Shown here: positions 1 through 64,000 of the stretch, piece by piece
Numbering within the stretch: position 1 is the first letter of the stretch
Layout of the letters: each line of letters opens with the position of its first letter
NCBI GenBank assembly: GCA_050084515.1
Contig: CM114271.1
Location: 43,214,001 to 43,278,000, forward strand
Direction of reading: 5' to 3'
Length of the DNA stretch: 64,000 bases
From: Blasia pusilla
Lineage: Eukaryota
Program-made: the position numbers and the translations under genes
The notes under the pieces: model-generated
Seen by the model: the letters and a program-made list of their open reading frames with translations, nothing else
Told to the model about the DNA's origin: nothing
Databases searched by the model: none

Positions 1-1375
1 GGATTTCTCCGGATTAGAAATTCCTACTAATTTGCCTATAATTATACAACTTTCTTGTGTAGCTCCTAGTACAGAGTTAAGTGATGCTGAAATTAATATC
101 TCGATGAAGGATTTGAGTAATGTGGATGTAGTGTTAACATTCTCTCTCTGAAACCTCAGTTGCAGGTTGGAGAAAAGTTTGATTTTATTGAACCGAGGAA
201 TACACGACATGTTATCAGTCATGGGGTGGTTAGTGGTCTTCCGGGGAAAGATCGGTTCCATGGGAAGAAAATTCCCATAGGGACCCTCTCTTGTTGCTTG
301 ATTGAGGCCATTGAGCCTAGTTTCAAGTTTGAGGAAGACGAGCCGCCACAATATGTTTTGGGTGATGCTGTACGATCAATTGTACTCTGGCCTGAAAAAA
401 AATATGAGAAAGAGAGTAGAGTAATCTACTTCTATTAAACTTGGTGTTCAGATTTGTACATTATGTTTTTTTTTAAAACTCTTCTCTACACCCTACAAGG
501 GAATTTGAGCCATGTTTCTGCTTCAATCTTGACTTCAAAAGAGAAGTTGTGAAAAACACCACTTGACAATTGATTAAATTTTTTCTTCTCGATTGAGGTG
601 TTAAATTCATATTTTTGGTTATTTACATTTCAAATTTCTGGTGAACTCCTTCTTTGAATCACTCATTGAATGGGGTTTAAATTGACATAGAAGCAAATGA
701 AGATCTACTAGCACCTACTTGTCACACCATCAAAAATACCCAATCCACTTCAATAAATAGTTTGCTGGTTTATCCTTTAGGAAGAACATAAAGAGTCATT
801 ATGGTTGCAATGCCCTCTCAGAGTGATTATAATCTAGTCAAATGATGACTCATGTGTCACATATGGCACAACTTTTTAGTCAATGAATTACTCTCCGAGT
901 CATCACTTGAGTCATTAATTGTAGCTATGAGTCATACATATACTATTCACCAATAAATAAATGACTACATGACTAATTGAAGAGACTCAATGAATGATAT
1001 CATAAGTCATCATTAAGTCATGACATGACTTTATGAGTGATTGAAATTGTTTTGGGGAGTCATGAAATAACTCTATGAGCTACACTCTCATATCACTATG
1101 AGTCATTATGTGCCTCTGAAAATTTGTCAGAAATTTAAGTTGTTTGTCTTATTATCTATTTCGTACAAGTGACGTGTTACTCCACGTTGGACTGATGACA
1201 TGTAATACACCTATAAATTTTGTCCTTTTTTCCATGTCAGATACTACACACACTCACTCACGAGTCATTTATGTATGACTTGATTAAAATAAATGACTAT
1301 AGTCATGACAAATATGACTTGTCTTTTAAGAGTGGTGGATTCATGAGTCATGAAAGTCACCTTATTCTTCTAGTG
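1..1375 (+). mobile_element. 3' end of a CACTA (En/Spm) DNA transposon
   Basis: Ends in ...CTTATTCTTCTAGTG at 1375 (reverse complement CACTAGAAGAATAAG, a CACTA-type TIR). About 790-1360 is packed with ATGAGTCAT/ATGACTCAT-like subterminal repeats. ORF 160-438 (...LGDAVRSIVLWPEK) resembles the C-terminal domain of CACTA accessory (TnpA-like) proteins and follows an acceptor-like TTGCAG. Confidence 0.75.
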
Positions 1376-1434
1376 CATGGACAAGTCTATTTATATGCTA
1401 TCTTGCTTTTTAGGTTATGCATTGTAGAGTCCAT

Positions 1435-2110
1435 CCTCTACTTCATCTAGCTTCATCCAAAGCACTCACAATCTTAAGATTTGCAAGTAGAAGATGTAGA
1501 TTGAGTCTCAAAGACTCGATCGATTGCGTGTTCCGTAGGTAGTCGAGAAGCCGCCAAGTGCTAATTGGGTCAAGTCTCCTTGAGTGCAAACTGTATCCCA
1601 ATGAAGCCTCTTCCCCAAGCCTTGACCAATATCCCCAAGTTTCTCGCCTATATTGGAGCGCGTCGATTAATTCCTCCAAGCACCTTCCTTAGCTCAAACC
1701 TAAAACATGGCCAAACACGCATCACGATTAGTTTTTGGTTCAAGGGCTTAAGAAGGTAGAGAGGAGAGCATCCCCCCACCATAGGTACTTCTAGAGTTCT
1801 CCATGAAAATTCTACCTTCCCAATTATCCCCCTTGGGCCCTTGATTTTGGCTCTCAACCCAAACGTGGTTTGCGACCTGCCGTCCACAGACCGATGTTTC
1901 ACTAGTTATCCATCAACATGGCTTGGGGGAAGCTTCTTGCAGCTTATGCAACTCTTGGCTCCCTAAACACATCTTGGATGTTGGATCCGCATTTCATGTG
2001 TGTCATGGTTTCTGCCCATCTTGACTCCTTGTTTGGCGTCTCATGGTTGTCTTTATGCCCTTTGCATTTTGTGACTAGTCTCGAGGCGTCTTGTCCATCT
2101 TGACTACGCA
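1435..2110. repeat. Diverged dispersed repeat (probable LTR/TE fragment), inverted copy at about 4575-5255
   Basis: Reverse complement of about 1830-1870 (GAGAGCCAAAATCAAGGGCCCAAGGGGGA) matches about 4808-4838 (GAGGGCCAAAATCAAGGGACCTAGGGGGA). GATGCGTGTTTGGCC is shared (about 1709-1723 rc vs 4941-4955). Boundaries approximate. Confidence 0.6.
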
Positions 2111-2989
2111 TATGTTTCTTGCTTCTTACCCTTCATTTGGTCCTTGGCTCCAAGGTCTAGACCTTGCTTGCCTTACCTTTATCTTGGTGATAGCTACGCC
2201 CCTTATGAGAAAACAGAAAGTGACGAAATCACTGAAATATTTTACAAAACTTGGAGATACTAAGTGGCCTAGTCCGTCCGTACGCTCATAGAAGAGCTTT
2301 GATGGAACCAGAACATGGAGATAACTTGACATATGAGAATTCGCTATCGATGCGGCTCTCGACTATTTCACTACTCGAGAAACTAGGGTTTTTTACCTAT
2401 TTTTCTTTGTTACTATTAATAGAAATTTTTTAGGGTTAGATAGTCCTAGTAACGCTACTTCATAAATCACCTACGTCATATTACTATGACTCCTTTGACA
2501 TCTAAGTCGGAACCATCAATTTAGGCTTCTCCTCATACAAGGGGGCCGATCAGATTAAGTGGATGGAGAAGTGGATGTTTAGAATCCAACACCCCTTTCT
2601 CAACTAAGGCTAGTCACAAGATACGTGTGCATCTCGTCTAGCGTTAGTTTTGCATCTAGTTGTGCCGCCCTCCTAGTCTTGGTTTCAATTTTGGTGGGTC
2701 ATACGAATGTCTTTCCAACTTGTATCCGCAATCATGACTTGCTTCCCAAGTTCCCACTAGCATGGACACCTTAGATTTAGCCATTCGTAACATATCCTCT
2801 AGTGCTTCGCACCATACTTGGACAACTTGGGCTTGTATCATTCCTTCAATGACATTAATCAAACATTGCAAGCATGTAAAGGCCTCATGCATATGCAAGC
2901 TCTCTCCATCTGATCTATGGATGGAAGTAGTGGATGCTCTAAAACTTCTATGTTTGTATCCCCTAATTATTCCTATTTTAGTTCAACAA

Positions 2990-4100
2990 ATTAAAGAACT
3001 CAACCATGGGGTTGAACTTTGAAAAACTTAAATGGACAAATTTTAACTTTCCCTAGGTGAGACACCGCCCCATGGGTCTCACTCATTGTAGAGGAAGAAG
3101 CTTCTCTTGTCTCCCCCTCATCATTTGTAAATGGCTCCGTCCATGATGCACAACGTGGATCATAGGAGAATATGTAGGCCTCATTATTTGGTACAAACCA
3201 AGATGAAAACTCCAAGTAGTTATCCATTGGTGATCCCTCCAAATGGTGAAACATAGCGTTCCATGATATGAACGTATGTACAAGTTGAACTCTTGAGAGC
3301 TCCTCATCCTCTCGAAGTTGCACCGACATCAAAACTCCATGATCAGTTGTAAAACTCCATGATCCCTGTAGTTTTCAAGAACCTATGGGATCCTCTACCC
3401 TGGTTGTCCGTCTCGTACGCCTATGGGTTAGGACCACTGAATGCCCTGAGTGATGTAGTAGGATATTCTTCCTACAAAGTCTCTTCTCCATGTGATGATG
3501 ATAAAGAGGGAGTTCGAGGTGGTCCCTCATGAGGAGACCCTTGATACCTCACGCCACTCAATGGAAACTCTCGGGCACTACTCTCAAGACCTTGACTCTC
3601 TAAACCTCGAAAGGACACCATGGCGGCACTTGTGCACCTTCTATATGATCACTCTTAACCTCAAAAGTTAAGTTTTAATGACTAGGAAACTATCCATATG
3701 GCACTCAAACCTCCATTCTCACTCCAAGACTTACACAATGCCCCAAGGTGCAGTGTGGTGCGGTAATACTCTAAGCACATGTATCCTATACTCAACATAA
3801 GACTCAACTATTACTCTTAACATCCCAAAAAACTCTATGGACCCTACTTTCATACATTAAGATGCTCACAACGTCACTACATAACCAAAAACCACAACGA
3901 AAATCCAACACTTGGAAATCCACACAAGTGGAAGGTAAGAGATTAAGATGGGTAATCTAAAACATAATGTTGATGTTGATTCTGAAAAAATTCCAATTGA
4001 CCCCAAATTTCTCATGAAACCAATCTCCTCTATTTTTAAATTAGTCATACTCCTAGATGCTGACTCAACTTAATCCTTCTCCATGATACGATGAAGTAAT
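2990..4100 (-). pseudogene. Degenerate gag and leader fragment of the DNMT-PHD retroelement family
   Basis: ORF 3000-3332 (MFHHLEGSPMDNYLEFS..YDPRCASWTEPF) aligns to 43567-43836 (MFQHLEGAPMDDYHEFS..YDPHYVSWTEPF). DNA similarity continues into the leader (ATGGGTAATCT.. at 3948 vs ATGGGTAACTT.. at 44497). Confidence 0.8.
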
Positions 4101-4574
4101 GATTACACAATATGGCTACAAATGTGACAACATGTCCCTCAATGTCATGGTGCGGCTCCGAGATCAAGATGAGACAGTGTGGCCATGAAAGGCATGGCAT
4201 GAAAATTGGTGGTTTGTTGCAACTAACAACATCATGAAATAATAATTGATCACCATAGAACAACTACATCATGAATAGCTAATTCTATAGTGCTCACAAT
4301 AGCAAGGACTTGAGAAGCAAGTCTTGATCACAAGTCCATGGAGGAAAAATCTTGGTGTGATCCACCAAAGTTGGAACTTAAACTAGCTAGTTGTGAGACT
4401 AGAAATGGTGGTAGAATCGACGACGGGAGTAATGATAGGCGAGATGTGTACCTACCTTGAGACTAGCCTTAGGCAAGAAACAAGCATATCTACACACAAG
4501 GATAAGTGAAAGGAAATCAAGGTGTGAGATCTTTGAGCCAAGCTTCAATTCAAGGGCGAGGAGCGAGGAACACA

Positions 4575-5255
4575 TGAGAAGTCAAGACGAGTGAGACACC
4601 ATGAGACTATTCATGAAATGTTTGCAATGAGATGCCAAAGGACAAGAGGTAAGACTGACACTAGCCATGAGACAAAAAAAATTAATCCAAGCTCCAAGAC
4701 AAGTATAGGAAGTTGAGAGTTGTAGAATATGTAGGAATCCTTCACCAAGTTGTCTTGAGGGATACCTAGTCAAATGTCGTTTCACGGGTCGAGAACCACC
4801 TTCGAGCTGAGGGCCAAAATCAAGGGACCTAGGGGGACAATGGAGATGATGGGGTTCCCAAGGACAACCCTGGAAGTACCTATAAAGGAGTATACCCTCC
4901 CTCTCTAACTATTCAAGGCCTTGAACAAGGAACTAACCATGATGCGTGTTTGGCCCTGCTTCGAGTTTGAGTAAATACACTATTTGGGATGTACCTTGAG
5001 GGATTAATCAAGGCGCTATGATAAATGCTAGTGACTTCGAGAGATTGATTGAGCCTTGCGGAAGAGGATTTTTAGACAAACTATCTACACTTGGCATGGG
5101 GAGACTCAATGTGATTAGCGGTTCTTGACTACCTAGCTTTGGAAGGCGCAACCAGTCGAGTCGTTGACACTCAATCCATGAGTTTCAATAGTACTTGCAA
5201 AGCTCAAGGTCAAGAGATTGAAGCGCTTTGGGGTGAATCTAGGAAGAGTAGAGGT
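4575..5255. repeat. Inverted copy of the 1435-2110 repeat
   Basis: Multiple collinear blocks match 1435-2110 in reverse orientation. Confidence 0.6.
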
Positions 5256-5799
5256 TGATATTTATAACGGACCACCAATTACCATCATCAATTACTCTAT
5301 GCTTCTCAAAATCGATGCGGCTCTACGATCGAGATCGTGGGTACGACGATTACGTATGATATAGGTAACCCTTATGGGGGGTGCTATGGGATGAAAATCC
5401 TAGGGGATGATTTTTTAGGAGGCGCATAGTGGGGGTGATTAGTGCGCCGACGGCAATCTTGCCAAACCCCCTCAACATTTTCAAATTTAAATTAAAAAAC
5501 TTAAGCAACCTTATTTTTTGGCAATTTCAATCAAATATCCCCTAAAATGGGGGGATTAACTTCCACAAAAAAAATTCACACCAACATCTCTCAAAAAATA
5601 AATTCAAAATTTTTTTCATTCAACTTCTCTCCAAAGAGGGAAGTTTTTACCAAACACTTCAAATAACTATTTACCACAAGGAAAGCCTTCTTCTCTAAAA
5701 TACGAAATGGCCATTGCTATATACTCACAAGTTGAAAAATATATCGTCTAAAAATTGGCAACACTACGGCATTGGGAACTTAGTATTAAGAACTCAAAT

Positions 5800-6730
5800 C
5801 TGCTATTATATAGTAGCGGTGCTTGTGGAGCTTTGACGGAGTGACGATCAATGAGCATGTGGAGACAACTTGGAGTGAGATTTTTGCACAAGGTCAAGAT
5901 TTCTCAAAGGATCTTGAGGTATCAAGGAGTGCTAAATTTTAACCCTAGGAAACTACACCCATTGTATGCAAATTTTTGAAGGAGAGCGTGAGGATGTTGG
6001 ATCCCTTTGGAGGGACCAACAAAGGTTTGGTTGTCTTCTTAAAGGTAGGCCTTTTCCTCTAGAAGTTTGAGTATGTGTAGCATGATGAGATTGCAAAATA
6101 GATCTTACTTTGACATATGTTCAAATTGAGGCAAAAGTTCCATGATCTCTTGCTTTAGTAATGTAGGGTTGGTAGAGTTCCTTATTGAAGGAGATCTTCC
6201 TATTGAGGGCAAAGAATCTAGAATAGATGGGCACCATTAATTTGTTGACTACAAGTTGGCCTTGTTAGGGTCAATCAAGTGGTAGTCAAGGGGGTGGCTT
6301 GGGAGACCCTAGGTCTAGATTATTTTGGCCAATAGTGCAAATCTTGCAACATCTGCAAGAGCACCACACCCACTTTGTTCCCTAACTTACATTAAGGAGA
6401 ATGTGTCGTTGTTGGATGACTCTTAGTCGCGAGTAGTGACTAGTGTGCATTAGGATTATGCATAGATTGGATAGACTCTAGTTTTGGACATGGCGAGCAT
6501 GGGGACCACGTACGCATATCCCGCGTCTTTGGTGGACAGATCGAATGTTGCATGAGGTTTTGAGAAGGTTAGGCAAGAGTGGAATGACCCTCCTAATTGT
6601 TGGTGGATTTCATATTGGATCTAGGGCATCAATCACAAGGAATGAGGCACAATGATTGACTCCCATTGAGTGTGGTGAATAGAGTTGGCATGTCAAGAGC
6701 ATCCCTCCTTAAATCCTCCTCACGCCTTGG
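5800..6730 (+). pseudogene. Degenerate C5-cytosine methyltransferase domain of an older copy of the retroelement family
   Basis: Manual translation gives RMLDPFGGT (about 5991, motif I), SWPC*GQSSGSQGGGLGDPRSRLFW (about 6254-6328, motif IV), YIKENV (about 6388-6405, motif VI) and HIPRLWWT (about 6515-6538, motif VIII). Each aligns to 40700-41280. Confidence 0.8.
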
Positions 6731-6929
6731 GGGTTTGAAGGAGGGATAAGTTTGAAACTTTTTTTATTTGTGATTTTCTTGCCATTGATATGCAATTTTT
6801 TTGCTGCTATGCTACGAGTGTTGTCTCCATTTTAATTTTAATTTGCATGCAACTATCATATGAATATCAAGAGTTATAAGACTCAAAGTTTATGAGTCAA
6901 TAAAATTGCACTTTGCAACTATATTGTGG

Positions 6930-7880
6930 TTGATACTTGCAAGAGGAGTGAAGGAGTAGCATATACATTCCTTGATTGAGTGCTGAGTCAAAATGATGCA
7001 CTAGCAATAGTGTTGACAGACCAAGGCATCGAGTTTTGTGAGAAGTTTTAGGCTTGTGTGATCAAATATTGATTGACCACTACACAACATTACAAGATCA
7101 TTCTAAGGTGAATGGTCTAGCCGAGCATGTTGTCCACAAGATGAAGAGGGGTTTGGGCAAGTATGGCTTATAGAGAGTTCGCCTAGCAGGTTGGGACCTA
7201 CAATTCTTATGGTATCTTCCTTCTACATGAATAGAAGGCAGATATCCTTGACATCTTATTCACATTTACTTTTTGCTCTATGGATGAGAGTCGGATGTAC
7301 CTACGACCAATTTTCATGATGCTATCGAGATACAAAACCTTGATGACCTTCATGTGTGGGTATGAGCATGTTCCAAAAGAGTAGAGACATTTTCAAGAGT
7401 CATGCCCATAGCATTTCAAAACTTGGAGATTATACGACATTATGACACCTTGAGGTATGCGATTATTTGGGAAGGAGGATATTGATCGACGATCCCGAGG
7501 TTCTATCAAAGGGACTATATTTACTTGCAGCAGACAATGCCAACAACTTTAGATGTGAAAATCAGGCACACCATTTTGAGGGTGTGCCTTAATTTCTATC
7601 ATTCTCTGGTTAGATGGGCAAGCATATGTTGATATGGTTTGTAATTGGAAGGACCATGAGTAGAATTGCAAATCATGTCACCTTTCTAGTATTTATGGTA
7701 TAATTGATTTGAGCTTGGAATTGGCACCTACAAGCTTATGGTGTATGTTATGTGGATCTGCTAGCCATGCAACCACAATGCTAGTTTGTGATGGATGTTT
7801 GATAGGGTGGCACATGACATGTTTGATTCCACCTCTCACTAGAGTTCCTGAAGGATGATGGATGTGCCCTAGCTAGATGT
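6930..7880 (+). pseudogene. Degenerate integrase + PHD finger of the same older copy
   Basis: Reads VLTDQGIEFCE.., DYIYLQQTMPTTLDV.. and CMLCGSASHATTMLVCDGC..GWHMTCLIPPLTRVPEG*WMCP, matching 36774-37700. Many stops. Confidence 0.85.
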
Positions 7881-7899
7881 ATATGGGATAGATAGTCAT

Positions 7900-9350
7900 A
7901 AACTTAAAGATTCCTTTTTGAATGAAGCTAGACAAGTTCTCTTAACTTTCTCCTCTTTAATTATGTTTGGTTAGGCTTGATTCCAATCGTCTTTGATGGA
8001 AGCCCACTTAAAGGTATTTTTTAGAGGCACTATGTTCAATGGGGGTATTCTTGTGAAGGTTTGGGCCCGTATTTGCTCTTGATGCAGTAAAGGGATTGGC
8101 TCAAGGATGCTTGCCCCTTCATTTTGCCTTTCTATATTGCACCATTTACTTTTACTACAACAATGCAGTTCTATTTGGGCCTCTGCTCACTACATGCATG
8201 TGGTTGGTTTGACATATTGTGAGTGGCATCAAAGCCTGAATTTTTTGGTGTGTATTTGCCATGTGTCCCAAGGTTGCACACGTGTCCACAGACCTATCCA
8301 TGTCGGAAAACTTAAGTCCATTCTATGGACAGACATGTCCGTGCAGGCTCCAGTATGCGGGGCCCGCACCCAAGCTGGCCCGCACCCGTTACATGATCCG
8401 TAGCCCGACCTCGGGTGGGCTTAGTGCAAGCCTCAAGCCTGCCTTGCGGGCCCTGGGTGCGGGCTCAAGGCCCGCAAAAATTGGTCTGCTGGACCAAGAT
8501 TTGGTCTAGCAGACCAATTTTAGGCTCAAGACCCTAAAGCGAGCCTTGAGCCCGCATGTAGGCCCTCAAGCCCATGCCTGCCCGTGCCATGTCTCCCTCA
8601 AGCCCGCGTCTGCATGTTTGGAGCCCACACCTGCCTGTCTAGAGCCTGCGCCCAATTAGCCTTGAGCCCGCACCTGCCCGCCCGGAGCCCACACGTGCCC
8701 GCCCAGAGCCCGCGGCCAATTAGCCTTGAGCCCGCACCTGCCTTCCTGGAGCCCACACGTGCCTTGAGTCTGTGCGTGTTTGCCTCGAGCCCGCACCTGC
8801 CCGCCTAGAGCCCTTGCCTGCCTTGAGCCTGCGCGTGTTCGCCTCGAGCCCGCACATGCCCGCCCAGAGCCCCCGCCTACCTGCCCTACCCCGCGCCTAA
8901 CGAGCCTTGAGCCCGCGCCTGCCGACCCTAGCCCTAGCATGCCGACCCTGAGTTCGCCCTATGGGCCATGCAACAGGTGCGAGCTCGGTCAACCCGAGTC
9001 TATGTGGCGGGCTCTAAGGCGGGCTCGGGTGCGGGCCGGGCATGTTTGAGAATATGTTTCGACATGTCCGTCCCATGGACAGACTTGTTCGTTTCCGTGC
9101 AATCTTGATGATTCTATCCACTTGGGGATGAGCCGATAAGAGGATTACCACTTACAACATTTTGTGGTTTTGTATTGCTTACAAGAGTGGATTCTATGTG
9201 AAGAAAGAGCAAGTGCGAGCATTGGAATTGTGTTTGCCAACACTATTCCATATGCGATACCCTCATTTGTGCTGATCTTTATATGAAGTGGGAGGTTGAG
9301 GTGGTGATGATTATATTATTATTATAGTCATGGCTATTGAGGGTGTTTCT
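7900..9350 (+). mobile_element. Highly degenerate CRE-like non-LTR retrotransposon remnant, interrupted by a MITE
   Basis: YCEWHQSLNF.. (about 8215) and CIAYKSGFYVKKE (about 9170) resemble YECCQSLDPLGVH and FNIARKSSFHMQER of the element at 57900-58900. Confidence 0.4.
8269..9107. mobile_element. hAT-type non-autonomous element (MITE) with an internal GC-rich GAGCCC(G/A)C repeat array
   Basis: TIRs are CAAGGTTGCAC (8269) and GTGCAATCTTG (ends 9107). Subterminal ATGGACAGAC/GACATGTCCG motifs are shared with 59113-59421. Flanks ATGTGTCC/ATGATTCT match at 5 of 8 positions. Confidence 0.7.
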
Positions 9351-9699
9351 ATTTTTGACACGTGTCAATTTAATTGAGAGACTTAAGTTAAGGGGTGATT
9401 GAGTTAAGAGGGGAAAAGATGTGCGAGGAAGAAATTTTTTTTACCGTCACTCGCGCTTGGCACGGACAACACACTAGTTGATCATGCTCAAGAGTTTAGG
9501 CATATGTGGTAGCATAGGAATATTACTACAAGGAGTGGCAATGTCATTGGTGTTAGTGAAGAAGACTTACCTTGTTGTGTGCATACTCTCCTCAAATGTC
9601 AATCTTTAGTGTCGCGGAAGGGCACGTTTAGTAGGACACACCCTCATTGCCTATCTATATCCAAACACACTCACGGTAGTCTGGTCTTGGTCAATCCGC

Positions 9700-11100
9700 C
9701 TTCCAACCCATCGAGTTCTCAACTCAGCATCTCATCAAGTTCAACCTTCCCTCATTACTAGCTCTCCAACACGGGCAAGTCTTTCGAGACTTGAGATAGA
9801 CTTTCTCGTTAGTCCAGACACTTAAAATGATATCTGCATGCCTACGGATCCCAATTGTCCAATGGACCTCACATGAACCCCAAATCGAGACCCAACAATA
9901 TGAGTCGCAGGTTGGAATCCAACAGGGACCTTCGAAATCCACTGTAGTGGACTTGGTTGGGGTTGTGGATCCCAACGCCAAACTCCTGATTCCGTGCCCT
10001 TTAGTTGTCCTGTGGCGCCCCAAAGTGGGGTTTGAGTCCCAAGCACCCTTGGAAGTTGGAGACCTTCCCCATTACTAGTACTTTTGAGGATCCCCGCCCT
10101 CCCCCTACCTTTGGGGAAGAGACATCTAGGCCCCTCCTTTTGGCCCTCATCCCGACTCCCCATACAATACTTTTTGGCCAATTTTGGAGCCTCTCCTAGT
10201 GCATTTGCTAAGATCTATAGTGCATTGGAAGTGGCTTTGCATAAGCTTTTGAACGCCACCTTACTTGTCCCAAATGCGTCTTGGGACTAAAAGTTATGGT
10301 CTAAAATATAATCAATGACCCCAAACGCTAGGCACATTTCAAATCCGGTTCTTACCTTTTGGCCACGTCTCATCCTAGACTCGACTCCTCTCAAGTGTGG
10401 GTTCGCGTTTGGATATGGTTTCCTTAGTCGCGACCATAAACGCATGAAACACTCAAAACGCTAGCCTTGCTCGCGTCTCACACTTGTAATTCCTAATTTG
10501 TCTCTTCTTGAGACCTCTCCAAAGCGTGAACCATCATAGCGTGAGCCCGCTAGAGTTTGGATGTTCCGTTTGGCGTTCGTTTGGTTATGAGGGTCGCGAC
10601 ATAATTCTTTAGTCGTCTTCATAAAGGAAATCAAATTGTCCCACTGGCCATAAAGATCTATGGGGCCATGGGGGAGAGGTTTGAAACTTTCCTTACCAAC
10701 TATTCTCATCTTCTCCTTTTGAAAAATGGGTTGTCTTCAGCTACTACAATCCTATACTAGACAACGGGTCTTCATTGCTTTGGAACGTGCCCAAGCACAT
10801 GAGTTGCTGAGGCAGTGTGACGCGCTGGGAAACTTTAATGTTAGAGGCCCTCTTACATGTAGTCATGGGACGTTGATATTAAGTGTCGTTGATATTACTT
10901 TTGCTTTGGTGAGGTTTACATCTAGGGGTCTCCCCTTTGTTTTGCCCATAGTCGGATGTGGGATTGGTGTTCGCGACTCTTTGAATCTCCTTCCTTGCAC
11001 TTCCACTACACTTCTTACATGCTTTGATTATGGTCTTATTTTTCAATTCAGAAATACATAAATATTCTGAGCAAAATTCGAAATCTCTCTTAATTTTCGC
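9700..11100 (-). mobile_element. Possible degenerate retrotransposon gag-like remnant
   Basis: Fragmented readings such as LYGQWDNLISFMK..NAKRNIQTL and LGEAPKLAKKY weakly resemble retrotransposon Gag. No intact ORF. Confidence 0.3.
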
Positions 11101-13544
11101 AAGGGTTGAACTGGAATATTATGCTCCCATGTGCAAAGCTACCCTCCAAAGGAAACCAAACCACATCACATGCCATGCACAAACTTCACCTACTCTTATC
11201 GGTGGGTACTCGGAATCGCCGAGTATGGTGTCTTCCCTCCCCATCCCTACCTTCTCCCTCACGCAGCGGGGACGTGTTCATTCTTGCTTGGGTCTCCGAA
11301 CCAAACGGATCAATTTCTTGAACCAAATGGCCACACGTTGCTTATTCGTATTGTGGCTGTTGAGTAGCAGGAGATCAACTATACTCTCGAACAGGAGCTC
11401 ATTCGTGAATGCGAAAGAAGCATATGCTCTTGACACGTACGGTGACCCAGGACCAGTAGAGCGTCTTGGCTTAGAGTTATGATGAGCGCCTTGCCCTTCC
11501 CTGGCCTTCACAAAAGCTACAATTGTCAAGCAAATAGACATCTACGTGTGGATCAAACGAATGACAGGTAAAATTCTTCGAGTAAGGGACCCAAAAGATC
11601 AACGTTTAGCGTGCCTCATTCCCTTTCCTCCTACAAGGCTACACGTTCGAGGGACTAAACGTAAGAAACCCAAGGTGGTTGCCGGTTTGGTAAGGAGATG
11701 GGAAACACGAAAAATGAAACCAAAATAAGATTGAACGTCGGGTGGATCAGTTGAGTTTAGGTATTTGGATTATTGAGCTTGTGCAGCTACGAGTAAGCGA
11801 TCAGATCATCCCAAATCCACTTAGCCTCATCCGAAAACCACTTCGCTCGTGAGAAATGTACACTCTTGGACTACGTTCATCTACTTCACGACGATGATTC
11901 TACCAAGACTAAATGCGTGCTGTATGCATCTGGTCTCTTGTGTGCTGGTTTTATGTTCCTTTTAATTCTCCTATCGCACCAGGTTATGCTCAAATTCGCC
12001 TTCACCTTGACTGGTACGCTTGAGCCTGCACGAAACCATGGGGCTTTGCGGTCAAAGTTTTCGGGGGAGTAGTGCGGATTCGAAGCTTAGCAGTACGAAA
12101 TTCTGGTTCGCAAGCCAATGTGGACCACGTCACCATCAATTCCTTGAGCGGTGATACTTCGATGCAGATTGGGATGGCCAAGTCAAATGCGGGAATTTCA
12201 CACAATCTGACGATGAGGTAAGAACAAATCCAATTATGGAATCATGTAAACATGGGAGGTTCCCAATTTTGGTGGCGTGCCACTCCAAAAGACCACCACG
12301 AACAACCTAAAGATAACTCTTTCATTGTGGTACTTTGTCCGCCTTCGTGGGGAACTGGCCCATGTCATCTTCTTGTTTGTGAGTGAGTGTTCATCTTATC
12401 TTCTCAGTACGCATTAATCATTAATAGTCCAACCCTAAGCAAGGCAAATTGCCCCCTCCACCTTTGGTAAAGCAATCCTCACTGTTCAAGAAGCGTATTA
12501 AATCAGCTGGAAGTATGATCAACAGCCTCAGCTACGGCTCCATGTAGACTCCTAGTGCAGGCTTAGATTCAAGAAAAGAATCTAATCTCTTATCTTTTCT
12601 TTTGGAGGTCCAGATTCTGGGAGTGAAGGATCTGCTCTGCAAGTTCTCCGTGAGATTGGAGCACGACTTTGCCCGTACGGTTGGTTGTTCCTAATTCATG
12701 GACGACAGAGGGTTCGGCGTCCTACGGACTTCTGAGCGCAGGCGCATTTCAAGGTAAATGTTTACAGGATTCGCAGTAGGGTTGAAGTGCTGACGAATGA
12801 CATGGTGAGATTCAATCATGGGCAGTAGAGTCTTTGCTGCAAGAGAGGGAAAGGAATTCGGGTAGCGTGGGCTCTGGGAGTGTCCATGAAAAGAGACAAT
12901 CCCAGGGGTGCAAGGTATCTGCAGACGATGAATCGGGCGCTGGATATTAGGTTCTTGCAAAGATCTATGAAGCTTGTCGAATGCTCAGTGTATGCGAGAG
13001 TGGATTTGAGGGACGGTTGCATGGAAGTAGACTCAAACAGCGGGATAAGGTGCAGGGCAGCGCTCTTAGTTTGGTAGAGGGTTTTCGGGTAGAGAATGAC
13101 AGTAGATTGTGTCGAATGGTTTTCTAGAATTGCTAGAAGCTTTTGATTCGGAGTTTGGGGTCAGGTACTCCGGGAAAACCTCTTCGATTAGCGTAGAGAG
13201 CGTTTCACTTCACAATCGGGAGCAGTTTCGAACGCTGGCAAGCATGGGATGCTGCAGGCACAGATTGAGCGGTATCTGACCAGTGTCGGTGGTGACACGG
13301 CGCTTTTTCTCGCGAGGAGACCAGAATTGATGAGAAAATTGCGGAGATTCTCTCTGGTTGGTGAGAGGGATACTCGCCGTTTGTTCTGATTTTGCTTGGC
13401 TGTGTGTTCAGGTTTGCTCCAGGCTCAAGGATACCGAGGACGACGATTTAATAGTGTCTCGTTAGGGAAGTAGTTCGTAGCTTGCGAATTTATTCCGTCG
13501 GGGAAAGCTGTGAGGAAATTGTGGGAGCGCAGAAGCAGCAAGTT

Positions 13545-14066
13545 ATGGCAGGATTCGGAGGGACTGCCGTGCTGCGCGCTATCAATACCGTCGTTCCTTT
13601 GAACATTACGTGTGGTCCGGCTTTTCTGGATGCTTCATTCTCCAAGAAGGTGAAGAAGACTGCAATTTATCCGTGCCTGGAAAATGGATTATCGATCACC
13701 AGAGGGAGGAAACGAAGGCTTGAAATAGCAGCGGGCATAGACGAGGACGAGGGCAGTAACTCTGAGAAGGATTCAGAGCAAACTCGAAGGGGAGGGGATA
13801 AGGTGGATTGGGATAAAGCCTGGACCCGCTTCAGCAACCCAACGAAGAAGAAAACCTTTCTAAATTTCGACATGGACAAGTACGTCAGTCGTAGGCCTGA
13901 GCACTCTAACTACCCCCTTTCTGAGGAGGTCGATCCTCTTCGTAAGGCCGAGAGGTCAGCCTTGGGAGCATGGACGGATCCCAAGTTCACATATGCGTTA
14001 GTTGGTGTCATTGGTGCTCTTTTCGTTTACATGGTGATTATAGTTGGGCCACCGCCCAGTAAATAA
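13545..14066 (+). CDS. Uncharacterised probable plastid protein with a C-terminal transmembrane helix (173 aa, single coding exon)
   Basis: In-frame ATG at 13545 and a transit-peptide-like N-terminus. The block VDWDKAW..DKYVSRRP..YPLSEEVDPLRKAERSAL..WTDPKFT resembles a conserved plant family as I recall it, and is followed by hydrophobic YALVGVIGALFVYMVIIV. Confidence 0.8.
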   Translation: MAGFGGTAVLRAINTVVPLNITCGPAFLDASFSKKVKKTAIYPCLENGLSITRGRKRRLEIAAGIDEDEGSNSEKDSEQTRRGGDKVDWDKAWTRFSNPTKKKTFLNFDMDKYVSRRPEHSNYPLSEEVDPLRKAERSALGAWTDPKFTYALVGVIGALFVYMVIIVGPPPSK

Positions 14067-17000
14067 GTTCCAAATTGCATTCATAAGTGCCTGTAAATTA
14101 TCCAACTGTACCACTAGTCAAATTACTCTGCATCTCGATCATGTAGTTGTGAAGTACTTTACACCAGGTACCATCCATCTGGTCACATCTGCGATGCCTG
14201 TTTGCAATCTTTTGGAGTGCCTCTTGTCCGTCGTATTTTCTGAGATGCGGATTGTAGGTATCCGCTTATGCTCCATTCACATCTCTAGTGCATCCTCATC
14301 TGCTCTCTCTTTGTTGCGTCAATAGAGTTTGTGCAGCTGTGGAGTGGATTTAGATCGTTTTCTTTGGTTCAACTCCGTGTCACAAAGGAGATGCATGATA
14401 GTTGAAGACTGCAATTCTATTTTCCTTGCAGTCATTTAGATACTCAGATTTCAGGATTCAGCTTTTCATTCAGATCTGCTCGCATCTTGTCAAAGTGGAT
14501 GATTTGTAGTCTCCAGTCCACTAATTCAGACGTGGCTTGATGGTTGTTCGTCTTGTTTACTACACATGGCACAAGATTTGGAAGATTCTTTTCGACGACT
14601 TGGTATGAGACCTACATACTACCTACAGACATTAAATAGTCCTTTCCTGTGGTTGTAAATTTCTGGGGAACTGTCTTTTTAATTCTTCAAGACATGGATG
14701 GGAACCTATTGACAGAGCTGAAGATGAACGCATCAATTTTGATGAGATACTCATCCAATTTTGCGTAGATTCCCAAAAGGAACTCGAGGAACACATAGGA
14801 GTGGTTCACTATCTTGTGAGGATTCTTAAATGTGTAGCCAAGAGTACTGGCAAGGTTATGAGTGTCTTCCGCACGGACATCAGATCACAAGACGTGGACA
14901 GGAACCCTTGGACTGCATTGAAAAGGTTCACTATTTTGTGAGGGTGATGAGTGTCTTCCTCACAGAGATCACTAATTCTTCCCTTGTAATGTCGCCGCAT
15001 CTTCCATGGGTTGTACCAACGTTGTGGAAGCTCTGAGCGGTTGCTGTTATATCCTAGGGCTAGAACGTACATAAAGAATACGCCTGAAATTGTTGCGGAA
15101 ACTATAGAGCAAAAGAACCTTCCGCTGCTTCATCGTAACTCATCGTGTAGAACTTTTAGTATGGTCAAATTTTTCCTGTGCCTGAATTCGGCTTTCTCAC
15201 TAATCACGCCCATGCTACCCGTATGCTGGTTACATTCTCCGTCCGAAGAGAGCAAGTATTGGTTTTAGGCACGTAACCAGGGCTGACATGTGCCACATCA
15301 AGCAGGAATCTCTACGCCAATTTGTTACTAGTGGCGCATCGAAGGAGTTTTCCTTTTTCGTCCTAGAGAAGAAACGGAAGGACTCAAAGTCACTGATGGT
15401 TCGTGTGTGTGTAGGAATTAAAAATGTAACGCACCTTACTCCAATTCATGACCTGTGTGCCTCCCTCGCACTCTGAAGAGTTCGGTTTATTTCTAGTACC
15501 TTCGCCTTTGCCATCGCCTGGAGCCCGAAGTTCTTACTTCTGTCAGCTCTAGTAGTCATTATCTGCAGACCCGACAGGGTCCTGTGAGTTCGGGTGGTAA
15601 AATTTGCACACGTGATGCAACAGTGGCTCGAGATTGCTCTCATACGCGAAAGTTATGGCCCATTAGTGAAGGACGATCACATTTGAGATTGGGCTTGGTA
15701 CCAATCAAACTTTGCTTTCCTACCATTCGTGTATCTGATTGAGAACTTATGGGTGAGGTGCTGCACTGCATCCGATATGGCTATCATGAAAAGGTTTCGA
15801 AGCAGGTGGGAGGGGAGGCAGATCACGCCATGCGTCAACCTAGCTCTTCTGCGAGGCCTGGACCAGGAAAGTCGAGCGGAGGTGAGACAGGTCAAGCCAA
15901 CGTGAGAGCATCCAGACCTTCATTTGGGGTTCTCAAAATCGGTGGAGCCCTGGTCCGATTGTGCGCGGTGTATCTGGTTCGGAAATGATATACCTTTTTG
16001 GGTTACATCTCAGACAATAATGTAGAGGAGAACATCTATGACTACGAGATGAGTACCAACTCCTTGGTATTGACAGGAACTAAAGTAAAATTCAGCGATG
16101 GAAGTCATGTCGGGCCTAAAACTCGCAAGAACAAGGACACATCAAGGCTCGGAGTAGCAGGATGTGGGTGTATAGGTGTGCTTTTGAAGATGTTGATGTG
16201 AAGTGATCTTGCCTCGGGTCCAGCGGGTTCATCTGCTCAATCTGTCACTCCCAGAAGCCTCACTCCCTCGACGAAGAGTTTCAGCCAGCCAATATTCTGG
16301 GACGATCCCGAACAAAATCTCTGCGCTTTGATCAGAAACTTGGGGTAATTGGACGAGGGAGCCCTGAAGCTCTTAACCTCGGCACTGCGGCCAATTGCAG
16401 CTACGACACTGCCATGGCGTCAGAAACTCAGTGGCGTTTTTAGGCATACAGAAAGCTTCATGGCTTCATTGATAATCAATTAGGAAGACGTGACTTTCTT
16501 GGGAGATTTGTGAGAATTATCAACACGTCTGCACCGATTATGTCTCGCATAATGTTCACTTCTTTTAAGACTACGTCTGTGGGTTCCAGAGTAATATCTA
16601 ATCCTAGTTGTCTGGTCCTTATCGCGAGTGGGTAAAAGGCTACCATCAAGTAACTGAGCTGGTGAATCATGTGCGTATTTGAGAAACTGTTCCAGAGGTG
16701 AAGGAACAGGGAACTGCAGTGATGTACACAATGTGTAATCCGCTCCACAAATGGACGGAGAAGAACTCAGCTCAGGACTTTAAAACTAAAGAATGTGGGA
16801 ACGTTCATTGCGACGAATCTGGAAAGATAGGATCATCGGAGTTGTATCTCTCGCCAAACCCTAAGGCAACTCGCTCTTGCAACGTTGAGGGCTTCAATCC
16901 TGCCAGATCCTTGCATGTACTGAACCCCCACTACTCTGTAGATTCCCATGGTATAAGAGTGAGATTCAAGAGGGTTGGGTCAACGGAGTTATGTGCCAAT

Positions 17001-17256
17001 CGGAGGTAACGTGCCGTAAAACCAAATCCTGCATTTGCTCATGGAGCTGCTGGAAATGAATTGGGATCTTGCCACTGCAGATGCCTTTTAGCTGCCGGGG
17101 ACGGGGGCAGGGTGTGTTGCTCGAGTCAAGTCTCCTGCTCTGGCATGGCGCATGGCTAGGCACGGAGAGAAGAGTCGTCGGACGATTGCTACTTCGGGAC
17201 CGAGAATTGAGGAGAGTGGTTGAGAGATACTGAAACCTTGAGATTGAAGGGAGGTA

Positions 17257-18444
17257 CTAGACAGTGGCATCCAATCTGGGTTCAAAGGCAATGCCATCAA
17301 TAAGGCCATATCTCAAGCGGTGATCGGCCAGAGGGCAGCCGGGCAAGCGGCGCCACACTCGTTTACTCAAGTCATACAACAACACCAACCTATCGCGGCC
17401 TCGAACGATGAGCAACACCAGTCCATCACTCCCAATACAGATGAACCTCTTGCCACCGCAGAGAAACTCGTCGCACAGAATCTCCGGCATTCGATCCACC
17501 TCCTTCCACTCCAGCTCCGTTCTCTGGAGCTCCCAGATGCAGATGCTCTTGGTGACGCTGTTTTCCCTCAACCCCCCCACGGTGTAGATCTTCCCCTGCG
17601 ACTCGATGAGCATATGGCTGTCTAGGGAGTGCCTCATAGGTGCGTGTATCTGGCTCCAGGTGCCCTCCATCATATCGTAAACGACGAGCCCGTCAGGAGG
17701 ATCGCAGCACCAAGAATACAGGATCCCATCGCACAGCAGAGTGCGGCGAGATGGGAATAATGGCCCCCTTGGAATGTCGCTCGTGATGCTCCAAGCGTTC
17801 GTGTCGGAGTTGAAAACCTCCGTCGTTGGATAGTAGACGTCGTAGATGCCGTAAATTCCCACCACCACGATCTTGTACACTTTGGTTTGGCGATTGACCA
17901 CCATACCGGCCATGTGGTACGTTTGAATGCGCAGCATGGGGGGAAGCTCCCTCCATCGTCTGGTTATTGGGTTGGCCACCACCAGAGTAGTGCGACCGTT
18001 GGTGCAGGAGCTGAAGCACAACAGGCCCCCGGCCGAAGCTATGGGGAGGAACATTTGGTTGACGGGGAGCGGAGGGGGGACGACACTAACCCATCGGTTG
18101 AAATTGGGGTTGTACGTGGACGCTTCTCGGTAGTCCTGGTTGCGGAACATAAAGAACCACGGGCCTTGAGAGGGCCCCTTGGCGTACAACTCTAAGAATG
18201 TTGGGGAGTAAACTAGGGAGTACCAGGACTTGCAAACGGATCGCAATCGGAAGAGGCTGGGGATGGAGAGGTGCGCAAGAATCCGCTCCATCAGATGCTC
18301 TGGTAAGTTGCTCCAGAGCGCCGGGTCCATCGTCACGTTGTTGAATCCTGAGGACTGCATGTACATTGGGACGGCGTCCTCGTAATTCTCCACTTTCTGC
18401 ATTTCCAGCGCCCGTGTCATTGCCCGCGTGACCACCCGGGCCAT
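17257..18444 (-). CDS. F-box/kelch-repeat (F-box associated beta-propeller) protein
   Basis: F-box WSNLPEHLMERILAHLSIPSLFRLRSVCKSW, then ASAGGLLC, VANPITRRWRELPPM and a typical C-terminus AFEPRLDATV. The frame stays open upstream of ATG 18444, so the start is uncertain. Confidence 0.92.
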   Translation of the reverse strand: MARVVTRAMTRALEMQKVENYEDAVPMYMQSSGFNNVTMDPALWSNLPEHLMERILAHLSIPSLFRLRSVCKSWYSLVYSPTFLELYAKGPSQGPWFFMFRNQDYREASTYNPNFNRWVSVVPPPLPVNQMFLPIASAGGLLCFSSCTNGRTTLVVANPITRRWRELPPMLRIQTYHMAGMVVNRQTKVYKIVVVGIYGIYDVYYPTTEVFNSDTNAWSITSDIPRGPLFPSRRTLLCDGILYSWCCDPPDGLVVYDMMEGTWSQIHAPMRHSLDSHMLIESQGKIYTVGGLRENSVTKSICIWELQRTELEWKEVDRMPEILCDEFLCGGKRFICIGSDGLVLLIVRGRDRLVLLYDLSKRVWRRLPGCPLADHRLRYGLIDGIAFEPRLDATV

Positions 18445-20378
18445 TCTTCTTCGCAATCCTCTTTTCCCCCTCAGAATACCCTCCTCATCTTGGTCGTCAC
18501 CATTTCGCTCCTGAAGCTTACCCGTGGCGAGCTTTCTTCACGTCATTCCGAGGTCTCTGGTATCTGATAGAAACACATCCATAATCAATTCAGCTCTGCG
18601 GCATGGTGGGGAACTGAAATCGGCCGCTCTAGAAGATCTCCGCACCATAATAGAACAGTGTCAGGGTACGTATCAGACAGAAACTTCCACGGTGGCATTG
18701 ATCAAATGTACAATGCAAGCGCGAACAAAAGCCACTTTTTGAATTTCAATCTCGAGGCCAGCCAGGAAACAAATCGACCAGGCAAAGGGAAATTCGCCGA
18801 GTCAGGAATTTGTATTACCGCCAGAGATGAGGAAACAAACTCCAAGGCACGGATCTCTTGGAGGGATTAAATCCAAGGCACGGATTTCACATCCCTCAAC
18901 TAGGAAGAGAATGCTAGGAACCTCCGATCCGAGGAATCCATTAAGATATTATGTTGTCTATCTCCACGAAAGGAAGGCAATAGGAGCAAAACAATGGACC
19001 GAAATCGAGAATCATTTGGACTGGAAGAAAAACAACGGGAGGGGACTCAAAGAGACGCACCAGTCAGTCCGACGGACCCCAGAGACGGCCACCGTGGGTA
19101 TGCCCCTACCAGAGATTCCAAAAGACCCTCCACACCACCATGCTCTCTTTCTTCCTACACCATCCTGCTCCCGTCACCTACAACAACCGGTCAAATAGCA
19201 AGCTTCCAACGTACCCATTGGCAGTAACTGCACCTCGAACCCTTTCTTCAGCCTCTGCACTCCTTGTCTCCTCGTCCATGACTCTAGAAGTGCTCGATGA
19301 TTCCGGTCCTCCAGTCACGAATGACTTCGCACTAACAGGTCTGGACCAAAGTTGACAGTTGACAAATAGGAGTACTGTCAACTTGTTGCTGTCATGGATC
19401 GTCTTTGGATGTACACCAATTCCATGCTTGACCTGCTTTGTGTGATTCTTGGCATAACACTTCAAACGCATAGGCCTCCGTGATGTGTTCCATGTCTTTG
19501 GTCGTACAGTCCGACAACATTTTAAATAAATCTTTTGATCTGGATTAATCTATTACGGTTCCCAGGAAGCTGTATGATTTTCTCTTGCCCACGGGTCTAC
19601 AAGTAACAAAACCGGCGTATTCCATGCGCCGTGTGGAGCTATCCTCCGACTTTGCTCTAGCCCTTGCGTACACAGAGAAGTCCGCCTCATGGGACGTAGT
19701 GTTTGAACCTGGGTAACACGAACGAGTGCTCCATGCGATCCCTTCATGTTACAGCCTCCGCAGCTCACCGATTGCAGACATTTGAACCTCATTTTCGCGT
19801 GGAACTCCTGATGCACACAAAAAGACCTGTCGTCTATTTACTTTCTATCATCTACTAGCTCTGTTTTGACCTCCTGCGTGACAGTTCGCTTTGACAACGA
19901 GGATATTTCAGACTTCTCTAACCCATCCATTCATTTGGGATTCTTACAGATGAGACCCATGACCAAATGGGAGCTACCTTTTTGGTTGGCTTCTAGTTAC
20001 AACCTGTACGACGCGAGGATGGGCCACAACGAATGTGCTGTTTGGTTCGTCTTGGAGTGTTATCCAGTCACTGACGCGGAGACCCGACGCCCAAAGGAAA
20101 GGCCGTCAATGCATCCCAAGTAGAGATTCTCTGACGCACCGCACCATCCAGGTTTTCAACTGTCCCACATAGTGCTGGTGCACAGTAGCTTGTCTAAACC
20201 CAAGAACATAGTGCAAGACATTAGAAAGAGCTCGGGGGACAGAGATTATTTGGTAGAGCAAGACTCTACTTCAAATTAAATTTATATCAAACAGCGAATT
20301 TCTCGATGGAAAGTGCCGATTAAAGTCTACACTACAAAGAATCTCCTATTTATCACCGGGGGACAACTAATCTCCTCC

Positions 20379-23300
20379 TTATCCCAATAGCCGCGACAGA
20401 GTCCTTATTTCCTCCCCGTTACCATTGGTGAGGTAGAACAGTTTTCTGATGTCTTCTTCAGACGGCTGCTTGAAGGTCATCTTTCTACTGTAACACCACA
20501 AAAAGAGCAGACGTTAGTCACATTCTCATAACGAGAGAGTCCCTGTGTACTTGACCTCCAAACCAATAAGGTGCAGGGAGCGATTGGATCCGTCTGAAGT
20601 TATGCAACCAGAAACTGGACGGCGCATATATCCTTCAGTTCCATATTCCATAAACATCCTACTGGTTTAGGATCTTCAAAAGAGCTTAGAGTAGGTGCTG
20701 AAGCCTCACCTGTGGTAGTAATTCATTGCTGCTGTGGCCTCCTCAAGATTGTATCTTTGAATGGTGAATCGGACGTTTTTGGGGATTCCTGGTAAGTGAA
20801 CAGGGAGCTTTCCCACCGCTAAAGACTGGGAAAATGCACACGCCATCATCAAGGGGCCCTCCATAATTCTAAAAGCATTTACCTGTCAAAGAGAGCCCCA
20901 GATTCAGTCCTCATCCATGATTAAACCTTAGCCACATGGCACTTATTAGGGGTATTGTGAGCACTCACTTAGTGGAGGTATGTGCTGCTCAGATTGACCA
21001 CGTAGAGTTTCTACAAAAATACAGTCAATTGGGAGAAATGAACATACACTTGCCTATTCAACAACTCTCATCCACACAAAACAAGATAAACTTGGAGAAG
21101 GTTAACGGAAACTTAAACCATTGATACTTCTCGTGCATGGATAGGCCGCCGAGACCTTGTTCCAGTGGCTTCATGGTAATGGCTGAAAGTGAACCAGCTA
21201 TTGAACTGTCAAAATCAGGTAAAGCCCACAAACATATTAGCAACCTGGCACCGTTGCATGCAGCAGCAGGTCCTTCATGACGGTAAATCCTTTCAAATGT
21301 AAATGTAACTCTGGAATAGAAACCAAAAATATCTACTACCAGATCAACACAGAAATCATCGCAGGCTGAACAGGAATGTTCATTTATATAATGACTTAAC
21401 GACTGTGAAAAAGTTGGTTTCAGAAAATTGTTCCACAGTATTTGTGAATGGGTATCATTGCAAGGATTGGTATAAACCGTCGCCACATATGAAACATACC
21501 TCATCAATGCAAATAAGAACAGGTGCCTCCTTCACCAAGGAAAGTTCCTCACGCAATCTCACCACAACACTGACAGATGCCTGTGAAACTGCAATACCTT
21601 TCTCCACTAAGTCTTTAAGGGTAGCCCCATTTGGAAAGGATACTTCCTGTATACCACGCATTCGGCCCACACCTGCTCCTTCACCCAGTTGTATGGGCTT
21701 GAGGACACGGCATGGAATAGAAGCCAGAAGAGTTCCTTGACTTTTCAGAAATCCCTGAGAGGAAAACCATCCATAACAGCATATTTAAATGTGTGCTTGA
21801 GAATAACTCAAGTTATCTTATTAAGGGAGGCATCGCATATACTACTCCATAATTTTCGTCTACTAAAAAGTCGACACCACAACCTAAACCTCAGGGATAA
21901 AGGCTCTTGCTTTCTGTTTCTATGGCTCATGGTAAGCTAATAATAGGAAGATCTGCAAACTACGACGTAACCTCTTCCTAGAACACACTGCCACAAGATC
22001 AACCTCCAGCTCTAGCTCTGCAAACAAGATCGTCCATAGAAATCTTTTAAAATCTGGAGTTTACCTCGAGAGCGATTTTGGCTTGTACAGGTGTGTCCCA
22101 CAAACCAGTCTGTTCATTTTTGTAGTACATTCCCCCACTTGTCCAGTCTCTTCCATTTGGGACATAAAATACCAACCACCCCTGCATTCTTGCCCAGTAC
22201 ACTAGCATTGCCAAAGAAGCACTTTTTCCAGACTTGATAAAGCCCTCCAAAAGACATTGAGGTCGATGCTTTGAACCTGACCAAGAAAAGAGTCAATCTC
22301 CAACTTAATAACAAGAACTTACACTATTAGCTAGGACAATCTTGGCTGACAAGACGGTCCCAAATGTCTTCCACTCAACTGTATGAGTTGGAAAAACGAA
22401 CCATAATGTGGCTCTAAAATAATGAGATATGGAATTCCAAAATTATCATGAGTACCAGTCCTGGAACAAAGAGACCCATTTGATAACTTCCCAGTGAAAG
22501 CATGCCCACTCGGCAATTAATTGATGTGGTGCCACCCCAACCAATTTGTCTCTTGTAGAACAAACGTTGATTCCTATCGACTGACAAGATTACTGGTACT
22601 ACAGCAACAGGATTAACTGCCACACACAGTTCTCTATGGCTGGACACACTTAGCTGCCAATGCTAGAATAGACACTCAAATCTTTCACGAAAATCAAGTG
22701 ACCATCACCGAAAGCACAGTACACATACGAACAAAAATGAAGTTGGTAGTAGGGAGGTGATATGCCTATGTTGGGGGAGGGGGGAGAGGCACTACTTTGG
22801 AGCTGACAAATGAGGTGCTGAGTCCATACAAGAGATTTCCATTCAAGTTCAGCAATCCGATGGCCATGCAAGTGCATCATCGAAGTTGACGGCAGTAATG
22901 ACAATATTCATCCCGAATGGAGCGGATACAGTCTGACCGAAGAACTGTTACTCGCCTAACTTCAAAAAGCAGTAGAATTCAGGGGATCACTTTTAGAATC
23001 CCTTCAATACCGCTTCTCAAATCTAGTGTGATGAGAGATTTGAGATAGACGATAGCATTGTGATGCAAGAAGCTAACAAGAGAAGTCTAACCAAAGAGGG
23101 CAGTGCAACTTTCCAAAAAGATGCTGGTGGTAAAAATCTCCAGTGTGATTATGAATTACAAATAATACAAACGATGGTGGCTGTTTGAACATAATCAATA
23201 GGGGAGTCACGCAACACACTCACGACGAGGTGCAAAAAGTACTCCTTGGATCGTCAGTGGCCAGGCCTGGTCTAGTCACGCTGTCGGCGAAAGATTCAGT

Positions 23301-26300
23301 GAGAGAAACTTGCGAACACAAGACCTCTACCTAACTGTTGGTCAGTTTAAAGCTAAGAACAGGACTCAGAGATAATTGTGAAGAGTATATGTCTCTAACT
23401 CTACACATGTGACAACAAGCACGACTCTTAATCCGAGCTGATACAAACGATTGCATTTGAGAAGACCTCCTACACTACTGTGTTGAAATGTGTTAATATC
23501 TAGTTTAATCATGCCCTTGAAGTAGTCAGTTAAATACTAACTTAACTGGATACTAACTTAGTTAGTTGGAGACAACTTAGAGCTCTTGTATCTTCTTGAG
23601 TAACCTCGAATTAGGGCTGAACTCGAATTAGGGTTAATCTCGAGTTAGAGCTAGCCACCATCAGATATTTAGGGTATGGATCTGTTCAAGAAGATCTAAG
23701 GGCCAGAGATGCTCACCCTCATGTATATAATGTCTCTGTTTAGAGAGCAGAAGCTAATTCTACAGTATGCACAATTTTGGTGAAGACTCCTGAGGCTTTT
23801 GGTGTGTAGTGCAGCACTGGCCCTGCTGCAGAGTGATCTGAGAGTAGGAAGAGGAGATTGAGACCAACTGCTGTGCTTGCTAGAGCCTCGCTGGAAGGCA
23901 GGTTGTTTTATCGAGTATGCTGATGGAGATTGTTTGTGCTCAATGAGGTGAGCCATGTCTGATCTCTGAGCTGGTGACATGTGAGGATCTGTAGTGTGAG
24001 TGCAAGGTGTGACTCTGTAGAATCCTTCCTAGTATCTGTTAGATAATAAGAAGAGTCACATCATGGTAGGGCTCTGATTTGGCAATAGAGATAGAAACTG
24101 ATTTGCTGATTGTGTACAAGCTGAAATCATGGATGGTCTAGCTGATGCTAGTTCTGACTTTGTACAAGGAGATACTTCTGCTGGTCAATCATTTTCACAT
24201 ACTGCAGATTCACTGCAGTATGCACATTTTCACATACTGAATCAAGGACCAAGACATCAGTTATTCACGTTGTGTGCAAGGTAGGGAATTCTTGACCATA
24301 TCGGAGAGAAAATTCTCTGTGGTTCTTACCCAAAGAGCGCTCTCGCCCTCCTGGTTCTGTTGATTGAGTATCACAAAGAGCCCGCCGGAAACGATCAAAT
24401 AACTCCAGCACTCGACCCCTGATCAGAAACGATACCTGTTTTGACTCTTCAAACTCCTTCATCAAAGATGGTGGTAAACCCTCTCCAAAATATTCGTTAA
24501 CATGCTGTGGACTGCACAAACCGCAAATTGAAAATGCGTCTCAGTTTACCATCAGTCAAAATGCGCTGTAGTATACCCCACTCTTCAGATTCCTGTCATC
24601 GTGCTTTTTCTTTAGCTGTATAATTTCAAGGTGAGTGAGTTTCAGAGTAATATCGATTTAACGATAAAACAAACCCACGCTGTAGTATACCCCACTCTTC
24701 GGATTCCTGTCATCGTGCTTTTTCTTTAGCTGTATAATTTCAAAGATGAGTGAGTTTCAGAGTAATATCCATTTGACAATAAAACAAACCCACGCTGTAG
24801 TATACCCCACTCTTCAGATTCCTGTCATCGTGCTTTTTCTTTAGCTGTATAATTTCAAGTTGAGTGAGTTTCAGAGTAATACCCATTTAGCAATAAAACA
24901 AACCCACACTTCCCATCACTCGAGGATTTGATCTATGGGTTAGATGCTTGTTGAATAAGTCCTCGACTTTCAAGAGTGTGTTTGTCTGGTTTTGGTCTGT
25001 CTTCAATTCGCATGTTTACACAATTTTCCTTCTTACAGCCTTCTGGTTTCCAGTGACTAGATATACATTTCCTTCACTTCATGGAATGTGCTTCTTTTTA
25101 AATTGCCTGCTTGGAGACACATGAAGGTTTGCATTTTAGAACCACTGCCAAGTTCAACGTCCAGTGGCGGTCGGTTGCATCACAAGAGGCAGGACAGATA
25201 ACGACCAGTTGTGAGTGGCAAGAGGATCTTCTCGCTAGCTAGAGTTTGGAGCTAAAAGAGTTGAGAACTCCACGTTATCCTCTGATTCTTCTAAGTTCCC
25301 CAGGCAGTAAGATCCTTATTAGAATCATAGCACTCCTGGTTCTTCGCAGCAAATTGTGGGGACTAGAAAGAACATGCACCCAATTCCAGGTCTCGAACAT
25401 AAGCAGGTAAGGTTGGGATAGCTTCTCAGCAAATGAGATCTGCTTAATCAACTGCATTTTCGATTAGTCGTCACGCAGCGAAGAGAAATTAAAAACCCCA
25501 TCCCATACCGGTGAAAAGTTTGCAAGAGTCAGGATACATCAGTAAGTCGATAGACTGACCTAACGGTGAGGTACTTGTTCACGTCGGCAAGAGTGAGGTG
25601 TGCTGGACCTTCAGCAGCCGTATATACAGGATCCACTTCCAACTCCACTTCCGATTCCCGCTCATCGCCAACGGTATTTCCATTTTTAGAGTCGTTCTCT
25701 TCTACGTTGGCCTGCATATCCAGCTCCTCGTGAACATGTTTATCATCCGCAGAAACAACTGCCGACATTAACCTGACGCTTTCCCTTGACAAGTAAGAGT
25801 CAGACGGAGTGATGAAAGAGTTGCATCTTCTCGAGAACGTCTGTCGTGAACTGAAAATTCCGTCTTTAATCAAACCTGCGACATTGGAAGTACATGACTG
25901 TGACAGCTAAGTGTCGATCGAATTCCAGAACCGATCTCATGTGAATGATCTACCGAAAACTAAGATATGAATTTCTGAGCTTCTCTGTCAACCCCATAAA
26001 TTCTACTTCAAAATTTGATATACCTTGAATCCCTTTCGATTTCTGAGCTTCTCTGTCAATTCCATTAAATTCTACTTCAAAATTTGATATACCTTGAATC
26101 CCTTTCGGAGCGTCTTTCACACATTTCCCAGTTGCTAACGCACGCGAGATAACCCGGGAAGCTGTTGGTTCCTGAGAGTCCAGCTGCGATCGGGAAACCT
26201 TAAGATCACGTGCTTGCTTCTCGACAATGTTCGTTCTTCCACGGATAACTCCCACTGCCGTTTCCACCACATCTTGGCACGACCGCAGACGGGCAGATAC

Positions 26301-26357
26301 CACAGGTGAGTGTGCCTTGATGAGGCCCCGCCGCAGTTGCCTAGAGATGGCAGCCAT
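20379..26357 (-). CDS. DAP3: Mitochondrial small-subunit ribosomal protein mS29 / death-associated protein 3 (8 exons)
   Basis: Phase-consistent GT-AG exons: 26357-26093, 25875-25560, 24511-24330, 22276-22065, 21754-21500, 21205-21119, 20882-20710, 20487-20379. R/S-rich presequence MAAISRQLRRGL, P-loop GFIKSGKS, WARMQGWLVFYVP, GLWDTPVQA, VLICIDE, FYLTNGNG. Confidence 0.9.
23481..24234. mobile_element. Solo LTR in DAP3 intron 3
   Basis: Starts TGTTGAAATGTG and ends CACATTTTCACA (imperfect inverted termini, TG..CA). Flanked by a 5-bp direct repeat TACTG (23476-23480 and 24235-24239). Internal TATA-like TATATAA at about 23724. Confidence 0.7.
24564..24906. repeat. Tandem repeat, 3 x about 114-115 bp, in DAP3 intron 2
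   Basis: Units start CGCTGTAGTATACCCCACTCTTC at 24564, 24678 and 24793 and are near-identical. Confidence 0.95.
25971..26107. repeat. Tandem duplication (about 68-69 bp x 2) spanning the DAP3 exon 1 donor site
   Basis: TTCTGAGCTTCTCTGTCAA..AAATTCTACTTCAAAATTTGATATACCTTGAATCCCTTTCG occurs twice. Confidence 0.9.
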
Positions 26358-26906
26358 AATTACTGTGACAAAACCAGCTACTGGGCAGGAATTTGCAATT
26401 TTGATAAGTTCATATGCAGCTCCATAGGTTCCAGACACCGCTCATTGAGAGTGTCAACCACCCAACGACTCTCTACACACAGCTGACGGCTTACTTGTCA
26501 CATCAAGGAAGCCGATTCCTCTCTACTACCTAAATCAGAATATGAGGAGTTCACGACCGAATGATCCGCCAGGAAGAATCACTAGCGCTCGATTGTGTTT
26601 CGAGAAACAGCGTTCCCACAGTCTCGTACTGCGAGTAGACCTAATCCTCTGTAAGACGAGAATTTCCCGAACAAAGGTGACCAAATTTAAGGCGTAGAAG
26701 GTCCACTCACAGCCAGCTTCTAGTGCAAGCGCACGTTGGGGAAGTGGAAGCTAGATGTGTGGTCAAGTCCATGGAACTACCCGACCGGTTGTCGTCGAGA
26801 AATTCTCCAGGTAGGAACTTCCGACTCGGAGTTTATTACTGTTAAATCTTGGCTTTAAAAAGGCCCTAGGGTTCGGGAACATAATGGCCAAGTGTTATGC
26901 TGGACC

Positions 26907-26921
26907 TTAGGGTTAGGGTTT
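26907..26921. promoter_or_regulatory. Telo-box-like motif upstream of DAP3
   Basis: TTAGGGTTAGGGTTT (contains the reverse complement of AAACCCTA) about 550 bp upstream of the ATG. Telo-boxes are common upstream of plant translation-machinery genes. Confidence 0.4.
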
Positions 26922-27975
26922 TACCTATTAGTAGTTCACATCATGGAGATGCTTTGCGAACGCAAATCTCGACAACCCCACCTGTTTCGATGCTGCGAAA
27001 TAAGCTCACGCGCAAGAGTGTCATCACCTTGAGTTTCCGTATCTTGCAGCCCCAATACTTTGCCACCCTCAGGCGATTGCAACATTCGCGCGGACATGAC
27101 GGCCAAGACTCTTTCCGGATGACTTGGTGCGATGTTTCTGTGCAATTGCGAGCACTACCATGTCTGCGCACCAGGCTCCGTGGAGGAGCGTTAGAAAATT
27201 GACACCCGGTAAACTACATATGGTAGGTTGATTGACCTACAAATTACCGTCTCAGCTTCTTCTCCTCCTCCCAGCTGTAAACTAAATGCGGCCCTCCAAG
27301 CTGCTTTGAGGGCGTGGTTATGATCTTTAGTTTGGTTGATTTTGAAAGCGACGATCCTACGATAGTGCTATGGCCAGAGAGTATCTCTGTTGTAATTCGT
27401 ACTGGTAGCATTCCTCGAAACGATGTAATATTACCAAGGATGGGCATGAGGTCGCGAGCAAACTTGAGAAAATGTAAAAATCGCGGCTTCTGCACAATTT
27501 GGCGAAAAGTCTCCGAAAACTTCAATGGGGAGAGGGCGAATGCCATTGGGCGATTCTACATTGAAACAATAATATCTGGTTCAGGAATGCGTTGTTTCAG
27601 GAATAAAATAGGGAATGAATGAATTACGCAGTGACGGGAAGTGGACAACAAATTTGGTACGAATCCAGCATCCGTTTGACCACATTGCCCTGATAATATC
27701 ATGGACCATATTATTTGACCCTAGGGGCAGATCACAACACAACAGATTGGGATTTACCCTCCGATCCATAAATAACACATAACTACAGATTCTAACCTAA
27801 ATCTAAACTACAATAAATAAATTGATGATGTGGTTTTCACTTGCTCCTTGATCTGAATGCAACCTAATCAAAGTCTATTTGCCACGGGGATTTACAGCCT
27901 CTTTCTCTACACCATTCCTAAGAGGCTAACAAATGAATATAATGAAGAGAATGAGCTTGGCAGCACGTCCCATTG

Positions 27976-30937
27976 TCATCGTTTCTTCTTCGTTTCCGCA
28001 GGAAGCAGGTAAGAGATCGGAGGTCGATCTACAAGCTGTCTCTTGCCTCCACCCGGTGGAGATTCGAAAGAATATACAGGGCCGAGCAGCCAGGTGACAG
28101 CAGCCCCACCAACCAGCCCTCCAAACTGGAAGGTGAACATGAACATGCGGAGCTGAGTTAGTCTTCAGGTGGATGAACGGCCAATTTTGGAAATGTTACA
28201 AAAATGCTGCTTGAACATAAATAGAAAACATGGTCACGGGTTGCTTACATGGCTCCAGTTATCGATGCCTTCACTCATTAGCCCAAACATCTGCAGCGAG
28301 AAACATGACTCCTCTTAGAATAAATACTCGTGTGTTACTCCTACAGTACAGCTTTCCCAGCACAAATTATAATACACTATGAGCAGATTTTTAGCCACGA
28401 CCAAGAGGGTTCAGTTTCTATTCACCATGTTTATTGCAATCACGCGCCCTACTTGTTGAAGGCTCCGCTGCCCTCCAATCATCATGTTCTTATGCCTCAC
28501 CAAGAAAACTGCGAGTGCACCAACCTGCCACATACACTACGGCCTGAGTTCTGAAAGTATCCTAACCTTTCCGTAGGGTCTAGCCCACTACAAATCAAGT
28601 AAGGTAACCAAGTCCCACCATTTGAAGTACTAAATAGATGCAAGTCTGCTCAAGACCTCTGGCACTGTCTGTAGCAAGCAATTCAACAAAATATAATGCT
28701 TCTGACTATATTAGCCCATGTACAGCTTTACAATATCCATGAAAAGCTAAGGAATCACGTTTGGAGTCACGAGTTAACTTACAAGTCCAAAGATTGCTCC
28801 TGAAGCACCCACTGAAGGAGCTGAGCAAAGAAAATAGCTTAAACTAGTACCTGCACCAGAACTTCCATCAGCCAATTTACCAAATTCAGCATCACCACGG
28901 TGACAACAAGGGACCTACATACGTACTGAATCTAAAGACATTCGGGATAGTGACAGAAGGAGCTGATTTCTGTCAGGGAAGGGAAAGGATGGGTCGTAAC
29001 TTGTTAGTGCAGATACTGAGTAGACTGCAAGGAATCTTCCCGGTCCTGCTAATGCCTCCACTGATGGTCCGATCGAATTTAATGAATAAGAATTTACCTG
29101 TGCAAAAATTTGAAATATGAAAGTGCTCCTCCAAGCAAAATGAAAATCAGCAATTGATGGATCAAACTGAGTTGGACACTACGAATTGCTGAGCTCTAAA
29201 GAGATTTCTTACAAGTAAATGGATGACATTCGCATGAAGAACTGCTGGCGTGATTAATCTCCACAATTGACCTTTAGCAATTAGGCTGTTGACCTGTTCA
29301 AGAAGACAGAAAGTATCATAGGCAGCCTATTTTCTCTACGTAACAGCAGAACTCACTTCCCAAGAGAACCACCATCAAATGGTACTGGTGTATGTTTGAA
29401 GTTTAGCCCCATGTGTAGCAATCTCTCTCAGTTGTTTCCAGACATTCATCACTAAGCCTCTTCACTCCCAAACCCACTGTGCAGGAATCCTTGACCTCTT
29501 CTTTGATTCTAACGATCAGCATTTTCCATTACATTAAAGCTAGATTTGTATGGTAGCAGAAGCCTCATGTAAAGGACCTAGTTTATCGTTCAGGACCTCA
29601 ACACCCACACAGCTCACCTGCTGACGATTGTTAAAAAAGCACGCATAGTTTGTTTCCACATCTTTCAGGGTGGATTGTCTGAGCAACCTAGAACACAGAT
29701 TATACCTTCGCCCCCAAAAGCAGCAGCCTTCCTTGTGTAGCTGCCTGTCCCAAAAAGACTCTGCAGACCACATCAAATCTATCAGCCAACCTCAAAGGAA
29801 GAAATCTACCAAAGTTTTGTCAGCCCTACTTCATGTGTTCCAGTATCGAAGATGGGACTTAGAAGATCAATGATGAAAATTGATAAGGAAGAAAAGAACA
29901 CTGCCAAGAAAGTCCCAGAAAGAGGAAACTCACAATAAATTCAAGCCTAAGAGAAATGAGGTAATATTTCGCCTCTGAGAGTGATTCTTTTCATCAGCAG
30001 ACACAGGCGATCCACCACCAGCACCACTTCCAAGAGAGGCCAGAATGACTTTGCCCCTGCTGCTGTCATTTTGAACTTTGGGTCCCAGATACCAAGAGCT
30101 CCACGGGCTTGAAATGAGTACACTTAAGCCCACTCTACAAGGGGAGCCTATGCCTCCACAATTTGTTAATGGTACAATTGATAACAAATCTCTCCAATGA
30201 AGCTCTGACGATTGACGACCATTGCCATTACCAATACTCTTCTTTGCCCTCTGCATAATCGTCAATGACATCTTTAGAACAAAAATCTAGTCTTGATACC
30301 CTCACCTTGCACCGCCGTAATTTGACAGAACGACTATCCTGAATGCCATGAATATGATCTCTTATGAAGTACATGTGTCCAAGAACGGGACGAAAACCAT
30401 GTGAATGGAAACCTTAAATTGATCTACAAACTTCCCAATATGGGTCAATTTCCACAAAAATGACCAAAAGAGTTTTTAACTGAACGTAGTTCTCTATGTC
30501 TTATGATTAATATCCGAAACACATTCAAGGGATGTCATTCACCAATCAAACCTTCTTAAACAAAATGATGAAGAAGACAAGCTCCTAGAGCCATCTCTAA
30601 ATTGAACGATATTCTAAGCGTGAGTGTGAAGGTGCTAGCTCAACGCCAGAACTTCCGAAGTCAGATAGGAATGAACACAAAAACAAATGAGAGAAAATGT
30701 TGGCACCTTGTTTAGTTCTGAGTGCTGTGAGCTCCTACACAAAAATTGACGAAGCTGTAATTGAGCCCCGGCTGCTAACAATCCTATTCCACACTTGGAA
30801 GCTGCCATGGCATTCCAACCTCCAGCAAAATCCCCTTTCCGTATGTCTAGTTTCACACTTCTCGACCCAAAGATCCACTTCAACAGTCCCATTGGATCAT
30901 GTGAGCCCAGTGCCCCCATGTCCCCTGGAAGTATCAT
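27976..30937 (-). CDS. RBL10: Rhomboid-like intramembrane serine protease, RBL10-like (9 exons)
   Basis: Phase-consistent exons: 30937-30707, 30271-29934, 29760-29706, 29293-29213, 29097-29001, 28850-28783, 28524-28426, 28290-28249, 28125-27976. Motifs [26 protein letters not shown], catalytic [10 protein letters not shown] and IDNWSHFGG. Start codon uncertain (30937 or 30919). Confidence 0.88.
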
Positions 30938-32484
30938 CTTTTCCCTCCAAAAATCTGAAAGGCGCTCACAGGCCGAATTATCAAGAATATCCTGATTGTA
31001 AAAAAACTTTTTAACAAAGCATGCGATGCACATACAATTTCTCAAGATCAGGAGAACAGAACTAGCGATGCCGCGAGCGTAAACGTATGATTTGCAAGAG
31101 CACTCCAAGTCGTTTGCTTTTTTGTAGCTCAATATTTGGGGGTGTCAGAGCACTTCCGGATAGGGGTGCCCACGCCATCCGGATAAACCTATCCAGTGGG
31201 TATCGGAATAGGAAACGGGGAGAGCATCCGGCCGACAGAATGTCTCCTGGATGCAGCACCATCGTAAGATTTGAAAGGGAACCTCACCAGTTCTTTCTCG
31301 TGCCTTGCTTTGGTGCCTGTGCACTGATTTATTACCTCTCCTTGTGCTCTATACGCTCGTAAGGAGGTTGTGATCCATATGCTCATGACAAGGCGACAGG
31401 GTGCATGTTGCTTTCATTTCATTAAAATACCTGCTATGATCTGACTCGGAGATTTCAGCACAAGATTTTTCAAGACGTCAAGATGATGGAAATTCCCGGC
31501 GTCTCATGCTAAGCAAATTAGGACAGGTAACATAATCAAAATGCCACCTTAAAATTCAATGTCGGCCACCGGGAAATTCTGGTGACAAGAAGCTCTGCAG
31601 CTGAGGACAGCAGTCTATTTCACTGCCGGTGAAACTTGCATGTGAAATCTTATGTGAAAACGTTACCTTGTTTGCCGTGCTTGCTGGAAATTTCCTGTCT
31701 TTTTTGTTGACGTCAGGTTCAACCTATTTCGCAACCTTGCAAATAGACCAATCCCCTCTTTCTACGACTCAATGCTGCGTCCGACTGACATCCCAGAAAA
31801 ATACCGGTCACATCGCAGTTCCTAGTGTAACACCCGCCTCTGTGAAGTAGTCTTAAGCTGCAGTCCACAACTATTCTAGAGCGAAACCCCAGGAATTCCA
31901 AATCCTTCTCGCTCACTCGATCGCAATCCACAGACTCTTCATCAAAAACCTACACATTCTAATAACGTGGGTGACAAAGGAGACGTCAAAACGCCTTTCA
32001 TTATTCGACAAACCAAAAACGGAAACCCTCCCAGTAGCTGGTTCCCTCACAATTCCGGAATATATGGTCAGGTCTCGAGCTGTCGACCCAATCAGCCCCG
32101 TTCTGAAAGGCTCATAAGAGAGTCTCCCCAACTTTGGTGGAGATTGACGGAATATTAGTGCGGTCATAAGAGAGTCTCTCCAACTTTGGTGGAATATTAG
32201 TATGGTGTCGAATTAATATGGAAATAAAAAAGTTATTGAAGAGTTTCTTTTAGTGTATAGTAAGGGAAGGATTAAAGATGTTCCATACAAATTCAAATTT
32301 TTTTCTTACTGCCCCTAGGATGTGAAATATTCTTTTGAGGTGTTTGCAAATCAAGAAGGTACTCTCTTATAATAATAGAGATGTTGGTATTTGGTCCATC
32401 ACCCTCCCCCTTTAGGCAATAGTCCCCTACCAGCTCACCTCATCGAGACGAAGCTTGTCATTATAAGGTGCTCTTCTAATGGAG

Positions 32485-32527
32485 CTCTCCGACACCATTG
32501 TGACAATGTCACAATGGTGTCGGAGAG
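32485..32527. repeat. Perfect palindrome, 21-bp arms with a 1-nt spacer
   Basis: CTCTCCGACACCATTGTGACA-A-TGTCACAATGGTGTCGGAGAG. Confidence 0.95.
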
Positions 32528-33156
32528 ACTTCCTACGCTCTTGTAATCCACTCGTACATGCATAGGTGTGACAATGGAATTGTGGTCGGCATCAAAGATA
32601 CTTTAGGAGCTCCGGTAATATAGCGACACTGCTAAAAAAAGATCCATTTTGCATGTCTTTACAGATCAGACTCAAAATATGAGGAAGACAAGGGCCAATA
32701 AGCCAGTATGGCATTAACAACACAATCACAAACTAGTGGATTGGGTTTTGAAAGGGTGGTTTTCCTATACTGTAAAATACTTCCAAAATAAATAAAAAGT
32801 ACTTGCTTAGTACAGGCAACTCCCAAAACCTTCTTTCCAAATTTGTGAGTGTTTTGAAAGTCATGTGCAAGTATTTTGCGGCTATCAAGGGACTTGAAGA
32901 GTTTTCGCAAGTAGTTTTTATTAGCAAATTAATTGGCATTATGGAAAGTTCACAATGCAAATGATTCAAGGAGACAATTAACAACATTCCTTCATCAAAA
33001 TAATGAGGTCAATAGTTGGATTACAACATATCTATATCCAAAGTGGTGGTAAGATAAATTTTAAGTAGGTACGACTAACGACTCGTTCCATGTGGTTGGT
33101 GTGCATCTAGTGTGTCATGCTATTGTCTAGATGGGCGTGCACCTATTGTATGTACA

Positions 33157-33266
33157 TGTCGTGCGCATACACTTCACTACACAACCACACAGATGTGGTG
33201 TGGTTGTATGTGTCTTGGATTGGTGACATCAATGTATATTGTGTAGCGATGTATATGCACACGACA
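33157..33266. repeat. 110-bp unit bounded by inverted copies of the retroelement A-repeat terminus
   Basis: Starts TGTCGTGCGCATACACTTCACTACACAA and ends TTGTGTAGCGATGTATATGCACACGACA (24/28 inverted match). Both ends match the element end at 35822. Confidence 0.8.
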
Positions 33267-33539
33267 ACTTGCTCTACTAGATCATCTACCTCAAGATGAT
33301 CTTGTAAAGTCATGCGTGTTTAATTAGTGATTGATCTCACAAGACCCAAAAGTTTTTCATCTTATGGATTTCAAAACCAAGATCTCATGCAAAACCTGAT
33401 GCCTTAGTATGTCTACACCTCCACTAGTGTTTCATGTGCATGTCAAGTAATTCATGCTAGCCTAATCCATAACATGGCATAGAGATGCCTCAAAAAATGA
33501 CGATTGTGCTTAATTAGATGTCTTGCCAAAGATCTAGAA

Positions 33540-35091
33540 GATTGTAGAGGAACATTTTGCGGGTATGGGGAGATAATAGGATACAAGTGGTACCTCATCC
33601 TTCCCACCGAGCATGTGTAGTGCAACATGCCCATGAGTAGTTGGGGCATTTTGGAGTAAAGCGTACTTACAGCTTATTCCAGGTTCAATATTGATGGCGC
33701 GGTATGCATATTGGAGTACAGCACTTTGTGGCCAGATGTATGGTATGTGACCAAGTGTGAGCATCCTTCAATGCTCCCACTCCGTAGTTACATCCTTTGC
33801 CGATTATGGGTTTAGGTTATCGGTGGACTTTAGACTTTGCGGGACCTTTGCCATTGACGGGGCGTCACCACAGGTATGTTTTGGTCATGGTGGAGCATTT
33901 CTCCAAGTGGATAGAGTTGGTGGCACTATTAGACAAGGCAAGCGAGGAAACAACATATGCGTTTCTAGATCGTGTGCTTAGTCATTTTGGTGCAGTGGCG
34001 GAGGTGTTGACTAACTAGGGTACCGAGTTTAGGGGAGAGTTTGAGGCCTTGTGTGATTAGGCGCTAGTAGATCACCGCACCACATCTAGAGATCATCTTG
34101 AGGCAGATGGTTGGCGGGGAGAGTTGTCCATACAGTGAAGAGAGGATTGCGCAAGTAGCAAGTATGGCTTGCAGCGGGGACAGTTGAGGGAGTGGGACCT
34201 ATAGTTGCCATGGTTGGCTATGGGTTATCGCTTCAGCTGGCAGGCATCCTTGGCGTCATTTTCACCGTACTTTTTGCTCTTTGGGAGAGAGCCAAATTTA
34301 TCTCCATCTATTTGAGGTGACATGGCGGAGATGTTAGATCTTGATGATCCAAATATGTGGGTATAAGCATGTTCTCACAGGGCAGAGATTTTTCATAGAG
34401 TCATGCCCATGGCCTCTGAGAACTTAGCTATTGCTCAGCATAGGGATACATTAAGGTACGCGACCATTCGTGGAGGAGGTTATCTTCCAGGGATTAGGAG
34501 GTTTCATCTTGGAGATTACGTGTATTTATTGCAGGCCGTACCCGCGACGCTAGATGTCACTGCAGGGCGCATAATCCTACATGTGCGCGAGGTGTTACCG
34601 ACCGGAGTGCTCATGTTGGAGGGACGGGATGGTATGGTTTGGAAGGATCATGTGCGCAACAGTGCACCATGTCACCTTTCAAACGTGGACGGGAGAGTGG
34701 ATCCGAGCTTAGCAATGGTATCTACACGCTGGAGGTGTATGTTGTGTGGATCTACGAGGGATGCAGCCACCATGTTGGTATGTGATGGTTGTTCTCGAGG
34801 GTGGCATATGTCATGTCTGATCCCCCCTCTTGATGTAGTTCCCACGGGACGATGGATATGTCCAAGATGTATATAGGGTAGTAGATCATGTTAGAGAGAT
34901 GTGATATCTGCTATCTGGAGTTGGGGGGATCCAACTACTAGTTTAGGGGGCGGTTGTGTATCTCGATGTATATGTGTGAGTTGATTTTTTGTACTTGTGT
35001 GGATCTACCCGTATGTTGGGGAAAATTAGTATTGTGTGGTGTGGATGTGACCAACGATATATATTGTGTAGCGATATGTATGCGCATGACA
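33540..35091 (+). mobile_element. Truncated older copy of the retroelement: integrase + intact PHD finger + A-type terminus
   Basis: PIMGLGYRWTLDFAGPLP..VEHFSKWIELVAL (33797-34018) and ORF 34403-34876 ending CMLCGS..MLVCDGCSRGWHMSCLIPPLDVVPTGRWICPRC. Then TAGGGGGCG (about 34944) and a terminus ...GTGTAGCGATATGTATGCGCATGACA at 35091. Confidence 0.88.
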
Positions 35092-35821
35092 TTTAAGAGA
35101 GGAATTTTTTTAAATTTTACTCTTAAATTAAAAAAAAATTGAAGCAAGCACAAAATCACAAGATGATAAGAAAAATAAAGTAATTTGCTCTTGCCACAAT
35201 ACAAAGAGACCGAATAAGAGAGATTTTTGTCTTAGATGCACCTTAGTTACATAATGGTTATTGAGATAACCTACATTTCTACAAGCTCCCTAAAACTTAC
35301 TTTTTAAAGGGAGTTGGATTGGGCCCTTGGAGAACTTATTCTAATTTTTCCTCTAGATTGTTTGCTAAAAGTAGAACCCTTCTACCATATTGTGTATCTA
35401 AGGTAGAGAAGATCTCCTTTTCCTAAAATATTCTATTATTCTCTTAGGGTATGAGAATCCTCTTCTAGTTGAGACTACAACTATCCTTCTAATTAAATTT
35501 TCTTTCCTTTGTAGCATAAATCAATTGAGGCTCCAATATTCTATGATGGACATTCATTTTCAAGTCTCTTAGAGACGCTTTTGTCATGGTAGATGCGACG
35601 TAGGGCAAGATAGTATTTAGGCCTTAGAGGGTTCTTGTAATTCCCTATTTTGAGAGGTAATATGTGACTTGCTCGTAGGAGATAGTGTACGAGTGTAGGT
35701 CACCCTTCCTTTATGAGGAGTGGCAACCTTGGATTAGTTGACCTTCCCATCTTTTGTGTGGAGCTACTTGAGCCTATATGGTCAAGGGTTAGTTGGTAGT
35801 TCACAGGTAGTCGGTCTTATG

Positions 35822-35949
35822 TGTCGTGCGCATACACATCGCTACACAACATACATCGCTGTCACCGAACACACACACAAACACGCATGATCCCATGCTA
35901 ACTCATGGCATCCAAACAACGAGACAAGAAGAACCAAAATATCTCCAAT
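35822..35949. repeat. Split direct repeat A, terminal copy (128 bp)
   Basis: Matches 36466-36593 with 1 mismatch seen (GAACC/GAACA). Confidence 0.95.
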
Positions 35950-36463
35950 TAAAGTAAGATCCAATCTCTCTCTCCACCATCTCACACCATAGCTCTCAAA
36001 GGTGTGCACTCTCTCTCATGTCAAACCAAACCCACTCTCCTAATGAGAGGCTTGGGTTACACTCACAAGGCAAGGTACCATAGCTCCGCCGCCTCATGCC
36101 AAGAGGTTCAACAAAGAGAGAATGAGCTCTCAAGCTCTCTCTCCTTGAGGTATACCCCTCTCCTCTCCCAAGCTCTCTCCATGGTAACCTATTCTCCCAA
36201 GTCATCTCCTTGGCTCTTGACCTGATGTCGGAGGTCAAGGGCCACTTACCAAAAATAGTAAGTCGATCATATACTCAAAATGGTACTTACCTAAAATAGC
36301 AAGTTCCTCAATATGGCTCCAAATGAGCCGAAACGAAGGGGAAACCTGCTATCTCAGGTTTCCAAGGGCCTCAACAGGTCATCCTCGACCTATTGGGCGT
36401 GTCCTCCACTACTCATGAAGGCGCTCTATTAGATCCCACCGATCTATCCTAAAAGACGTGACA
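35950..36463. repeat. Split direct repeat B, internal copy (514 bp)
   Basis: Matches 45773-46286 with about 5 transition mismatches by eye. Confidence 0.95.
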
Positions 36464-36465
36464 GT

Positions 36466-36593
36466 TGTCGTGCGCATACACATCGCTACACAACATACAT
36501 CGCTGTCACCGAACACACACACAAACACGCATGATCCCATGCTAACTCATGGCATCCAAACAACGAGACAAGAAGAACAAAAATATCTCCAAT
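36466..36593. repeat. Split direct repeat A, internal copy (128 bp)
   Basis: Separated from the end of B (..GTGACA, 36463) by GT. On the element strand it is preceded by PPT-like AGGGGGGCG (36594-36602). Confidence 0.95.
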
Positions 36594-36773
36594 CGCCCCC
36601 CTAGCTGGTGGTTAGGTCCCTCTAACTCCAGATAGCCATCTATCCCTACCTACCATGACATACATCTCTCGGACGCTAAGAGCAAGAAGGCCGGGTGCTC
36701 ATGTGGCCCCGTCATTAGTCGCCTCCTTGTCATCCATGTCATAGACACAAGTCGGAATGTAGAACTACCTTCT

Positions 36774-38040
36774 CTATGTACATCTGGGACACATCCATCG
36801 TCCCTGAGGAACCCTAGTGAGAGGTGGCGTCAAACATGCCTTATGCCATCCTCTCGAACACCCATCATAGACTAGCATCGTGGCCGCACCACGGGCAGAA
36901 CCACACAACATATAACGCAAGCCTGCAGGAACTACTACTAAGCTCGGATCTACTGTACCATCAATGTTAGGAAAGTGACATGGCGCACAATTACGCACAT
37001 GGTCCTTCCATACCATACCATCGCGTCCCTCCAGCAAGAGAACACCCGATGGCAAAATGTCACGCATTCTCAAGATAGTGCGCCCTGCAGTCACATCCAA
37101 CGTCGTTGGTGCCGTCTGCTGCAAATAGACATAATCTCCCTGATGAAACCTCCGGATAGTTGGTCGATAACCACCACCTCGAATAGTCGCATACCACACG
37201 TATCTCGATGTTGTGCAATCGCCAAGTTCTCGAACGCCATGGGCATCACTTTCCGAAATAACTCAGCCCTCTGAGAACATGCTCGCACCCATACATTTGG
37301 GTCATCAAGGTTCAGCACCTCACCAGCATCTCGACGAATGGCCGCAGGTAAATATGGCTCTCGGCCATAAAGTAGCAAGTACAGTGAAAAAGACGCTAAG
37401 GATGCCTGCCTGCTGAATCTGTATCCCATCGCCAACCATGGCAATTGGAGGTCCCAATCTCCTAGGTGACCTCTCTGCAAGCCATACTTGCGTAAACCCC
37501 TCTTCACCGTCTGCACAACTCTCTCCGCTAATCCATCCGCCTCACGATGATCTCGCAAAGTCGTGCGGTGGTCGATCAGCGCCTGATCACACAAGGCCTG
37601 GAACTCACAGCGAAACTCGGTACCGTGGTCTGTCAACACCTCAGCTGGTGCGCCATAATGACTCAGCACTCTGTCAAGGAAGGCATAAGCTACTCCCTCA
37701 CTTGCTTTGTCAGGCAAAGCAACCAACTTGATCCACTTCGAGAAGTGCTCGACCATCACCAACACATAACGACTGTGACGCTCCGTCAAGGGCAAAGGTC
37801 TTGCAAAATCCAAACTCCATCTATACCCTAAGCCCATGATCGGTAATGGATGCAACTGTGGAGTCGGAGCATTGAACGATGCTCGGACCCGATCACACAC
37901 CATGCACTGGCAACAAATTCTTCGAACGTCGGTCTGCATGCCTCGCCACCAATATCTGAATCTGGAGCAAGCTATCGTCCGCTTCACCCCAAAGTGACCC
38001 AACTCCTCGTGGGCATCTTTGCACTAGTCGTGCTCTGCAA
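36774..38040 (-). pseudogene. Integrase (HHCC + DDE core) with C-terminal PHD finger, frameshifted
   Basis: AHEELGHFGVKRT..CMVC, RWSLDF..VEHFSKW, VLTDHGTEF, GLAERVVQTVK. PHD at about 36777-36914 reads YMLCGS..MLVYDGCSRGWHKACLTPPLTRVPQGRWMCPRC. Confidence 0.93.
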
Positions 38041-38359
38041 AGGATGCGGCACTCACGCGTACTCTGCCATCCTCCCAAACCCTCAAAACATGTGTCCCCT
38101 CCCAACGGAACGTCGGCCCCCATTTGTAGGATCCGATCCGCTCTCTAGCATCCATGGTGCTCGCAAGGCTACCAGTACGAAGGTACTCTAAGACTACTCC
38201 ATCATCATGAATATCTCGGCCACTTGTCGTGTCCTCACTGGCCTCGGGATCCAAAGACTCTCCACTAGACCTCGCCATCGAAGTCTCCACACTCTGGCTC
38301 TCCATAGCCAACATGCCTAAATAGGCTGACGCGTGCCATCCAAGCACCCCAAGCACCAA

Positions 38360-39750
38360 CTCCTCATCACTCTCTCCATGCCATCGAGCTCCAATCGCAT
38401 CTCGCTGACTCGGGCATGGGTTACGACTCAACCCATCGCATCCTGGTTGAGCGTTCAGTCTATGTACCACCTGAAAATCATACTCTGCAACAACAGAGCC
38501 CATCTCTTAAGCTTCCTGTAAGCTTGTCGGACTCCATCAACCGCCGGTGGTTGATGATCGATGATGATGGTAAAGGGGTTGCCGAATAAGTAACACCTGA
38601 AATGCGCGGCGGCCCACACCACGACCAAGCACTCACCCTCATACGAGCTGTATCGCCTCTCTGGCGTTGTTCGAGCGGCTAGCGTAAGCCACCACAAACT
38701 CTCTACCCTCATCATCATGCTGGGTGAGCACCGCTCCAAGCCCCAACATGCTCCAATCTGTGTGCAACTGGAAAGGACGCCCCCTGATCGGTCTCCTCAA
38801 GATGGGTGCGGACGTCAACCTTTCCTTGAGCAACTGAAATGCTCGCTCCTGCTCATCCCCCCAGTGCCACTCGTGATCCACCTTGGTGAGCAAGGTCAGC
38901 GGCTTCGCAATCGAACTGAATCCCTTGATGTATCGCCGATAGAAGTTCGCCAATCCCATGAATGCGCGAACACGGCTCACATCTGTAGGGCGTGGAATGC
39001 GTGAGATAGCCTCTACCTTTGTCTGTTGAACACCAAGGCCCCCTGGGTATATCGTATGATCCAAGTACTCAATCTGGTCGTAGAAGAACTTGCACTTGCC
39101 TGGATGTAGCTTCAGCCCATGTAATTGCAATCGTCGAAACACCTCCCCTAGATGTTGCTCATGCTCCTCAACCGTGGCGCTAAAGACTACGATGTCATCA
39201 ATATAACACCTAGCAAAATCCAGACCAGCCAAGATCCTATCCATGATCTCTGAAACTCATCCGAGCGTTCTTTAACCCAAATGGTATAAGAACCGCCATT
39301 GGTACAAACAATCCTTCCGTGAGGATCGATGCCCCAAAATGCCGTCTTCGCTGTCCTCCAATCGATAGGCGGTGATGGTATCTAGCTCATAAATCAATGA
39401 ATCAAGACCTTTGCGTGACCAATCACATCAAAGATCTCCTCGAGGGTGGGCATGGCATACCTATCGGACTTCATCTGCGCGATTGATAGGTCGGTAATCC
39501 CCACACATCCGCCTATCCGTCCAGTTGCCATGCACATCCTTCTTGGCGGGCATGACAGTGGCACATCCATACTCCCCATGCGACATCTCCACTAGTCCTA
39601 CTTTGACCAAGTCTTGGCTCCTACTCTGAATCAGAGCCCTCTCCATATCATCTTTGTACTGCCGCCGGAAGATCGGCATATCACTCGACAACTCAATGCG
39701 GATCCCGGTCCCTTCACCGTACCCAAATCCTCCATGCTAAACGCAGCGGC
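38360..39750 (-). pseudogene. Reverse transcriptase + RNase H (Ty3/Gypsy-like), frameshifted
   Basis: RRMCGDYRPIN, DRYAMPTLEEIFD, CYIDDIVVFS, LKLHPGKCKF. RNase H motifs LHTDWSMLGLGAVLTQ, YSSYEGECL, DHQP, DGLSR. Confidence 0.95.
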
Positions 39751-40122
39751 TCCTATAACTCTTGAGGAACGATGTATCGGCGCCGCTCTCCTCTGTCAAC
39801 TTAGGGCCCATATCGGCTCCCAAGTCTCCATCGTGACTACGGTAGGACTCTCGCGCGGGTATCGGTGGTTGCTATGGTGCAACCCGTCTCGAACAACAAC
39901 ACTCAACCGCTCTCCAGAGCCAGCGCAAACTCGATCTCATCCACGTGCAGTGCCCGAAACCACGCTCGATGCTGTGGCTATCATCTCCTTGCGTACCTTC
40001 AAAACATCCCAAGAAGTCCAAGGGTGTCTCTCCCGATCTCCCCTGGTGCGTAGATCTCCTCGGGTCTCACCCCCAGCCATTGCCTCCACCGTCTCGGCAG
40101 GCATGGGGCTCACCAACGCAAC

Positions 40123-40157
<35 letters not shown>

Positions 40158-40329
40158 TCTGGGCACGGGGATTGGTCGGGACGCCATGCTTCCATACCAA
40201 GGTTAGCACGGTTGATAATATCAGCCCAAGTGTTAATTACACGACCTGCCGCAAAATCTGGAGTTCTTAGACATTTGGGACAGAGGAAACGCGCTGTGAT
40301 CTGTCGCGATCTCATACGACGCTGCTCAG

Positions 40330-41300
40330 CCACTCCCAAGCTGAGGATCCATGTCAAGCAGTTCAGGTCCATCGCCTGACCCAAGACATGGCGTCGTGAT
40401 GCCTCGACATCGATGGTACCGCTGCCGTCACTCTGTGGGAAATCCCATCGCCGCTCTCTCTCGTCGGCGTTGGGCTCCACCAACCGCTGAACCTGGTCAT
40501 CCCAAACCAAGCCAAGACCGGCCTCCTTGTATGCATAGGAAGCGGAAAACTCACAACGTGGGCAAGGTGCCCGCGCGCCTGCCTACCCTGTTGACGATCG
40601 GCGGTGGTCGATCATCGTGCCTCATCGCCTTTGTGATCGGCGACTGGATCGAGAATGGAATCCACTAACAAAGGGAGGGGCGCTCCACTCTGCGGAGATA
40701 CGCCCTCCATAACACCGCATGGGGCACCAAGTTGGTTCACCATAGACGCGGGCGATGGGCTCTAGAACCTACACTCGCCGCATCCAAGAACACTGCTGGG
40801 CCGATCCAGGCACGCACCTGATGAGCACTCGTCACGACCCGTGACCTGGAGTCTCCTAAGATCGGCACATTCTCTAGAATGTAGGCTGGAGAATGAGATG
40901 GTGCTCTGCAAGAATCGCCGTAAGACCCTCAACATCTCCCAAAACAACCTGGACCGAGTGTCAGCCAACCCGCTGCCTTGTCCAGCACTCGATTGGCCTT
41001 GACATGGCCAACCGGCAATGACCAAATCAATGGTCCCTACCCGCTCTAAGTCTTGCGCCCCCAACAACAAAATATCCCTCGGTAGGGAACTCACGGTACC
41101 CTCAGATCGCGGAGGCCTTGCACAATAAGTCGGGAAAACGTAGGCGTAATTGCGCCACATGTCGTAGTGAGAGCGCCTCGCAACATCATCACTCTCCACA
41201 TACAATCTTCTTTGTACTCGCACTCCTTCTGCAAAATAAACAACTAACCCGGTGCTAATCCCTCCAAAGAGATCTAACACTCAAATACCCTCCTCCGGGT
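40330..41300 (-). pseudogene. DNMT3-like C5 DNA cytosine methyltransferase domain within pol
   Basis: Motif I VLDLFGGISTG; motif IV IDLVIAGWPCQ (PCQ at 40999-41007); motif VI AYILENV (ENV at 40866-40874, shifted frame); motif VIII GSRAHRPRLW*TN; motifs IX/X EPNADERER..FP..SRRHVLGQAMD. Confidence 0.92.
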
Positions 41301-41714
41301 ACACCACACAATGGGTGTAGTATCCAAGGGTGTCATCGTAGCACTCCCGCTACCTCGGGCTCCTCAGACCGTCACGCTCTGGGTGCAACGCCTCGCTCCA
41401 CGCGGATGCACGTCGTGCGATCGCCAATCGTTGAAGCTCCTCGGCCGAGCCCCACGGCACCTCTCCTCCACGGAATGATGCAGCTACCATAAAACTCCTC
41501 TCCATAGAAATGTCAGGAACGGGAGTATCCTCTGCATGGACATGTCCCTCAATCAAATCACTAGGCCAAGTGATGGCACTACTAAATGCTGCTAAGGTCG
41601 CCATCTCTCCTGGCCGTTGCTCGATCACTGCACATGTGAATCGAACGGGTAATGAGCTAAGGCGCCCATCACCTGACTGCCATCCTGGTCTTTAGGATCG
41701 ACTCCTCCCGATAA

Positions 41715-42100
41715 TCAGGAAAACCCCATCGGGTATAACATTGCTCCACCAACCAAGACGTCGTAGGACTCAGCATCAGTCACTATCGCCTTAGCGCGCA
41801 CCACGGACTCATCTCTAGGATGTCCCGGGCGAATCCTCACCACGACCTCCTGTCGGATGATATACTGTGTGGTACTCGCTCCACCCAAGGATGTCTGTAT
41901 CCGAAATGGACAACACTCCACATCGGCTCTCGTCAAGCCCAATCCTCTGAATGACGCTTTCCCCAACATCAAGGGTTGCGCTCCTGAATCCAACAAGACG
42001 CGCTGCGGACTAAAAGCTCTACCTCCAGGACTCACCAACTGGAAGACCTCTCCTCGGTTATCCAGCAACACAACACCAGGAGAAGCCATGGCACGCTCTA
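41715..42100 (-). pseudogene. Retropepsin-like aspartic protease domain
   Basis: RVLLDSGAQPLMLG (DSG catalytic motif) ... YDVLVGGAML. Confidence 0.85.
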
Positions 42101-42899
42101 TCGCGGGTCTAGCGGGCATCTCCGCCATCCTAGCGCCGCGAACTGCCATGAATCTGGCGTGGGCGGCCCGAGCATCCGCTCCAGGGCAGTCCATCACCTC
42201 CTCTGCAATCACCTCTGAACGTGATGCAGGAACTCCAACTCCGCGCTCACATAGTGAAGCGGCCAGCCGAAAAGCCTCGGCGGGCGTACCTCCCAACGTC
42301 ACAACATCGAAAGCAGAGAATAAAGGAGTGCGGTACACAACGGTGGCCGCCCCCAACAACGTGCTCGACACATGCCCCTCCCGAGCATCAACAATAGGAG
42401 TCGCCTTTTCGCTTCTCCCATCGCCCTCCATGCTTGCACACCAACAACATTACCAACTCTCCAGGAACTTTGATGAGGACCCATCGATGGGGTCCTCATC
42501 GCTTCGGACAACGTGAAAGATTGAGGAAGCCTAGTCTCTCTACTGGCTTCCCCTCGCTGTGGATCCAACTCTACGGCTGCTCCACGCGTCACAACTGCGG
42601 CGGCCTCCATCTGGGCAACCCCGCACATCCATCCAGGATCCTCGGATCTCTGGCTGCTCCATATGATGTCGATGCCACGGATCCGGCATCGGGTAACCTC
42701 AATGCCATAGCAAACAATCTGCTCTTGTAGTCATTTGTCGATCGGCGACCATCCCAGCCTCACGTCCGGCATCTCCCTCGGCGCGTCTAGGTGGTGGTAC
42801 TCTACCTCCTCCACGGGCAGCTCCACCACCCTATCGGGCAACTCCAGCTCCTCGTCCCCCAACGGGACCACCGAGCACGATCTCTAGGCCCACCGGACC

Positions 42900-44250
42900 G
42901 GCTACTCGCTCGAGTGCCCTCTCGGCCCTCGGTCCAGGCGTAACTCAGGATGTAAACTAAAACACTGGCGCGTGTATGACCATACCTCGACAATAGTCAC
43001 ACCGATAATCTCCTGGTGCAAAGACCATCTCCTCCTCCATGCCGAGGCACACGTCCATGACCCCGGCGAGTGCAATCGCGATGATGGGCTCCACCACATG
43101 ACCAACAAGTAATAGTAGGCGGCTGCTGGCGAGCCGCATATGAAGGCGCAGTCTCGGGCACGGCCTCTCGGTATCCTCCCGAGCTCGTGGTGCCCGATCG
43201 ACCTATCTCGAGTCACGTTCTTTGCACAAGTGGTGCAGACAATCGTGACTGCTCTCGCCCAGAACCCATGGTGGCTACGCTCTCCTCCGCCATGTTGCGC
43301 TCAATGTTCTCGGCGGTCCTAAAAACATCTCTCAACGTAGGGGAGGTGTTCATAAGAAGCACCCCCTCCCGCACCCGTGTCCGCAGGGTCCGGTCCAGCA
43401 TCCCATACCATGACTGGATAGCCTGAGCCTCTATCACCCCCTAAGTGACGTTGATCAACCGGCGCAAGCCAGTGTAAGCCTCACGCAAACTCTCACCCGA
43501 GCGCCTCTGGAAGTCGTGGATGCTCCGCAACTTCTCCGTCCGTACCCCCTAGTAGCTCGCCTCAACTCAAAGAAAGAACTCAACCACGAGGGGTTGAACA
43601 CTGGGACGAACCCGACTGGATAGTGCAACTGCTCCCGTGCGAGTGACCCCTCCTAAAACGTCACTAGTGGAAGAGGCAGTAGCCTCTCCTGACTCCTCCT
43701 CCTCATCTGGGAACGGCTCCGTCCATGACACATAGTGTGGGTCATAGTAGAGCCTCCACGCCTCGATCTCACATGCATATCTCTGAGAGAACTCATGGTA
43801 ATCGTCCATGGGCGCCCCCTCTAAATGCTGGAACATACTCTTCCACGCTGTAAACGGGTTGAACTCTCTAGAGTTCCTGGCCTGCTGGGAGTCGCACCAA
43901 CTCCTAAACTCTGCTATAAAATCGTGCCTACTGCACCTGAAAACCTACGCGGTACTCTACCCCGGTCGTCCATCTCGTACGCCCAACTGGTAGGACCACT
44001 CACAATGTGTGGCGATGTGCTCACAAACTCCTCTACACCCTCCCCCTCATCTGACGATGACACAGAAGGAGGTCGAGGTGGTCCCTCACGTGGAGACCCT
44101 CGAAACCTCGCGCCACTCTGCGTAAAACCTCTAGAGCTACTCTCGGGTTCACCACCTCGCCTCTCAAAGTCCCGAACAGACTCCGTGATGACCCTCGTGC
44201 CCCTCTCACCCGATCACTCTGAACCTCATGAGGAATCCCTCAATCACTCA
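42900..44250 (-). pseudogene. Gag-like region with zinc-knuckle remnants
   Basis: Fragments MFQHLEGAPMDDY.. and AIQSWYGMLDRTLRTRVREG; C-terminal CWSCGGAHHRDC and CDYC..YGH knuckle-like motifs. Lies upstream of the protease. Confidence 0.7.
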
Positions 44251-45772
44251 TCCCAAACATGCGGCACTCGATCTACACTCTCTCTCCCCGAGACGTGTAA
44301 CGTGCGGCAACACGCGGCGTGGTGCGGCAAATCGACCAGGCTATCATCTCATCGATAACCTACCCTCAACTCCGGACATCCCACACAGGTCTATGTCCCC
44401 TAAACCACATACATAAATGATGCTCTCAGCATCCACACACCCAATATCCCCAAATAAATCCCCTTAATCCCTCACGTGCGAGGGTAAAGGACCAGAATGG
44501 GTAACTTGAACACATGTCGATGTCGCTCCTCAGCAACTGCAAATCTCGACCCCAACTCGATCGTGGAGATAACTCCTCCAATCAGCAAGTCATACTCCTC
44601 CCGTACTGATGGTGCTCAAAACTCCTCGATAGACAGTGCGGTCCCAGCGGAACGGTGCGGCGTTGCGCGCATTTTAAGGCGATTCTGAACGGCACGGCCC
44701 TCGATGGTGGGATGCGGCACTCGGCGGCACACCCTCCTCAATCAATAATAATCCCACACTCTGCTCCACAATGACGGTGCGGCTCCGCAATTGAGATGGT
44801 GCGGTGCGGCCACGAGCGGCACGGCGCGGCAATCGGCGGCGCGTTGCGGCTACGGGCGTCACGGCACGATACTCGATCGTCGTCGAGCGGCTACCAATCA
44901 CAACATAGCAGCATGAAATCAAAACTCAAACACCATAACCGGAGGTCATCTGCCTTCACTGGTTGATGAAGAAACTGCGATGACGGTGGCGGCCAAAACA
45001 AAGTACGTGGTGGCGACGCAAGTCAAGGAATCCACAAACGTCATGGAAGACCCTCCACTCCGTAATGGCGGCAATGGCACCCAAAGGGTGGACAATGGAC
45101 GGTGGACCCTTGACAGTGACGGTTGACCGCTGATGGTGACGGCCGACCGATGACGGTGACGGTTGACCGTTGACGGTGACTATGATGGCGACGGCCGCCG
45201 CCGGTGTGGCGGCTGATTTAGGGTTTGCACGATTTAACCCTAAAAATCGCCTAGCAATGGCAGCTTTACAAGATTGCCCATAACTTTTTGCTCGCAACTC
45301 CAAATTGTGCACTGTTTGTTGCACACCGTGCACAGCTTCACAATCTACGCTACCATCAAAAAATATTTAGAATCAAACATTTCAGTAAAAACTGACGGGG
45401 ACTGTCGTAAAGCCCAATGTCTCTTTCTCCTACACAAAATTCGGCAGCGCTCCCGCGCTGATTTCTCCCAACGAAAATGTAACATCTGTAAAAATACAAA
45501 TCAGCAAGCTACATGGTGCTCCCGAGAGCACCAGCATGGGGCAACCCGCCCCCATACTCAATCCCTATCAGAAATTGGGCAGCGCTTCCGCACGTCACTC
45601 TTCCACACGAAAAATCGGCAAATGCAAAGAGTAATGAAAGCAGCCCTTGCTCCGGTGAGCACTCCCATGAGCCGCTGAACGGGGAACACGGTCCCCAACC
45701 TGCAAAAACAGCGAGTGACCAGCGAGCTCCCCCATGAAGCTCTCTCACTCTCTCATTCTCTCACTCTCTTTG

Positions 45773-46286
45773 TAAAGTAAGATCCAATCTCTCTCTCCAC
45801 CATCTCACACCATAGCTCTCAAAGGTGTGCACTCTCTCTCATGTCAAACCAAACCCACTCTCCTAATGAGAGGCTTGGGTTACACTCACAAGGCAAGGTA
45901 CCATAGCTCCGCCGCCTCATACCAAGAGGTTCAACAAAGAGAGAATGAGCTCTCAAGCTCTCTCTCCTTGAGGTATACCCCTCTCCTCTCCCAAGCTCTC
46001 TCCATGGTAACCTATTCTCCCAAGTCATCTCCTTGGCTCTTGACCTGATGTCGGAGGTCAAGGGCCACTTACCAAAAATAGTAAGTCGATCATATACTCA
46101 AAATGGTACTTACCTAAAATAGTAAGTTCCTCAATATGGCTCCAAATGAGCCGAAACGAAGGGGAAACCTGCTATCTCAGGTTTCCAAGGGCCTCAACAG
46201 GTCACCCTCGACCTACTGGGCGTGTCCTCCACTACTCATGAAGACGCTCTATTAGATCCCACCGATCTATCCTAAAAGACGTGACA
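45773..46286. repeat. Split direct repeat B, terminal copy (514 bp; element 5' end)
   Basis: Matches 35950-36463, ends ..AAGACGTGACA and is followed by the TSD TATG. Confidence 0.95.
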
Positions 46287-46759
46287 TATGAGAGGACCAC
46301 ATATATAATGGTTATGGAGTTAGTATCTTGTGTACTCTATGTCATTGATGACCTACTAGGAGGAAGTCCATGGAGGTGCCCAAGGGGGTATACCTTATGA
46401 AGCTCATTCAGAGCTCATCTTCCTTCGATCAGACCCATATTGGGATCTGTGATACAGTGCAGAGTGCATGTATTGAGTTTGGATTTTCTCTTGAAGAATG
46501 GGCTAGGATTGATCAGAGATCACAGACATTGACAATATATTGCAAAATTTCTCCTACTATTATCATAGTGTGTATTATTGAGTGGATGTTTGGAAGAAGC
46601 ATAGCTACTTGCACATTTCACATTCCATATCAACTTTATATTGGGGTTGTCGAGTCATTCATGTGTAGATGTGTTAGGATTCATAGTTAGATGGATCTTA
46701 CACAAGTGTGTATGATAGTCAATATATATTGGCAACGATGTCTTTTTTTACGACTCTTT

Positions 46760-47000
46760 AGAGCTATTGCATCAGTTGGAGGTTCGAGCCCATATTTGCT
46801 CTTACTCCATAAAAGGGGTAGCCTACTTGTCCCCTCAATTTTATATTGATTATCACACCACTTACCTTTGCTATGATGATGCGATTATGTTTGGACCTCC
46901 CCCAACTTTTTGTGGCTAATTTGACATACTATGAATAATGTTGAAGCCTAGATTCTGTTGGTGTACACTTTGCACATTTTCTAATAAGACATCATAATTG
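46760..47000 (+). mobile_element. Degenerate CRE-like non-LTR remnant close to the retroelement insertion site
   Basis: MMRLCLDLP..C*SLDSVGVHFAH resembles MIRFRLGLP..CCQSLDPLGVHLARC at 58386-58631. Confidence 0.45.
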
Positions 47001-49489
47001 CTATTTTTATAATTTTTTGCGAAGTTATGTTTCAATGGTTTCCTTTTTTTCTTCATCGATCCCCATCCGATGTGGATTGGAATTTCTAGTCTCCATGACT
47101 TCTCTTTATTTCACTTTCAATTGGTTCTCCCATGCTTGTTTATTGAGGCCATAAACTTCTCTATAGTAACAACTTTTTTTCTAATCTAGGATCCACAAAG
47201 TCATGCAGCCATTTTACATAGAAACCATGGCAATATACTAACCAATTCACGTGTTGCAATCAACAACTACTTCATAACACCATAAAACTCTTGTAGTCCT
47301 TTTCCTATGGTTTCAAGATTTGGGAGACGCTGATGCTAGAGGTCTTTTTGGTGGTAATCACGCTCCTTTGGGTGTATGTGATATCCTTTTTTGCTTTTTT
47401 GTGAATCTACCTTGTGTGGGACATCCTTTTTCCTTTGTCCCTAGTAAGGTCCTCGTTTGTTTAAGTCCCCTTTTGTAATAGCCTAGTTAATCGCATGAAT
47501 GAGTGCGTAAGTTGCAGCAATCTTGTTGAACTTAGATAAAATAGTTTCCAACTAAGAAAAAATCTCAGTTCTAACACGCAGAGATAATTTTATCTATCCA
47601 AGGACGCCACAATGCAGGGTATTTTTGTGGAAAAGAGTTTTGGTTGTAAAACATTCGACTTTCCCATAGTGGGGAGGACACTACAATTTCATGAGTCCGC
47701 TCTAAATGAGATGGGTTCCTATCTCCTTTCATTCATCTCCTCCTTCTATTCATGCACTTTTATGCAAATCTTGGTTCCTTCCTTTACATGTATACTAGTA
47801 AGGACCCTTATGTATCGGTGCCATGCACAAATCCCTTTGCTTAGGGATATGTATGATAATTCAAGTTTCAATGTCATTCTCCTTACCAATATCTCTATAT
47901 GATCCCAATTAAGATGACCAAAAGTATTTTTGAGGGAGTAAACAAAATGCACATGCCTTGAAAACAGGAATTGAAATAGGTGTGTTGTTCCTCTCAACGG
48001 CATTTTTTAGGGACGTCTGGAAGAGATTTTTTAATTTCTCTATTTTAAATAAGAATAATAATTAAACGAAACCCACTCGTGTGAAGTGAGCGAACATTTC
48101 TCTCTCCTTGGAATCTTCCCCGTGAGGAAGAATTAGGGCCTCTCATAATGCAAGACGTAAGTAGCGCTTGACTCTAAACTATGGACGAATTACTTCCATA
48201 TGTAGGGACATTCAATTTTATTACATATCGTAGTGAGCACATTCTGCGACCTAAATAGACAGAAAAAGGGACCAGATGTCCGACCCTAAGAGGTGCGTGT
48301 CCAGCTCTTCGGACACCTCGCATTCAACCGGCCGTAAATCCGTAAAGCAAGTTATGGATGTGACGTCGGGTGCAACAGCCTCTAATTTGAGACGCCTTAT
48401 TGAGTGACTCTCATGGATGTCCCATAGAGAACTGGACGGATATAAATTTTAGAGCTAAACGTGTACTTGTGAGGCCATATGTCCATGGAGATCAAATTAG
48501 AATTTGACCTCCCCTAAGATACCCTTGGTGCCTCATGGGTAGTCATACGGGGGCAGCAAGTATGAGTCCCACGGATGTTTCCTCGGGAGGCTATGGATGT
48601 TTCTACGGGAAGGAAGCTAAACATGTTAAAGGAGTGCCCCTTCATTGCCCACTACCACCTCTCATGGATGATGAAGAGATGAAGAGAGTTTCTTGTTGAG
48701 AGTTTTGTCTCGTCATTTCATTTAGTTTGGTGGCATGGGCATTTTATTTTAATCTATATTATCATGGGAGAGTGTTTTTTTATTTGTAAACACCTCTTTG
48801 TTTGACACGTGACAACTATGCAACAAGAAAATATTTCTCCTTATCCTTCACTTACCATACCATCCACCGGAAAAACTCTACAAACACTTTTTTATTTCCC
48901 GCAAATAGTTACTAGTTATGTACATATCAATTGGATTTGAATGCCATATTACTCCCAAATCCCGATTTCTACTAGGGTCATACCATGGAAATGTACCCAA
49001 GGTTCACACCCGGATCATAACATCTTACACACATACTAACGATTACTAAGGTGCGATATAAAATAAAAATGCTCGAAGAACTAATGTACAACCAAAAGAA
49101 TAAGAATGCTGCACACAAATGCAATTTCTTTTCTTACTCTAGTGAAAAATTTTCATGCCACAAATATAGAGATATTTGCAAATCAGAAATAACACTCACA
49201 AGGGAACCCACGCGCTCACTCCGTAGCTCCGGCCGGCATCCACGCTTGCACGAATCGCACGGACTTCAAGTGGATCAGATCTAGATGCCGCAGGTCTTGA
49301 ATTCCGGAATGTGAGATGTGGGATTCGAAGTGGACTGATCTCTCTCCCTCTCTTTAGATATCACGCGAGGATCCGAAGCCGATTACTGCGGAAGGTGACT
49401 TAGCGTCTGAGGAATCTCGATCAGGTTTCAGTCCTCCATTACAAATGGAAACGGAGAGAGACTGTAATCCACAGCGAGAACGCGTCGGA

Positions 49490-49628
49490 GTGCGGAATAC
49501 GTTGCGAGCCTAACCGATCCCCGTTAGGCTCGCAACGTATTCCACACGGTCTTGAAACTGGAGGACTGACTGCAGAGAACAAACAGTCACTGTTCTCTGC
49601 AGTCAGTCCTCAAGGTTCCAAGACCGTG
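49490..49628. repeat. Two adjacent hairpins, each with a perfect 21-bp stem
   Basis: Stems 49494-49514/49523-49543 and 49561-49581/49591-49611. The second extends imperfectly to 49545-49628. Confidence 0.9.
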
Positions 49629-51543
49629 CAACAGGTACACGTTTGAACAATCTCTGAACATGGCCAGTTTCGAGGAGAGCATGGCTTTTCCTCCCATCCT
49701 TCCTTCCCTCACGAATCACGATACGAAGAGGCGACATCGGCATCGCCCTGATGCACCGTACGGGTCTACCTAGGTGTAAGATGGATGTTGAACTCCGTCA
49801 GATGATGGACACGACTGTCACGAGACTGTATATGGACGTACGTGAGGCTACTGACGCTACGTTTAAGGCGAGGACGATGAATAGAAGTTTCGAGATTTCG
49901 AGGTCACAATCGATGATGAAAGTTCCGCCGAACTTTCGCAGACGCTCGACATAGATTCGGGTCTCTAGTGAACTTGAGCACCGTCGCCTACTTGTAATAA
50001 TGTTTCCTGACAAGAAATAGTAACAGTTATTGTCTCTGTACGGGATCCTTTCACCCCGGGAGTGTGGTGACTGCATACCAAACACAAACAGTTGTAAGCT
50101 GTAACTTGTGGTTGGCTTCGGGAATTACGAAGGACGTGAGATGATTTTCGGACCCTTCTGGATCATGTATGACTGACAATTGATTCACGACACTTTCCTG
50201 GCACGGTCTTTTTGACGCTCGGCGCTCGCTCGTGCTGCGGCTCGCTGGCCAGCAGGTTTGGTGCAAACGATGACGCACAGTCATAGTACTTGGGAAGACA
50301 ATTCTGGACTAGCCCTTCATTCGGAGTTTGTCCAATGAAATCCGGGCGTAGCTAGAAAGAAACACGTGATCAAGCATGTACAGCCTGACCTTCAGCAAGC
50401 AAAATGACTTGACAAAAACTCAAGTGCTCGGTGGCCGCAGAGTAAACCGTAGCTAGACAGTCTGCAACACTGTTCCATGAGTAATCTGTAACAACGATGT
50501 TCACCTGTGTGCAAAACTCAAGATTTCATTTTTATTGAAGAGACGACGACAGGAATACCTACCATCATCCGTATCACCGAAAGATGATTTATTGGCAAAT
50601 TACAGGATGGATCTTCCAATAATGTCGAGGATCACACAGATGTAATCTCGTGCTCTCCAAAATTGGAAAAACCAACTCATACAGAATCTGGGAATCTTAA
50701 AACGTGTGCCCATTGTACCGATGATCGTCAGTGTCATTTGAACGAACGATCTTCAGACAAGTTTCCCTTTCCACACTGACAGATAATGAAAATAATCGTC
50801 GAAAAACTCTCCACAGGAAAGAACATTAACCAATTCGAAATGATCGAGAAGAGAACCTATTGAAAGAACTGATTGCCAAGCACGGACAACATTGATCAGA
50901 AGTGTCGACGGAACTTGCAAGCTGAAACCAGGAACGCTTGTGTTGTGGCGCAGACCACGTAGAAAATGCCCCTCCATTATCCGGCTGATGGATCTATAGC
51001 AGCTCCGGTCCAGTATGTGATGTTAAAAGGGGTTTCTAACTTAACAATAATTGTGTGCCTACATGTTCACGTTAAAAAGATTTCTAACTTAACAATTTAC
51101 AAGATGTGCAACCCATGAGATTAAAAGTTCGTAGACTCTCGAAGATTCTGCCATCACACCCGCAGTCGACTGGTAGGCGCCGATCGAGGTGGTACACTTA
51201 GCTCTTGCCTATCCGTACGCCCGACCGAAATTGTTGGAGAACTTCAACTTCTCGTGATGATTCCTGTCGTACCTCAGTGCAGACCCTGGGGAATAAAATC
51301 CGGTTTAAATGATTACTGCAACCAAGACAAGAATCGAAAGAATCCAGGGACGGTAAGATCAAGAGCAACCTTGGCGAACTGCAGGTCCGTACGTCTTGTC
51401 TCCGATTAGGTGCAATTCCTGAGCCAGGCATCCCAATCCGATCATCTGCACGCGTGTGGAATCTTCGGCAAGCAAACTGATCAATCTTGCCTGCGATTGG
51501 ATTTGAATTGATGGCACGGCGGCCTCAATTCATTAGAAATCGA

Positions 51544-54361
51544 TCAATCGTAAGGATTGCGGCCGGAGCTGGAGGAGAATCCAACCTTGAGCGGAGAGAT
51601 GGACGAAACGCTTGCACTGGAGTATCTTCGAGCGCTTCCGTAGGACGAGTCGGGGCTTTCTCGGTCTGGTGAGTAGATGTGCGTCGAAGCACGCGGTCTC
51701 TCGGAGGATTGATAGCCGCTTGAGTGCATACTCAATTCGGCAGCGTAGTCTGGATACCCGTGCTCCACGGAGGAAAAATCTTCTCCCATGTGCTGGGAGA
51801 GAACTGCTGGAGCGCCCGGGAGGAATCCTCCGCTGGGTATGATCGTCTCTAAGGTCCTGAGAACAGTTGTCATGGTTGGCCGTCTGCCTGGCTCGTCGGC
51901 AATGCACGCGAGAGCCAGCTCCAAAAGTTCGAGAACGTCTTGAGCGGGAAGGACGTGCATGGACACCAAAGAAGGGTCAAACACCTCCACGGTCTTATTC
52001 TCAGACACCATTTCTAGCACCCAAGTGGCCAGATCCTTGTCGCTCTTGCCCTTGGGCTCCAGCCCCGTAAGCAGCTCCAGCAGAAGAACGCCGAAGCTGT
52101 AGACATCGCCTTTCTGGGACTTATTGCGGCTGCTGGCCATGAGCTCCGGTGCCAAGTAGCCTTCAGCTGTGATGTGTGTCGATGGTGTCTCGAGCAGCGT
52201 CTCCAATCCGAAATCTGCGACTCGCACCTCAAACCTATCGTCCAGCAGCACATTGGTAGCCTTGAAGTTGCCGTGCACCATGTTTATGTCGTGCAAATGA
52301 GCCAGACCCCTAGCAGCCTCCAATGCGATGTTGTGCCGTGCCGCCCAGCTCAGGTTCTCATGACGTTGCTCCAAGTCCCCTGCGCATGATCAAACCCACG
52401 TACACTCAGCCTCGCATCTTACGAATCCACTCAGATTACAGGAAAACTGACACCGGAGAGATCCTTTGAATCATGTGGATTCATTAAATATGTATGAACC
52501 TAGCTCTACTTTCCACTTGGATCCCAGAAACGGAAGTCGAACAACTGCAGAATGGTCAGCAATCAATTGGTACAGAGCTGCACGGACGTTGAAGGCGTGT
52601 TTGCAAGCTCAAAGGTAAAGTCCATGAAGTCCTATTACCGTGCATAAGAGAGTAGAGACTGCCATTGGACATGAAGTCACAAATAAGCAGCTTTTCGTTG
52701 GGCGACCAACAATAGGCCCTGATGTTCAGTAGATTCGGGTGAGTGACTTTTGCCAGCCTCCTGATCTTGTCTCCGAAGACGTGTTCGTTCTTCAGGCCAT
52801 GTTCTTCGAGCCTCTTGATGGCAAGCATGCGCTTGTCTTCCATGACTGCCATATACACGCCTCCGAATGTTCCGGTCCCGAGAACCATGGCATTCGCTTT
52901 CAGTAGCTCTTCAATCTTCAGTACGAGGGTGCGGTCGAGAATTTTCAGATCGGTCCCGAAGTCCTCGCAGCTGTCTGAAGTCTCAGACTTCTCAGCCCCC
53001 AATTCCTCGATCATCACCTCGTCGCTGTACTCTTCCGGGTCGGGCATCACTTCCACAACACACTTGAGAGCGGGTCTGAGAGATGCTGCTGCAATAAAAG
53101 TAGGTCGATTGGGATCAGGTTCCTGGCGTAATTCCTTACCATCAACCGACCGTAGAGTGGTAGATGTGGACTTATCTTCCTTGGACCATCCACCTTTCCC
53201 ACCGCCATATTTTTCGGAAGCTTTGCGTTTCTTCCACCACAACCAGAAAAGGGTGAATCCCACTGCAGACATCAGCAGCAGCGCAACGTCGCCGGCTGTT
53301 AGCGCTACGATCGTTAGATTGCTGAACCCCTTGGACTTCTTGTGTTCATAGAACCCAGACGGAGGGGGCATCTCGGACCCCAACGGTATGCCGTCGAAAG
53401 GCGGTTGTGGACCCGGACTTCCCTGATAAGGACACGTTTCGACAATGAGAAGCGGATTTCCCTGGAATGCAAGATTTCCGAACTGGCACGCTATGTCCTG
53501 GGGCACCGATCCCGTGAAGTTGTTGTTGCCAAGCTTCAAGTCCTTGAGGGAGGTCAAGTTGAAGAGTGCTGCAGGTATCTCGCCCTGAAGAGAATTTCCT
53601 GACAGGTCGAGGGAGGTTAAGTTGGGAGTGTTCCATGTCGCTGGCAACGTTCCTTGTAGAGAATTTTTGGACAGATCCGCTGTGACGAGGGCTCCGGCAT
53701 TCGCCAAGGATGATGGGATGGGACCGCTGAAATTGTTTGAACGCAAGGAGAGAAATTGCAGCGTCGGGATGTCGGCCAGGTCACCTGGAATGGAGCCCGA
53801 TAATTTATTTCCGCCAAAATCAAGAGTCACCACTTGCCTGAAGTTGGAGAACAATCCTTGCGGAATGGGACCCTCGAACGCATTATTGCCAAGGTTCAGT
53901 TCGTCTAGGAGCACCAGAGTTCCCAACCAATCGGGAAGATGTCCATTCAGCTGATTTCCGTCCAGTGCGAGTTTCTTGAGATGAACCATCACCGCGAAAT
54001 CGTCAGGAATTTCACCTGTGAGAGAATTTTCACTCAAGGTCAGTCTGCTAAGATAGGCCAGCCTTCCGAGTGCTCTTGACATATTTCCACTCAGGCTTGC
54101 CCCTGGCAGCCTCAACCATCTTACAAACCCAGTGCTCCAACATTCCACGCCCTTCCAGTTAGTGCAATGATTATTTCCATCTAGCCAACTTTGCAGTGCA
54201 GTCGAAGTCGCAGCATTTTCCGCTTTGAAATCTCGCAACGCTTGTTCCTCCAAGGAATTCGGATCTACACATGACGCTAGGAAGCTTGAATGCAGCAGGC
54301 CCAGAAAAACTACCCAAGTTCGTAGTGGTAATCCACCACTCCCGCCCGGCTTCAGTCCCAT
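51544..54361 (-). CDS. LRR receptor-like kinase with an atypical kinase domain (LRR-III-like), 2 exons
   Basis: Signal peptide, LRRNT (CTNWKGVEC), about 8 LRRs, a TM helix and kinase GTGTFG..AIKRL. Exons 54361-52639 and 52379-51544 (phase-1 GT-AG). Subdomain VIb is VHGNFKATN (no catalytic Asp), followed by DFG, GYLAPE and DVYSFG. Confidence 0.93.
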
Positions 54362-55799
54362 CAGAATCCTCGTCCTCTTCACTGTCTTCAATCTTCCTAT
54401 TCTTACCTGCTTCACTCACTAATCTACTATATGATCGCAAGGACTCCGGTGACTCACTCACTCGCTTCACTGGCAGTCTACCTCCTCCTCCTCCTCTTCC
54501 TACCGCTGCACTGGATGTACATTCCATCCACAGTCCTCCGCTGCAAAGCAAGATATCGCTTGATGGGAGATGAACATCACAGATTGTATGGTTGAATTCT
54601 TCGACTAGATGTGACAATCCTTACTTGCGCGCTGCACAGTAGACACGGTCGAACACTCAATCCCCATGTCTCTCGTGTTCACTACTCTGGAAATTGCCAT
54701 ATTGCCGGTGGGCCAGATTCGTCTCTCTCTCGTTCGCTCCTCCTCTCTCTCGCGTGCTCCGCGTTGTGCTACCGAGAGAGAGAAAGAGAGAGGGAGTCAC
54801 GTTCAAACTACGAAATTGGGGATCCAGGTGGGGTTCGCGAGAGGAAGGGGCGGCACTAGATGGATCGGGATATGGAGGATCCCACGGAACGGTGGCGAGA
54901 GGGAGGGAGGAGCCACGGACAGCTAGGCAGCCCTGGAGGACAGGAGAGAAGAGATGGAGTGCTGGCGCTCGTTGCAACATCCACAAGTTGCCAGGTCCGC
55001 CGCCGGTGCAGTTTGATCAGGATCAATACCACCCTTCATCATCAGACGCACGAGTTGCTACCTTCGGCTCCCGCCCTTCCAGCCTCTCACCAACCTGGTT
55101 TCTCCGCCTTCCGGTCTCCCCTCCTCCCTCCCCGACTCTCCGCCGGATTGGCTCCGTGGTCCCCACTCCTGTCGCTCAATCTCGACTCCCGCCATCCCCA
55201 GATTCGCCACTCCGTCCTCGCCGAAGATGCATTTCTAACACGGCGTGAACTGAGATTCCACATCCGTCCTCAGTCCGTTTGGACCCGAAAGTTGGAACGC
55301 CGCGAGCACTCGGCTTATCTTTAGCACCCTTGCAATCCAATAGCAACGTCGCCCTGCAAGTCTTCTTCCGTGGAGTTTTCTTGCCTCAGAATTTCAAAGG
55401 ATATATGCCGGTCAATTGACGACTTGGGATAAGAATTTGGTTGGATCATCATCTAACATGGTTGTTAGATTATTTTATTCAAAGAATATAAACGATTTTA
55501 TTTTATGATTTTCAAATGGCACCTATACTTTGAACCCTTAATGTAGGATGCCTGGTATGGGCATTAGGTAACTTAACGGGGCATCGAGGGTTACGAGATC
55601 CCGGAGTGTTCCCTCGCGGACCCTAACTAGTATGGTATAAATGATCGGGAATGATTTTAAACCTTCCAGAGGGATAGGGAGAAAATAATTATCAAACATT
55701 TGAAGGGTAGGTTAGAGGAAAAAAAATATGGAGGGCTCGTAAAGAATTCATGTCATTATTTCTTTGAGAGATTTGGTTATTTTCATAATTACAAATAGA

Positions 55800-56595
55800 G
55801 ATGTTCACGATATAAATAGAGAAGTTATGTTTCGATTTTTTGGAGAGATAATTTCTTCACTTCATAAAGTAATCTTATGTAGGATAATTTTTTGAGGAAG
55901 TATCTTCTAACAAATATGTGTTAGGTACAAGAGCATACTTAGTTTAGTGTTGAATGGATTCCAAAATGAAAGAATGAGTTATATACATCCAACAGAATTC
56001 TTTGATATATGCTTATCTTATGAACTTCCTTCACATTTTTTTTATTTGAAGATTGGTGCAATAATTATGCTAATACCAAACATGAATAGTTTGAAAGGAC
56101 AAGCAAATAACACTCGATTGACCATTTGTGGATTCATACCACATATTATCAATGTTGAAATTTTTATGGGGAAGAACATTGGAGATTGACTTTTCATTCT
56201 GCGTATCCCATTCATTGCTTCCAACTTGAGCTTGCTTTTTTATTTACGTAAATTACAATTCATCCAACTTTTGGTAAGATTATTAATAAGTCCCAATGTC
56301 AAACATTTCGAAAAGTTGGTCTATACTTACATATGTATGTTGAATTTTCTCATGACCAACTATTATATATGGCATTGTCTCAAGTAGGAAAAAGGAGTTC
56401 TTTTCATATTATGAATGGTAACGATACACATTCCAATTAGAAAGTGATTACACCTAAAATGTCGTGTATAAAGATACTTTTGCATTAAAGAAATTGAATA
56501 TTTTTTAACTATGTTTATCACATGAAATGAGAAACAAATATCTAAAAAATTTATGTATTTTTATACACCCTTGCATGCCACGGGTACCTTAATAG
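55800..56595 (+). mobile_element. Helitron remnant: PIF1 helicase C-terminus and 3' end
   Basis: LPSHFFYLKIGAIIMLIPNMN..NNTRL, ILRIPFI, INKSQCQTF.KVGLYL and FSHDQL match PIF1 motifs. A 3' hairpin ACCCTTGCATGCCACGGGT (56567-56585) is followed by ATAG|T, a degenerate CTAG. Confidence 0.75.
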
Positions 56596-57899
56596 TCCAT
56601 ATAAATCCAAGACCCTGAAAGGAGGGATGAGTAGAGTCATCATGAAAGTCCCGTAAGAAAAAGAGCCATGGAGATCCATGTTCCATAATACTAGAAACTT
56701 CTTACACCTGAAAAAAAAAATTAATGTTATGCCTTTCCTCTTCTTCTTTCTTCTCCCATCTTTCTCTCTCCTATTACTCTCCTCTAAACTTAGCTTCCTT
56801 CTTTCTCAACATAAAGAAGGAAGGACTTTGATAAGAATAACTAATATATACTTACATAGATTTAAATAGCTAATGGTAACTAAGTGAACGATGATAAAAC
56901 CGAGGCTTCTTCCGACTCCCACGACTATTTGTAGTAGACTTGGGCTGTCAGAATTTATAACGAAGACCAAGATGTACAAGTACAGAACCAATATTTCCTG
57001 AAGCTGTCGGCATGGCATAAACGAACCACTCAAGAACATAAGTAAGATCCTCTCACGGATCGCCTGCAATTTTGTCCCGAGAAAGTTAGCGGGAACTAGA
57101 AAAGCCGCTAGTCTTTGCCGACGTCCCAAGTCAAGACATCTGGCAGCCGCAGAGCTCGTCTTCCTCGCGGCTGAAGCATCTGCTCCCCGCGCCTCTCACA
57201 TGCGCTCCCACTCTCTCGCCCGAGCAGCGGCAGACGGCTCGGTGACGGAGCGTTGACGGCTGCTCAACGGTGCTGAGGCCAACGGCGTGGACGGACTTTC
57301 TCCCTCCCGTGCCCTCACCGTCTCTTGTAACCCCGCCGCCTCCTTATCGCGCGCAGTAATCACCGAACTTATCATGAATCCCGAGCAATCTCGGGCTCGA
57401 TTACTATAAACGACCAGGACTCGATTCCTAACACATCACTGTAACCCTTCGCTCCGTCACACCAACCTCGGGAGATCCACTGTCTTCTCGCGCGACGACA
57501 AATGCTACTCTGAAGTGCTGGCCCTGTTGCCCCTCTCGTTAGTTGGTATCCGCCTCCGCCTCGCTACGAAGGACTTGGTTTGATTGGGATCCACGTAAAT
57601 GGGACAGGAAGACAAAAAACAAAACCTGAAACAATAATATAGTAAAATACCGGCCACGGGAGAACCACGTGAAGGGTGCGAATGCATGTCTCGTCCCGAA
57701 GTGTTCGGTTCCGATGTGTTTCGTTTGATGCAGCAGTTGTGTACTTGCTGATGTCAGCCGGGTGATTCTAAAGAGCGTACCCGAATACAGTATGAAGGAG
57801 GAATCTTTTGCCTCTATGAACGAAAGAGGCCTCAATAAAAGAATGAAAACCTATCCCTTTTTCAGAGAAAAAAGGATTAATGAGTTGAGTACGTGAAGG

Positions 57900-58900
57900 T
57901 CATAATAGGCTAGGGGAAAAGAAAGGACATCCTTTATTGGTTAAATTCACCACGGCATAAACAATATCAGCATAAACACTCACATATATGTGACTACCAC
58001 TAAGTAGACCTCTAACCTCGACGTCTCCCACAACTTGAGCCTGCTGCAAAAGTCCATTGGCTTGGGCATGTTGCAAGGCTATGGAGACCCGTTGCCTACA
58101 ATAAAAAAATTGCAATAACTAATAACAACATATTTCTCCACTGGAGTTGATGGGCGCAATTCTTAAGGAAAGAGTCAAACCTCTCCCCTGTAGCCCCATA
58201 CACCTCTACGGCTAGGAGGATGAATCGATATCCGTCGTGAAGTCAACCATAGAGATAGGTCTTCTTCACCGCCTCCGCCACCGCTCCTTGTAGCAATCTC
58301 CCTTGTGCTACCATTTGGGCTCGCACTGTCTCCCGCGTAGGATCTGTCACTACAACGTCTGTCGCCACCACCTCAGCCTCTCGTATCATATAAAGATCAG
58401 CACGGATAAGGAAATCTCGCATGGAGTAGTGCCTCTCTCTTGCATGTGGAAGCTACTCTTGCGAGCAATATTGAACATAATATCCCGCACAAAATTTTGA
58501 ATGTAAATCCTCCCACCCCCAACTGCACAGCGAGCTAAATGCACACCAAGTGGATCCAAACTTTGGCAACACTCATAGTGTTTCGAATCAACCACCGATG
58601 ATTGGGGGAGGCCCAATCGGAACCGTATCATTTTGGTGTAGGTAAGTGGTACGATACGGAATGACGAGTCGAGGGGATGAGCCCCAATCCCTGAGCCTAC
58701 CTTGTTTTTGGCGCATGAGCAAATTCAGGCCAAACCTCCATGGGAATATCCCCATCCGACATGGTGACTCTAAAAATTGCCTAAAATGGGCTTCCATCAA
58801 AGAAGATTGGAGCCCTAACTGACCAGATGTGACAAGGGAGGAGAAAGTTGAGAGAACGGCTCTAGCCTCACCTAAAATAGTAAATATCTTGCTCGTCATA
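57900..58900 (-). mobile_element. 3' part of a CRE-like non-LTR retrotransposon (zinc knuckle + restriction-like endonuclease region), degenerate
   Basis: RFRLGLP..ECCQSLDPLGVHLARCAVGG..VRD, DVVVTDPTR, HDGYRFILLAVEVYG, RQRVSIALQHAQA. Confidence 0.7.
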
Positions 58901-59112
58901 TCCATATCTATTTAATTTTCTCGAAAGATATGAAAGATGAAATTAAGTAGATCTAGATATAATGAGTAGGAGATTATCGAAGATGACTAGTCTACCACCA
59001 CATCACCATGGACTTTAGTGAACTCATAAATGTGATTGGAATGATTTACGAATAGACTCTAGCCTTTTGGGGTTAATACCTCTTATCTCATTTAGACGAG
59101 GCTAACCCAAAC

Positions 59113-59421
59113 CAAGGTTGCATGTGGAAAAATTTTGTGTATGTGGACATCTCCATGTCCGTAGACTTTCTCCATCCTATGGAAGGATTCTTCCATATGG
59201 GTCCCACTTTTCCCTTCTTTCTCATTCCCTCACTTGCCTACATGTTCCACATTTTCCCGTTTCTTCCTCCCCCTTTATTGCCCCAATCGCCCTTGCCCTA
59301 CCTTCCATCATGAACTATAAGTGTGAGCCCCACCTCTTACAATTCATGTACGGGGAGGTGTCCATACTTGTTCGTCCATGTCCGTCGTAGAGACAGACTT
59401 GTCCATTTTTGTGCGACCATG
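59113..59421. mobile_element. hAT MITE (309 bp)
   Basis: TIRs CAAGGTTGCA.. and ..GTGCGACCATG with a perfect 8-bp TSD ACCCAAAC (59105-59112, 59422-59429). Same family as 8269-9107. Confidence 0.85.
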
Positions 59422-60598
59422 ACCCAAACTCTTTGGAGTTAACACCTCTAGTATGCTTTTCGACTAGATTAACCGAGACACTTTCCTTTCATTGTCTGTA
59501 ATAATAGGGCATGTCTCAAGTCTATTGGAACGAGGTTTTGGCAACATCAAGGAACTAGTATGTAAGAGCAAGTGGGATAGGAAGTAGGGATCCTCCTAGC
59601 TTTCCTCATCAAGATGAAACTTGAACATGAGATTCAACTTCCTCCCAAGATCTATCATTGATTAGTACTCTCATCTCCCTCGGATTCAATTCACTACTAT
59701 TTGGTGAACAAATATTTCTCTTGACTCTCTTTATGTGAGGGTATATGTGATTTGCCCTAGAAGTTTCCTTTTCCTTCCTTTGTTTCTCCCAATGGGAGAA
59801 TCTTTGCCAAGGTTCCCGACATCATTTCTAGAGAAGTGAAAAATTTGAGAGATTTTTGCATGGTTATATACACTCAAGATAGACATATTAGACGACCTTA
59901 CTTACTTTTTAAATAAATTTCAGCATATATTTTATTGGTTTGAGAACTGATTTTATCTACATTTAATTCAATAAACAACATTGCATGATTTGTGCTTCAT
60001 ATTGCATTTCCATTTTTACACTTCTTCCTTCTTGCTTCCTTGGTACAAATGGCTTTTAAAAATCTCTTCTCGTTATCTAGATGCAATGTATCTAACATTG
60101 AAAGAGGTGGAAAAAAGTAATGGTATTCTTGTAATAGTATAAAAAAAGTTTAATGGTGCACCAAAAACTATTGCTTGATTTTTTCATAAAATTAAATTTT
60201 TTTGAAGGAAATTAAAAGAGACACATAATAAAAGAAGGAAGTCTTTGTGACAAAAGTTCATTTTCACAACTAATTTTTGAGCCTTGTGAAGAAGTCTTCA
60301 TAAAATGAAATTCACACTACTCATTTTAGTTTTGAAATGATGTCCGTAGAACATTTTACATAATGTAAAATGATGAGTATTTAACCCATGATACCAATAA
60401 TAAAATTATTTTAATATTTTAATACACATTTCACTAGTGTAAATAGAAAAAAACATGCTTAGTAATATGGGAAGGTCCTTAGGGGACTAATGTCTTATAA
60501 TCCACATTTGAGATTATGTTCCATGGAAGAAATGAAGAACCTCAATAAATATGCATGATGGAAAACCCATCCGAAAAACAAACGAGGGAAATTTGCAG

Positions 60599-60670
60599 AG
60601 GCCCCACCGAGATCTGAACTCGGCCTCTTGGATTCAAAGTCCAATGTTGTAACCACTAGACTATGGGGCC
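60599..60670 (-). tRNA. tRNA-Gln(UUG) or tRNA-Gln pseudogene
   Basis: GGCCCCATAGTCTAGTGGTTACAACATTGGACTTTGAATCCAAGAGGCCGAGTTCAGATCTCGGTGGGGCCT. Acceptor, anticodon (TTG) and T stems pair, but the D stem is weak (GTCT/CAAC). A T5 tract lies about 20 nt downstream. Confidence 0.75.
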
Positions 60671-61949
60671 ATGGAGAAACAAGACGCAACCACTTTCACT
60701 AGTAAGGTGTCGTGCCTTGTATGGAGAACAAATTAATAGCCAAACTCAAATTGAGTCAAATTGATTAAATTGTCTCGAATTTTCACACATCTATATTATT
60801 AAAGTAGGAGCCTACTTCCTCCAAATGGTAAGTGTGCACTTACCTTAAAGGGTTAGCCTTCTTCATTTGGAGAAGGCCACCTAACTCCTCCTTATTTCTA
60901 ACCAAGTGATACTATATTTTCTTATCTTACGACTCATTTTTTATACATGTGTCTCCTCGGACTTGGGTTTAGGAGGATATTTTTATAACTTGTCGCCACC
61001 TCATACTTACCAAAACAAAACATGTCTCTCGAGATTCATAATGATTCATACTTACTCGCCAACGTAGCATCAACACACCGCAAGAAATCGAATGACCTTC
61101 AATCACTATGTAGGAATAGTGGAGTACTAGGAATTTGAGTAATGGGCATGGAGGAGGAGATGGAGGGACGTCTAGAATTTTTCTTGTAACTATTTCCATG
61201 ATGATCCAATCTTTTCAATCTAAGGCCCAATGTGTTCATGTTCTCAAGCTTGAACTTTGGGTTCTTCTTTTATCCACTTAAGATTGAGTTTTATAAAGTT
61301 CTTGGGATCTTTGGACCTCCTTCTCTCCTAAATGTGCTCATAGATTCCTATACGCAATTTCAAACATAGTGCTCTCCTTATAGAGTAATACCGGGTTACC
61401 ATCGGTTTAAGGGATTCCTCTTGCTTTTCTGGATCTTTTGATATGGACTGGGCCCAGCATTACGAACTCATTCCCTCATAGCGGTCAATGGTGGGTGGCT
61501 CACTTACTCCTCACATCCTCTTTTTTGGTGTTTCCAATTTCTTTCATAACTTTCTTATGGAATGTCAATTTTGGACGTGTTTGGGCTTGTTTTGATCATC
61601 TTGACGAGCTCGTTCTTTTCGTAGGCGCCTATTTTTTTGTATGGGTTTTTTAAGGTCAATTCCTCCTAAAAGTATTCCTTGCTCTTTCAACTCCTTACCT
61701 TACTATTTCGCCCCTACATACATTTTCCATCTCCTTAAGGACATTAGAAATGCATTTTCTTAAGCCACCTCTTCGGATACCATATAGATCACTTTTCCTT
61801 TTCAATTTCTTTTCATGTTTTTCTTATAGTAACTTTCAAAAATAAATTTGGTATTGTCTAATCTTCTTCTCTCCATCTAAATTTCTTTTGGACGGATTCC
61901 ACTACTTTTGCTTTGCTCGTTATCCTCATGCTTTTTCCAAACCATATTT

Positions 61950-64000
61950 CATATGTCTTTCCTTGTCTTCGATGACTTGCCTACCCTTACTTCTATGTCA
62001 TCAGAGATGGAATTGGATTCTCCATCTACTTGCTTATCTGGTTTTACACGCCCTCCTACAGCCGTAACCTCTCCCTCTGCTTCACCTCTTCATCGTAGAT
62101 CTCGCCATTTTCCTCCAAATGCTAATACACCCATTACACTCGCTACATTTCTTACGGATTCTCCTCTTCTCCCTTCTTTGCCTTGTCCTATTGAGCCTAA
62201 TCTTGATCCATTATTATCAAATCTTTCAACTTTTCCATCCCCACATATCTCATCTATGCCCTTGCTTCCAACTCCCATCTATTCTATCCGAATCTCCCCT
62301 CTTCCTCCTCCTCCTTCCCCAACCTACTTACCCCTCGTCGGCCATCACTACCTCTTGCACCTCCCACCTCCTCCCCTTGTAATCCTTCTACTTCTCCATT
62401 TGTACCAAAGGTTCATTGCATACCTTGTGGTAAGGAGTTTGCTCCTAATGGGATCAAAAGACATCAGCGATATTGTCGATCCATGCATGGGCCTTCAATC
62501 CCTCACCCGATACCACCTCCTACTGCACTCCTGACAACAATTGCTTGGACTTGGTTAATCCAAATTGATCTCCTTCGCTCTTTCCATCCAAGTCTTCCTC
62601 GTCCTAGACTCTACACTCTCATTCCTATTGCTCTTTGCCCCATCACCCAACAAACTTTGCTTTTCCCATTAGAAAGGTTAGCGCGAGACCCCACAGATAT
62701 CAATGCTTGGTATCTCCTATTACTCTGCCCACAATAGGTTTTAGTCCTCCCTCCAAGGGGTGGTGCAACGGGTCATTGTGAAACCTCAACACGTATTCAA
62801 CGCTTAATGTCTGGGGATTGGGAGAACCTTCAGAATGAGCATGTACTTCGAGCAGAGGCCTTAGCTGCGGCTCATCCCACTCAACATGCCAATCATGGGA
62901 GGCCTTCAATACAACAACGCCTTCGACGAAGTCTACTGTTGGGGCACGTTGGTGAGTTTTCACGTGCAACTCGAGCATTGGGTCCTCTTTCTTCGGCGGT
63001 TCAAAGTGTGAAAACAATGGCTCTCTTACAAGCTCTTCATCCTCCTTCAAGTGGCAATGCTCCACCTTTTGTGGAAGACTATACAACGGACCTTGACTTG
63101 GAGCTTGACTTGGAGGTTTTCACTAGGGCTTTTCTCCATGCTCTTCGCTTATCAGCAAGTGGGCTATGAAGGATGGTTTTTGACCATCTCCGCGATTGCT
63201 TTATCCTAGAAAATTCAGCAAGTGGCTTTGTCTCTCTATATAAGGTGTGTGCACATATGGCGACAGGTCGTCTCCCATTCTCTATCTCTAGGCTCTTGGG
63301 GGCTTGTCGTTTGTTGGCTATGGATAAGCCTCCTTCAGGTGTGCACCCTTTGGCTATTGGAGAGGTTTTATACCGCTTGGTTAGAAGATCCCTATGCTTG
63401 CAATTTCGTCCTTATTTTAGTGCCCACTTATTTCCTGATCAATTTGGAGTGGCAACTCTTGGAGGTTGTGAGGCTGTAGTGCATGTGATTCGCTCCACTC
63501 TTGATATTCATCCAGATTGGGTAGCAATTCAAGTCGATGTGGCTAACGCATTCAATTCAGTTTCTCATGCGGCCATCTTTGAGGAGTTACGTTGTGTAGG
63601 AGGACAACTCGCGAGCCTCATTCCATATGTTCGCTCCTTCTATGCCTATGATACGCCCATTATCTATTTCCATCATGCTACTTCTGGGGAATATAGTATT
63701 CTACAATTGGCTTGTGGCACACGTCAAGGTGATCCCATGGGTGGCCCACTCTTTGCGTAAGAATTTCCATCTTGTATTTTCCCTTCTATTGCTGATGACA
63801 CTCACATTATAGGTCCTCCTTTCGAAGTGGTTCTTGCTTATACCCATTTCGTGGAGCAACTCTCTTTCTTAAACCTTAAAGTCCAGCCTAATAAATGTGG
63901 AGTATGGTCTCGTTCATGCCTTCCCTCAACATTCACACCCCCCCTACTCTTGATTTTTCCATCTACATTGAAGGGGTTATAGTTCTTGGGGTCCCAATTG
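61950..64000 (+). mobile_element. CRE-like non-LTR retrotransposon, 5' part: zinc finger + RT (with stops), runs off the window
   Basis: HCIPCGKEFAPNGIKRHQRYC (about 62413-62476). RT motifs LLAMDKPPSGVHPLAIGE, QFGVA..GCEAVVH, DVANAFNSV, GTRQGDPMGGPLF and SIADDTHI. Confidence 0.85.

Follow-up and report, generated by a model that had tools for sequence, protein, structure and literature searches.

The locus examined here raises the question of what a PHD finger does at the C-terminus of a retrotransposon integrase. In the window, by which we mean the whole 64,000-nucleotide stretch of Blasia pusilla DNA that was analysed, the initial annotation had described three such fingers, and had proposed that they read unmethylated H3K4, steer integration away from active promoters and, together with a DNA methyltransferase (DNMT) of the same polyprotein, reproduce the ADD-plus-methyltransferase logic of DNMT3. 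The elements concerned are laid out as follows, with the finger under study in the first of them.

33552..35091, plus strand: 5'-truncated, dead subfamily-1 copy, from integrase to terminal repeat B, holding the flagged PHD
33554..34366, plus strand: integrase H2C2 and DDE core, in the frame of the PHD, with 10 premature stops
34367..34876, plus strand: open frame with integrase C-terminal helices, SH3-like beta barrel, linker, PHD and stop
about 34499-34680, plus strand: SH3-like beta barrel, five strands ahead of the PHD in an AlphaFold2 model
34736..34870, plus strand: intact C4HC3 PHD finger (Pfam PHD PF00628, E=6.4e-12, 45.7 bits against a cut-off of 24; PDB matches)
34953..35091, plus strand: terminal repeat B with a CA end, preceded by a purine tract
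35822..46286, minus strand: full-length, degenerate subfamily-2 copy with TG..CA ends and a 4-bp target duplication
35822..35949, minus strand: repeat B2, 99% identical to B1
35950..36463, minus strand: repeat A2, 99% identical to A1
36466..36593, minus strand: repeat B1, with a polypurine tract before it and a 2-nt spacer after it
36777..36914, minus strand: second PHD, 2 of 8 zinc ligands lost
37094..38023, minus strand: integrase H2C2 and rve core (Pfam)
38458..39736, minus strand: reverse transcriptase and RNase H, frameshifted
39863..39874, minus strand: in-frame TAG followed by CAA CCA between DNMT and RT, a CARYYA readthrough-type context
40070..41280, minus strand: DNMT3-like C5 methyltransferase, in pieces (Pfam PF00145, 3.2e-9)
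41718..42449, minus strand: presumably an aspartic-protease-like region, from its LLDSGA motif; no Pfam match
42905..44213, minus strand: gag-like region with zinc knuckles, in pieces, labelled by position and motif
45773..46286, minus strand: repeat A1
5994..7899, plus strand: third, older remnant with DNMT pieces, integrase and a broken PHD
5994-6522, plus strand: DNMT pieces of the third remnant
6941-7546, plus strand: integrase of the third remnant
about 7742-7875, plus strand: broken PHD of the third remnant, with an internal stop and the last ligand missing

The description of an intact C4HC3 PHD at the integrase C-terminus was borne out: the finger terminates the open frame and is in frame with the integrase core, the latter bearing the 10 premature stops. 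Fingers were also found at all three proposed places in the window, but only that at 34736-34870 is intact, the other two being damaged. Because the flagged copy is confined to 33552-35091, it lacks its own RT and DNMT in the window. It is matched by a full-length subfamily-1 copy at 89% nucleotide identity over this span only, and has no A2-B2 after its repeat B. Directly upstream, at 33159-33269, lie two more B-type element ends in opposite orientations, which mark nested insertions that truncated the flagged copy. The neighbouring copy at 35822-46286 has terminal repeats that are 99% identical, yet stops and frameshifts are numerous in its coding region, for which mobilisation in trans, rapid decay of methylated DNA or an assembly error might account. 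Its DNMT region holds a private 170-bp insert (40124-40295) that is missing from the reads of the family; the first 44 bp run on into large-subunit rRNA reads, parts match a small contig (C21) and scattered loci, and an Rfam search of the insert gave no match. This insert is probably organelle-derived filler DNA. Host genes near the cluster encode an F-box/Kelch protein (17257-18537, minus strand) and an LRR receptor-like kinase (51544-54415, minus strand), the latter at a distance of some 5 kb from the full-length copy.

A search of the genome (390 Mb) with the flagged open frame gave 13,523 candidates, of which 150 were scored; these were all full length, 80-100% identical and present on all large contigs. 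Family sequence also made up 5 of 40 evenly spaced 450-bp control stretches, and the family thus occupies roughly a tenth of the genome. Seventy distinct copies fell into subfamilies of 38 and 31 with about 75% nucleotide identity between them, one copy being unassigned. The layout is A1-gag-PR-DNMT3-like-[TAG CAA CCA]-RT-RH-IN-SH3-PHD-B1-A2-B2; of 20 subfamily-1 copies that were fetched, 17 have a DNMT ahead of the PHD. The PR-RT-RH-IN order, DDE integrase, TG..CA ends and target duplication are of Ty3/Gypsy type. In one genomic copy RT-RH-IN-PHD forms an open frame of 786 aa, so that the fusion of integrase and PHD is real and a trait of the family; the stretch from integrase core to PHD is stop-free in 4 of 20 measurable copies, and the finger has all eight ligands and no stop in 34/38 and 19/31 copies of the two subfamilies. 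The methyltransferase of a sister copy matched DNMT3A/B in 23 of 23 PDB matches, and the catalytic Cys of the DNMT is found in 17 of 24 aligned copies, the remainder being largely misframed. A relative has a Pfam zf-CCHC match upstream of its DNMT.

The PHD is under purifying selection. Between the subfamilies (38 x 31 copies) its dN/dS is 0.14 (dS 0.96, dN 0.135), a large contrast even though dS is near saturation and the copies were chosen by similarity; the corresponding values are 0.13 for the integrase core, 0.18 for RT and 0.22 for DNMT. Within-subfamily ratios were discarded because copies had been picked by protein similarity and some alignments were misframed. The family is also transcribed, which is a statement about RNA and not about mobility. 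In three RNA-seq runs from one study (10-12 million reads) we mapped 3,874, 3,365 and 4,598 reads to the internal region of the element, covering 30 of 30 bins, mostly on the strand expected of sense RNA and deepest over IN-PHD. Most of these reads are 90-95% alike and thus derive from copies other than those of the window; indeed, nearly all reads over the finger have the ligands that are missing from the copy at 36777-36914.

The ends of the element differ from ordinary LTRs in that the repeats are ordered A1...B1-2 nt-A2-B2; two complete terminal LTRs with a primer-binding site after the 5' LTR were not found, and by eye neither subfamily has a TGG-type or tRNA-type primer site after A1 (from 45773, minus strand). 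The B1/B2 repeat is present in 52 of 70 copies, and most of the others end after B1. A 4-bp target duplication, whose letters show no strong motif, flanks 11 of the 12 copies with both ends located, including both of the two that end at B1. A purine tract directly precedes B1. The two bases that separate CA from TG are mostly GC or what deamination makes of it, and copies differ at the A2|B2 joint by small losses and additions. This arrangement would suit the insertion, at an internal site, of circles with either two LTRs or one, although the short form ending at B1 could also stem from recombination between B1 and B2.

What, then, might the finger bind? Its best PDB matches are CHD4, PHD1 of KDM5B/KDM5A and BHC80, and its AlphaFold2 model lies within about 1.1-1.2 A of the H3-bound fingers of ATXR5 and BAZ2A. 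We numbered its residues as in KDM5A, following the account of the H3-bound structure (bioRxiv 10.1101/715474), according to which L309, P331, G333, W335 and D312 hold H3A1 and R2. In the family each of the Ala1-pocket residues (L309, P331, G333, W335) is found in 68 of 69 copies and the Arg2 aspartate D312 in all 69, together with a hydrophobic residue before Cys3; position 308 is Met in 67/69. As had been noted initially, the residue two before the His, where H3K4me3 readers have the cage Trp, is Gly; it is invariant in an alignment of 25 sequences and present in 68/69 copies and 120/132 relatives. The absence of this Trp excludes a K4me3 reader, yet is no proof of a K4me0 reader. The defining feature of H3K4me0 readers is a cluster of acids ahead of Cys1, as described in PMC3241642, and in KDM5A the K4-recognising acids are given as E305/D306, with the backbone carbonyls of 291, 292 and 294 and the hydrophobic residue 308 also holding K4 (bioRxiv 10.1101/715474). 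In our copies, acids before Cys1 or at 305/306 are lacking and the residues are mostly Ala/Gly: position 305 is Ala in 69/69, 306 is acidic in none, 292 is acidic in 1/69 and 315 is Ser in 68/69. Position 304 is Asp in 6/69 copies, the flagged one included, and an Asp 12 residues ahead of Cys1 is invariant (69/69). The groove region of close relatives has a net charge of 0 to +4, which would be unfavourable to the basic H3 tail. The proposed H3K4me0-reader class thus finds agreement in the CHD4/KDM5/BHC80 matches and in the absence of a cage, but not in the K4 acids before Cys1 and at 305/306. From these residues, tethering to the H3 tail appears plausible, while selectivity for K4me0 is unsupported.

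In a structure prediction of the complex, the finger with residues 1-30 of host H3 scored 0.42 against 0.00 for the best control, the runs agreeing in at least 85% of contacts, but as support for H3 binding the prediction was rated weak, with no contacts given and a partner pLDDT of 56. Among solved pairs, 51 of 78 pass the mark for such scores, as do 2 of 108 mismatched ones, and passing scores of 0.60 or below came from only 5 solved pairs and from all 4 passing mismatches; as PHD-H3 complexes have already been solved, a pass may also be memory. The top Foldseek matches, the Tudor-PHD tandems of PHF1 and UHRF1/2, were rejected as a shared tandem (TM ~0.28, rmsd ~12 A), and the ESM Atlas held one IN+PHD cluster with uninformative taxa.

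With moderate confidence we favour the view that the finger is a predicted chromatin-contact module at the integrase C-terminus of a KnitGypsy-Dnmt3-like family, likely a chromatin tether, for which a role in targeting is plausible. It would hold the integration complex on nucleosomes via the free H3 N-terminus, through the Ala1 pocket and the Arg2 aspartate, and its reading of K4 methylation would be weak or relaxed owing to the loss of the acidic K4 residues in a streptophyte subclade. It would act apart from the DNMT, which would come from the first reading unit along with Gag-PR, and production of RT-RH-IN-PHD would require readthrough of the in-frame TAG.

A strict H3K4me0 reader that diverts insertions from H3K4me3 promoters, as initially proposed, seems unlikely to us. 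The absent cage Trp would suit it, and K4 contacts in KDM5A include backbone carbonyls and residue 308, here almost always Met, while the invariant Asp ahead of Cys1 could substitute for the acids; a PHD-bearing element of Chlamydomonas, Gypsy-7a_cRei, is moreover described as intergenic 2.6x over chance, a bias to which selection may have contributed. However, the class-defining acidic cluster is absent here, though 121 of 132 distant relatives retain an acid, the copies are distributed along all large contigs, and a crude test of their flanks gave no bias. For this test, the 3' flanks of 57 copies (13 of 70 had no usable flank) were compared with 40 evenly spaced stretches using a small repeat library. 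Matches to the library were found for 28/57 flanks and 16/40 controls (p=0.41), and matches to element bodies only for 14/57 and 5/40 (p=0.20), neither a significant difference; the test is weak, since old copies cannot tell targeting from selection, and a control with histone-gene flanks (4/24) was rejected as unfair. The possibility that the finger has lost histone reading and binds a nucleic acid or protein partner (target DNA, the element's own cDNA or circle, the integrase multimer or a host factor) is doubtful as well, if slightly less so. In one subclade the acids were lost and a net basic surface was gained jointly (99% SH-aLRT, 11 of 12 rows acid-free), and the PHD of BAZ1A, with neither cage nor acids, is reported to bind DNA and no histone peptide, the BRD1 PHD likewise being DNA-binding (PMC5636791); purifying selection is silent on the identity of the ligand. 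On the other hand, the finger retains the A1-pocket residues and D312, though these are partly structural, and a score for the H3 complex is present, albeit weak.

Does the finger work together with the DNMT? In both subfamilies an in-frame TAG separates DNMT from RT; it is present in 22 of 24 aligned copies (28 examined) and followed by CAA CCA in 20. TAG CAA CCA fits the readthrough motif UAG-CARYYA described for plant viruses (PMC4132726), and this readthrough-type stop sits after the DNMT, not after gag. Close relatives are annotated as two proteins, gag-PR-DNMT (~1,330 aa) and RT-IN-PHD (~1,030-1,080 aa). We infer that the DNMT would be made at Gag-like levels and IN-PHD only by putative readthrough, and that the protease should split the two. 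A shared polyprotein, as the initial annotation had it, would accordingly exist only as the putative readthrough product, which the element's protease should cleave, and the ADD+MTase logic did not hold up, as the conserved TAG and RT-RH-IN lie between DNMT and PHD. The PHD is located ~1,100 aa downstream of the methyltransferase, past the stop, and Pfam and PDB searches with the finger returned a canonical PHD and no ADD domain match. ADD autoinhibition in DNMT3 requires docking of the reader directly on the catalytic domain.

It is very improbable, in our estimate, that PHD and DNMT form a coupled, ADD-like reader-writer in which H3K4me0 licenses methylation. That the domains travel together speaks for such coupling, both in the subfamily-1 copies described above and in 15 of 18 distant representatives with RT and IN motifs, where the DNMT lies between RH and IN in the ORF of the PHD, and both domains are under purifying selection. 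Against it stand the intervening ~1,100 residues and stop, the annotation of close relatives as separate proteins, the canonical nature of the PHD, a Closterium relative that has DNMT, RT and IN and no Pfam PHD, and the need for direct docking. The analogy better suits the distant clade, with RT-RH-DNMT-IN-PHD in one ORF and an acidic PHD.

This distant clade emerged from a protein-library search that gave 275 clusters (50% identity) at E<=1e-30. Among the best 150 of these the finger is intact in 132, and 121 of the 132 carry an acidic residue ahead of Cys1 or at 305/306; the median net charge is -4. Two representatives could be added to the 15 with the DNMT placed likewise. Pfam finds DNMT plus PHD in P0111, P0147, P0240 and P0255; these and others are intact single ORFs of the order RT-RH-DNMT-IN-PHD with a tail of 100-360 aa without Pfam match. 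One member of the clade is from Haematococcus. The nearest named relatives of our family are from Calypogeia, Marchantia and Sphagnum, where pieces of the family (P0004, P0005, P0040, P0045-P0049 and P0112-P0117) have entered the annotation as hypothetical, PHD or methyltransferase proteins of the host. A quick tree with a midpoint root was built from 80 rows of the integrase segment, leaving out the PHD; rows with a broken finger or short upstream segment, among them the subfamily-2 row, were excluded. In this tree our family falls within a 12-row clade of 99% support that takes in Coleochaete, Marchantia and Sphagnum proteins, a Coleochaete scutata transcript grouping with the family. Eleven of the 12 rows are acid-free, and the PHD stands at the very end in all. 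On this tree a streptophyte subclade appears to have lost the acids secondarily, with the root being a midpoint root only.

Parts of this design are already published, as both PHD-bearing Gypsy elements and a Gypsy element with DNMT3 have been described. The closest is KnitGypsy-Dnmt3 of Klebsormidium nitens, with DNMT3 in a Gypsy Pol under purifying selection (de Mendoza et al., 2018, PMC5890265). Going by the published description, our family resembles it in the DNMT3-related methyltransferase within a Gypsy-type Pol, in purifying selection, and in DIRS-like A-coding-B-A-B repeats on a Gypsy domain set with 4-bp duplications, but its host is a land plant, where it reaches a very high copy number. 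No sequence from Klebsormidium was among the matches of our searches, so that the likeness is to the published element as described. The text of PMC5890265 and three of its supplement files contain no mention of a PHD or readthrough stop, the labels of Fig. 4c lying outside this scope. Gypsy-7a_cRei carries a PHD in Gag-Pol and shows intergenic bias (bioRxiv 10.1101/2022.06.16.496473); it and REM1 resemble our family in having a PHD in a Gypsy polyprotein, proposed there to limit harmful insertions, whereas for Gypsy-7a no DNMT is listed and the legend places PHD before INT. Retrotransposon PHDs are called widespread in PMC6673714 and bioRxiv 10.1101/2021.11.30.470311, and EpiLTRs are described as combining a reader with DNA methyltransferases (bioRxiv 10.64898/2026.05.21.726589; PMC12344493). 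Like these, CopiaMBD and the chromodomain integrases of chromoviruses (PMC6317226, PMC6673714), our family has a retrotransposon-borne chromatin reader, and the finger takes the position of the chromovirus chromodomain at the integrase C-terminus, as described there. The reader, however, is a PHD and not a chromodomain or MBD (a Pfam search of family proteins gave no Chromo match), the methyltransferase is DNMT3-like and not DNMT4-related, and there is no DAM. Judged by the published accounts, the finger shares fold, zinc ligands, A1 pocket, R2 Asp, hydrophobic 308 and lack of a cage with KDM5A/KDM5B PHD1, BHC80, AIRE, CHD4 and BAZ2A, but differs from KDM5A-type fingers in non-acidic equivalents of D292, E305, D306 and D315 and a net basic groove region. 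In lacking both aromatic cage and K4 acids it is like the PHD of BAZ1A as reported in PMC5636791, a likeness drawn from these two features, the DNA-binding residues of BAZ1A being a lysine pair. We found no report of a land-plant Gypsy with DNMT3 or PHD, and none in the consulted text of PMC6317226, PMC9985172 and PMC12885004; subscription papers, Repbase, figures and bioRxiv supplements may hold one.

Taken jointly, these relationships allow a broader and improbable reading, in which a largely unannotated green-lineage Gypsy clade, with named members in Haematococcus, Coleochaete, Marchantia, Calypogeia and Sphagnum, carries an ancient reader-writer kit that was rewired in streptophytes. The ancestral order would be RT-RH-DNMT3-IN-PHD with an acidic K4me0 finger, so that, if true, one ancestral product could pick H3K4-unmethylated chromatin and methylate the new copy. 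In streptophytes the DNMT would have moved ahead of the readthrough stop, and hence be made at Gag levels, and the finger would have changed its ligand; the DNMT might methylate the cDNA or its nuclear circle, and the integrase might insert one- and two-LTR circles through the internal CA-nn-TG site. As the family is still transcribed in Blasia pusilla, this reading is testable.

Independently of this, with this family the range of Gypsy elements that carry a DNMT3 grows from an alga to include liverworts and mosses. Its DNMT3-like fragments, which number in the thousands, can mislead inventories of methyltransferases, and several are annotated Marchantia host genes. In Blasia, two small contigs (C20 and C23) gave strong full-type C5-methyltransferase matches, unlike the transposon fragments, and are possibly non-host DNA. 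The readthrough stop and the permuted repeats suggest that the element replicates in an unusual way. Lastly, targeting by retrotransposon PHDs has long been assumed, binding data being absent from the literature surveyed, and the acidic and non-acidic fingers on homologous integrases offer a natural pair for testing this assumption.

Follow-up and report, generated by a model that had tools for sequence, protein, structure and literature searches.

LTR retroelements are thought to integrate from linear cDNA, with the primer site and the polypurine tract (PPT) determining where the molecule ends. The retroelement at 35822-46286 of the window (the whole 64,000-nucleotide stretch of Blasia pusilla contig CM114271.1 that was analyzed, positions 43,214,001 to 43,278,000) raises the question of how an element with a Gypsy-type DDE integrase comes to carry the split direct repeats of PAT and Ngaro elements. 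The element belongs to the DNMT3-bearing kind of Ty3/Gypsy-type retroelement and has decayed; its split-repeat layout is real and typical of a very abundant family.

Read on the minus strand, the element is organized as B(514)-coding-PPT-A(128)-ac-B(514)-A(128). The 5' copy of repeat B (514 nt, 45773..46286, from repeat comparison and direct reading) begins with TGTCAC and is adjoined by a primer site for the minus strand, CAAAGAGAGTGAGAG (45758..45772), which was assigned by its position and is of a non-TGG type. Behind the coding region, a directly read PPT (36594..36604, a G-run and then CG) touches the internal repeat A (128 nt, 36466..36593, with CGACA at its end), followed by the dinucleotide 'ac' (36464..36465), the 3' copy of B (514 nt, 35950..36463) and the terminal A (128 nt, 35822..35949, with CA at its end), the repeats being delimited by repeat comparison and the dinucleotide by direct reading. 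The latter separates GACA at the end of A from TGTC at the start of B and forms an integrase-type junction. Terminal A and B are in exact contact at 35949/35950, a junction covered in 4/4 runs, and the first base of the terminal A is the base just after the PPT in the internal copy. The termini of the element (TGTCAC at the start, CGACA at the end) form a TGTC…GACA pair of the TG..CA type, and a target site duplication (TSD), TATG, was read directly on the 5' side (46287..46290) and again on the 3' side (35818..35821), in the focal copy alone (n = 1). The two B copies are identical at 509 of 514 positions, with every one of the 5 mismatches a transition, and the two A copies at 127 of 128; the divergence of the two pairs is nearly the same (0.97% and 0.78%), which places the origin of both at the insertion. 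An earlier sequence-only reading had claimed the B..A-B-A layout, the repeat sizes, the exact abutment of A and B, the TG..CA bounds and the 4-bp TSD, all of which were recovered on direct re-reading. Its remark that no TGG-type primer site follows the 5' repeat also holds, as no TGG motif, by which a tRNA primer site was judged, adjoins the 5' B, where CAAAGAGAG... is found. The tRNA-independent priming suggested in that reading is a possibility, for which self-priming through CT-rich/GA-rich complementarity is a weak candidate, since the complementarity tested was non-specific. The focal copy is the one full-length copy read (n = 1), and 5' ends were read from it only.

The coding region, likewise on the minus strand, has the domain order gag-PR-DNMT3-RT-RNaseH-HHCC/DD35E integrase-PHD, with Pfam matches (PHD, H2C2 with rve, RNaseH, RVT_1, and DNA_methylase) in 5 of 10 ORFs. 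The gag-like region (42970..43923) was located by tblastn with residues 25-344 of the Marchantia protein P0004, and a relative, P0009, has a weak Retrotrans_gag match under the Pfam cut-off. A protease-like region containing a DSG motif (41721..42419) was recognized from the ORF translation and the alignment to P0004 and P0145, and the Pfam scan gave no match there. Next come a DNMT3-like C5 cytosine methyltransferase domain split over three frames (40280..41691; PF00145, E 3.2e-9), for which the best solved relatives are DNMT3A (E 8.8e-6 and 1.7e-8), the reverse transcriptase with RNase H (38081..39775; RVT_1, RT_RNaseH, RT_RNaseH_2, and the P0145 alignment), the integrase with an HHCC zinc finger and DDE core (37091..38023; PF17921 and PF00665), and the integrase C-terminus with a PHD finger (36774..37262; PF00628, E 2.2e-8), a region with 78-83% identity to liverwort and metagenome proteins. 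The Gypsy-type DDE integrase that had been recognized earlier is thus borne out, with an intact triad (D72, D132, and E167 in ORF numbering, spaced D-60-D-35-E, i.e., DD35E), and so is the lack of a tyrosine recombinase despite the PAT/Ngaro-style layout (0 of 20 ORFs scanned). Alignment to the proteins of relatives revealed at least five frame changes, and the focal copy is defective; in the intact relatives P0153, P0155, and P0157, RT, RNaseH, DNMT, integrase, and PHD are all present.

The pol order PR-RT-RNaseH-integrase (from the Pfam order and the alignment to Marchantia P0004 and P0145), the HHCC finger combined with a DD35E integrase, the PPT, and the TG..CA termini with a TSD in the 4-6 bp range (seen in one copy only) are those of Ty3/Gypsy. 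Canonical members (Metaviridae) differ in having two equal LTRs, whereas here the 5' end carries B only and the 3' end A-ac-B-A, and in having a tRNA-complementary primer site beside the 5' repeat, where this element shows no adjacent TGG motif; moreover, DNMT3 and PHD domains are added, and the integrase-type ends lie inside the repeat defined by the PPT and the primer. The split direct repeats follow the A1-ORFs-B1-A2-B2 topology of PAT-like, Ngaro, and DIRS elements, from which the focal element is set apart by an HHCC-finger DD35E integrase in place of a tyrosine recombinase, the 4-bp TATG TSD, the TG..CA ends, and the PPT at the repeat edge. SymbioDIRS-Dnmt3, a tyrosine-recombinase retroelement, bears DNMT3 too. 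TOC1 of Chlamydomonas, the subject of Day et al. 1988, reportedly has a partial repeat at one end and a whole one at the other, again in a green-lineage host; it has been classed as a nonautonomous DIRS retrotransposon and differs in encoding no Gypsy-type integrase.

A DNMT3-type C5 methyltransferase within a Gypsy pol, together with DIRS-like repeats (A-coding-B-A-B), characterizes the Gypsy-DNMT3 kind, and both are present in the focal element. The sequence-only reading had overlooked the methyltransferase and had taken the element for an undescribed non-canonical lineage, a claim that has to be given up: by domain content and repeat description the element fits the published Gypsy-DNMT3 kind, and the layout has been in print since 2018, when the legend of Fig. 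4c in de Mendoza et al. (PMC5890265) described KnitGypsy-Dnmt3 of Klebsormidium as having DIRS-like repeats with Gypsy domains. Besides this combination of a DIRS-retrotransposon repeat structure with Gypsy-like domains, the streptophyte KnitGypsy-Dnmt3/Gypsy-DNMT3 elements (PMC5890265; preprint 10.64898/2026.05.21.726589) share with the focal element a Gypsy-type pol and a DNMT3-like methyltransferase inside the polyprotein. They differ in their Klebsormidium host, as the nearest named relatives of the focal element among the matches listed are proteins of the liverworts Marchantia and Calypogeia, with no Klebsormidium sequences among them, and in the PHD finger, a word absent from the PMC5890265 text. 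A TSD, TG..CA ends, a PPT abutting A, and A-only ends were not found described in the available part of that paper. Troyka, which had also been suggested for comparison, is a Gypsy-related lineage with unusual termini, found in animal hosts; its 3-bp TSDs and CG..CG ends, as given in the abstract of PMC12440569, rule out identity with an element that has a 4-bp TSD and TG..CA ends.

The proposal that the layout characterizes the family, and is no peculiarity of one copy, proved right, both in junction depths and at an independent locus. In run X1, 123,347 contig pieces aligned to the 1.5-kb repeat stretch, and DNA contigs under two species labels, as well as RNA reads, contained the junctions from B to the leader, from B to A, and across A-ac-B at very high depth. 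The B-to-leader junction (loose ends at 35950) was seen in 45 X1 contigs and 47 RNA reads, while the B/A junction at 35949 had a depth of 215,840 in X1, 16,288 in X2, and 446 in X6 (another species label) and was crossed by 20 RNA reads. In X1 its depth was about half that of B (445,706 at 35974), such ratios being rough, as contig word depths were summed and reads of A fit two places (17,218 X1 pieces). The independent metagenome locus, L002, reads PPT-A'(107)-gt-B'(463)-A'-flank, i.e., the 3' half of the layout, with 'gt' in the same position as the focal 'ac', and belongs to a subfamily with a B unrelated to that of the focal element. Across subfamilies the final 40 nt of A are 92% conserved, whereas their B parts are unalignable. 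The boundary of GGGGGGCG with A at the PPT is found in the focal copy, L001, L002, and L003, and the PPT adjoins A rather than B in 5/5 copies read.

The 3' ends are of two kinds. GACA at the end of A is followed by unrelated sequence in four of the five readable copies, and three of the five finish after the first A, L003 being ambiguous among them, since behind its A come 2 nt and then seven bases that match the start of B'. An older, 5'-truncated copy of a related subfamily neighbors the focal element on the plus strand (33551..35091, INT-PHD-PPT-A-like, from sequence reading), with INT-PHD at 33551-34873, the PPT near 34945-34952, and an A-like stretch at 34953-35091. It had been put forward (as 33540-35091) in support of a family trait, which stands for the direct passage from PPT to A and fails for A-B-A, as B-A is absent after the A-like stretch and unrelated AT-rich DNA comes directly next. 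A-only 3' ends are equally explicable by recombination between the two A copies.

If repeats had been collapsed or mis-joined in the A-B-A block, the layout would be an assembly artefact; no read or contig among the matches listed spans the whole block, the bin at the flank junction of the focal insertion (35755-35805) has depth 0 in 4/4 runs, and run X1 perhaps derives from the window's own source. Every block junction is, however, covered in several runs, another species label included, the same block occurs in an independently assembled metagenome contig, and the TSD is clean, which makes such an artefact scarcely credible. Another idea is that of an ordinary element with an LTR of B+A, of which the focal copy alone was rearranged, its 5' LTR losing A and a stray A being gained before the 3' LTR, e.g., by recombination between copies. 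Although the one readable full-length copy is otherwise decayed, in DNA contigs and RNA the common form is B followed by the leader, with A missing behind the 5' B, an equal PPT-A-nn-B-A block occurs in L002, whose subfamily has an unrelated B, the published Klebsormidium elements share the repeat structure (PMC5890265), and the PPT touches A, not B, throughout the copies read; a lone rearrangement is thereby largely refuted and highly improbable.

How the ends are made is a separate matter, on which the RNA reads bear. Along B, RNA depth rose from 46-58 in its first ~100 nt to 150-179 in most of the remainder, against 11-24, about a tenth of B, over the terminal A; the step inside B is visible in both RNA and DNA. 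By RNA depth, the first ~110 nt of the 5' B are U3-like and the remainder R-U5-like, and the profile fits a start site within B with few transcripts reaching the terminal A, the start site being read from the depth step only, as the RNA reads showed no pile-up of starts or ends. Most of these reads (763 of 1022) are 90-95% alike to the focal copy and thus derive from other copies. The 20 reads over the B/A junction indicate that some transcripts reach the terminal A, as required by PAT/Ngaro-style replication with a DDE enzyme, in which RNA would begin within the 5' B and stop within the terminal A, the missing ends would be rebuilt by template switching on the internal A-nn-B bridge, a mechanism put forward for tyrosine-recombinase elements, and a Gypsy-type integrase would carry out the insertion. 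The identical topology, the naming of the repeats as DIRS-like in PMC5890265, and the absence of a tRNA-type primer site after B also favor this scheme, to which the low RNA depth over the terminal A, the lack of a tyrosine recombinase, and the presence of a TSD are opposed. Furthermore, the repeat edges match the PPT and the leader start to the base in several copies, which is explained by LTR-type reverse transcription and not required by the bridge model. We therefore regard the rebuilding of ends from split repeats, as the sequence-only reading had envisaged it, as unlikely; the positions of the PPT and the primer site argue instead for LTR-like reverse transcription with an LTR of A-nn-B.

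The preferred reading, to which we give an even chance, is LTR-like reverse transcription of A-nn-B in a DNMT3-bearing Gypsy-type element, combined with opening of a two-LTR circle by the DDE integrase. The repeat made by reverse transcription would be A-nn-B, with its left edge at the base after the PPT and its right edge at the base before the primer site behind the 5' B; transcripts would start ~100-150 nt into B, and U3 would comprise A and the beginning of B. The ends used by the integrase, TGTC...GACA, would then sit within this repeat, at the boundary of A, nn, and B, and inserted ends at a CA-nn-TG site inside A-nn-B are difficult to account for unless the intermediate is circular or tandem. 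The two ends of a full-length linear cDNA, A-nn-B...A-nn-B, may be joined, giving a two-LTR circle with a precise B/A junction, which the DDE integrase would open at one of two internal GACA-nn-TGTC sites and insert with a 4-bp duplication, and the integrated B...A-nn-B-A form would be exactly the product of such an opening. If the other site, or a one-LTR circle, were opened, copies with a 3' end of PPT-A-flank would result, and copies of this form exist among those read; flank-B-A-nn-B-leader and solo B-A with a TSD would be the expected sister forms. No circular DNA turned up in the data analyzed. As the 3' copy of R is kept only in the B...A-nn-B-A form, we propose that only that form is re-copied.

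Retroviral circle cleavage takes place at the LTR-LTR junction itself and is at most an accessory pathway. The cleavage of such junctions is described in print for PFV and HIV-1, in which the DDE integrase cuts a CA..TG junction in circular DNA to give integration-competent ends (PMC1180852, PMC1905944), as would happen here; in the focal element, in contrast, each LTR would contain the cut site internally, and integration would pass obligatorily through the circle. More tentatively, the streptophyte Gypsy-DNMT3 lineage might integrate obligatorily from a two-LTR circle, with the integrase cutting CA-nn-TG inside the LTR and all competent copies being circular permutations of a normal provirus, a generalization that we consider possible rather than probable.

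In the family of the focal element, the primer site and the PPT would delimit one repeat (A-nn-B), yet the inserted ends fall inside it. The layout had been mentioned once before, in the Klebsormidium figure legend, with no mechanism found in the literature searched; the window shows this kind of element to be very abundant and transcribed in a land plant and adds details by which the mechanism can be tested (the TSD, the att-like junction, where the PPT lies, and the two types of 3' end). Since standard LTR finders expect two equal LTRs, such families will be mis-annotated by them. If true, an obligatory circle route would mean that 'circle junction' integration, long abandoned for retroviruses, exists in a natural, fixed form, and that the PAT/Ngaro layout was reached by convergence.

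Read on the minus strand, the focal copy (35822-46286) runs B – about 9.2 kb of internal sequence – A – 'ac' – B – A, with the two copies of repeat B (514 nt; 45773-46286 and 35950-36463) identical at 509 of 514 positions, all five differences being transitions, and those of repeat A (128 nt; 36466-36593 and 35822-35949) at 127 of 128. The terminal A directly adjoins the second B with no gap, the element starts with TGTCAC and ends with CGACA, and the target-site duplication (TSD) TATG was read directly on both flanks (35818-35821 and 46287-46290). A G-rich polypurine tract (PPT; 36594-36604, minus strand) ending in CG adjoins the first base of the internal A, and the leader begins with CAAAGAGAGTGAGAG directly after the 5' B, where no TGG-type primer site was found. 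The repeats and their B..A-B-A order, the TG..CA ends with a 4-bp TSD and the missing primer site had all been described in the sequence-only reading; its observation of the layout is confirmed, and its interpretation is partly supported. Three to four 20-nt tandem units (45098-45177) lie in the long leader (~1.5 kb) between the 5' B and gag. The insertion flank at 35602-35754 is repetitive (summed depth ~3.5e3-4e3 in the DNA run X1 vs. 11 at 35500-35550), so the focal copy was inserted in another repeat; its flanks have no second copy inside the window.

Pfam families were found in five of the first ten minus-strand ORFs (PHD finger; Integrase_H2C2 with rve; RT_RNaseH; RVT_1; C-5 DNA_methylase, PF00145), another ten yielded no relevant family, and none of the 20 matched a tyrosine recombinase. 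D72, D132 and E167 are retained in the integrase ORF with the spacing D-60-D-35-E, together with an HHCC motif. Between the protease and the RT lies a DNMT3-like cytosine methyltransferase (40280-41691, minus strand) that was absent from the earlier account; DNMT3A proteins are the best solved relatives of this piece as well as of a full Marchantia homologue, and it is above all by the methyltransferase that the lineage can be identified. Compared with the Marchantia protein P0004, the gag-PR-DNMT part changes frame five times or more (-2, -1, -3, -2, -3, -1), and the copy is therefore dead, despite repeats that are ~99% alike. In intact relatives from the protein collection (P0153, 1814 aa; P0155, 1999 aa; P0157, 2201 aa), RT, RNaseH, DNMT, H2C2, rve and PHD are joined in one protein.

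The nearest named relatives of the ORFs are liverwort proteins. The methylase ORF had 23 matches, among them nine named as Marchantia polymorpha, three as Calypogeia fissa and one as Sphagnum, while the ORF with the integrase C-terminus and PHD finger had 251 at E ≤ 1e-5; among the 120 matches listed for the latter, identity reached 83%, and it was 78-81% for the top matches with a name (Marchantia, Calypogeia). Only generic integrase and methylase clusters were retrieved from the Protein Atlas, and scans of viral contigs with the PHD-containing ORF and with a 24-sequence alignment gave no relative. The RT precedes the DNMT in P0153 and P0157, and the lineage may therefore contain two domain orders. 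Further diverged family pieces are found at 5943-7888 (plus strand) and 3009-3639 (minus strand); in one diverged piece, DNMT is followed by INT-PHD within ~240 nt with no RT between, the piece ends after PHD, and a gag fragment lies on the opposite strand. A GC-rich array of ~59-64-nt tandem repeats (8592-8884) stands downstream of a third, cut-off family copy.

A Gypsy element of Klebsormidium nitens with a Dnmt3 in pol, KnitGypsy-Dnmt3, is described in PMC5890265 (de Mendoza et al. 2018), and a 2026 preprint (10.64898/2026.05.21.726589) contains the phrase 'streptophytes (Gypsy-DNMT3)'. The legend of its Fig. 4c gives the Klebsormidium element the repeat structure of a DIRS retrotransposon together with Gypsy-like domains. 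The central point of the sequence-only reading is thus already in print, within the portions of PMC5890265 consulted in this legend only and without a mechanism. Across the searched text of the literature on Gypsy split direct repeats, KnitGypsy, Gypsy-DNMT3, Marchantia transposable elements and DNMT3 in streptophytes, no other treatment of the layout was found. The suggested comparison with Troyka did not fit and this identity was dropped, since Troyka elements, as characterized in the consulted part of PMC12440569, have 3-bp TSDs and CG..CG ends, whereas the focal copy has a 4-bp TSD and TG..CA ends.

In order to place the layout within the family, the stretch 35500-37000 was compared at ≥ 90% likeness with the DNA contigs of X1 and X2 (one species label) and X6 (another label) and with the RNA reads of X22. 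This is an enormous family, with 123,347 pieces from X1 on this stretch and summed word depths of 1e5-1e6 over A and B vs. ~4e3 in the flank. Loose ends at 35950 mark recurrences of the B-to-leader junction (45 contigs of X1; 47 RNA reads), and the B|A junction at 35949 recurs as well (depth 215,840 in X1, 16,288 in X2 and 446 in X6; 20 RNA reads). By this rough measure, the latter reaches in X1 about half of the B depth at 35974 (445,706), the ratio expected of copies with a single B-to-leader and a single B-to-A junction each. Each of the four runs also covered the A-ac-B junction (row 36462), and a B|A junction shorter by 1 nt made up 13-15% of the DNA depth and 14 of the 20 RNA reads. Over the first ~110 nt of B (36350-36463) the summed X1 depth is 1e3-1e4 vs. 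2e5-8e5 over the rest, so that family members differ far more in this U3-like part. The flank bin 35755-35805 had depth 0 in all four runs and no single piece in them spanned the whole A-B-A block; the focal locus itself is thus without independent confirmation, and X1 may be its source.

Six loci (L001-L006) were obtained from metagenome contigs. In L002, PHD is followed by GGGGGGCG, A' (107 nt, ending in GCGCACGACA), gt, B' (463 nt, starting with TGTCATG), a second A' (98% identical) and the flank; this is the same A-nn-B-A block (nn, the dinucleotide) in another subfamily, whose B' cannot be aligned with the focal B, while A is 92% conserved over its final 40 nt. Together with the junctions recurring in the runs, this locus bears out the claim of a family trait. 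L001 reads PPT, A' and unrelated DNA, and L003 reads PPT, A' and 2 nt plus TGTCATG before unrelated DNA, the rest of B' being absent within 10 kb in both; no terminal structure could be read in L004-L006, all of them old or distant. The older copy in the window reads PPT, an A-like end and AT-rich DNA: the PPT followed by an A-type end had been seen correctly, but A-B-A is not shown there, as no B-like or leader-like sequence was found beside the older A-type ends (local alignment scores within the shuffle range). Of the five 3' ends that could be read, two have the A-nn-B-A form and three have A alone, with one of the latter ambiguous. A ends in GACA followed by unrelated sequence in four of the five, and in L003 the seven bases after a dinucleotide equal the start of B'.

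GACA and TGTC are separated by 'ac' at 36464-36465 and by 'gt' at L002:2499-2500, so that the two 10-mers are reverse complements of each other. In element coordinates, two independent 5'-truncated copies (33551-33587 and L002:953-959) both start within ~15-50 nt of one position (~8183-8231), a short way upstream of the integrase zinc finger, each with different sequence before it; a recurrent break point or a subgenomic form may lie behind this. A 110-nt piece at 33157-33266 has two A-type termini face to face and no obvious TSD: the final 29 nt of A, in reverse complement, are separated by a ~36-nt spacer from the final 45 nt of A, after which comes 'ac'. Telomere-like CCCTAA runs with a fixed 8-nt spacer (26-32-nt units; L002:355-520) lie ~450 nt upstream of the truncated copy.

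RNA evidence came solely from X22, of which ~6 in 100 of the run were read. It gave 1022 reads, 763 of them at only 90-95% likeness and thus derived from copies other than the focal one; first mates lay ~10:1 on the plus strand, meaning minus-strand, sense RNA if the library is of the usual stranded type. Within B, depth was 46-58 in the initial ~100 nt and 150-179 in most of the remainder; it was 77-115 over the internal A and 11-24 over the terminal A, and no pile of read begins or ends was detected over 35500-37000. A leader start complementary to a CT-rich stretch of B was considered for Tf1-like self-priming, but was dropped as non-specific: the region is of low complexity, and in the predicted fold this stretch pairs with another GA-rich stretch in B. 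A Gln gene at 60598-60670, the only one for a tRNA within the window, has no bearing on the priming at the leader.

Two sets of landmarks disagree in these elements, as the PPT and leader start delimit A-nn-B, and the inserted ends TGTC...GACA sit inside it as GACA-nn-TGTC. The terminal A starts at the exact PPT-defined base and the B before it stops at the exact primer-defined base, the signature of a full-length linear cDNA closed end to end (a two-LTR circle junction). We infer, at roughly even probability, that the LTR is A-nn-B and that a two-LTR circle is opened by the DDE integrase at CA-nn-TG. RNA would start inside the 5' B and end in the 3' B, ordinary LTR-type reverse transcription would give A-nn-B at both cDNA ends, and the full-length linear cDNA would close into a two-LTR circle. 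Opening at one of the two internal CA-nn-TG sites would yield B–internal–A-nn-B–A with a short TSD; cleavage of circle junctions by integrase has retroviral precedents, as reported in the consulted parts of PMC1180852 and PMC1905944. Opening at the other site, or of a one-LTR circle, would leave PPT–A|flank ends, and such ends were seen, although A-only 3' ends may instead be A×A deletions. Of these products, the B–internal–A-nn-B–A form alone would keep the 3' R and hence alone be copyable again.

The main rival, a PAT-style rebuilding of the ends from RNA reaching the terminal A, we regard as clearly less probable. A one-off rearrangement in the focal copy could also produce its layout, but is unlikely given the recurrent junctions in the runs and the same block in L002, and an assembly artefact, likewise unlikely, is disfavoured by the junction coverage in the runs and the metagenome contigs. 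The focal element belongs to a known but barely described kind, here with a liverwort-like land plant as host, and the mechanistic question raised by its split-repeat layout is testable.

Follow-up and report, generated by a model that had tools for sequence, protein, structure and literature searches.

Split direct repeats are characteristic of retrotransposons of the DIRS order (Ngaro, PAT-like), which are described as carrying a tyrosine recombinase and as lacking a target duplication (excerpts of PMC8969392). A DIRS repeat structure with Gypsy domains was reported for KnitGypsy-Dnmt3 of Klebsormidium nitens (de Mendoza et al. 2018, Fig. 4c legend; PMC5890265). Section 9 and the Fig. 4 legend of that report describe neither the anatomy of the junction and its spacer nor any duplications, primer site or mechanism, and a literature search, supplements aside, found no paper on the junction or mechanism of the split-repeat Gypsy layout. 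Self-priming by the 5′ end of the transcript is known for Tf1/Sushi and Tcn1 elements (excerpts of PMC6317226), and cleavage of palindromic 2-LTR junctions has been reported for the integrases of PFV and HIV-1 (excerpts of PMC1180852 and PMC1905944). The element described here is of a kind already known, its layout having been in print since 2018; what is new is the anatomy of the junction and a mechanism that can be tested.

The stretch analysed, referred to as the window, comprises 64,000 nucleotides of Blasia pusilla DNA (assembly GCA_050084515.1, contig CM114271.1, positions 43,214,001 to 43,278,000). Positions 35822-46286 of the window are occupied by a single Ty3/Gypsy-type retrotransposon, coded on the minus strand. 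Its layout on the plus strand is A1 (128 nt), B1 (514 nt), GT, A2 (128 nt), an internal region of 9179 nt and B2 (514 nt); in the coding orientation, with the repeats written as a and b, the order is b, primer site, gag/PR/DNMT/RT/RH/IN/PHD, polypurine tract, a, AC, b and a. One integrated end is the outer TG, in the coding orientation, of B2, the 5′ copy of b (45773-46286, minus strand), which on the plus strand ends in GACGTGACA. The other is the CA at the outer end of A1 (35822-35949, minus strand), a terminal extra copy of a that corresponds to the first 128 nt of U3 and on the plus strand begins with TGTCGTGCG. These TG...CA termini lie inside a 4-bp target-site duplication, TATG, whose left copy (35818-35821, flank ...CTTATG/TGTCG) equals the right one (46287-46290, flank GACA/TATGAG). 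A1 and A2 are identical at 127 of 128 bases (99.2%); for B1 and B2 the identity is 99.0% across 514 bases.

The domains, all on the minus strand, follow the Pol order of Ty3/Gypsy elements, PR-RT-RNase H-DDE (rve) integrase. A probable aspartic protease at 41715-42449 is marked by an LLDSGA motif in its translation and has no Pfam match at E ≤ 0.01. Reverse transcriptase (YIDD; 39736-38639) and RNase H (38796-38455) are present as pieces within 38455-39736 (PF00078, E 7.3e-12; PF17919, 4.8e-20; PF17917, 1.7e-13), their reading frame being broken in the window copy. The integrase at 37091-38023 has an H2C2 zinc-binding domain and a DDE core (PF17921, 1.1e-12; PF00665, rve, 2.7e-12), and the solved structure most similar to it is Ty3 Gag-Pol 7q5b (E 1.4e-16). 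An open reading frame piece at 36774-37262 carries a C-terminal PHD finger (PF00628, 2.2e-08). Between PR and RT there is a piece of a C5 cytosine DNA methyltransferase (40762-41280; PF00145, 3.2e-09), with the motifs DLFGG and PCQ in its translation.

Like KnitGypsy-Dnmt3, the window element combines Gypsy domains, a methyltransferase within the Pol polyprotein (DNMT3-type there, C5-DNMT here) and DIRS-like repeats, its A-coding-B-A-B arrangement being compared with the published element by way of the legend (PMC5890265). In pairwise comparison the K. nitens protein KFL_009030040 is 56% identical over 89% of the window integrase, and it has the same domain order, DNMT-RT-RH-IN. The window element probably belongs with it to a Gypsy lineage of streptophytes that carries DNMT3. 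The host of KnitGypsy-Dnmt3 is Klebsormidium, whereas the nearest named integrase relatives of the window element among the matches listed are from liverworts, Riccia sorocarpa (82%) and Calypogeia fissa (81%). With canonical Ty3/Gypsy elements it shares PR-RT-RH-IN, a Ty3-like integrase, a polypurine tract, TG...CA ends and a short duplication, but identical direct LTRs are not outermost, the outer ends being b on the left and a on the right.

The CA-NN-TG site and the replicative LTR

The first-pass annotation had claimed that the internal boundary joins the right terminus of the element to its left terminus through two nucleotides that are absent from the outer ends. This is borne out by the sequence: window positions 36455-36474 read GACGTGACA-GT-TGTCGTGCG, matching the end of B2 and the start of A1, and GT is missing from both outer ends, which abut the TATG duplication directly. 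The internal junction thus mirrors the integrated ends with two nucleotides added. To one side is B1 (35950-36463, minus strand), the 3′ copy of b, which contains the remainder of U3 followed by R-U5; it ends in GACGTGACA on the plus strand, and its start, TG in the coding orientation, adjoins the spacer. The spacer itself (36464-36465, minus strand), the centre of the CA-NN-TG site, is GT on the plus strand and AC in the coding orientation. To the other side is A2 (36466-36593, minus strand), the internal copy of a and the U3 start of the 3′ replicative LTR, which begins with TGTCGTGCG on the plus strand. When the 20-nt junction pattern was searched for with up to 3 mismatches, it occurred once in the window, against 0.02 occurrences expected by chance (100 shuffles).

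Two features flank the internal region and bear on the extent of the LTR. First, a polypurine tract, AGCTAGGGGGGCG in the coding orientation (36594-36606, minus strand), comes directly before A2, and in all six subfamilies seen a G-rich tract ends 2-3 nt before a. Second, a candidate self-priming primer binding site (45752-45772, minus strand) comes directly after the 5′ b and is complementary to b: it contains an 11-nt exact complement to positions 338-348 of b, a length reached by 1 of 500 shuffles, and a 9-nt complement to positions 344-352. The tract before the 3′ LTR and the primer site after the 5′ LTR are where Ty3/Gypsy elements have them, the primer site being self-complementary and not of the tRNA type. 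The segment of b that pairs with it (45935-45949, minus strand) is taken as the probable 5′ end of the transcript and has a TATA-like GGGGTATA box 28 nt upstream. Among related copies, described below, the complement is 17 nt long in L004 and L005, 12 nt in L011 and L049, and 10 nt in L024 and L069. Together with the window copy these make 7 of 12 5′ ends at which the length is significant (the observed length being reached by at most 6 of 500 shuffles); in the same shuffle test complementarity to b was not significant at the other 5 (L035, L012, L030, L056 and L044), so that it is established for two families only. The window family and the L005-type family pair through different sequences; the arrangement is the same, and a box of the GGGGTATA type lies 26-28 nt upstream of the pairing segment in both. 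It is likely, judging from this complementarity, that the window element and the L005-type family prime themselves as Tf1 does, a likeness that extends to Tf1/Sushi and Tcn1 elements (excerpts of PMC6317226).

We also considered whether b+a, which runs from TG to CA, is a canonical LTR. This was rejected, because the 2-nt spacer would then have to act as primer site and polypurine tract at once, and the actual ones are found on either side of the internal region. The replicative LTR would instead be a-NN-b, beginning immediately downstream of the polypurine tract and ending immediately upstream of the primer site, with the near-palindromic ...GACA-NN-TGTC... site inside it. With the polypurine tract on one side of it and the inferred start of transcription on the other, the GT site would be part of U3, transcribed and inherited in each cycle. 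This placement speaks against an earlier suggestion that the CA-GT-TG junction is itself a product of reverse transcription or of circle formation. The joint that would be formed anew in each cycle is at the A1/B1 boundary (35949/35950, minus strand), where the end of b, the same as before the primer site at B2, meets bluntly the start of a, the same as after the polypurine tract at A2; we read this as the end of U5 fused to the start of U3. In contrast to canonical Ty3/Gypsy elements, the inserted ends are then 128 nt inside the replicative LTR in the window (95-156 nt in relatives) and not at its edges, and relative to LTR-internal-LTR the genomic copy is circularly permuted, the fused cDNA ends lying in its interior.

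Related insertions

A survey of metagenome contigs covered 80 loci, of which 40 gave a- or b-like matches. The layout b-int-a-NN-b-a was present at 16 of these 40, representing 11 distinct insertion sites that span several subfamilies, with integrase identities of 45-79%. These data bear on the simplest account of the window, a one-off rearrangement or an assembly error, in favour of which there is nothing but the odd layout. The recurrence of the layout at 11 further distinct sites refutes that account; in addition, eight sites are each covered by two or three independent contigs in which the form is always the same, the terminal repeats are at very high depth in two DNA runs, and the layout is published for Klebsormidium (Fig. 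4c legend; PMC5890265); its probability is negligible. Among more distant relatives (L062-L079, with integrase identities of about 47-50%) no direct repeats of at least 24 nt were found near the integrase, and the exact junction pattern had no match in viral contigs or metagenome contigs, sufficiently close copies being absent from both collections.

Including that of the window, 12 distinct junctions could be compared, a count that leaves out 5 duplicate loci whose spacers match those of their twins. The junctions align without gaps: ACA is invariant and is followed by the 2-nt spacer and then by T-G/A-T. It had been proposed that conservation of the spacer be checked across copies, and here length and sequence part company. 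The length is 2 nt in all 12, while the sequence varies (AC 3, AT 4, GC 4, GT 1), always as a purine and then a pyrimidine. Ten of the 11 related insertions at distinct sites, or 11 of 12 copies with the window, have no extra bases at the b/a joint. The exception, L002, has 19 extra nucleotides at the joint, and its a starts 2 nt nearer the G-run; this looks like imprecise, filler-type end joining of a cDNA end. In none of the 11 distinct 5′ ends is a found upstream of the 5′ b, and no copy starts with a full a-NN-b, from which it appears that insertion does not use the termini of the cDNA itself.

Perfect 4-bp target duplications bound the start of b and the end of a in all 9 copies that have both ends (window, L005, L035, L069, L011, L012, L024, L049 and L056), as is usual in Ty3/Gypsy elements, where TG...CA ends go with duplications of 4-6 bp. 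This result must be set against the resemblance to the DIRS order, with which the element shares the A1-internal-B1-A2-B2 topology of a split direct repeat and an internal joint in which the two outer ends stand end to end (excerpts of PMC8969392). The resemblance might suggest that a circle undergoes recombination at the junction by a tyrosine recombinase, either the element's own or one acting in trans, along the lines put forward for Ngaro and PAT. No such enzyme (PF00589) was found in the 10 open reading frames of the window element that were scanned, among the 120 relatives listed or in 4 long polyproteins. The H2C2 and rve domains bear out the DDE integrase of the earlier description, as the layout bears out its split repeats, and the TG...CA ends suit such an integrase. 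The perfect duplications also contradict recombination of this kind, since DIRS elements are described as lacking them (excerpts of PMC8969392). We regard a DIRS-like route as extremely improbable.

A second form of the element, b-int-a without NN-b-a, was found at 12 distinct sites, against 12 for the split form, and has 4-bp duplications in 5 of 5 cases. Such copies could derive from recombination between a and a, from a 1-LTR circle cut at its single site, or from cutting at both sites. As they have no terminal redundancy, they should not be able to replicate. The equal frequency of the two forms and the duplications of the shorter one could nevertheless be taken to mean that the element inserts as plain b-int-a, that NN-b-a is added later by unequal recombination or tandem insertion, and that GT has no role. 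We consider this very unlikely, for several reasons. Without terminal redundancy b-int-a would yield no RNA that is replicable by any known LTR-type scheme. In the split copies a single duplication surrounds the whole b...a span (4 of 4), with none around each part. A 2-nt spacer in 12 of 12 junctions is not expected of independent tandem insertions or of recombination. Finally, the a pair and the b pair of the window copy appear from their identities (99.2% and 99.0%) to be equally young.

Candidate routes to the integrated copy

We think it fairly probable that the integrase of these elements cuts the palindrome inside the LTR and not the termini of the cDNA, and that the cDNA ends are joined to each other. 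From the sequences we infer integrase cleavage and end ligation, as well as the succession of these two steps. Reverse transcription would place a-NN-b at both ends of the cDNA. The DDE integrase would bypass these termini and nick after CA on each strand of the internal ...GACA-NN-TGTC... site, shedding the 2-nt spacer and leaving two recessed CA-3′OH ends, which would enter the target with a 4-bp stagger. Termini of the form TG...CA and 4-bp duplications are what would be expected to remain after staggered cuts behind each CA and subsequent DDE strand transfer. The integrated copy would begin at b and finish at a, and the true ends of the cDNA would lie inside it as the blunt b/a fusion (35949/35950); because these ends are found fused, they would have been ligated. 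The new copy would retain the promoter, R-U5 and primer site at its 5′ b and a full a-NN-b on its 3′ side, so that it could make the next terminally redundant RNA. Ligation may precede insertion, in which case a 2-LTR-type circle would be opened at the palindrome that adjoins the primer site; or it may follow insertion, a linear cDNA being cut at the site and its two free ends joined by the host. Both routes would give an identical product.

That the circle comes first, the host ligating full-length linear cDNA into a 2-LTR circle which the integrase then opens at the palindrome next to the primer site and inserts, is possible, although we hesitate to call it probable. Such a circle would account for the blunt and precise b/a joint in 11 of 12 copies, with the L002 exception resembling filler-type end joining, and it provides a natural source for both genomic forms, with and without NN-b-a, the b-int-a-only copies being 1-LTR circles cut at their single site. 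Palindromic circle junctions are, moreover, reported substrates of PFV and HIV-1 integrase (excerpts of PMC1180852 and PMC1905944). Against this, the two sites in a 2-LTR circle are identical and only one product is seen. The isomer b/a-NN-b-int-a should be about equally common, and it is present at 0 of 11 distinct 5′ ends. Opening of a circle therefore has to be assumed to involve a bias, for example if the primer-side LTR becomes double-stranded first, or a rapid loss of the other isomer.

The absence of that isomer is accommodated if the integrase cuts the left, primer-side LTR of a linear or incomplete cDNA once it is double-stranded and inserts both CA ends, the b/a joint being made when the host closes the chromosome by joining the two remaining cDNA termini, for then only the observed isomer is produced. 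In reverse transcription the left LTR is finished long before the right one, and the joint in L002 resembles chromosomal end joining. The route would, however, leave a chromosome break to be repaired at each insertion, and we found no precedent for cleavage 113-156 bp from a DNA end. We judge it rather unlikely, and the present data do not separate it from the circle route.

The in vivo use of circle-junction palindromes by retroviral-type integrases is a long-debated side issue in retrovirology. The retroviral 2-LTR palindrome, which has 4 nt between CA and TG, arises from ligated cDNA ends and is a side route, whereas in the window lineage the palindrome would be encoded by the LTR, has 2 nt and appears to be the sole route. 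If the preferred reading, cleavage within the LTR with joining of the cDNA ends, is true, then a site built into the LTR, as the apparent sole source of insertion ends, would offer a natural system for palindrome cleavage. As at the PFV and HIV-1 2-LTR junctions, a CA-N-TG palindrome would, if cut internally by a DDE integrase, give ends ready for insertion (excerpts of PMC1180852 and PMC1905944).

A broader form of the preferred reading, to which we give somewhat less than an even chance, is that a Gypsy lineage of green plants, from charophytes to bryophytes, has abandoned the cDNA termini altogether. The LTR-encoded palindrome with its 2-nt spacer would be the sole substrate of its integrase, every insertion would pass through an intermediate with joined ends, circular or equivalent, and the b-int-a copies would be footprints of single-LTR circles. 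Such a lineage would have arrived independently at a DDE counterpart of what DIRS and Ngaro elements do. On the preferred reading, too, split direct repeats would be a replication layout independent of tyrosine recombinases, which bears on the relation of DIRS-type to LTR-type elements. In practical terms, split-repeat Gypsy elements will be misannotated or missed by LTR finders built to look for two identical terminal repeats.

Transcription, abundance and other copies in the window

Reads from two DNA runs and two RNA runs carrying the same species label were mapped to the window. In the two stranded RNA runs first mates map mostly to the plus strand along the entire element, including the bin that contains the junction, which in such libraries indicates minus-strand, that is sense, RNA of the family. 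Neither the start nor the end of a transcript could be read from the pile-ups in the RNA and DNA runs; the weak peaks at 36384 and 36401 resemble clipping within a variable stretch and not RNA ends. The family is extremely abundant in its host, to judge from the depth of its terminal repeats in both DNA runs, although this depth is not convertible to copy number because reads fit two places.

The mapped reads differ from the window by at least 2310 substitutions and at least 285 indels beyond the best-supported differences. Among the latter is a segment of about 170 nt (40123-40292) that is missing from many other copies, with joints from 40122-40124 to 40292-40295 in both DNA and RNA runs. 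Reads at this segment have loose ends of rRNA type, and it contains a 42-nt stretch (40125-40166) that we take to be like organellar 23S rRNA; an Rfam search of the element gave no match.

Two other copies lie in the window. One, at 33157-35091, ends with a polypurine tract and a that borders the flank; its a-like end is followed by AC (33266-33268), and the next 290 nt are not detectably b-like. The other, at about 2500-7890, stops directly after the PHD open reading frame.

Repeat layout of the window element

All long ORF pieces of the Ty3/Gypsy-type retrotransposon at 35822-46286 lie on the minus strand. On the plus strand, a repeat search combined with direct comparison resolved the element into A1 (35822-35949, 128 nt), B1 (35950-36463, 514 nt), a GT spacer (36464-36465, 2 nt), A2 (36466-36593, 128 nt), an internal region (36594-45772, 9179 nt) and B2 (45773-46286, 514 nt). 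A single base of 128 separates A1 from A2, and B1 and B2 are 99.0% identical. If the repeat units are called a and b, the order in coding orientation is b - internal - a - AC - b - a. The junction at 36455-36474 reads GACGTGACA-GT-TGTCGTGCG, and its pattern occurs once in the window, compared with 0.02 occurrences expected by chance. The outer termini are TG...CA, without GT, and a direct duplication of 4 bp, TATG, lies on either side (35818-35821 and 46287-46290). The first-pass annotation had described an internal junction containing a GT that is missing from the outer ends, and both the repeat layout and the single occurrence of the pattern bear this out.

Pfam places an integrase zinc domain and DDE core at 37091-38023, a PHD finger at 36774-37262, RT and RNase H at 38455-39736 and a C5 cytosine methyltransferase at 40762-41280, all on the minus strand. 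A protease-like DSG motif on the same strand (41715-42449) is visible by eye, with no Pfam match. The reading frames are broken and the window copy is therefore not intact. The solved structure closest to its integrase is that of Ty3 (7q5b, E 1.4e-16), followed by the PFV integrase.

The junction and target duplications in related copies

An integrase profile search yielded 80 metagenome loci with 42-79% identity. Self-comparison was carried out on the 68 loci of at least 3 kb, and 12 a/b reference pieces were compared with all 80 loci, of which 40 were matched. The arrangement b-int-a-NN-b-a, where int is the internal region and NN the spacer, or its 3' part, was found in 16 loci representing 11 distinct insertion sites and several subfamilies (L005-type, L038-type, L059/L070-type and L039b-type). 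Together with the window copy these provide 12 distinct junctions, five duplicate loci with the same spacers as their twins having been omitted. The junctions align without gaps and ACA is invariant. Spacer length is constant, at 2 nt in all 12, and the spacer sequence (AC in 3, AT in 4, GC in 4, GT in 1) is always a purine followed by a pyrimidine. The next bases are T, then G (9) or A (3), then T. A GC or AT spacer makes the site perfectly palindromic, and the palindrome extends over 16 nt in L005.

Beyond the outer a-end lie unrelated flanks. Perfect 4-bp target duplications are present in all nine copies with both ends: CATA in the window copy (coding orientation), AAGG in L005, CATA in L035, AATC in L069, TGTT in L011, TACA in L012, ATTA in L024, ATGC in L049 and ACGT in L056. 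Such duplications are characteristic of a DDE integrase.

Among more distant relatives, L062-L079 (about 47-50% integrase identity), no direct repeats of at least 24 nt were found within the contigs, for example in L063, which covers 9 kb upstream of the integrase and 4 kb beyond it; terminal repeats may be absent or decayed there. The L080 contig, with an integrase 47% identical, has identical 123-nt ends (1-123 and 9049-9171; period 9048 nt); it could be circular, part of a tandem array, or the outcome of an assembly that looped through repeats.

The replicative LTR and a proposed route of integration

Every subfamily has a G-rich polypurine tract that stops 2-3 nt short of a; the tract reads AGCTAGGGGGGCG in the window (36594-36606, minus strand). 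The sequence directly 3' of the 5' b complements a segment within b, exactly over 17 nt in L004 and L005, 12 nt in L011 and L049, 10 nt in L024 and L069, and 11 nt in the window, where a further 9-nt complement overlaps. In these 7 of 12 5' ends, the complement length was reached by at most 6 of 500 shuffles; in the other five (L035, L012, L030, L056 and L044) the complementarity was not significant by this test. The paired sequences are unlike between the window and L005-type families, and the pairing therefore covaries. Both families have a GGGGTATA-type box 26-28 nt before the paired segment, a spacing that fits a transcript 5' end at that segment, and R-U5 would then measure 177 nt in the window and about 176 nt in the L005-type family. 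This arrangement resembles the Tf1-type self-priming known for Tf1/Sushi and plant Tcn1 elements (PMC6317226).

The positions of the tract, the primer-site complement and the box define a-NN-b as the unit that is copied to both cDNA ends. This places the CA-NN-TG site within U3, transcribed and inherited, and the b/a boundary (35949/35950 in the window) is read as the end of U5 fused bluntly to the start of U3. The alternative of b+a as a canonical LTR was rejected, since the 2-nt spacer would need to be primer site and polypurine tract at once. Eleven of the 12 distinct copies have no additional bases at the b/a joint. In L002 (L002:2669-2690) the joint contains 19 extra nt that partly resemble a nearby stretch of b, and the a copy starts 2 nt nearer to the G-run of the tract; this looks like imprecise, filler-type joining of a cDNA end. 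The suggestion in the first-pass annotation that circularisation creates the CA-NN-TG junction was not borne out: that site is LTR-encoded, and the newly made joint is the A1/B1 boundary.

None of the 11 distinct 5' ends starts with a. From the sequence anatomy, we infer that insertion uses not the cDNA termini but both halves of the internal palindrome without its 2 nt. Nicking by integrase at CA-NN-TG would be the simplest account. Integrase would nick after CA on each strand of the internal site, in a reaction with the chemistry of 3' processing, and the two recessed CA ends, with 2-nt overhangs, would be inserted with a 4-bp stagger. PFV and HIV-1 integrases have been reported to cut palindromic 2-LTR junctions (PMC1180852, PMC1905944). 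The presence of the U5/U3 joint in the integrated copy requires that the cDNA ends were ligated. Ligation might precede insertion, with a 2-LTR-type circle opened at the site adjoining the primer site, or the site might be cut in a linear cDNA, with the host joining the free ends after insertion; the product is the same. Its 5' b would still supply a promoter, R-U5 and primer site, and its 3' side a complete a-NN-b, from which the next genomic RNA could be made. The earlier proposal that integrase opens the junction and drops the spacer is the best-supported reading.

Two observations fit poorly. A 2-LTR circle would carry two identical sites, allowing the isomer b/a-NN-b-int-a, which was found at none of the 11 distinct 5' ends. 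Either the primer-side LTR, which in textbook reverse transcription becomes double-stranded first, is cut preferentially, or the isomer is quickly lost through b-b recombination. Further, 12 distinct insertions have the plain form b-int-a, with the tract before a, the flank directly after a, and target duplications in 5 of 5 cases. For eight sites there are two or three independent contigs each, always with the same form, and the plain copies are therefore probably not assembly collapses. They may arise from a-a recombination, single-LTR circles or cuts at both sites.

Known relatives, expression and other features

The order A1-internal-B1-A2-B2 is the split-direct-repeat topology of DIRS-type elements (PMC8969392). 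These are described there as lacking target duplications, whereas 9 of 9 copies here have them, and no tyrosine-recombinase domain was present among the best 120 of the 162 related proteins found. KnitGypsy-Dnmt3 of K. nitens combines a DIRS repeat structure with Gypsy domains (de Mendoza et al. 2018, PMC5890265), so that this kind of element has been in print since 2018; section 9 and the Fig. 4 legend of that paper give no mechanism. The window element is a member of this published Gypsy-DNMT3 kind with DIRS-like repeats, in a bryophyte-like host. Neither the junction anatomy nor the mechanism was found in the portions of main text searched.

Among the matches listed, the nearest named relatives are liverwort proteins (Riccia sorocarpa, 82%; Calypogeia fissa, 81% identity). 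A Klebsormidium nitens protein is 56% identical to the window integrase and shares the order DNMT-RT-RH-IN. Methyltransferase position was compared in the related proteins P0015, P0023, P0049 and P0069. The domain precedes RT in P0015, the K. nitens protein and the window copy and lies between RNase H and integrase in P0049 and P0069; it was either relocated or captured twice.

In two DNA runs, summed contig depth was about 100-300x that of the flanks over the repeats and about 6-120x over the internal region. C>T and G>A changes make up most of the differences between copies. First mates from two stranded RNA runs fall mostly on the plus strand across the whole element, including the junction bin, which indicates minus-strand, sense RNA; read pile-ups in these runs gave no usable RNA ends. 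Contigs and RNA reads from other copies pass over about 170 nt of the window copy (40123-40292), a stretch where rRNA reads accumulate and show rRNA-type loose ends. This segment may hold a captured rRNA fragment; 42 nt (40125-40166) resemble what we take to be organellar 23S rRNA, and an Rfam search of the element, this segment included, gave no match.

An older related element occupies 33157-35091 on the plus strand, its integrase-PHD region (33555-34876) being 74% identical to the main copy. It is closed at 35091 by a polypurine tract and an a-like end, with AT-rich flank directly after. At 33200-33266 lies an a-like end, with AC and then 290 nt with no detectable likeness to b after it; before it stands an inverted copy, 34 nt long, of the a-end (33157-33190). 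A third, rearranged relative (2500-7890) has gag-like pieces on the minus strand (2749-4267) and DNMT (5924-6568) and integrase-PHD (6925-7890) on the plus strand; it ends right after the PHD ORF, where no polypurine tract or repeats were found. A GC-rich tandem array of 59-64-nt units (8592-8949) and a 3-copy array of about 115-nt units (24564-24910) are unrelated to the junction. Several air-metagenome runs contain 16-28% of the element's sampled words; as a lead only, this would be consistent with host spores or fragments carried in the air.

What the first reader, a model, noticed from the sequence alone, without database searches (positions are those of the whole stretch)
40330..41300. 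Retroelement carries its own DNMT3-like cytosine methyltransferase between protease and RT
Seen: C5-MTase motifs in canonical order (I DLFGG, IV PCQ, VI ENV, VIII RxR, IX/X ERER..FP..RRHVLG) inside pol, between the DSG protease and RT. Known: the motif IX/X pattern resembles DNMT3, and the order is not permuted as in plant DRM. From memory, DNMT-carrying retrotransposons have been reported in dinoflagellates and a charophyte alga; this needs verifying. Inference: a protease-released MTase could methylate the element's own cDNA or insertion site, for self-silencing, camouflage or host epigenome modification. Its presence in a land-plant-like genome, together with PHD and split repeats, may be undescribed.
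Basis: partly seen in the sequence, partly recalled or inferred. Interest (0 to 1): 0.9.

Follow-up and report, generated by a model that had tools for sequence, protein, structure and literature searches.

The report
Broken DNMT3-carrying Gypsy retrotransposon in liverwort
This is a decayed copy of a plant retrotransposon that carries its own DNMT3-type DNA cytosine methyltransferase, a kind of element published for a green alga but which also sits, apparently unremarked, in liverwort and peat-moss genomes.

Summary
A C5 cytosine methyltransferase domain (PF00145, E 3.2e-9) lies at about 40280-41280 on the minus strand, between the DSG protease and the RT. The host element is 10.5 kb (35822-46286) and of Ty3/Gypsy type: gag-PR-DNMT-RT-RNaseH-integrase-PHD. 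The motifs run I-X without permutation. The closest solved structures are DNMT3A/B/C, by sequence profile (4e-29, against DRM 7e-14) and by fold.

This copy is dead. The domain carries three in-frame stops and two frameshifts.

The kind is known: Gypsy-DNMT3 of the charophyte Klebsormidium nitens (de Mendoza 2018). That element also has DIRS-like split repeats, which I confirm here as A...B-A-B with TG..CA ends and a 4-bp target duplication.

The host genes are liverwort-like. The nearest DNMT relatives are annotated but unnamed proteins of Marchantia polymorpha, Calypogeia and Sphagnum. Ten literature searches found no paper describing these elements in land plants.

Across relatives the catalytic residues are invariant, and dN/dS was 0.03-0.50 in the 17 pairs that could be compared. 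The bryophyte-like copies are mostly broken.

Verdict: new member of a known kind, moderate interest.

The parts
35822..46286 (-). Whole retroelement (10,465 bp), starting TGTCACG and ending CGACA
   Evidence: Self-BLAST repeats, boundary read-out, colinear tblastn to Marchantia gag-PR-DNMT-RT proteins
46287..46290 (-). Target-site duplication CATA, upstream copy
   Evidence: Read directly from the sequence. The same 4-bp pattern (AAGG) flanks the related element L026
35818..35821 (-). Target-site duplication CATA, downstream copy
45773..46286 (-). Repeat A1 (514 bp), 5' end of the element, begins TG
   Evidence: 99% identical to A2; sequence
42970..43952 (-). gag-like region
   Evidence: tblastn to residues 11-344 of Marchantia P0004/P0019, 44-46% identity. 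No Pfam hit for the sub-ORF 43567-43944
41715..42449 (-). Aspartic protease region, LLDSGAQ at 41996-41976
   Evidence: tblastn 48% to P0004 residues 498-728; motif position. No Pfam hit on this ORF at E<=0.1. The database's precomputed annotation lists PF13650, an aspartyl protease family by my recollection, for relatives P0195, P0199, P0200 and P0202
40280..41280 (-). DNMT3-like C5 cytosine methyltransferase domain, broken: stops at 41283-41281, 40739-40737 and 40667-40665; frame changes near 40912/40898 and 40555
   Evidence: PF00145 E 3.2e-9; three-frame reading; tblastn in three frames to P0004 residues 740-1215
40122..40293 (-). Segment of about 170 bp that many other family copies lack. 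It holds a 44-nt stretch (40123-40166) on which rRNA-like RNA reads land
   Evidence: Joints that skip 169-178 bp appear in DNA contigs of two runs and in RNA reads. 390 and 208 loose-ended reads lie at 40123. Sequence. No Rfam hit at E<=0.01
39053..39700 (-). Reverse transcriptase (broken), YIDD at 39205-39194
   Evidence: PF00078 E 7.3e-12 on ORF 38639-39256; 76% identity to the RT start of P0019 at 39700-39479
38482..38863 (-). RNase H (split over two ORFs)
   Evidence: PF17919 E 4.8e-20 and PF17917 E 1.7e-13
37559..38020 (-). Integrase: H2C2 zinc finger and DDE core
   Evidence: PF17921 E 1.1e-12 and PF00665 E 2.7e-12 on ORF 37091-38023
36780..36908 (-). PHD finger at the C-terminal end of pol
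   Evidence: PF00628 E 2.2e-8 on ORF 36774-37262. PF00628 is also listed for many related polyproteins
36596..36606 (-). Polypurine-tract-like AGCTAGGGGGG, 2 nt upstream of B1
   Evidence: Read. It is the only match in the window, although a match at up to 1 mismatch is expected by chance in 59 of 100 shuffles. The same motif sits in the same place in L026 and L023, and also occurs in L011 and L012
36466..36593 (-). Repeat B1 (128 bp), ends CGACA
   Evidence: 99% identical to B2
36464..36465 (-). Dinucleotide AC between B1 and A2, giving GACA-AC-TGTC
   Evidence: The equivalents are GACA-GC-TGTC in L026 and GACA-GT-TGTC in L023
35950..36463 (-). Repeat A2 (514 bp)
35822..35949 (-). Repeat B2 (128 bp), 3' end of the element, ends CA

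Best explanation
The feature is the methyltransferase domain of a dead copy of a Ty3/Gypsy-type retrotransposon of the 'Gypsy-DNMT3' kind, lying in a liverwort-like land-plant genome.

Shown:
- The element is gag-PR-DNMT-RT-RNaseH-DDE integrase-PHD.
- It is bounded by split direct repeats (A ... B-NN-A-B), has TG..CA ends and a 4-bp target duplication.
- Its DNMT is of DNMT3 type.
- It belongs to a clade of streptophyte elements with the order PR-DNMT-RT. Named members of that architecture come from Mesostigma, Closterium, Marchantia, Calypogeia and Sphagnum.
- The family keeps its catalytic residues, and its intact members evolve under purifying selection.
- Sister copies in the same organism are transcribed.

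Inferred, for intact family members:
- The DNMT is made as part of Gag-Pol and travels with RT and integrase.
- It methylates cytosines of the element's own new cDNA or of the fresh insertion. This would set the copy's epigenetic state, either as camouflage as 'self' methylated DNA or as self-limitation.
- The PHD finger steers integration by reading histone tails.
- The repeat anatomy suggests that the integrase opens a junction-bearing (circular or concatemeric) cDNA at an internal GACA-NN-TGTC site.

This particular copy does none of this. Its domain has three stops and two frameshifts.
For: Domain calls: PF00145, RVT_1, RNase H, Integrase_H2C2, rve and PHD on successive minus-strand ORFs.

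Colinearity: the window aligns in order with Marchantia polymorpha proteins Mp_4g09160 and Mp_6g11220, which read gag-PR-DNMT-(RT) in one frame.

DNMT3 type:
- P0004 against PDB: the 25 best of 27 matches are DNMT3A/B/C, best 1.7e-8. HaeIII scores 1e-3 and a DRM 2.6e-3.
- The family profile A1: DNMT3A 4.2e-29, DNMT3C 8.4e-27, DNMT3B 1.2e-26, DRM 7.3e-14, HhaI 5.6e-9, DNMT2 1.3e-5. No DNMT1 is listed.
- AF2 model: pLDDT 90.8. Every Foldseek row shown, down to rank 50, is DNMT3A/B/C, best 5.2e-19.

Conservation:
- In 25 diverged domains the PCQ Cys and Gln, the ENV Glu and the ERE glutamates are invariant.
- 41 of 80 metagenome loci have an uninterrupted domain.
- dN/dS is 0.03-0.50 in all 17 pairs with dS 0.03-1.5, out of 820 pairs computed.

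Family breadth: 78 polyproteins at E<=1e-3. 379 of 452 metagenome candidates were confirmed.

Tree: the window groups with Marchantia and Calypogeia rows in a 13-row clade (SH-aLRT 99).

Repeats and TSD: repeated in L026. The junction is also present in the intact element L023.

Host: LRR-RLK 55% identical to Marchantia; F-box/Kelch and LRRNT_2 domains.

Expression: RNA reads of two 2026 runs of the same organism label lie along the element. Nearly all have the first mate on +, which means sense RNA if the library is of the usual stranded type. They carry letters of other copies.

Published precedent: PMC5890265, sections 9-11.
Against: - This copy is broken, so nothing here shows an active enzyme.
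- In the bryophyte-like metagenome group only 4 of 31 loci have an uninterrupted DNMT. The ten closest pairs have dN/dS 0.62-1.01, which looks like neutral decay.
- Marchantia P0019 lacks the PCQ stretch and gets no Pfam hit at E<=0.01.
- Activity of any Gypsy-DNMT3 enzyme is unproven. The K. nitens domain gave no methylation in yeast, which the authors called inconclusive.
- CpG is not depleted in the element (o/e 0.89, against 0.66-0.84 in the flanks). There is therefore no deamination footprint of heavy CG self-methylation.
- Split repeats were not seen in L017. L011 and L012 end with a single B.
- No Klebsormidium sequence was available, so kinship with the published element rests on architecture and on the paper's description.
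- The tree is a quick search with SH-aLRT support only, and it has no host DNMT3 outgroup.
Confidence: 0.8

Rival explanations
1. The DNMT domain acts in trans on host chromatin rather than on the element's own cDNA. It might methylate the insertion neighbourhood or host loci. That would manipulate the host epigenome, or it could be a by-product that the host has to tolerate.
For: A DNMT3-type enzyme has no built-in restriction to cDNA. The PHD finger at the end of pol would bring the polyprotein to chromatin. De Mendoza 2018 discusses effects of retrotransposon DNMTs on the host methylome (section 11).
Against: Nothing in the sequence tells cis from trans. By the paper's own data the K. nitens methylome is plant-like despite these elements (section 9). 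The copies seen in bryophyte-like DNA are mostly dead.
Confidence: 0.2
2. The domain is kept for a role other than DNA methylation. It might methylate RNA, or it might bind DNA or host DNMT3 partners without catalysis.
For: The K. nitens domain gave no DNA methylation in yeast. The paper raises RNA methylation for the LINE-borne DNMTs.
Against: The catalytic Cys-Gln of motif IV and the ENV Glu are invariant across 25 domains that share only 33-76% identity with the first. That argues for catalysis. The fold and profile are closest to DNA-acting DNMT3, not to DNMT2.
Confidence: 0.12
3. The methyltransferase is not part of the element. It would be a fragment of a host DNMT3 gene, or of another element, nested into this one copy.
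For: This copy has other foreign material: a segment of about 170 bp just 3' of motif X that many sister copies lack. The window holds several nested or rearranged fragments of related elements.
Against: The same PR-DNMT-RT order occurs in single reading frames in Marchantia, Calypogeia, Sphagnum, Closterium and Mesostigma proteins, and in many long metagenome ORFs. No PWWP or ADD domain of host DNMT3 was found.
Confidence: 0.02
4. The A...B-A-B arrangement is not a replication signature. It would be a local rearrangement of an ordinary LTR element, for example by unequal recombination or tandem LTR formation.
For: L017 does not show the pattern. L011 and L012 carry a single B after the polypurine-like motif. 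Metagenome contigs often end in repeats, so few loci could be judged.
Against: The same arrangement recurs in L026 with different repeat sequences: the same terminal TGTCA..CGACA, a 2-nt spacer, a polypurine-like motif in front of B1 and a 4-bp duplication outside A1 and B2. The junction is also in the intact element L023. The Fig. 4c legend of PMC5890265 says the K. nitens element has the repeat structure of a DIRS.
Confidence: 0.15

Closest known systems
KnitGypsy-Dnmt3 of Klebsormidium nitens (de Mendoza et al. 2018, Nat Commun 9:1341, PMC5890265)
   Same: Both are LTR/Gypsy-type elements with a non-permuted DNMT3-type domain inside the Pol polyprotein. Both have DIRS-like repeats but Gypsy domains, and both are streptophyte elements. 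The paper reports conserved catalytic residues and Ka/Ks < 0.2. Here the catalytic residues are invariant, and dN/dS is 0.03-0.50 in intact relatives.
   Different: The host here is a liverwort-like land plant, not a charophyte alga, and this copy is broken. I could not compare sequences, and I could not see the figure that shows where the DNMT sits in the K. nitens pol. The paper's text does not mention a PHD finger (0 occurrences).
Host DNMT3A/3B/3C de novo methyltransferases
   Same: They are the best sequence and fold matches. The motif order is colinear, and motifs VIII (AHRxR..W.N) and IX/X are similar (alignment).
   Different: Identity is only 20-24% in the Foldseek alignments. Motif IV is PCQ rather than the PCN seen in the DNMT3A alignment. 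There are no PWWP or ADD domains. The domain is embedded between protease and RT of a polyprotein.
Plant DRM (domains rearranged methyltransferases)
   Same: Both are related to DNMT3. DRM is the second-best group in the profile search (7e-14).
   Different: DRM chains match only profile positions 83-212, at chain positions 228-351. That fits their permuted order. The element's domain is colinear with DNMT3A.
SymbioDIRS-Dnmt3 and other DNMT-bearing DIRS or Copia elements
   Same: Each is a retrotransposon pol carrying a DNMT3-type domain. Relatives with DNMT plus Dam (P0067, P0079, P0106) and with a Copia RT (P0168) turned up in my searches.
   Different: DIRS elements use a tyrosine recombinase, by established knowledge of that order. 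This element has a DDE integrase and a 4-bp target duplication.
Chromoviruses (Ty3/Gypsy with a chromodomain after the integrase)
   Same: Both have a chromatin-reader module at the C-terminal end of the integrase, presumably for targeting.
   Different: No chromodomain hit was found.
PAT/Ngaro-type split direct repeats of DIRS-order elements
   Same: The layout is A1-internal-B1-A2-B2. I recall this from the DIRS literature. The legend of Fig. 4c in PMC5890265 draws the same comparison.
   Different: Here the outer ends are TG..CA with a 4-bp duplication, and the inner B-A junction is a near-palindrome, GACA-NN-TGTC. This is the signature of a DDE integrase, not of a recombinase.

Membership tests
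Gypsy-DNMT3 retrotransposons (KnitGypsy-Dnmt3 kind) | C5-MTase of DNMT3 type encoded inside pol | tested here: met
   PF00145 E 3.2e-9. It lies between PR and RT. DNMT3A/B/C are the best matches in PDB.
Gypsy-DNMT3 retrotransposons (KnitGypsy-Dnmt3 kind) | Ty3/Gypsy domain set (PR, RT, RNase H, DDE integrase) | tested here: met
   RVT_1, RT_RNaseH, Integrase_H2C2 and rve hits. The protease is identified only by its DSG motif and by homology.
Gypsy-DNMT3 retrotransposons (KnitGypsy-Dnmt3 kind) | Terminal repeats arranged as in DIRS elements (split direct repeats) | tested here: met
   A1 ... B1-AC-A2-B2. The same arrangement is in L026.
Gypsy-DNMT3 retrotransposons (KnitGypsy-Dnmt3 kind) | Sequence kinship with the K. 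nitens elements | not testable with these tools
   No protein named Klebsormidium appeared. The paper's supplements and figures were not available.
Gypsy-DNMT3 retrotransposons (KnitGypsy-Dnmt3 kind) | DNMT domain intact and under purifying selection | tested here: inconclusive
   This copy has 3 stops and 2 frameshifts. Intact relatives give dN/dS 0.03-0.50. In the bryophyte-like group 4 of 31 are uninterrupted, with median dN/dS 0.51.
DNMT3 family of C5 cytosine methyltransferases | Motifs I, IV, VI, VIII, IX, X in unpermuted order | tested here: met
   Motif coordinates descend from 41277 to 40367 on the minus strand. The alignment to DNMT3A is colinear.
DNMT3 family of C5 cytosine methyltransferases | Closest relatives among solved structures are DNMT3 enzymes | tested here: met
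   Profile search: DNMT3A 4.2e-29, against DRM 7.3e-14 and HhaI 5.6e-9. All Foldseek rows shown are DNMT3A/B/C.
DNMT3 family of C5 cytosine methyltransferases | Host-type regulatory domains (PWWP, ADD) in front of the catalytic domain | tested here: not met
   No such Pfam hits on the window ORFs or on relative P0210. The domain is flanked by protease and RT instead.
DNMT3 family of C5 cytosine methyltransferases | De novo DNA cytosine methylation activity | not testable with these tools
   The published yeast test of the K. nitens domain was negative and was called inconclusive (PMC5890265 section 10).
Plant DRM | Circularly permuted motif order (VI-X before I-V) | tested here: not met
   The order here is I to X. 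DRM chains match only part of the profile, at shifted positions.
DIRS-order (tyrosine recombinase) retrotransposons | Tyrosine recombinase instead of a DDE integrase, and no target duplication | tested here: not met
   rve and Integrase_H2C2 are present. A 4-bp duplication is seen here (CATA) and in L026 (AAGG).
Chromoviruses | Chromodomain at the integrase C-terminus | tested here: not met
   A PHD finger (PF00628, E 2.2e-8) is found there instead, and there is no chromodomain hit.

The most novel reading that the evidence does not exclude
Gypsy-DNMT3 elements would not be a Klebsormidium peculiarity. They would be an old green-lineage family that entered land plants and persists in liverworts and peat mosses.

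The family would have two fixed pol layouts that track the DNMT tree. PR-DNMT-RT occurs in the named streptophytes, and RT-RNaseH-DNMT-IN-PHD in the named chlorophytes.

The elements would replicate in a way not described for DDE-integrase elements. The cDNA would carry an internal LTR-LTR-like junction (GACA-NN-TGTC, preceded by the polypurine tract and B). The integrase would open a second such junction of a circular or concatemeric intermediate. This would leave A...B-A-B with TG..CA ends and a 4-bp duplication.

The element-borne DNMT3 would then act on that episomal intermediate.
Probability: 0.3. Interest if true: 0.7.

Novelty: new member of a known kind. Interest (0 to 1): 0.5.

Why it matters
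A transposon that carries the enzyme normally used to silence transposons is a standing puzzle. The only published Gypsy case is in an alga, and there the enzyme could not be shown to work.

Relatives in Marchantia polymorpha, a transformable model plant with mapped methylomes, and in Sphagnum and Closterium would make several questions testable in a tractable land-plant system. Does the enzyme methylate the element's own cDNA? In which sequence context? What is the effect on silencing?

The repeat anatomy is also of interest: split repeats combined with an integrase-type target duplication. It bears on how LTR-type and DIRS-type replication strategies relate.

The window itself adds only a dead copy. 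The value lies in the family it points to.

Tried and rejected
- Whole-genome search of the window's own assembly: no genome is held.
- Rfam scan of 35700-46400 at E<=0.01: no match. The rRNA-like 44-nt stretch is therefore supported only by the loose ends of RNA reads.
- Pfam on the protease ORF, the RT-start ORF and a gag ORF: no hits.
- One Pfam call failed because the second DNMT-like fragment (5859-6565) has 16 stops. I dropped that fragment and repeated the call with the other ORFs.
- The look-up of sequencing runs listed no RNA holder for this exact sequence.
- I looked for a Klebsormidium relative by name in four protein look-ups and found none.
- A literature search with min_terms 2 was too loose and gave nothing useful.
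- A search for 'split direct repeats' with Gypsy and methyltransferase returned only DIRS papers.
- Gene identifiers of five Marchantia homologues occur in no searchable main text.
- CpG depletion as a footprint of self-methylation: not seen.
- I considered using dN/dS between the window copy and its relatives. I rejected it because protein identity of about 50% means synonymous sites are saturated.
- I considered a tRNA-type primer binding site after A1 and saw none by eye. I did not pursue it.
- No complex prediction was run, because no binding claim is made.
Full report
**1. What is there**

The window holds a 10,465-bp retroelement on the minus strand, at 35822-46286. ORFs read from stop to stop and Pfam scans give the following, in element order:
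- a gag-like region;
- a protease region (LLDSGAQ at 41996-41976);
- a C5 cytosine methyltransferase (PF00145, E 3.2e-9, 37.1 bits against a cut-off of 22, on ORF 40762-41280);
- reverse transcriptase (PF00078, 7.3e-12);
- RNase H (PF17919 4.8e-20; PF17917 1.7e-13);
- integrase zinc finger and DDE core (PF17921 1.1e-12; PF00665 2.7e-12);
- a PHD finger (PF00628, 2.2e-8).

The protease ORF, the first RT ORF and one gag ORF gave no Pfam hit. They are identified by homology to Marchantia proteins.

**2. The observation**

- I, LDLFGG, 41277-41260;
- IV, GWPCQG, 41013-40996;
- VI, ILENVP, 40880-40863;
- VIII, RAHRPRLW*TN;
- IX, EPNADERER, 40477-40451;
- X, RRHVLGQAMD, 40396-40367.

The domain is not one open frame. 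Three reading frames are needed, with frame changes near 40912/40898 and near 40555. There are in-frame stops at 41283-41281, 40739-40737 and 40667-40665. Other parts of pol also change frame. This copy therefore cannot make the enzyme.

The two A repeats are 99% identical over 514 bp, so the insertion is not very old. Either it decayed quickly or it was copied from an already defective template. I could not exclude assembly indels at the two frameshift sites (see section 9).

**3. Is it DNMT3-like?**

Yes, on three independent lines of evidence.

Sequence, single protein. A full Marchantia relative (P0004) searched against all PDB chains gives 27 matches at E<=0.01. The best 25 are DNMT3A, 3B or 3C (best 1.7e-8). 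They are followed by M.HaeIII (1e-3) and a plant DRM (2.6e-3). The alignment to DNMT3A is colinear from motif I to motif X.

Sequence, family profile. A profile of 25 diverged family domains (A1) sharpens this result:

| PDB group | E-value |
|---|---|
| DNMT3A | 4.2e-29 |
| DNMT3C | 8.4e-27 |
| DNMT3B | 1.2e-26 |
| DRM | 7.3e-14 to 8e-11, over part of the profile only |
| M.HhaI | 5.6e-9 |
| DNMT2 | 1.3e-5 |
| DNMT1 | not among the 54 matches |

Fold. An AlphaFold2 model of family member P0007 has mean pLDDT 90.8. Every Foldseek row shown, down to rank 50, is a DNMT3A/B/C chain, with best E 5.2e-19 and target-normalised TM 0.82.

The domain differs from host DNMT3 in two ways. It lacks PWWP and ADD domains. 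It also has PCQ in motif IV, where the DNMT3A alignment shows PCN.

**4. Relatives and host**

The N-terminal ORF finds 851 proteins at E<=1e-3 and 69 at E<=1e-10 in 1.84 billion representatives.

Its nearest named relatives are hypothetical proteins of three bryophytes, at 52-57% identity to the query ORF:
- Marchantia polymorpha (for example Mp_4g09160, 1278 aa);
- Calypogeia fissa;
- Sphagnum troendelagicum.

The Marchantia proteins read gag(CCHC)-PR-DNMT, and in Mp_6g11220 the reading continues into RT, in one frame.

A second search with the Marchantia DNMT region found 78 polyproteins. These include proteins of Sphagnum fallax and Haematococcus lacustris, and many metagenome proteins whose precomputed Pfam sets combine PF00145 with RVT_1, RNase H, integrase and PHD. 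Cluster look-ups add Mesostigma viride, three Closterium strains and Hariotina reticulata. No protein named Klebsormidium appeared.

The host of the window is a land plant close to, but not the same as, Marchantia polymorpha:
- An LRR receptor kinase ORF (52556-54415, minus) has a Marchantia protein as by far its best hit, at 55% identity and 95% coverage. All other listed hits are at 41% identity or below.
- Pfam finds LRRNT_2, LRR and kinase domains there. It also finds an F-box/Kelch ORF at 17257-18537.

**5. Selection**

Across the 25 domains of A1 these residues are invariant: Cys and Gln of motif IV, Glu of ENV, the two Glu of motif IX, and a Pro-Thr pair.

In metagenome contigs 379 of 452 candidate stretches encode a relative, and 80 loci were kept. 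Of these, 41 have an uninterrupted domain. Many sit in ORFs of 1,700-3,600 codons.

Nei-Gojobori dN/dS could be computed with dS between 0.03 and 1.5 for 17 of 820 pairs. All 17 give 0.03-0.50. The six pairs with dS below 0.3 give 0.03-0.14.

The group closest to the window behaves differently. Among L001-L031 only 4 loci have an uninterrupted domain. The ten closest pairs give 0.62-1.01. The median over 394 usable pairs of 465 is 0.51.

In short, the family as a whole keeps a working enzyme. The bryophyte-like copies sampled here are mostly relics.

**6. Two layouts**

I mapped six domain seeds on the 98 relatives of 900 aa or more in which a seed was found.
- In one set the DNMT follows the protease and precedes RT: PR-MT 29, PR-MT-RT-RH-IN 3, PR-MT-RT-RH 2, MT-RT-RH-IN 2, and single cases.
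- In the other set it lies between RNase H and integrase: RT-RH-MT-IN-PHD 23, MT-IN-PHD 10, RT-RH-MT-IN 7, RT-RH-MT 5, RH-MT-IN-PHD 5.

Pfam on P0210 confirms the second order.

A tree of 110 DNMT domains gave these results. It was a quick IQ-TREE search with SH-aLRT support only and no host outgroup. Eighteen near-duplicates were dropped at 85% identity.
- All 49 rows of the second layout, plus 13 fragments, fall on one side of a branch with support 99.
- The window falls in a 13-row clade (support 99) with Marchantia and Calypogeia.

The named members of the first layout are streptophytes, and those of the second are chlorophytes. There are few of them. I could not see the published figure, so I do not know which layout the K. 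nitens element has.

Eight relatives showed the DNMT seed alone. Of the five of these that I scanned with Pfam, three carry DNMT plus a Dam-type adenine methylase, one carries a Copia-type RT, and one is a bacterial-type multi-methylase. A shorter hit, P0095, is also bacterial-type.

**7. Repeats and ends**

In element orientation the repeats are as follows:
- A1 (46286-45773);
- the internal region;
- B1 (36593-36466);
- the dinucleotide AC;
- A2 (36463-35950);
- B2 (35949-35822).

A begins TGTCACG and B ends CGACA. The four bases CATA flank the element on both sides. A purine run (AGCTAGGGGGGCG) ends directly in front of B1.

The metagenome element L026 has different repeat sequences but the same plan:
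- A1;
- the same purine motif directly before B1;
- GACA-GC-TGTC at the B1-A2 junction;
- B2 ending CGACA;
- a 4-bp duplication, AAGG.

The intact element L023 shows the motif, a B of about 108 nt and GACA-GT-TGTC before the contig ends.

Against generality:
- L017 shows no B-A-B.
- L011 and L012 have the motif and one B, followed by unrelated sequence. Recombination between B1 and B2 would produce this form, but that is my inference.
- L004 and L040 end inside A2 and cannot be judged.

The legend of Fig. [quoted passage not shown]

My reading is inferred. The unit B-NN-A behaves as the replicative LTR, because the polypurine tract abuts B. The integrase recognises the TGTC/GACA ends, which lie at an internal junction. 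The integrated form then arises when one such junction of a circular or concatemeric cDNA is opened. That leaves the other junction inside the element and a 4-bp duplication outside.

**8. Mechanism**

Shown: the domain is part of pol, and the family conserves its catalytic residues.

Inferred:
- it is translated in Gag-Pol;
- it is freed, or not, by the protease;
- it methylates the new cDNA or the fresh insertion.

De Mendoza et al. propose methylation of cDNA upon reverse transcription. The purposes they suggest are avoidance of recognition as foreign DNA, protection from editing, or self-limitation (section 11).

They showed CG methylation in yeast only for the dinoflagellate DIRS-borne domains. 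The K. nitens Gypsy domain gave none, and they call this inconclusive because human DNMT3B also failed in that assay (section 10).

In the window the element's CpG observed/expected ratio is 0.89, higher than in the flanks (0.66 and 0.84). There is therefore no deamination footprint.

**9. Reads**

One search found DNA runs of one coded organism that hold up to 55% of the sampled words of the internal region. I laid two DNA contig sets and two RNA runs of 2026 on 36600-45700.
- Very many short DNA pieces at 95-99% identity were laid. This suggests a multi-copy family, although the tool warns that depth is not a copy number.
- RNA reads cover 29 of 30 bins at low depth. In nearly all bins the first mate lies on the + strand. 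In the usual stranded libraries that means RNA of the minus strand, which is the element's sense strand.
- At many places all RNA reads carry a letter other than this copy's. At 36711, for example, 17 of 17 and 50 of 50 plus-oriented reads do so. The transcripts therefore come from sister copies.
- Single-base insertions relative to this copy were supported by most contig depth in run X2 at 38137 and 42892. The rows displayed included none at the DNMT breaks, but 46 rows were not displayed.

**10. Literature**

I read the abstract and sections 9, 10 and 11 of PMC5890265, and passages found by term. Its main text has no occurrence of Marchantia or Physcomitrella.

A 2026 preprint (10.64898/2026.05.21.726589, passages) still cites 'streptophytes (Gypsy-DNMT3)'. 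It has no occurrence of Marchantia, bryophyte or land plant.

No searchable paper combines a citation of the 2018 article with Marchantia other than for 4mC. None uses the element's name or synonyms other than those two papers. None mentions five Marchantia gene identifiers.

Subscription journals, figures and supplements were not visible. A mention there, for example in the 2018 supplementary data, cannot be excluded.

**11. Verdict**

The finding is real and was correctly recognised. The kind of element is published. This copy is a broken member in a new host group.

The useful additions are these:
- the presence of the family in land plants;
- its wide spread in green lineages, with two pol layouts;
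- the integrase-type signature around the split repeats.

Noticed in passing
window 40122-40293 (44-nt core at 40123-40166): This copy has a segment of about 170 bp, just 3' of methyltransferase motif X, that many sister copies skip. Inside it, 44 nt are matched by hundreds of RNA reads whose flanks read like large-subunit (plastid-type, by my recollection) rRNA. The stretch is antisense to the element. This may be a template switch onto rRNA during reverse transcription.
   Followed up: partly
window 5859-6565 (+), 3036-3284 (-), 6947-7872 (-): There is a second, much older DNMT-like fragment, 30-40% identical to the Marchantia domain, with 16 stops in the frame tried. Gag-like and integrase/PHD-like pieces lie next to it on the other strand. 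Together they look like remains of another, rearranged family member.
   Followed up: partly
window 33555-34876 (+): A partial sister copy (integrase end and PHD finger, 74% nucleotide identity) lies tail to tail with the main element. Its 169-codon PHD-bearing ORF is open (PF00628, E 6.4e-12).
   Followed up: partly
window 51544-54415 (-) and 17257-18537 (-): Two host genes: an LRR receptor-like kinase (LRRNT_2, LRR and kinase domains; best hit Marchantia polymorpha at 55% identity) and a 426-codon F-box/Kelch ORF.
   Followed up: partly
window 63170-63760 (+): An ORF with a reverse transcriptase hit (PF00078, E 5.6e-9), belonging to another retroelement near the window's end.
   Followed up: no
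proteins P0067, P0079, P0106, P0168 (relatives): Distant relatives of the DNMT domain occur together with a Dam-type adenine methylase in long proteins, and once with a Copia-type RT. DNMT3-type domains therefore sit in several retroelement backbones.
   Followed up: partly
loci L011 (about 6930-7060) and L012 (about 11843-11970): Two related elements end with the polypurine-like motif and a single B repeat, followed by unrelated sequence. The form is A-internal-B, without the A2-B2 tail.
   Followed up: partly
protein P0019 (Marchantia Mp_6g11220): This annotated Marchantia homologue lacks the PCQ stretch of motif IV and gets no Pfam hit at E<=0.01. At least some Marchantia copies are therefore defective too.
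   Followed up: no
loci L043 and L067: Related metagenome contigs show long tandem repeats. L043 has 3.5 kb repeated at a 6.6-kb period. L067 has an 824-bp unit twice in a row in front of a 3,329-codon ORF. These may be tandem elements or assembly effects.
   Followed up: no
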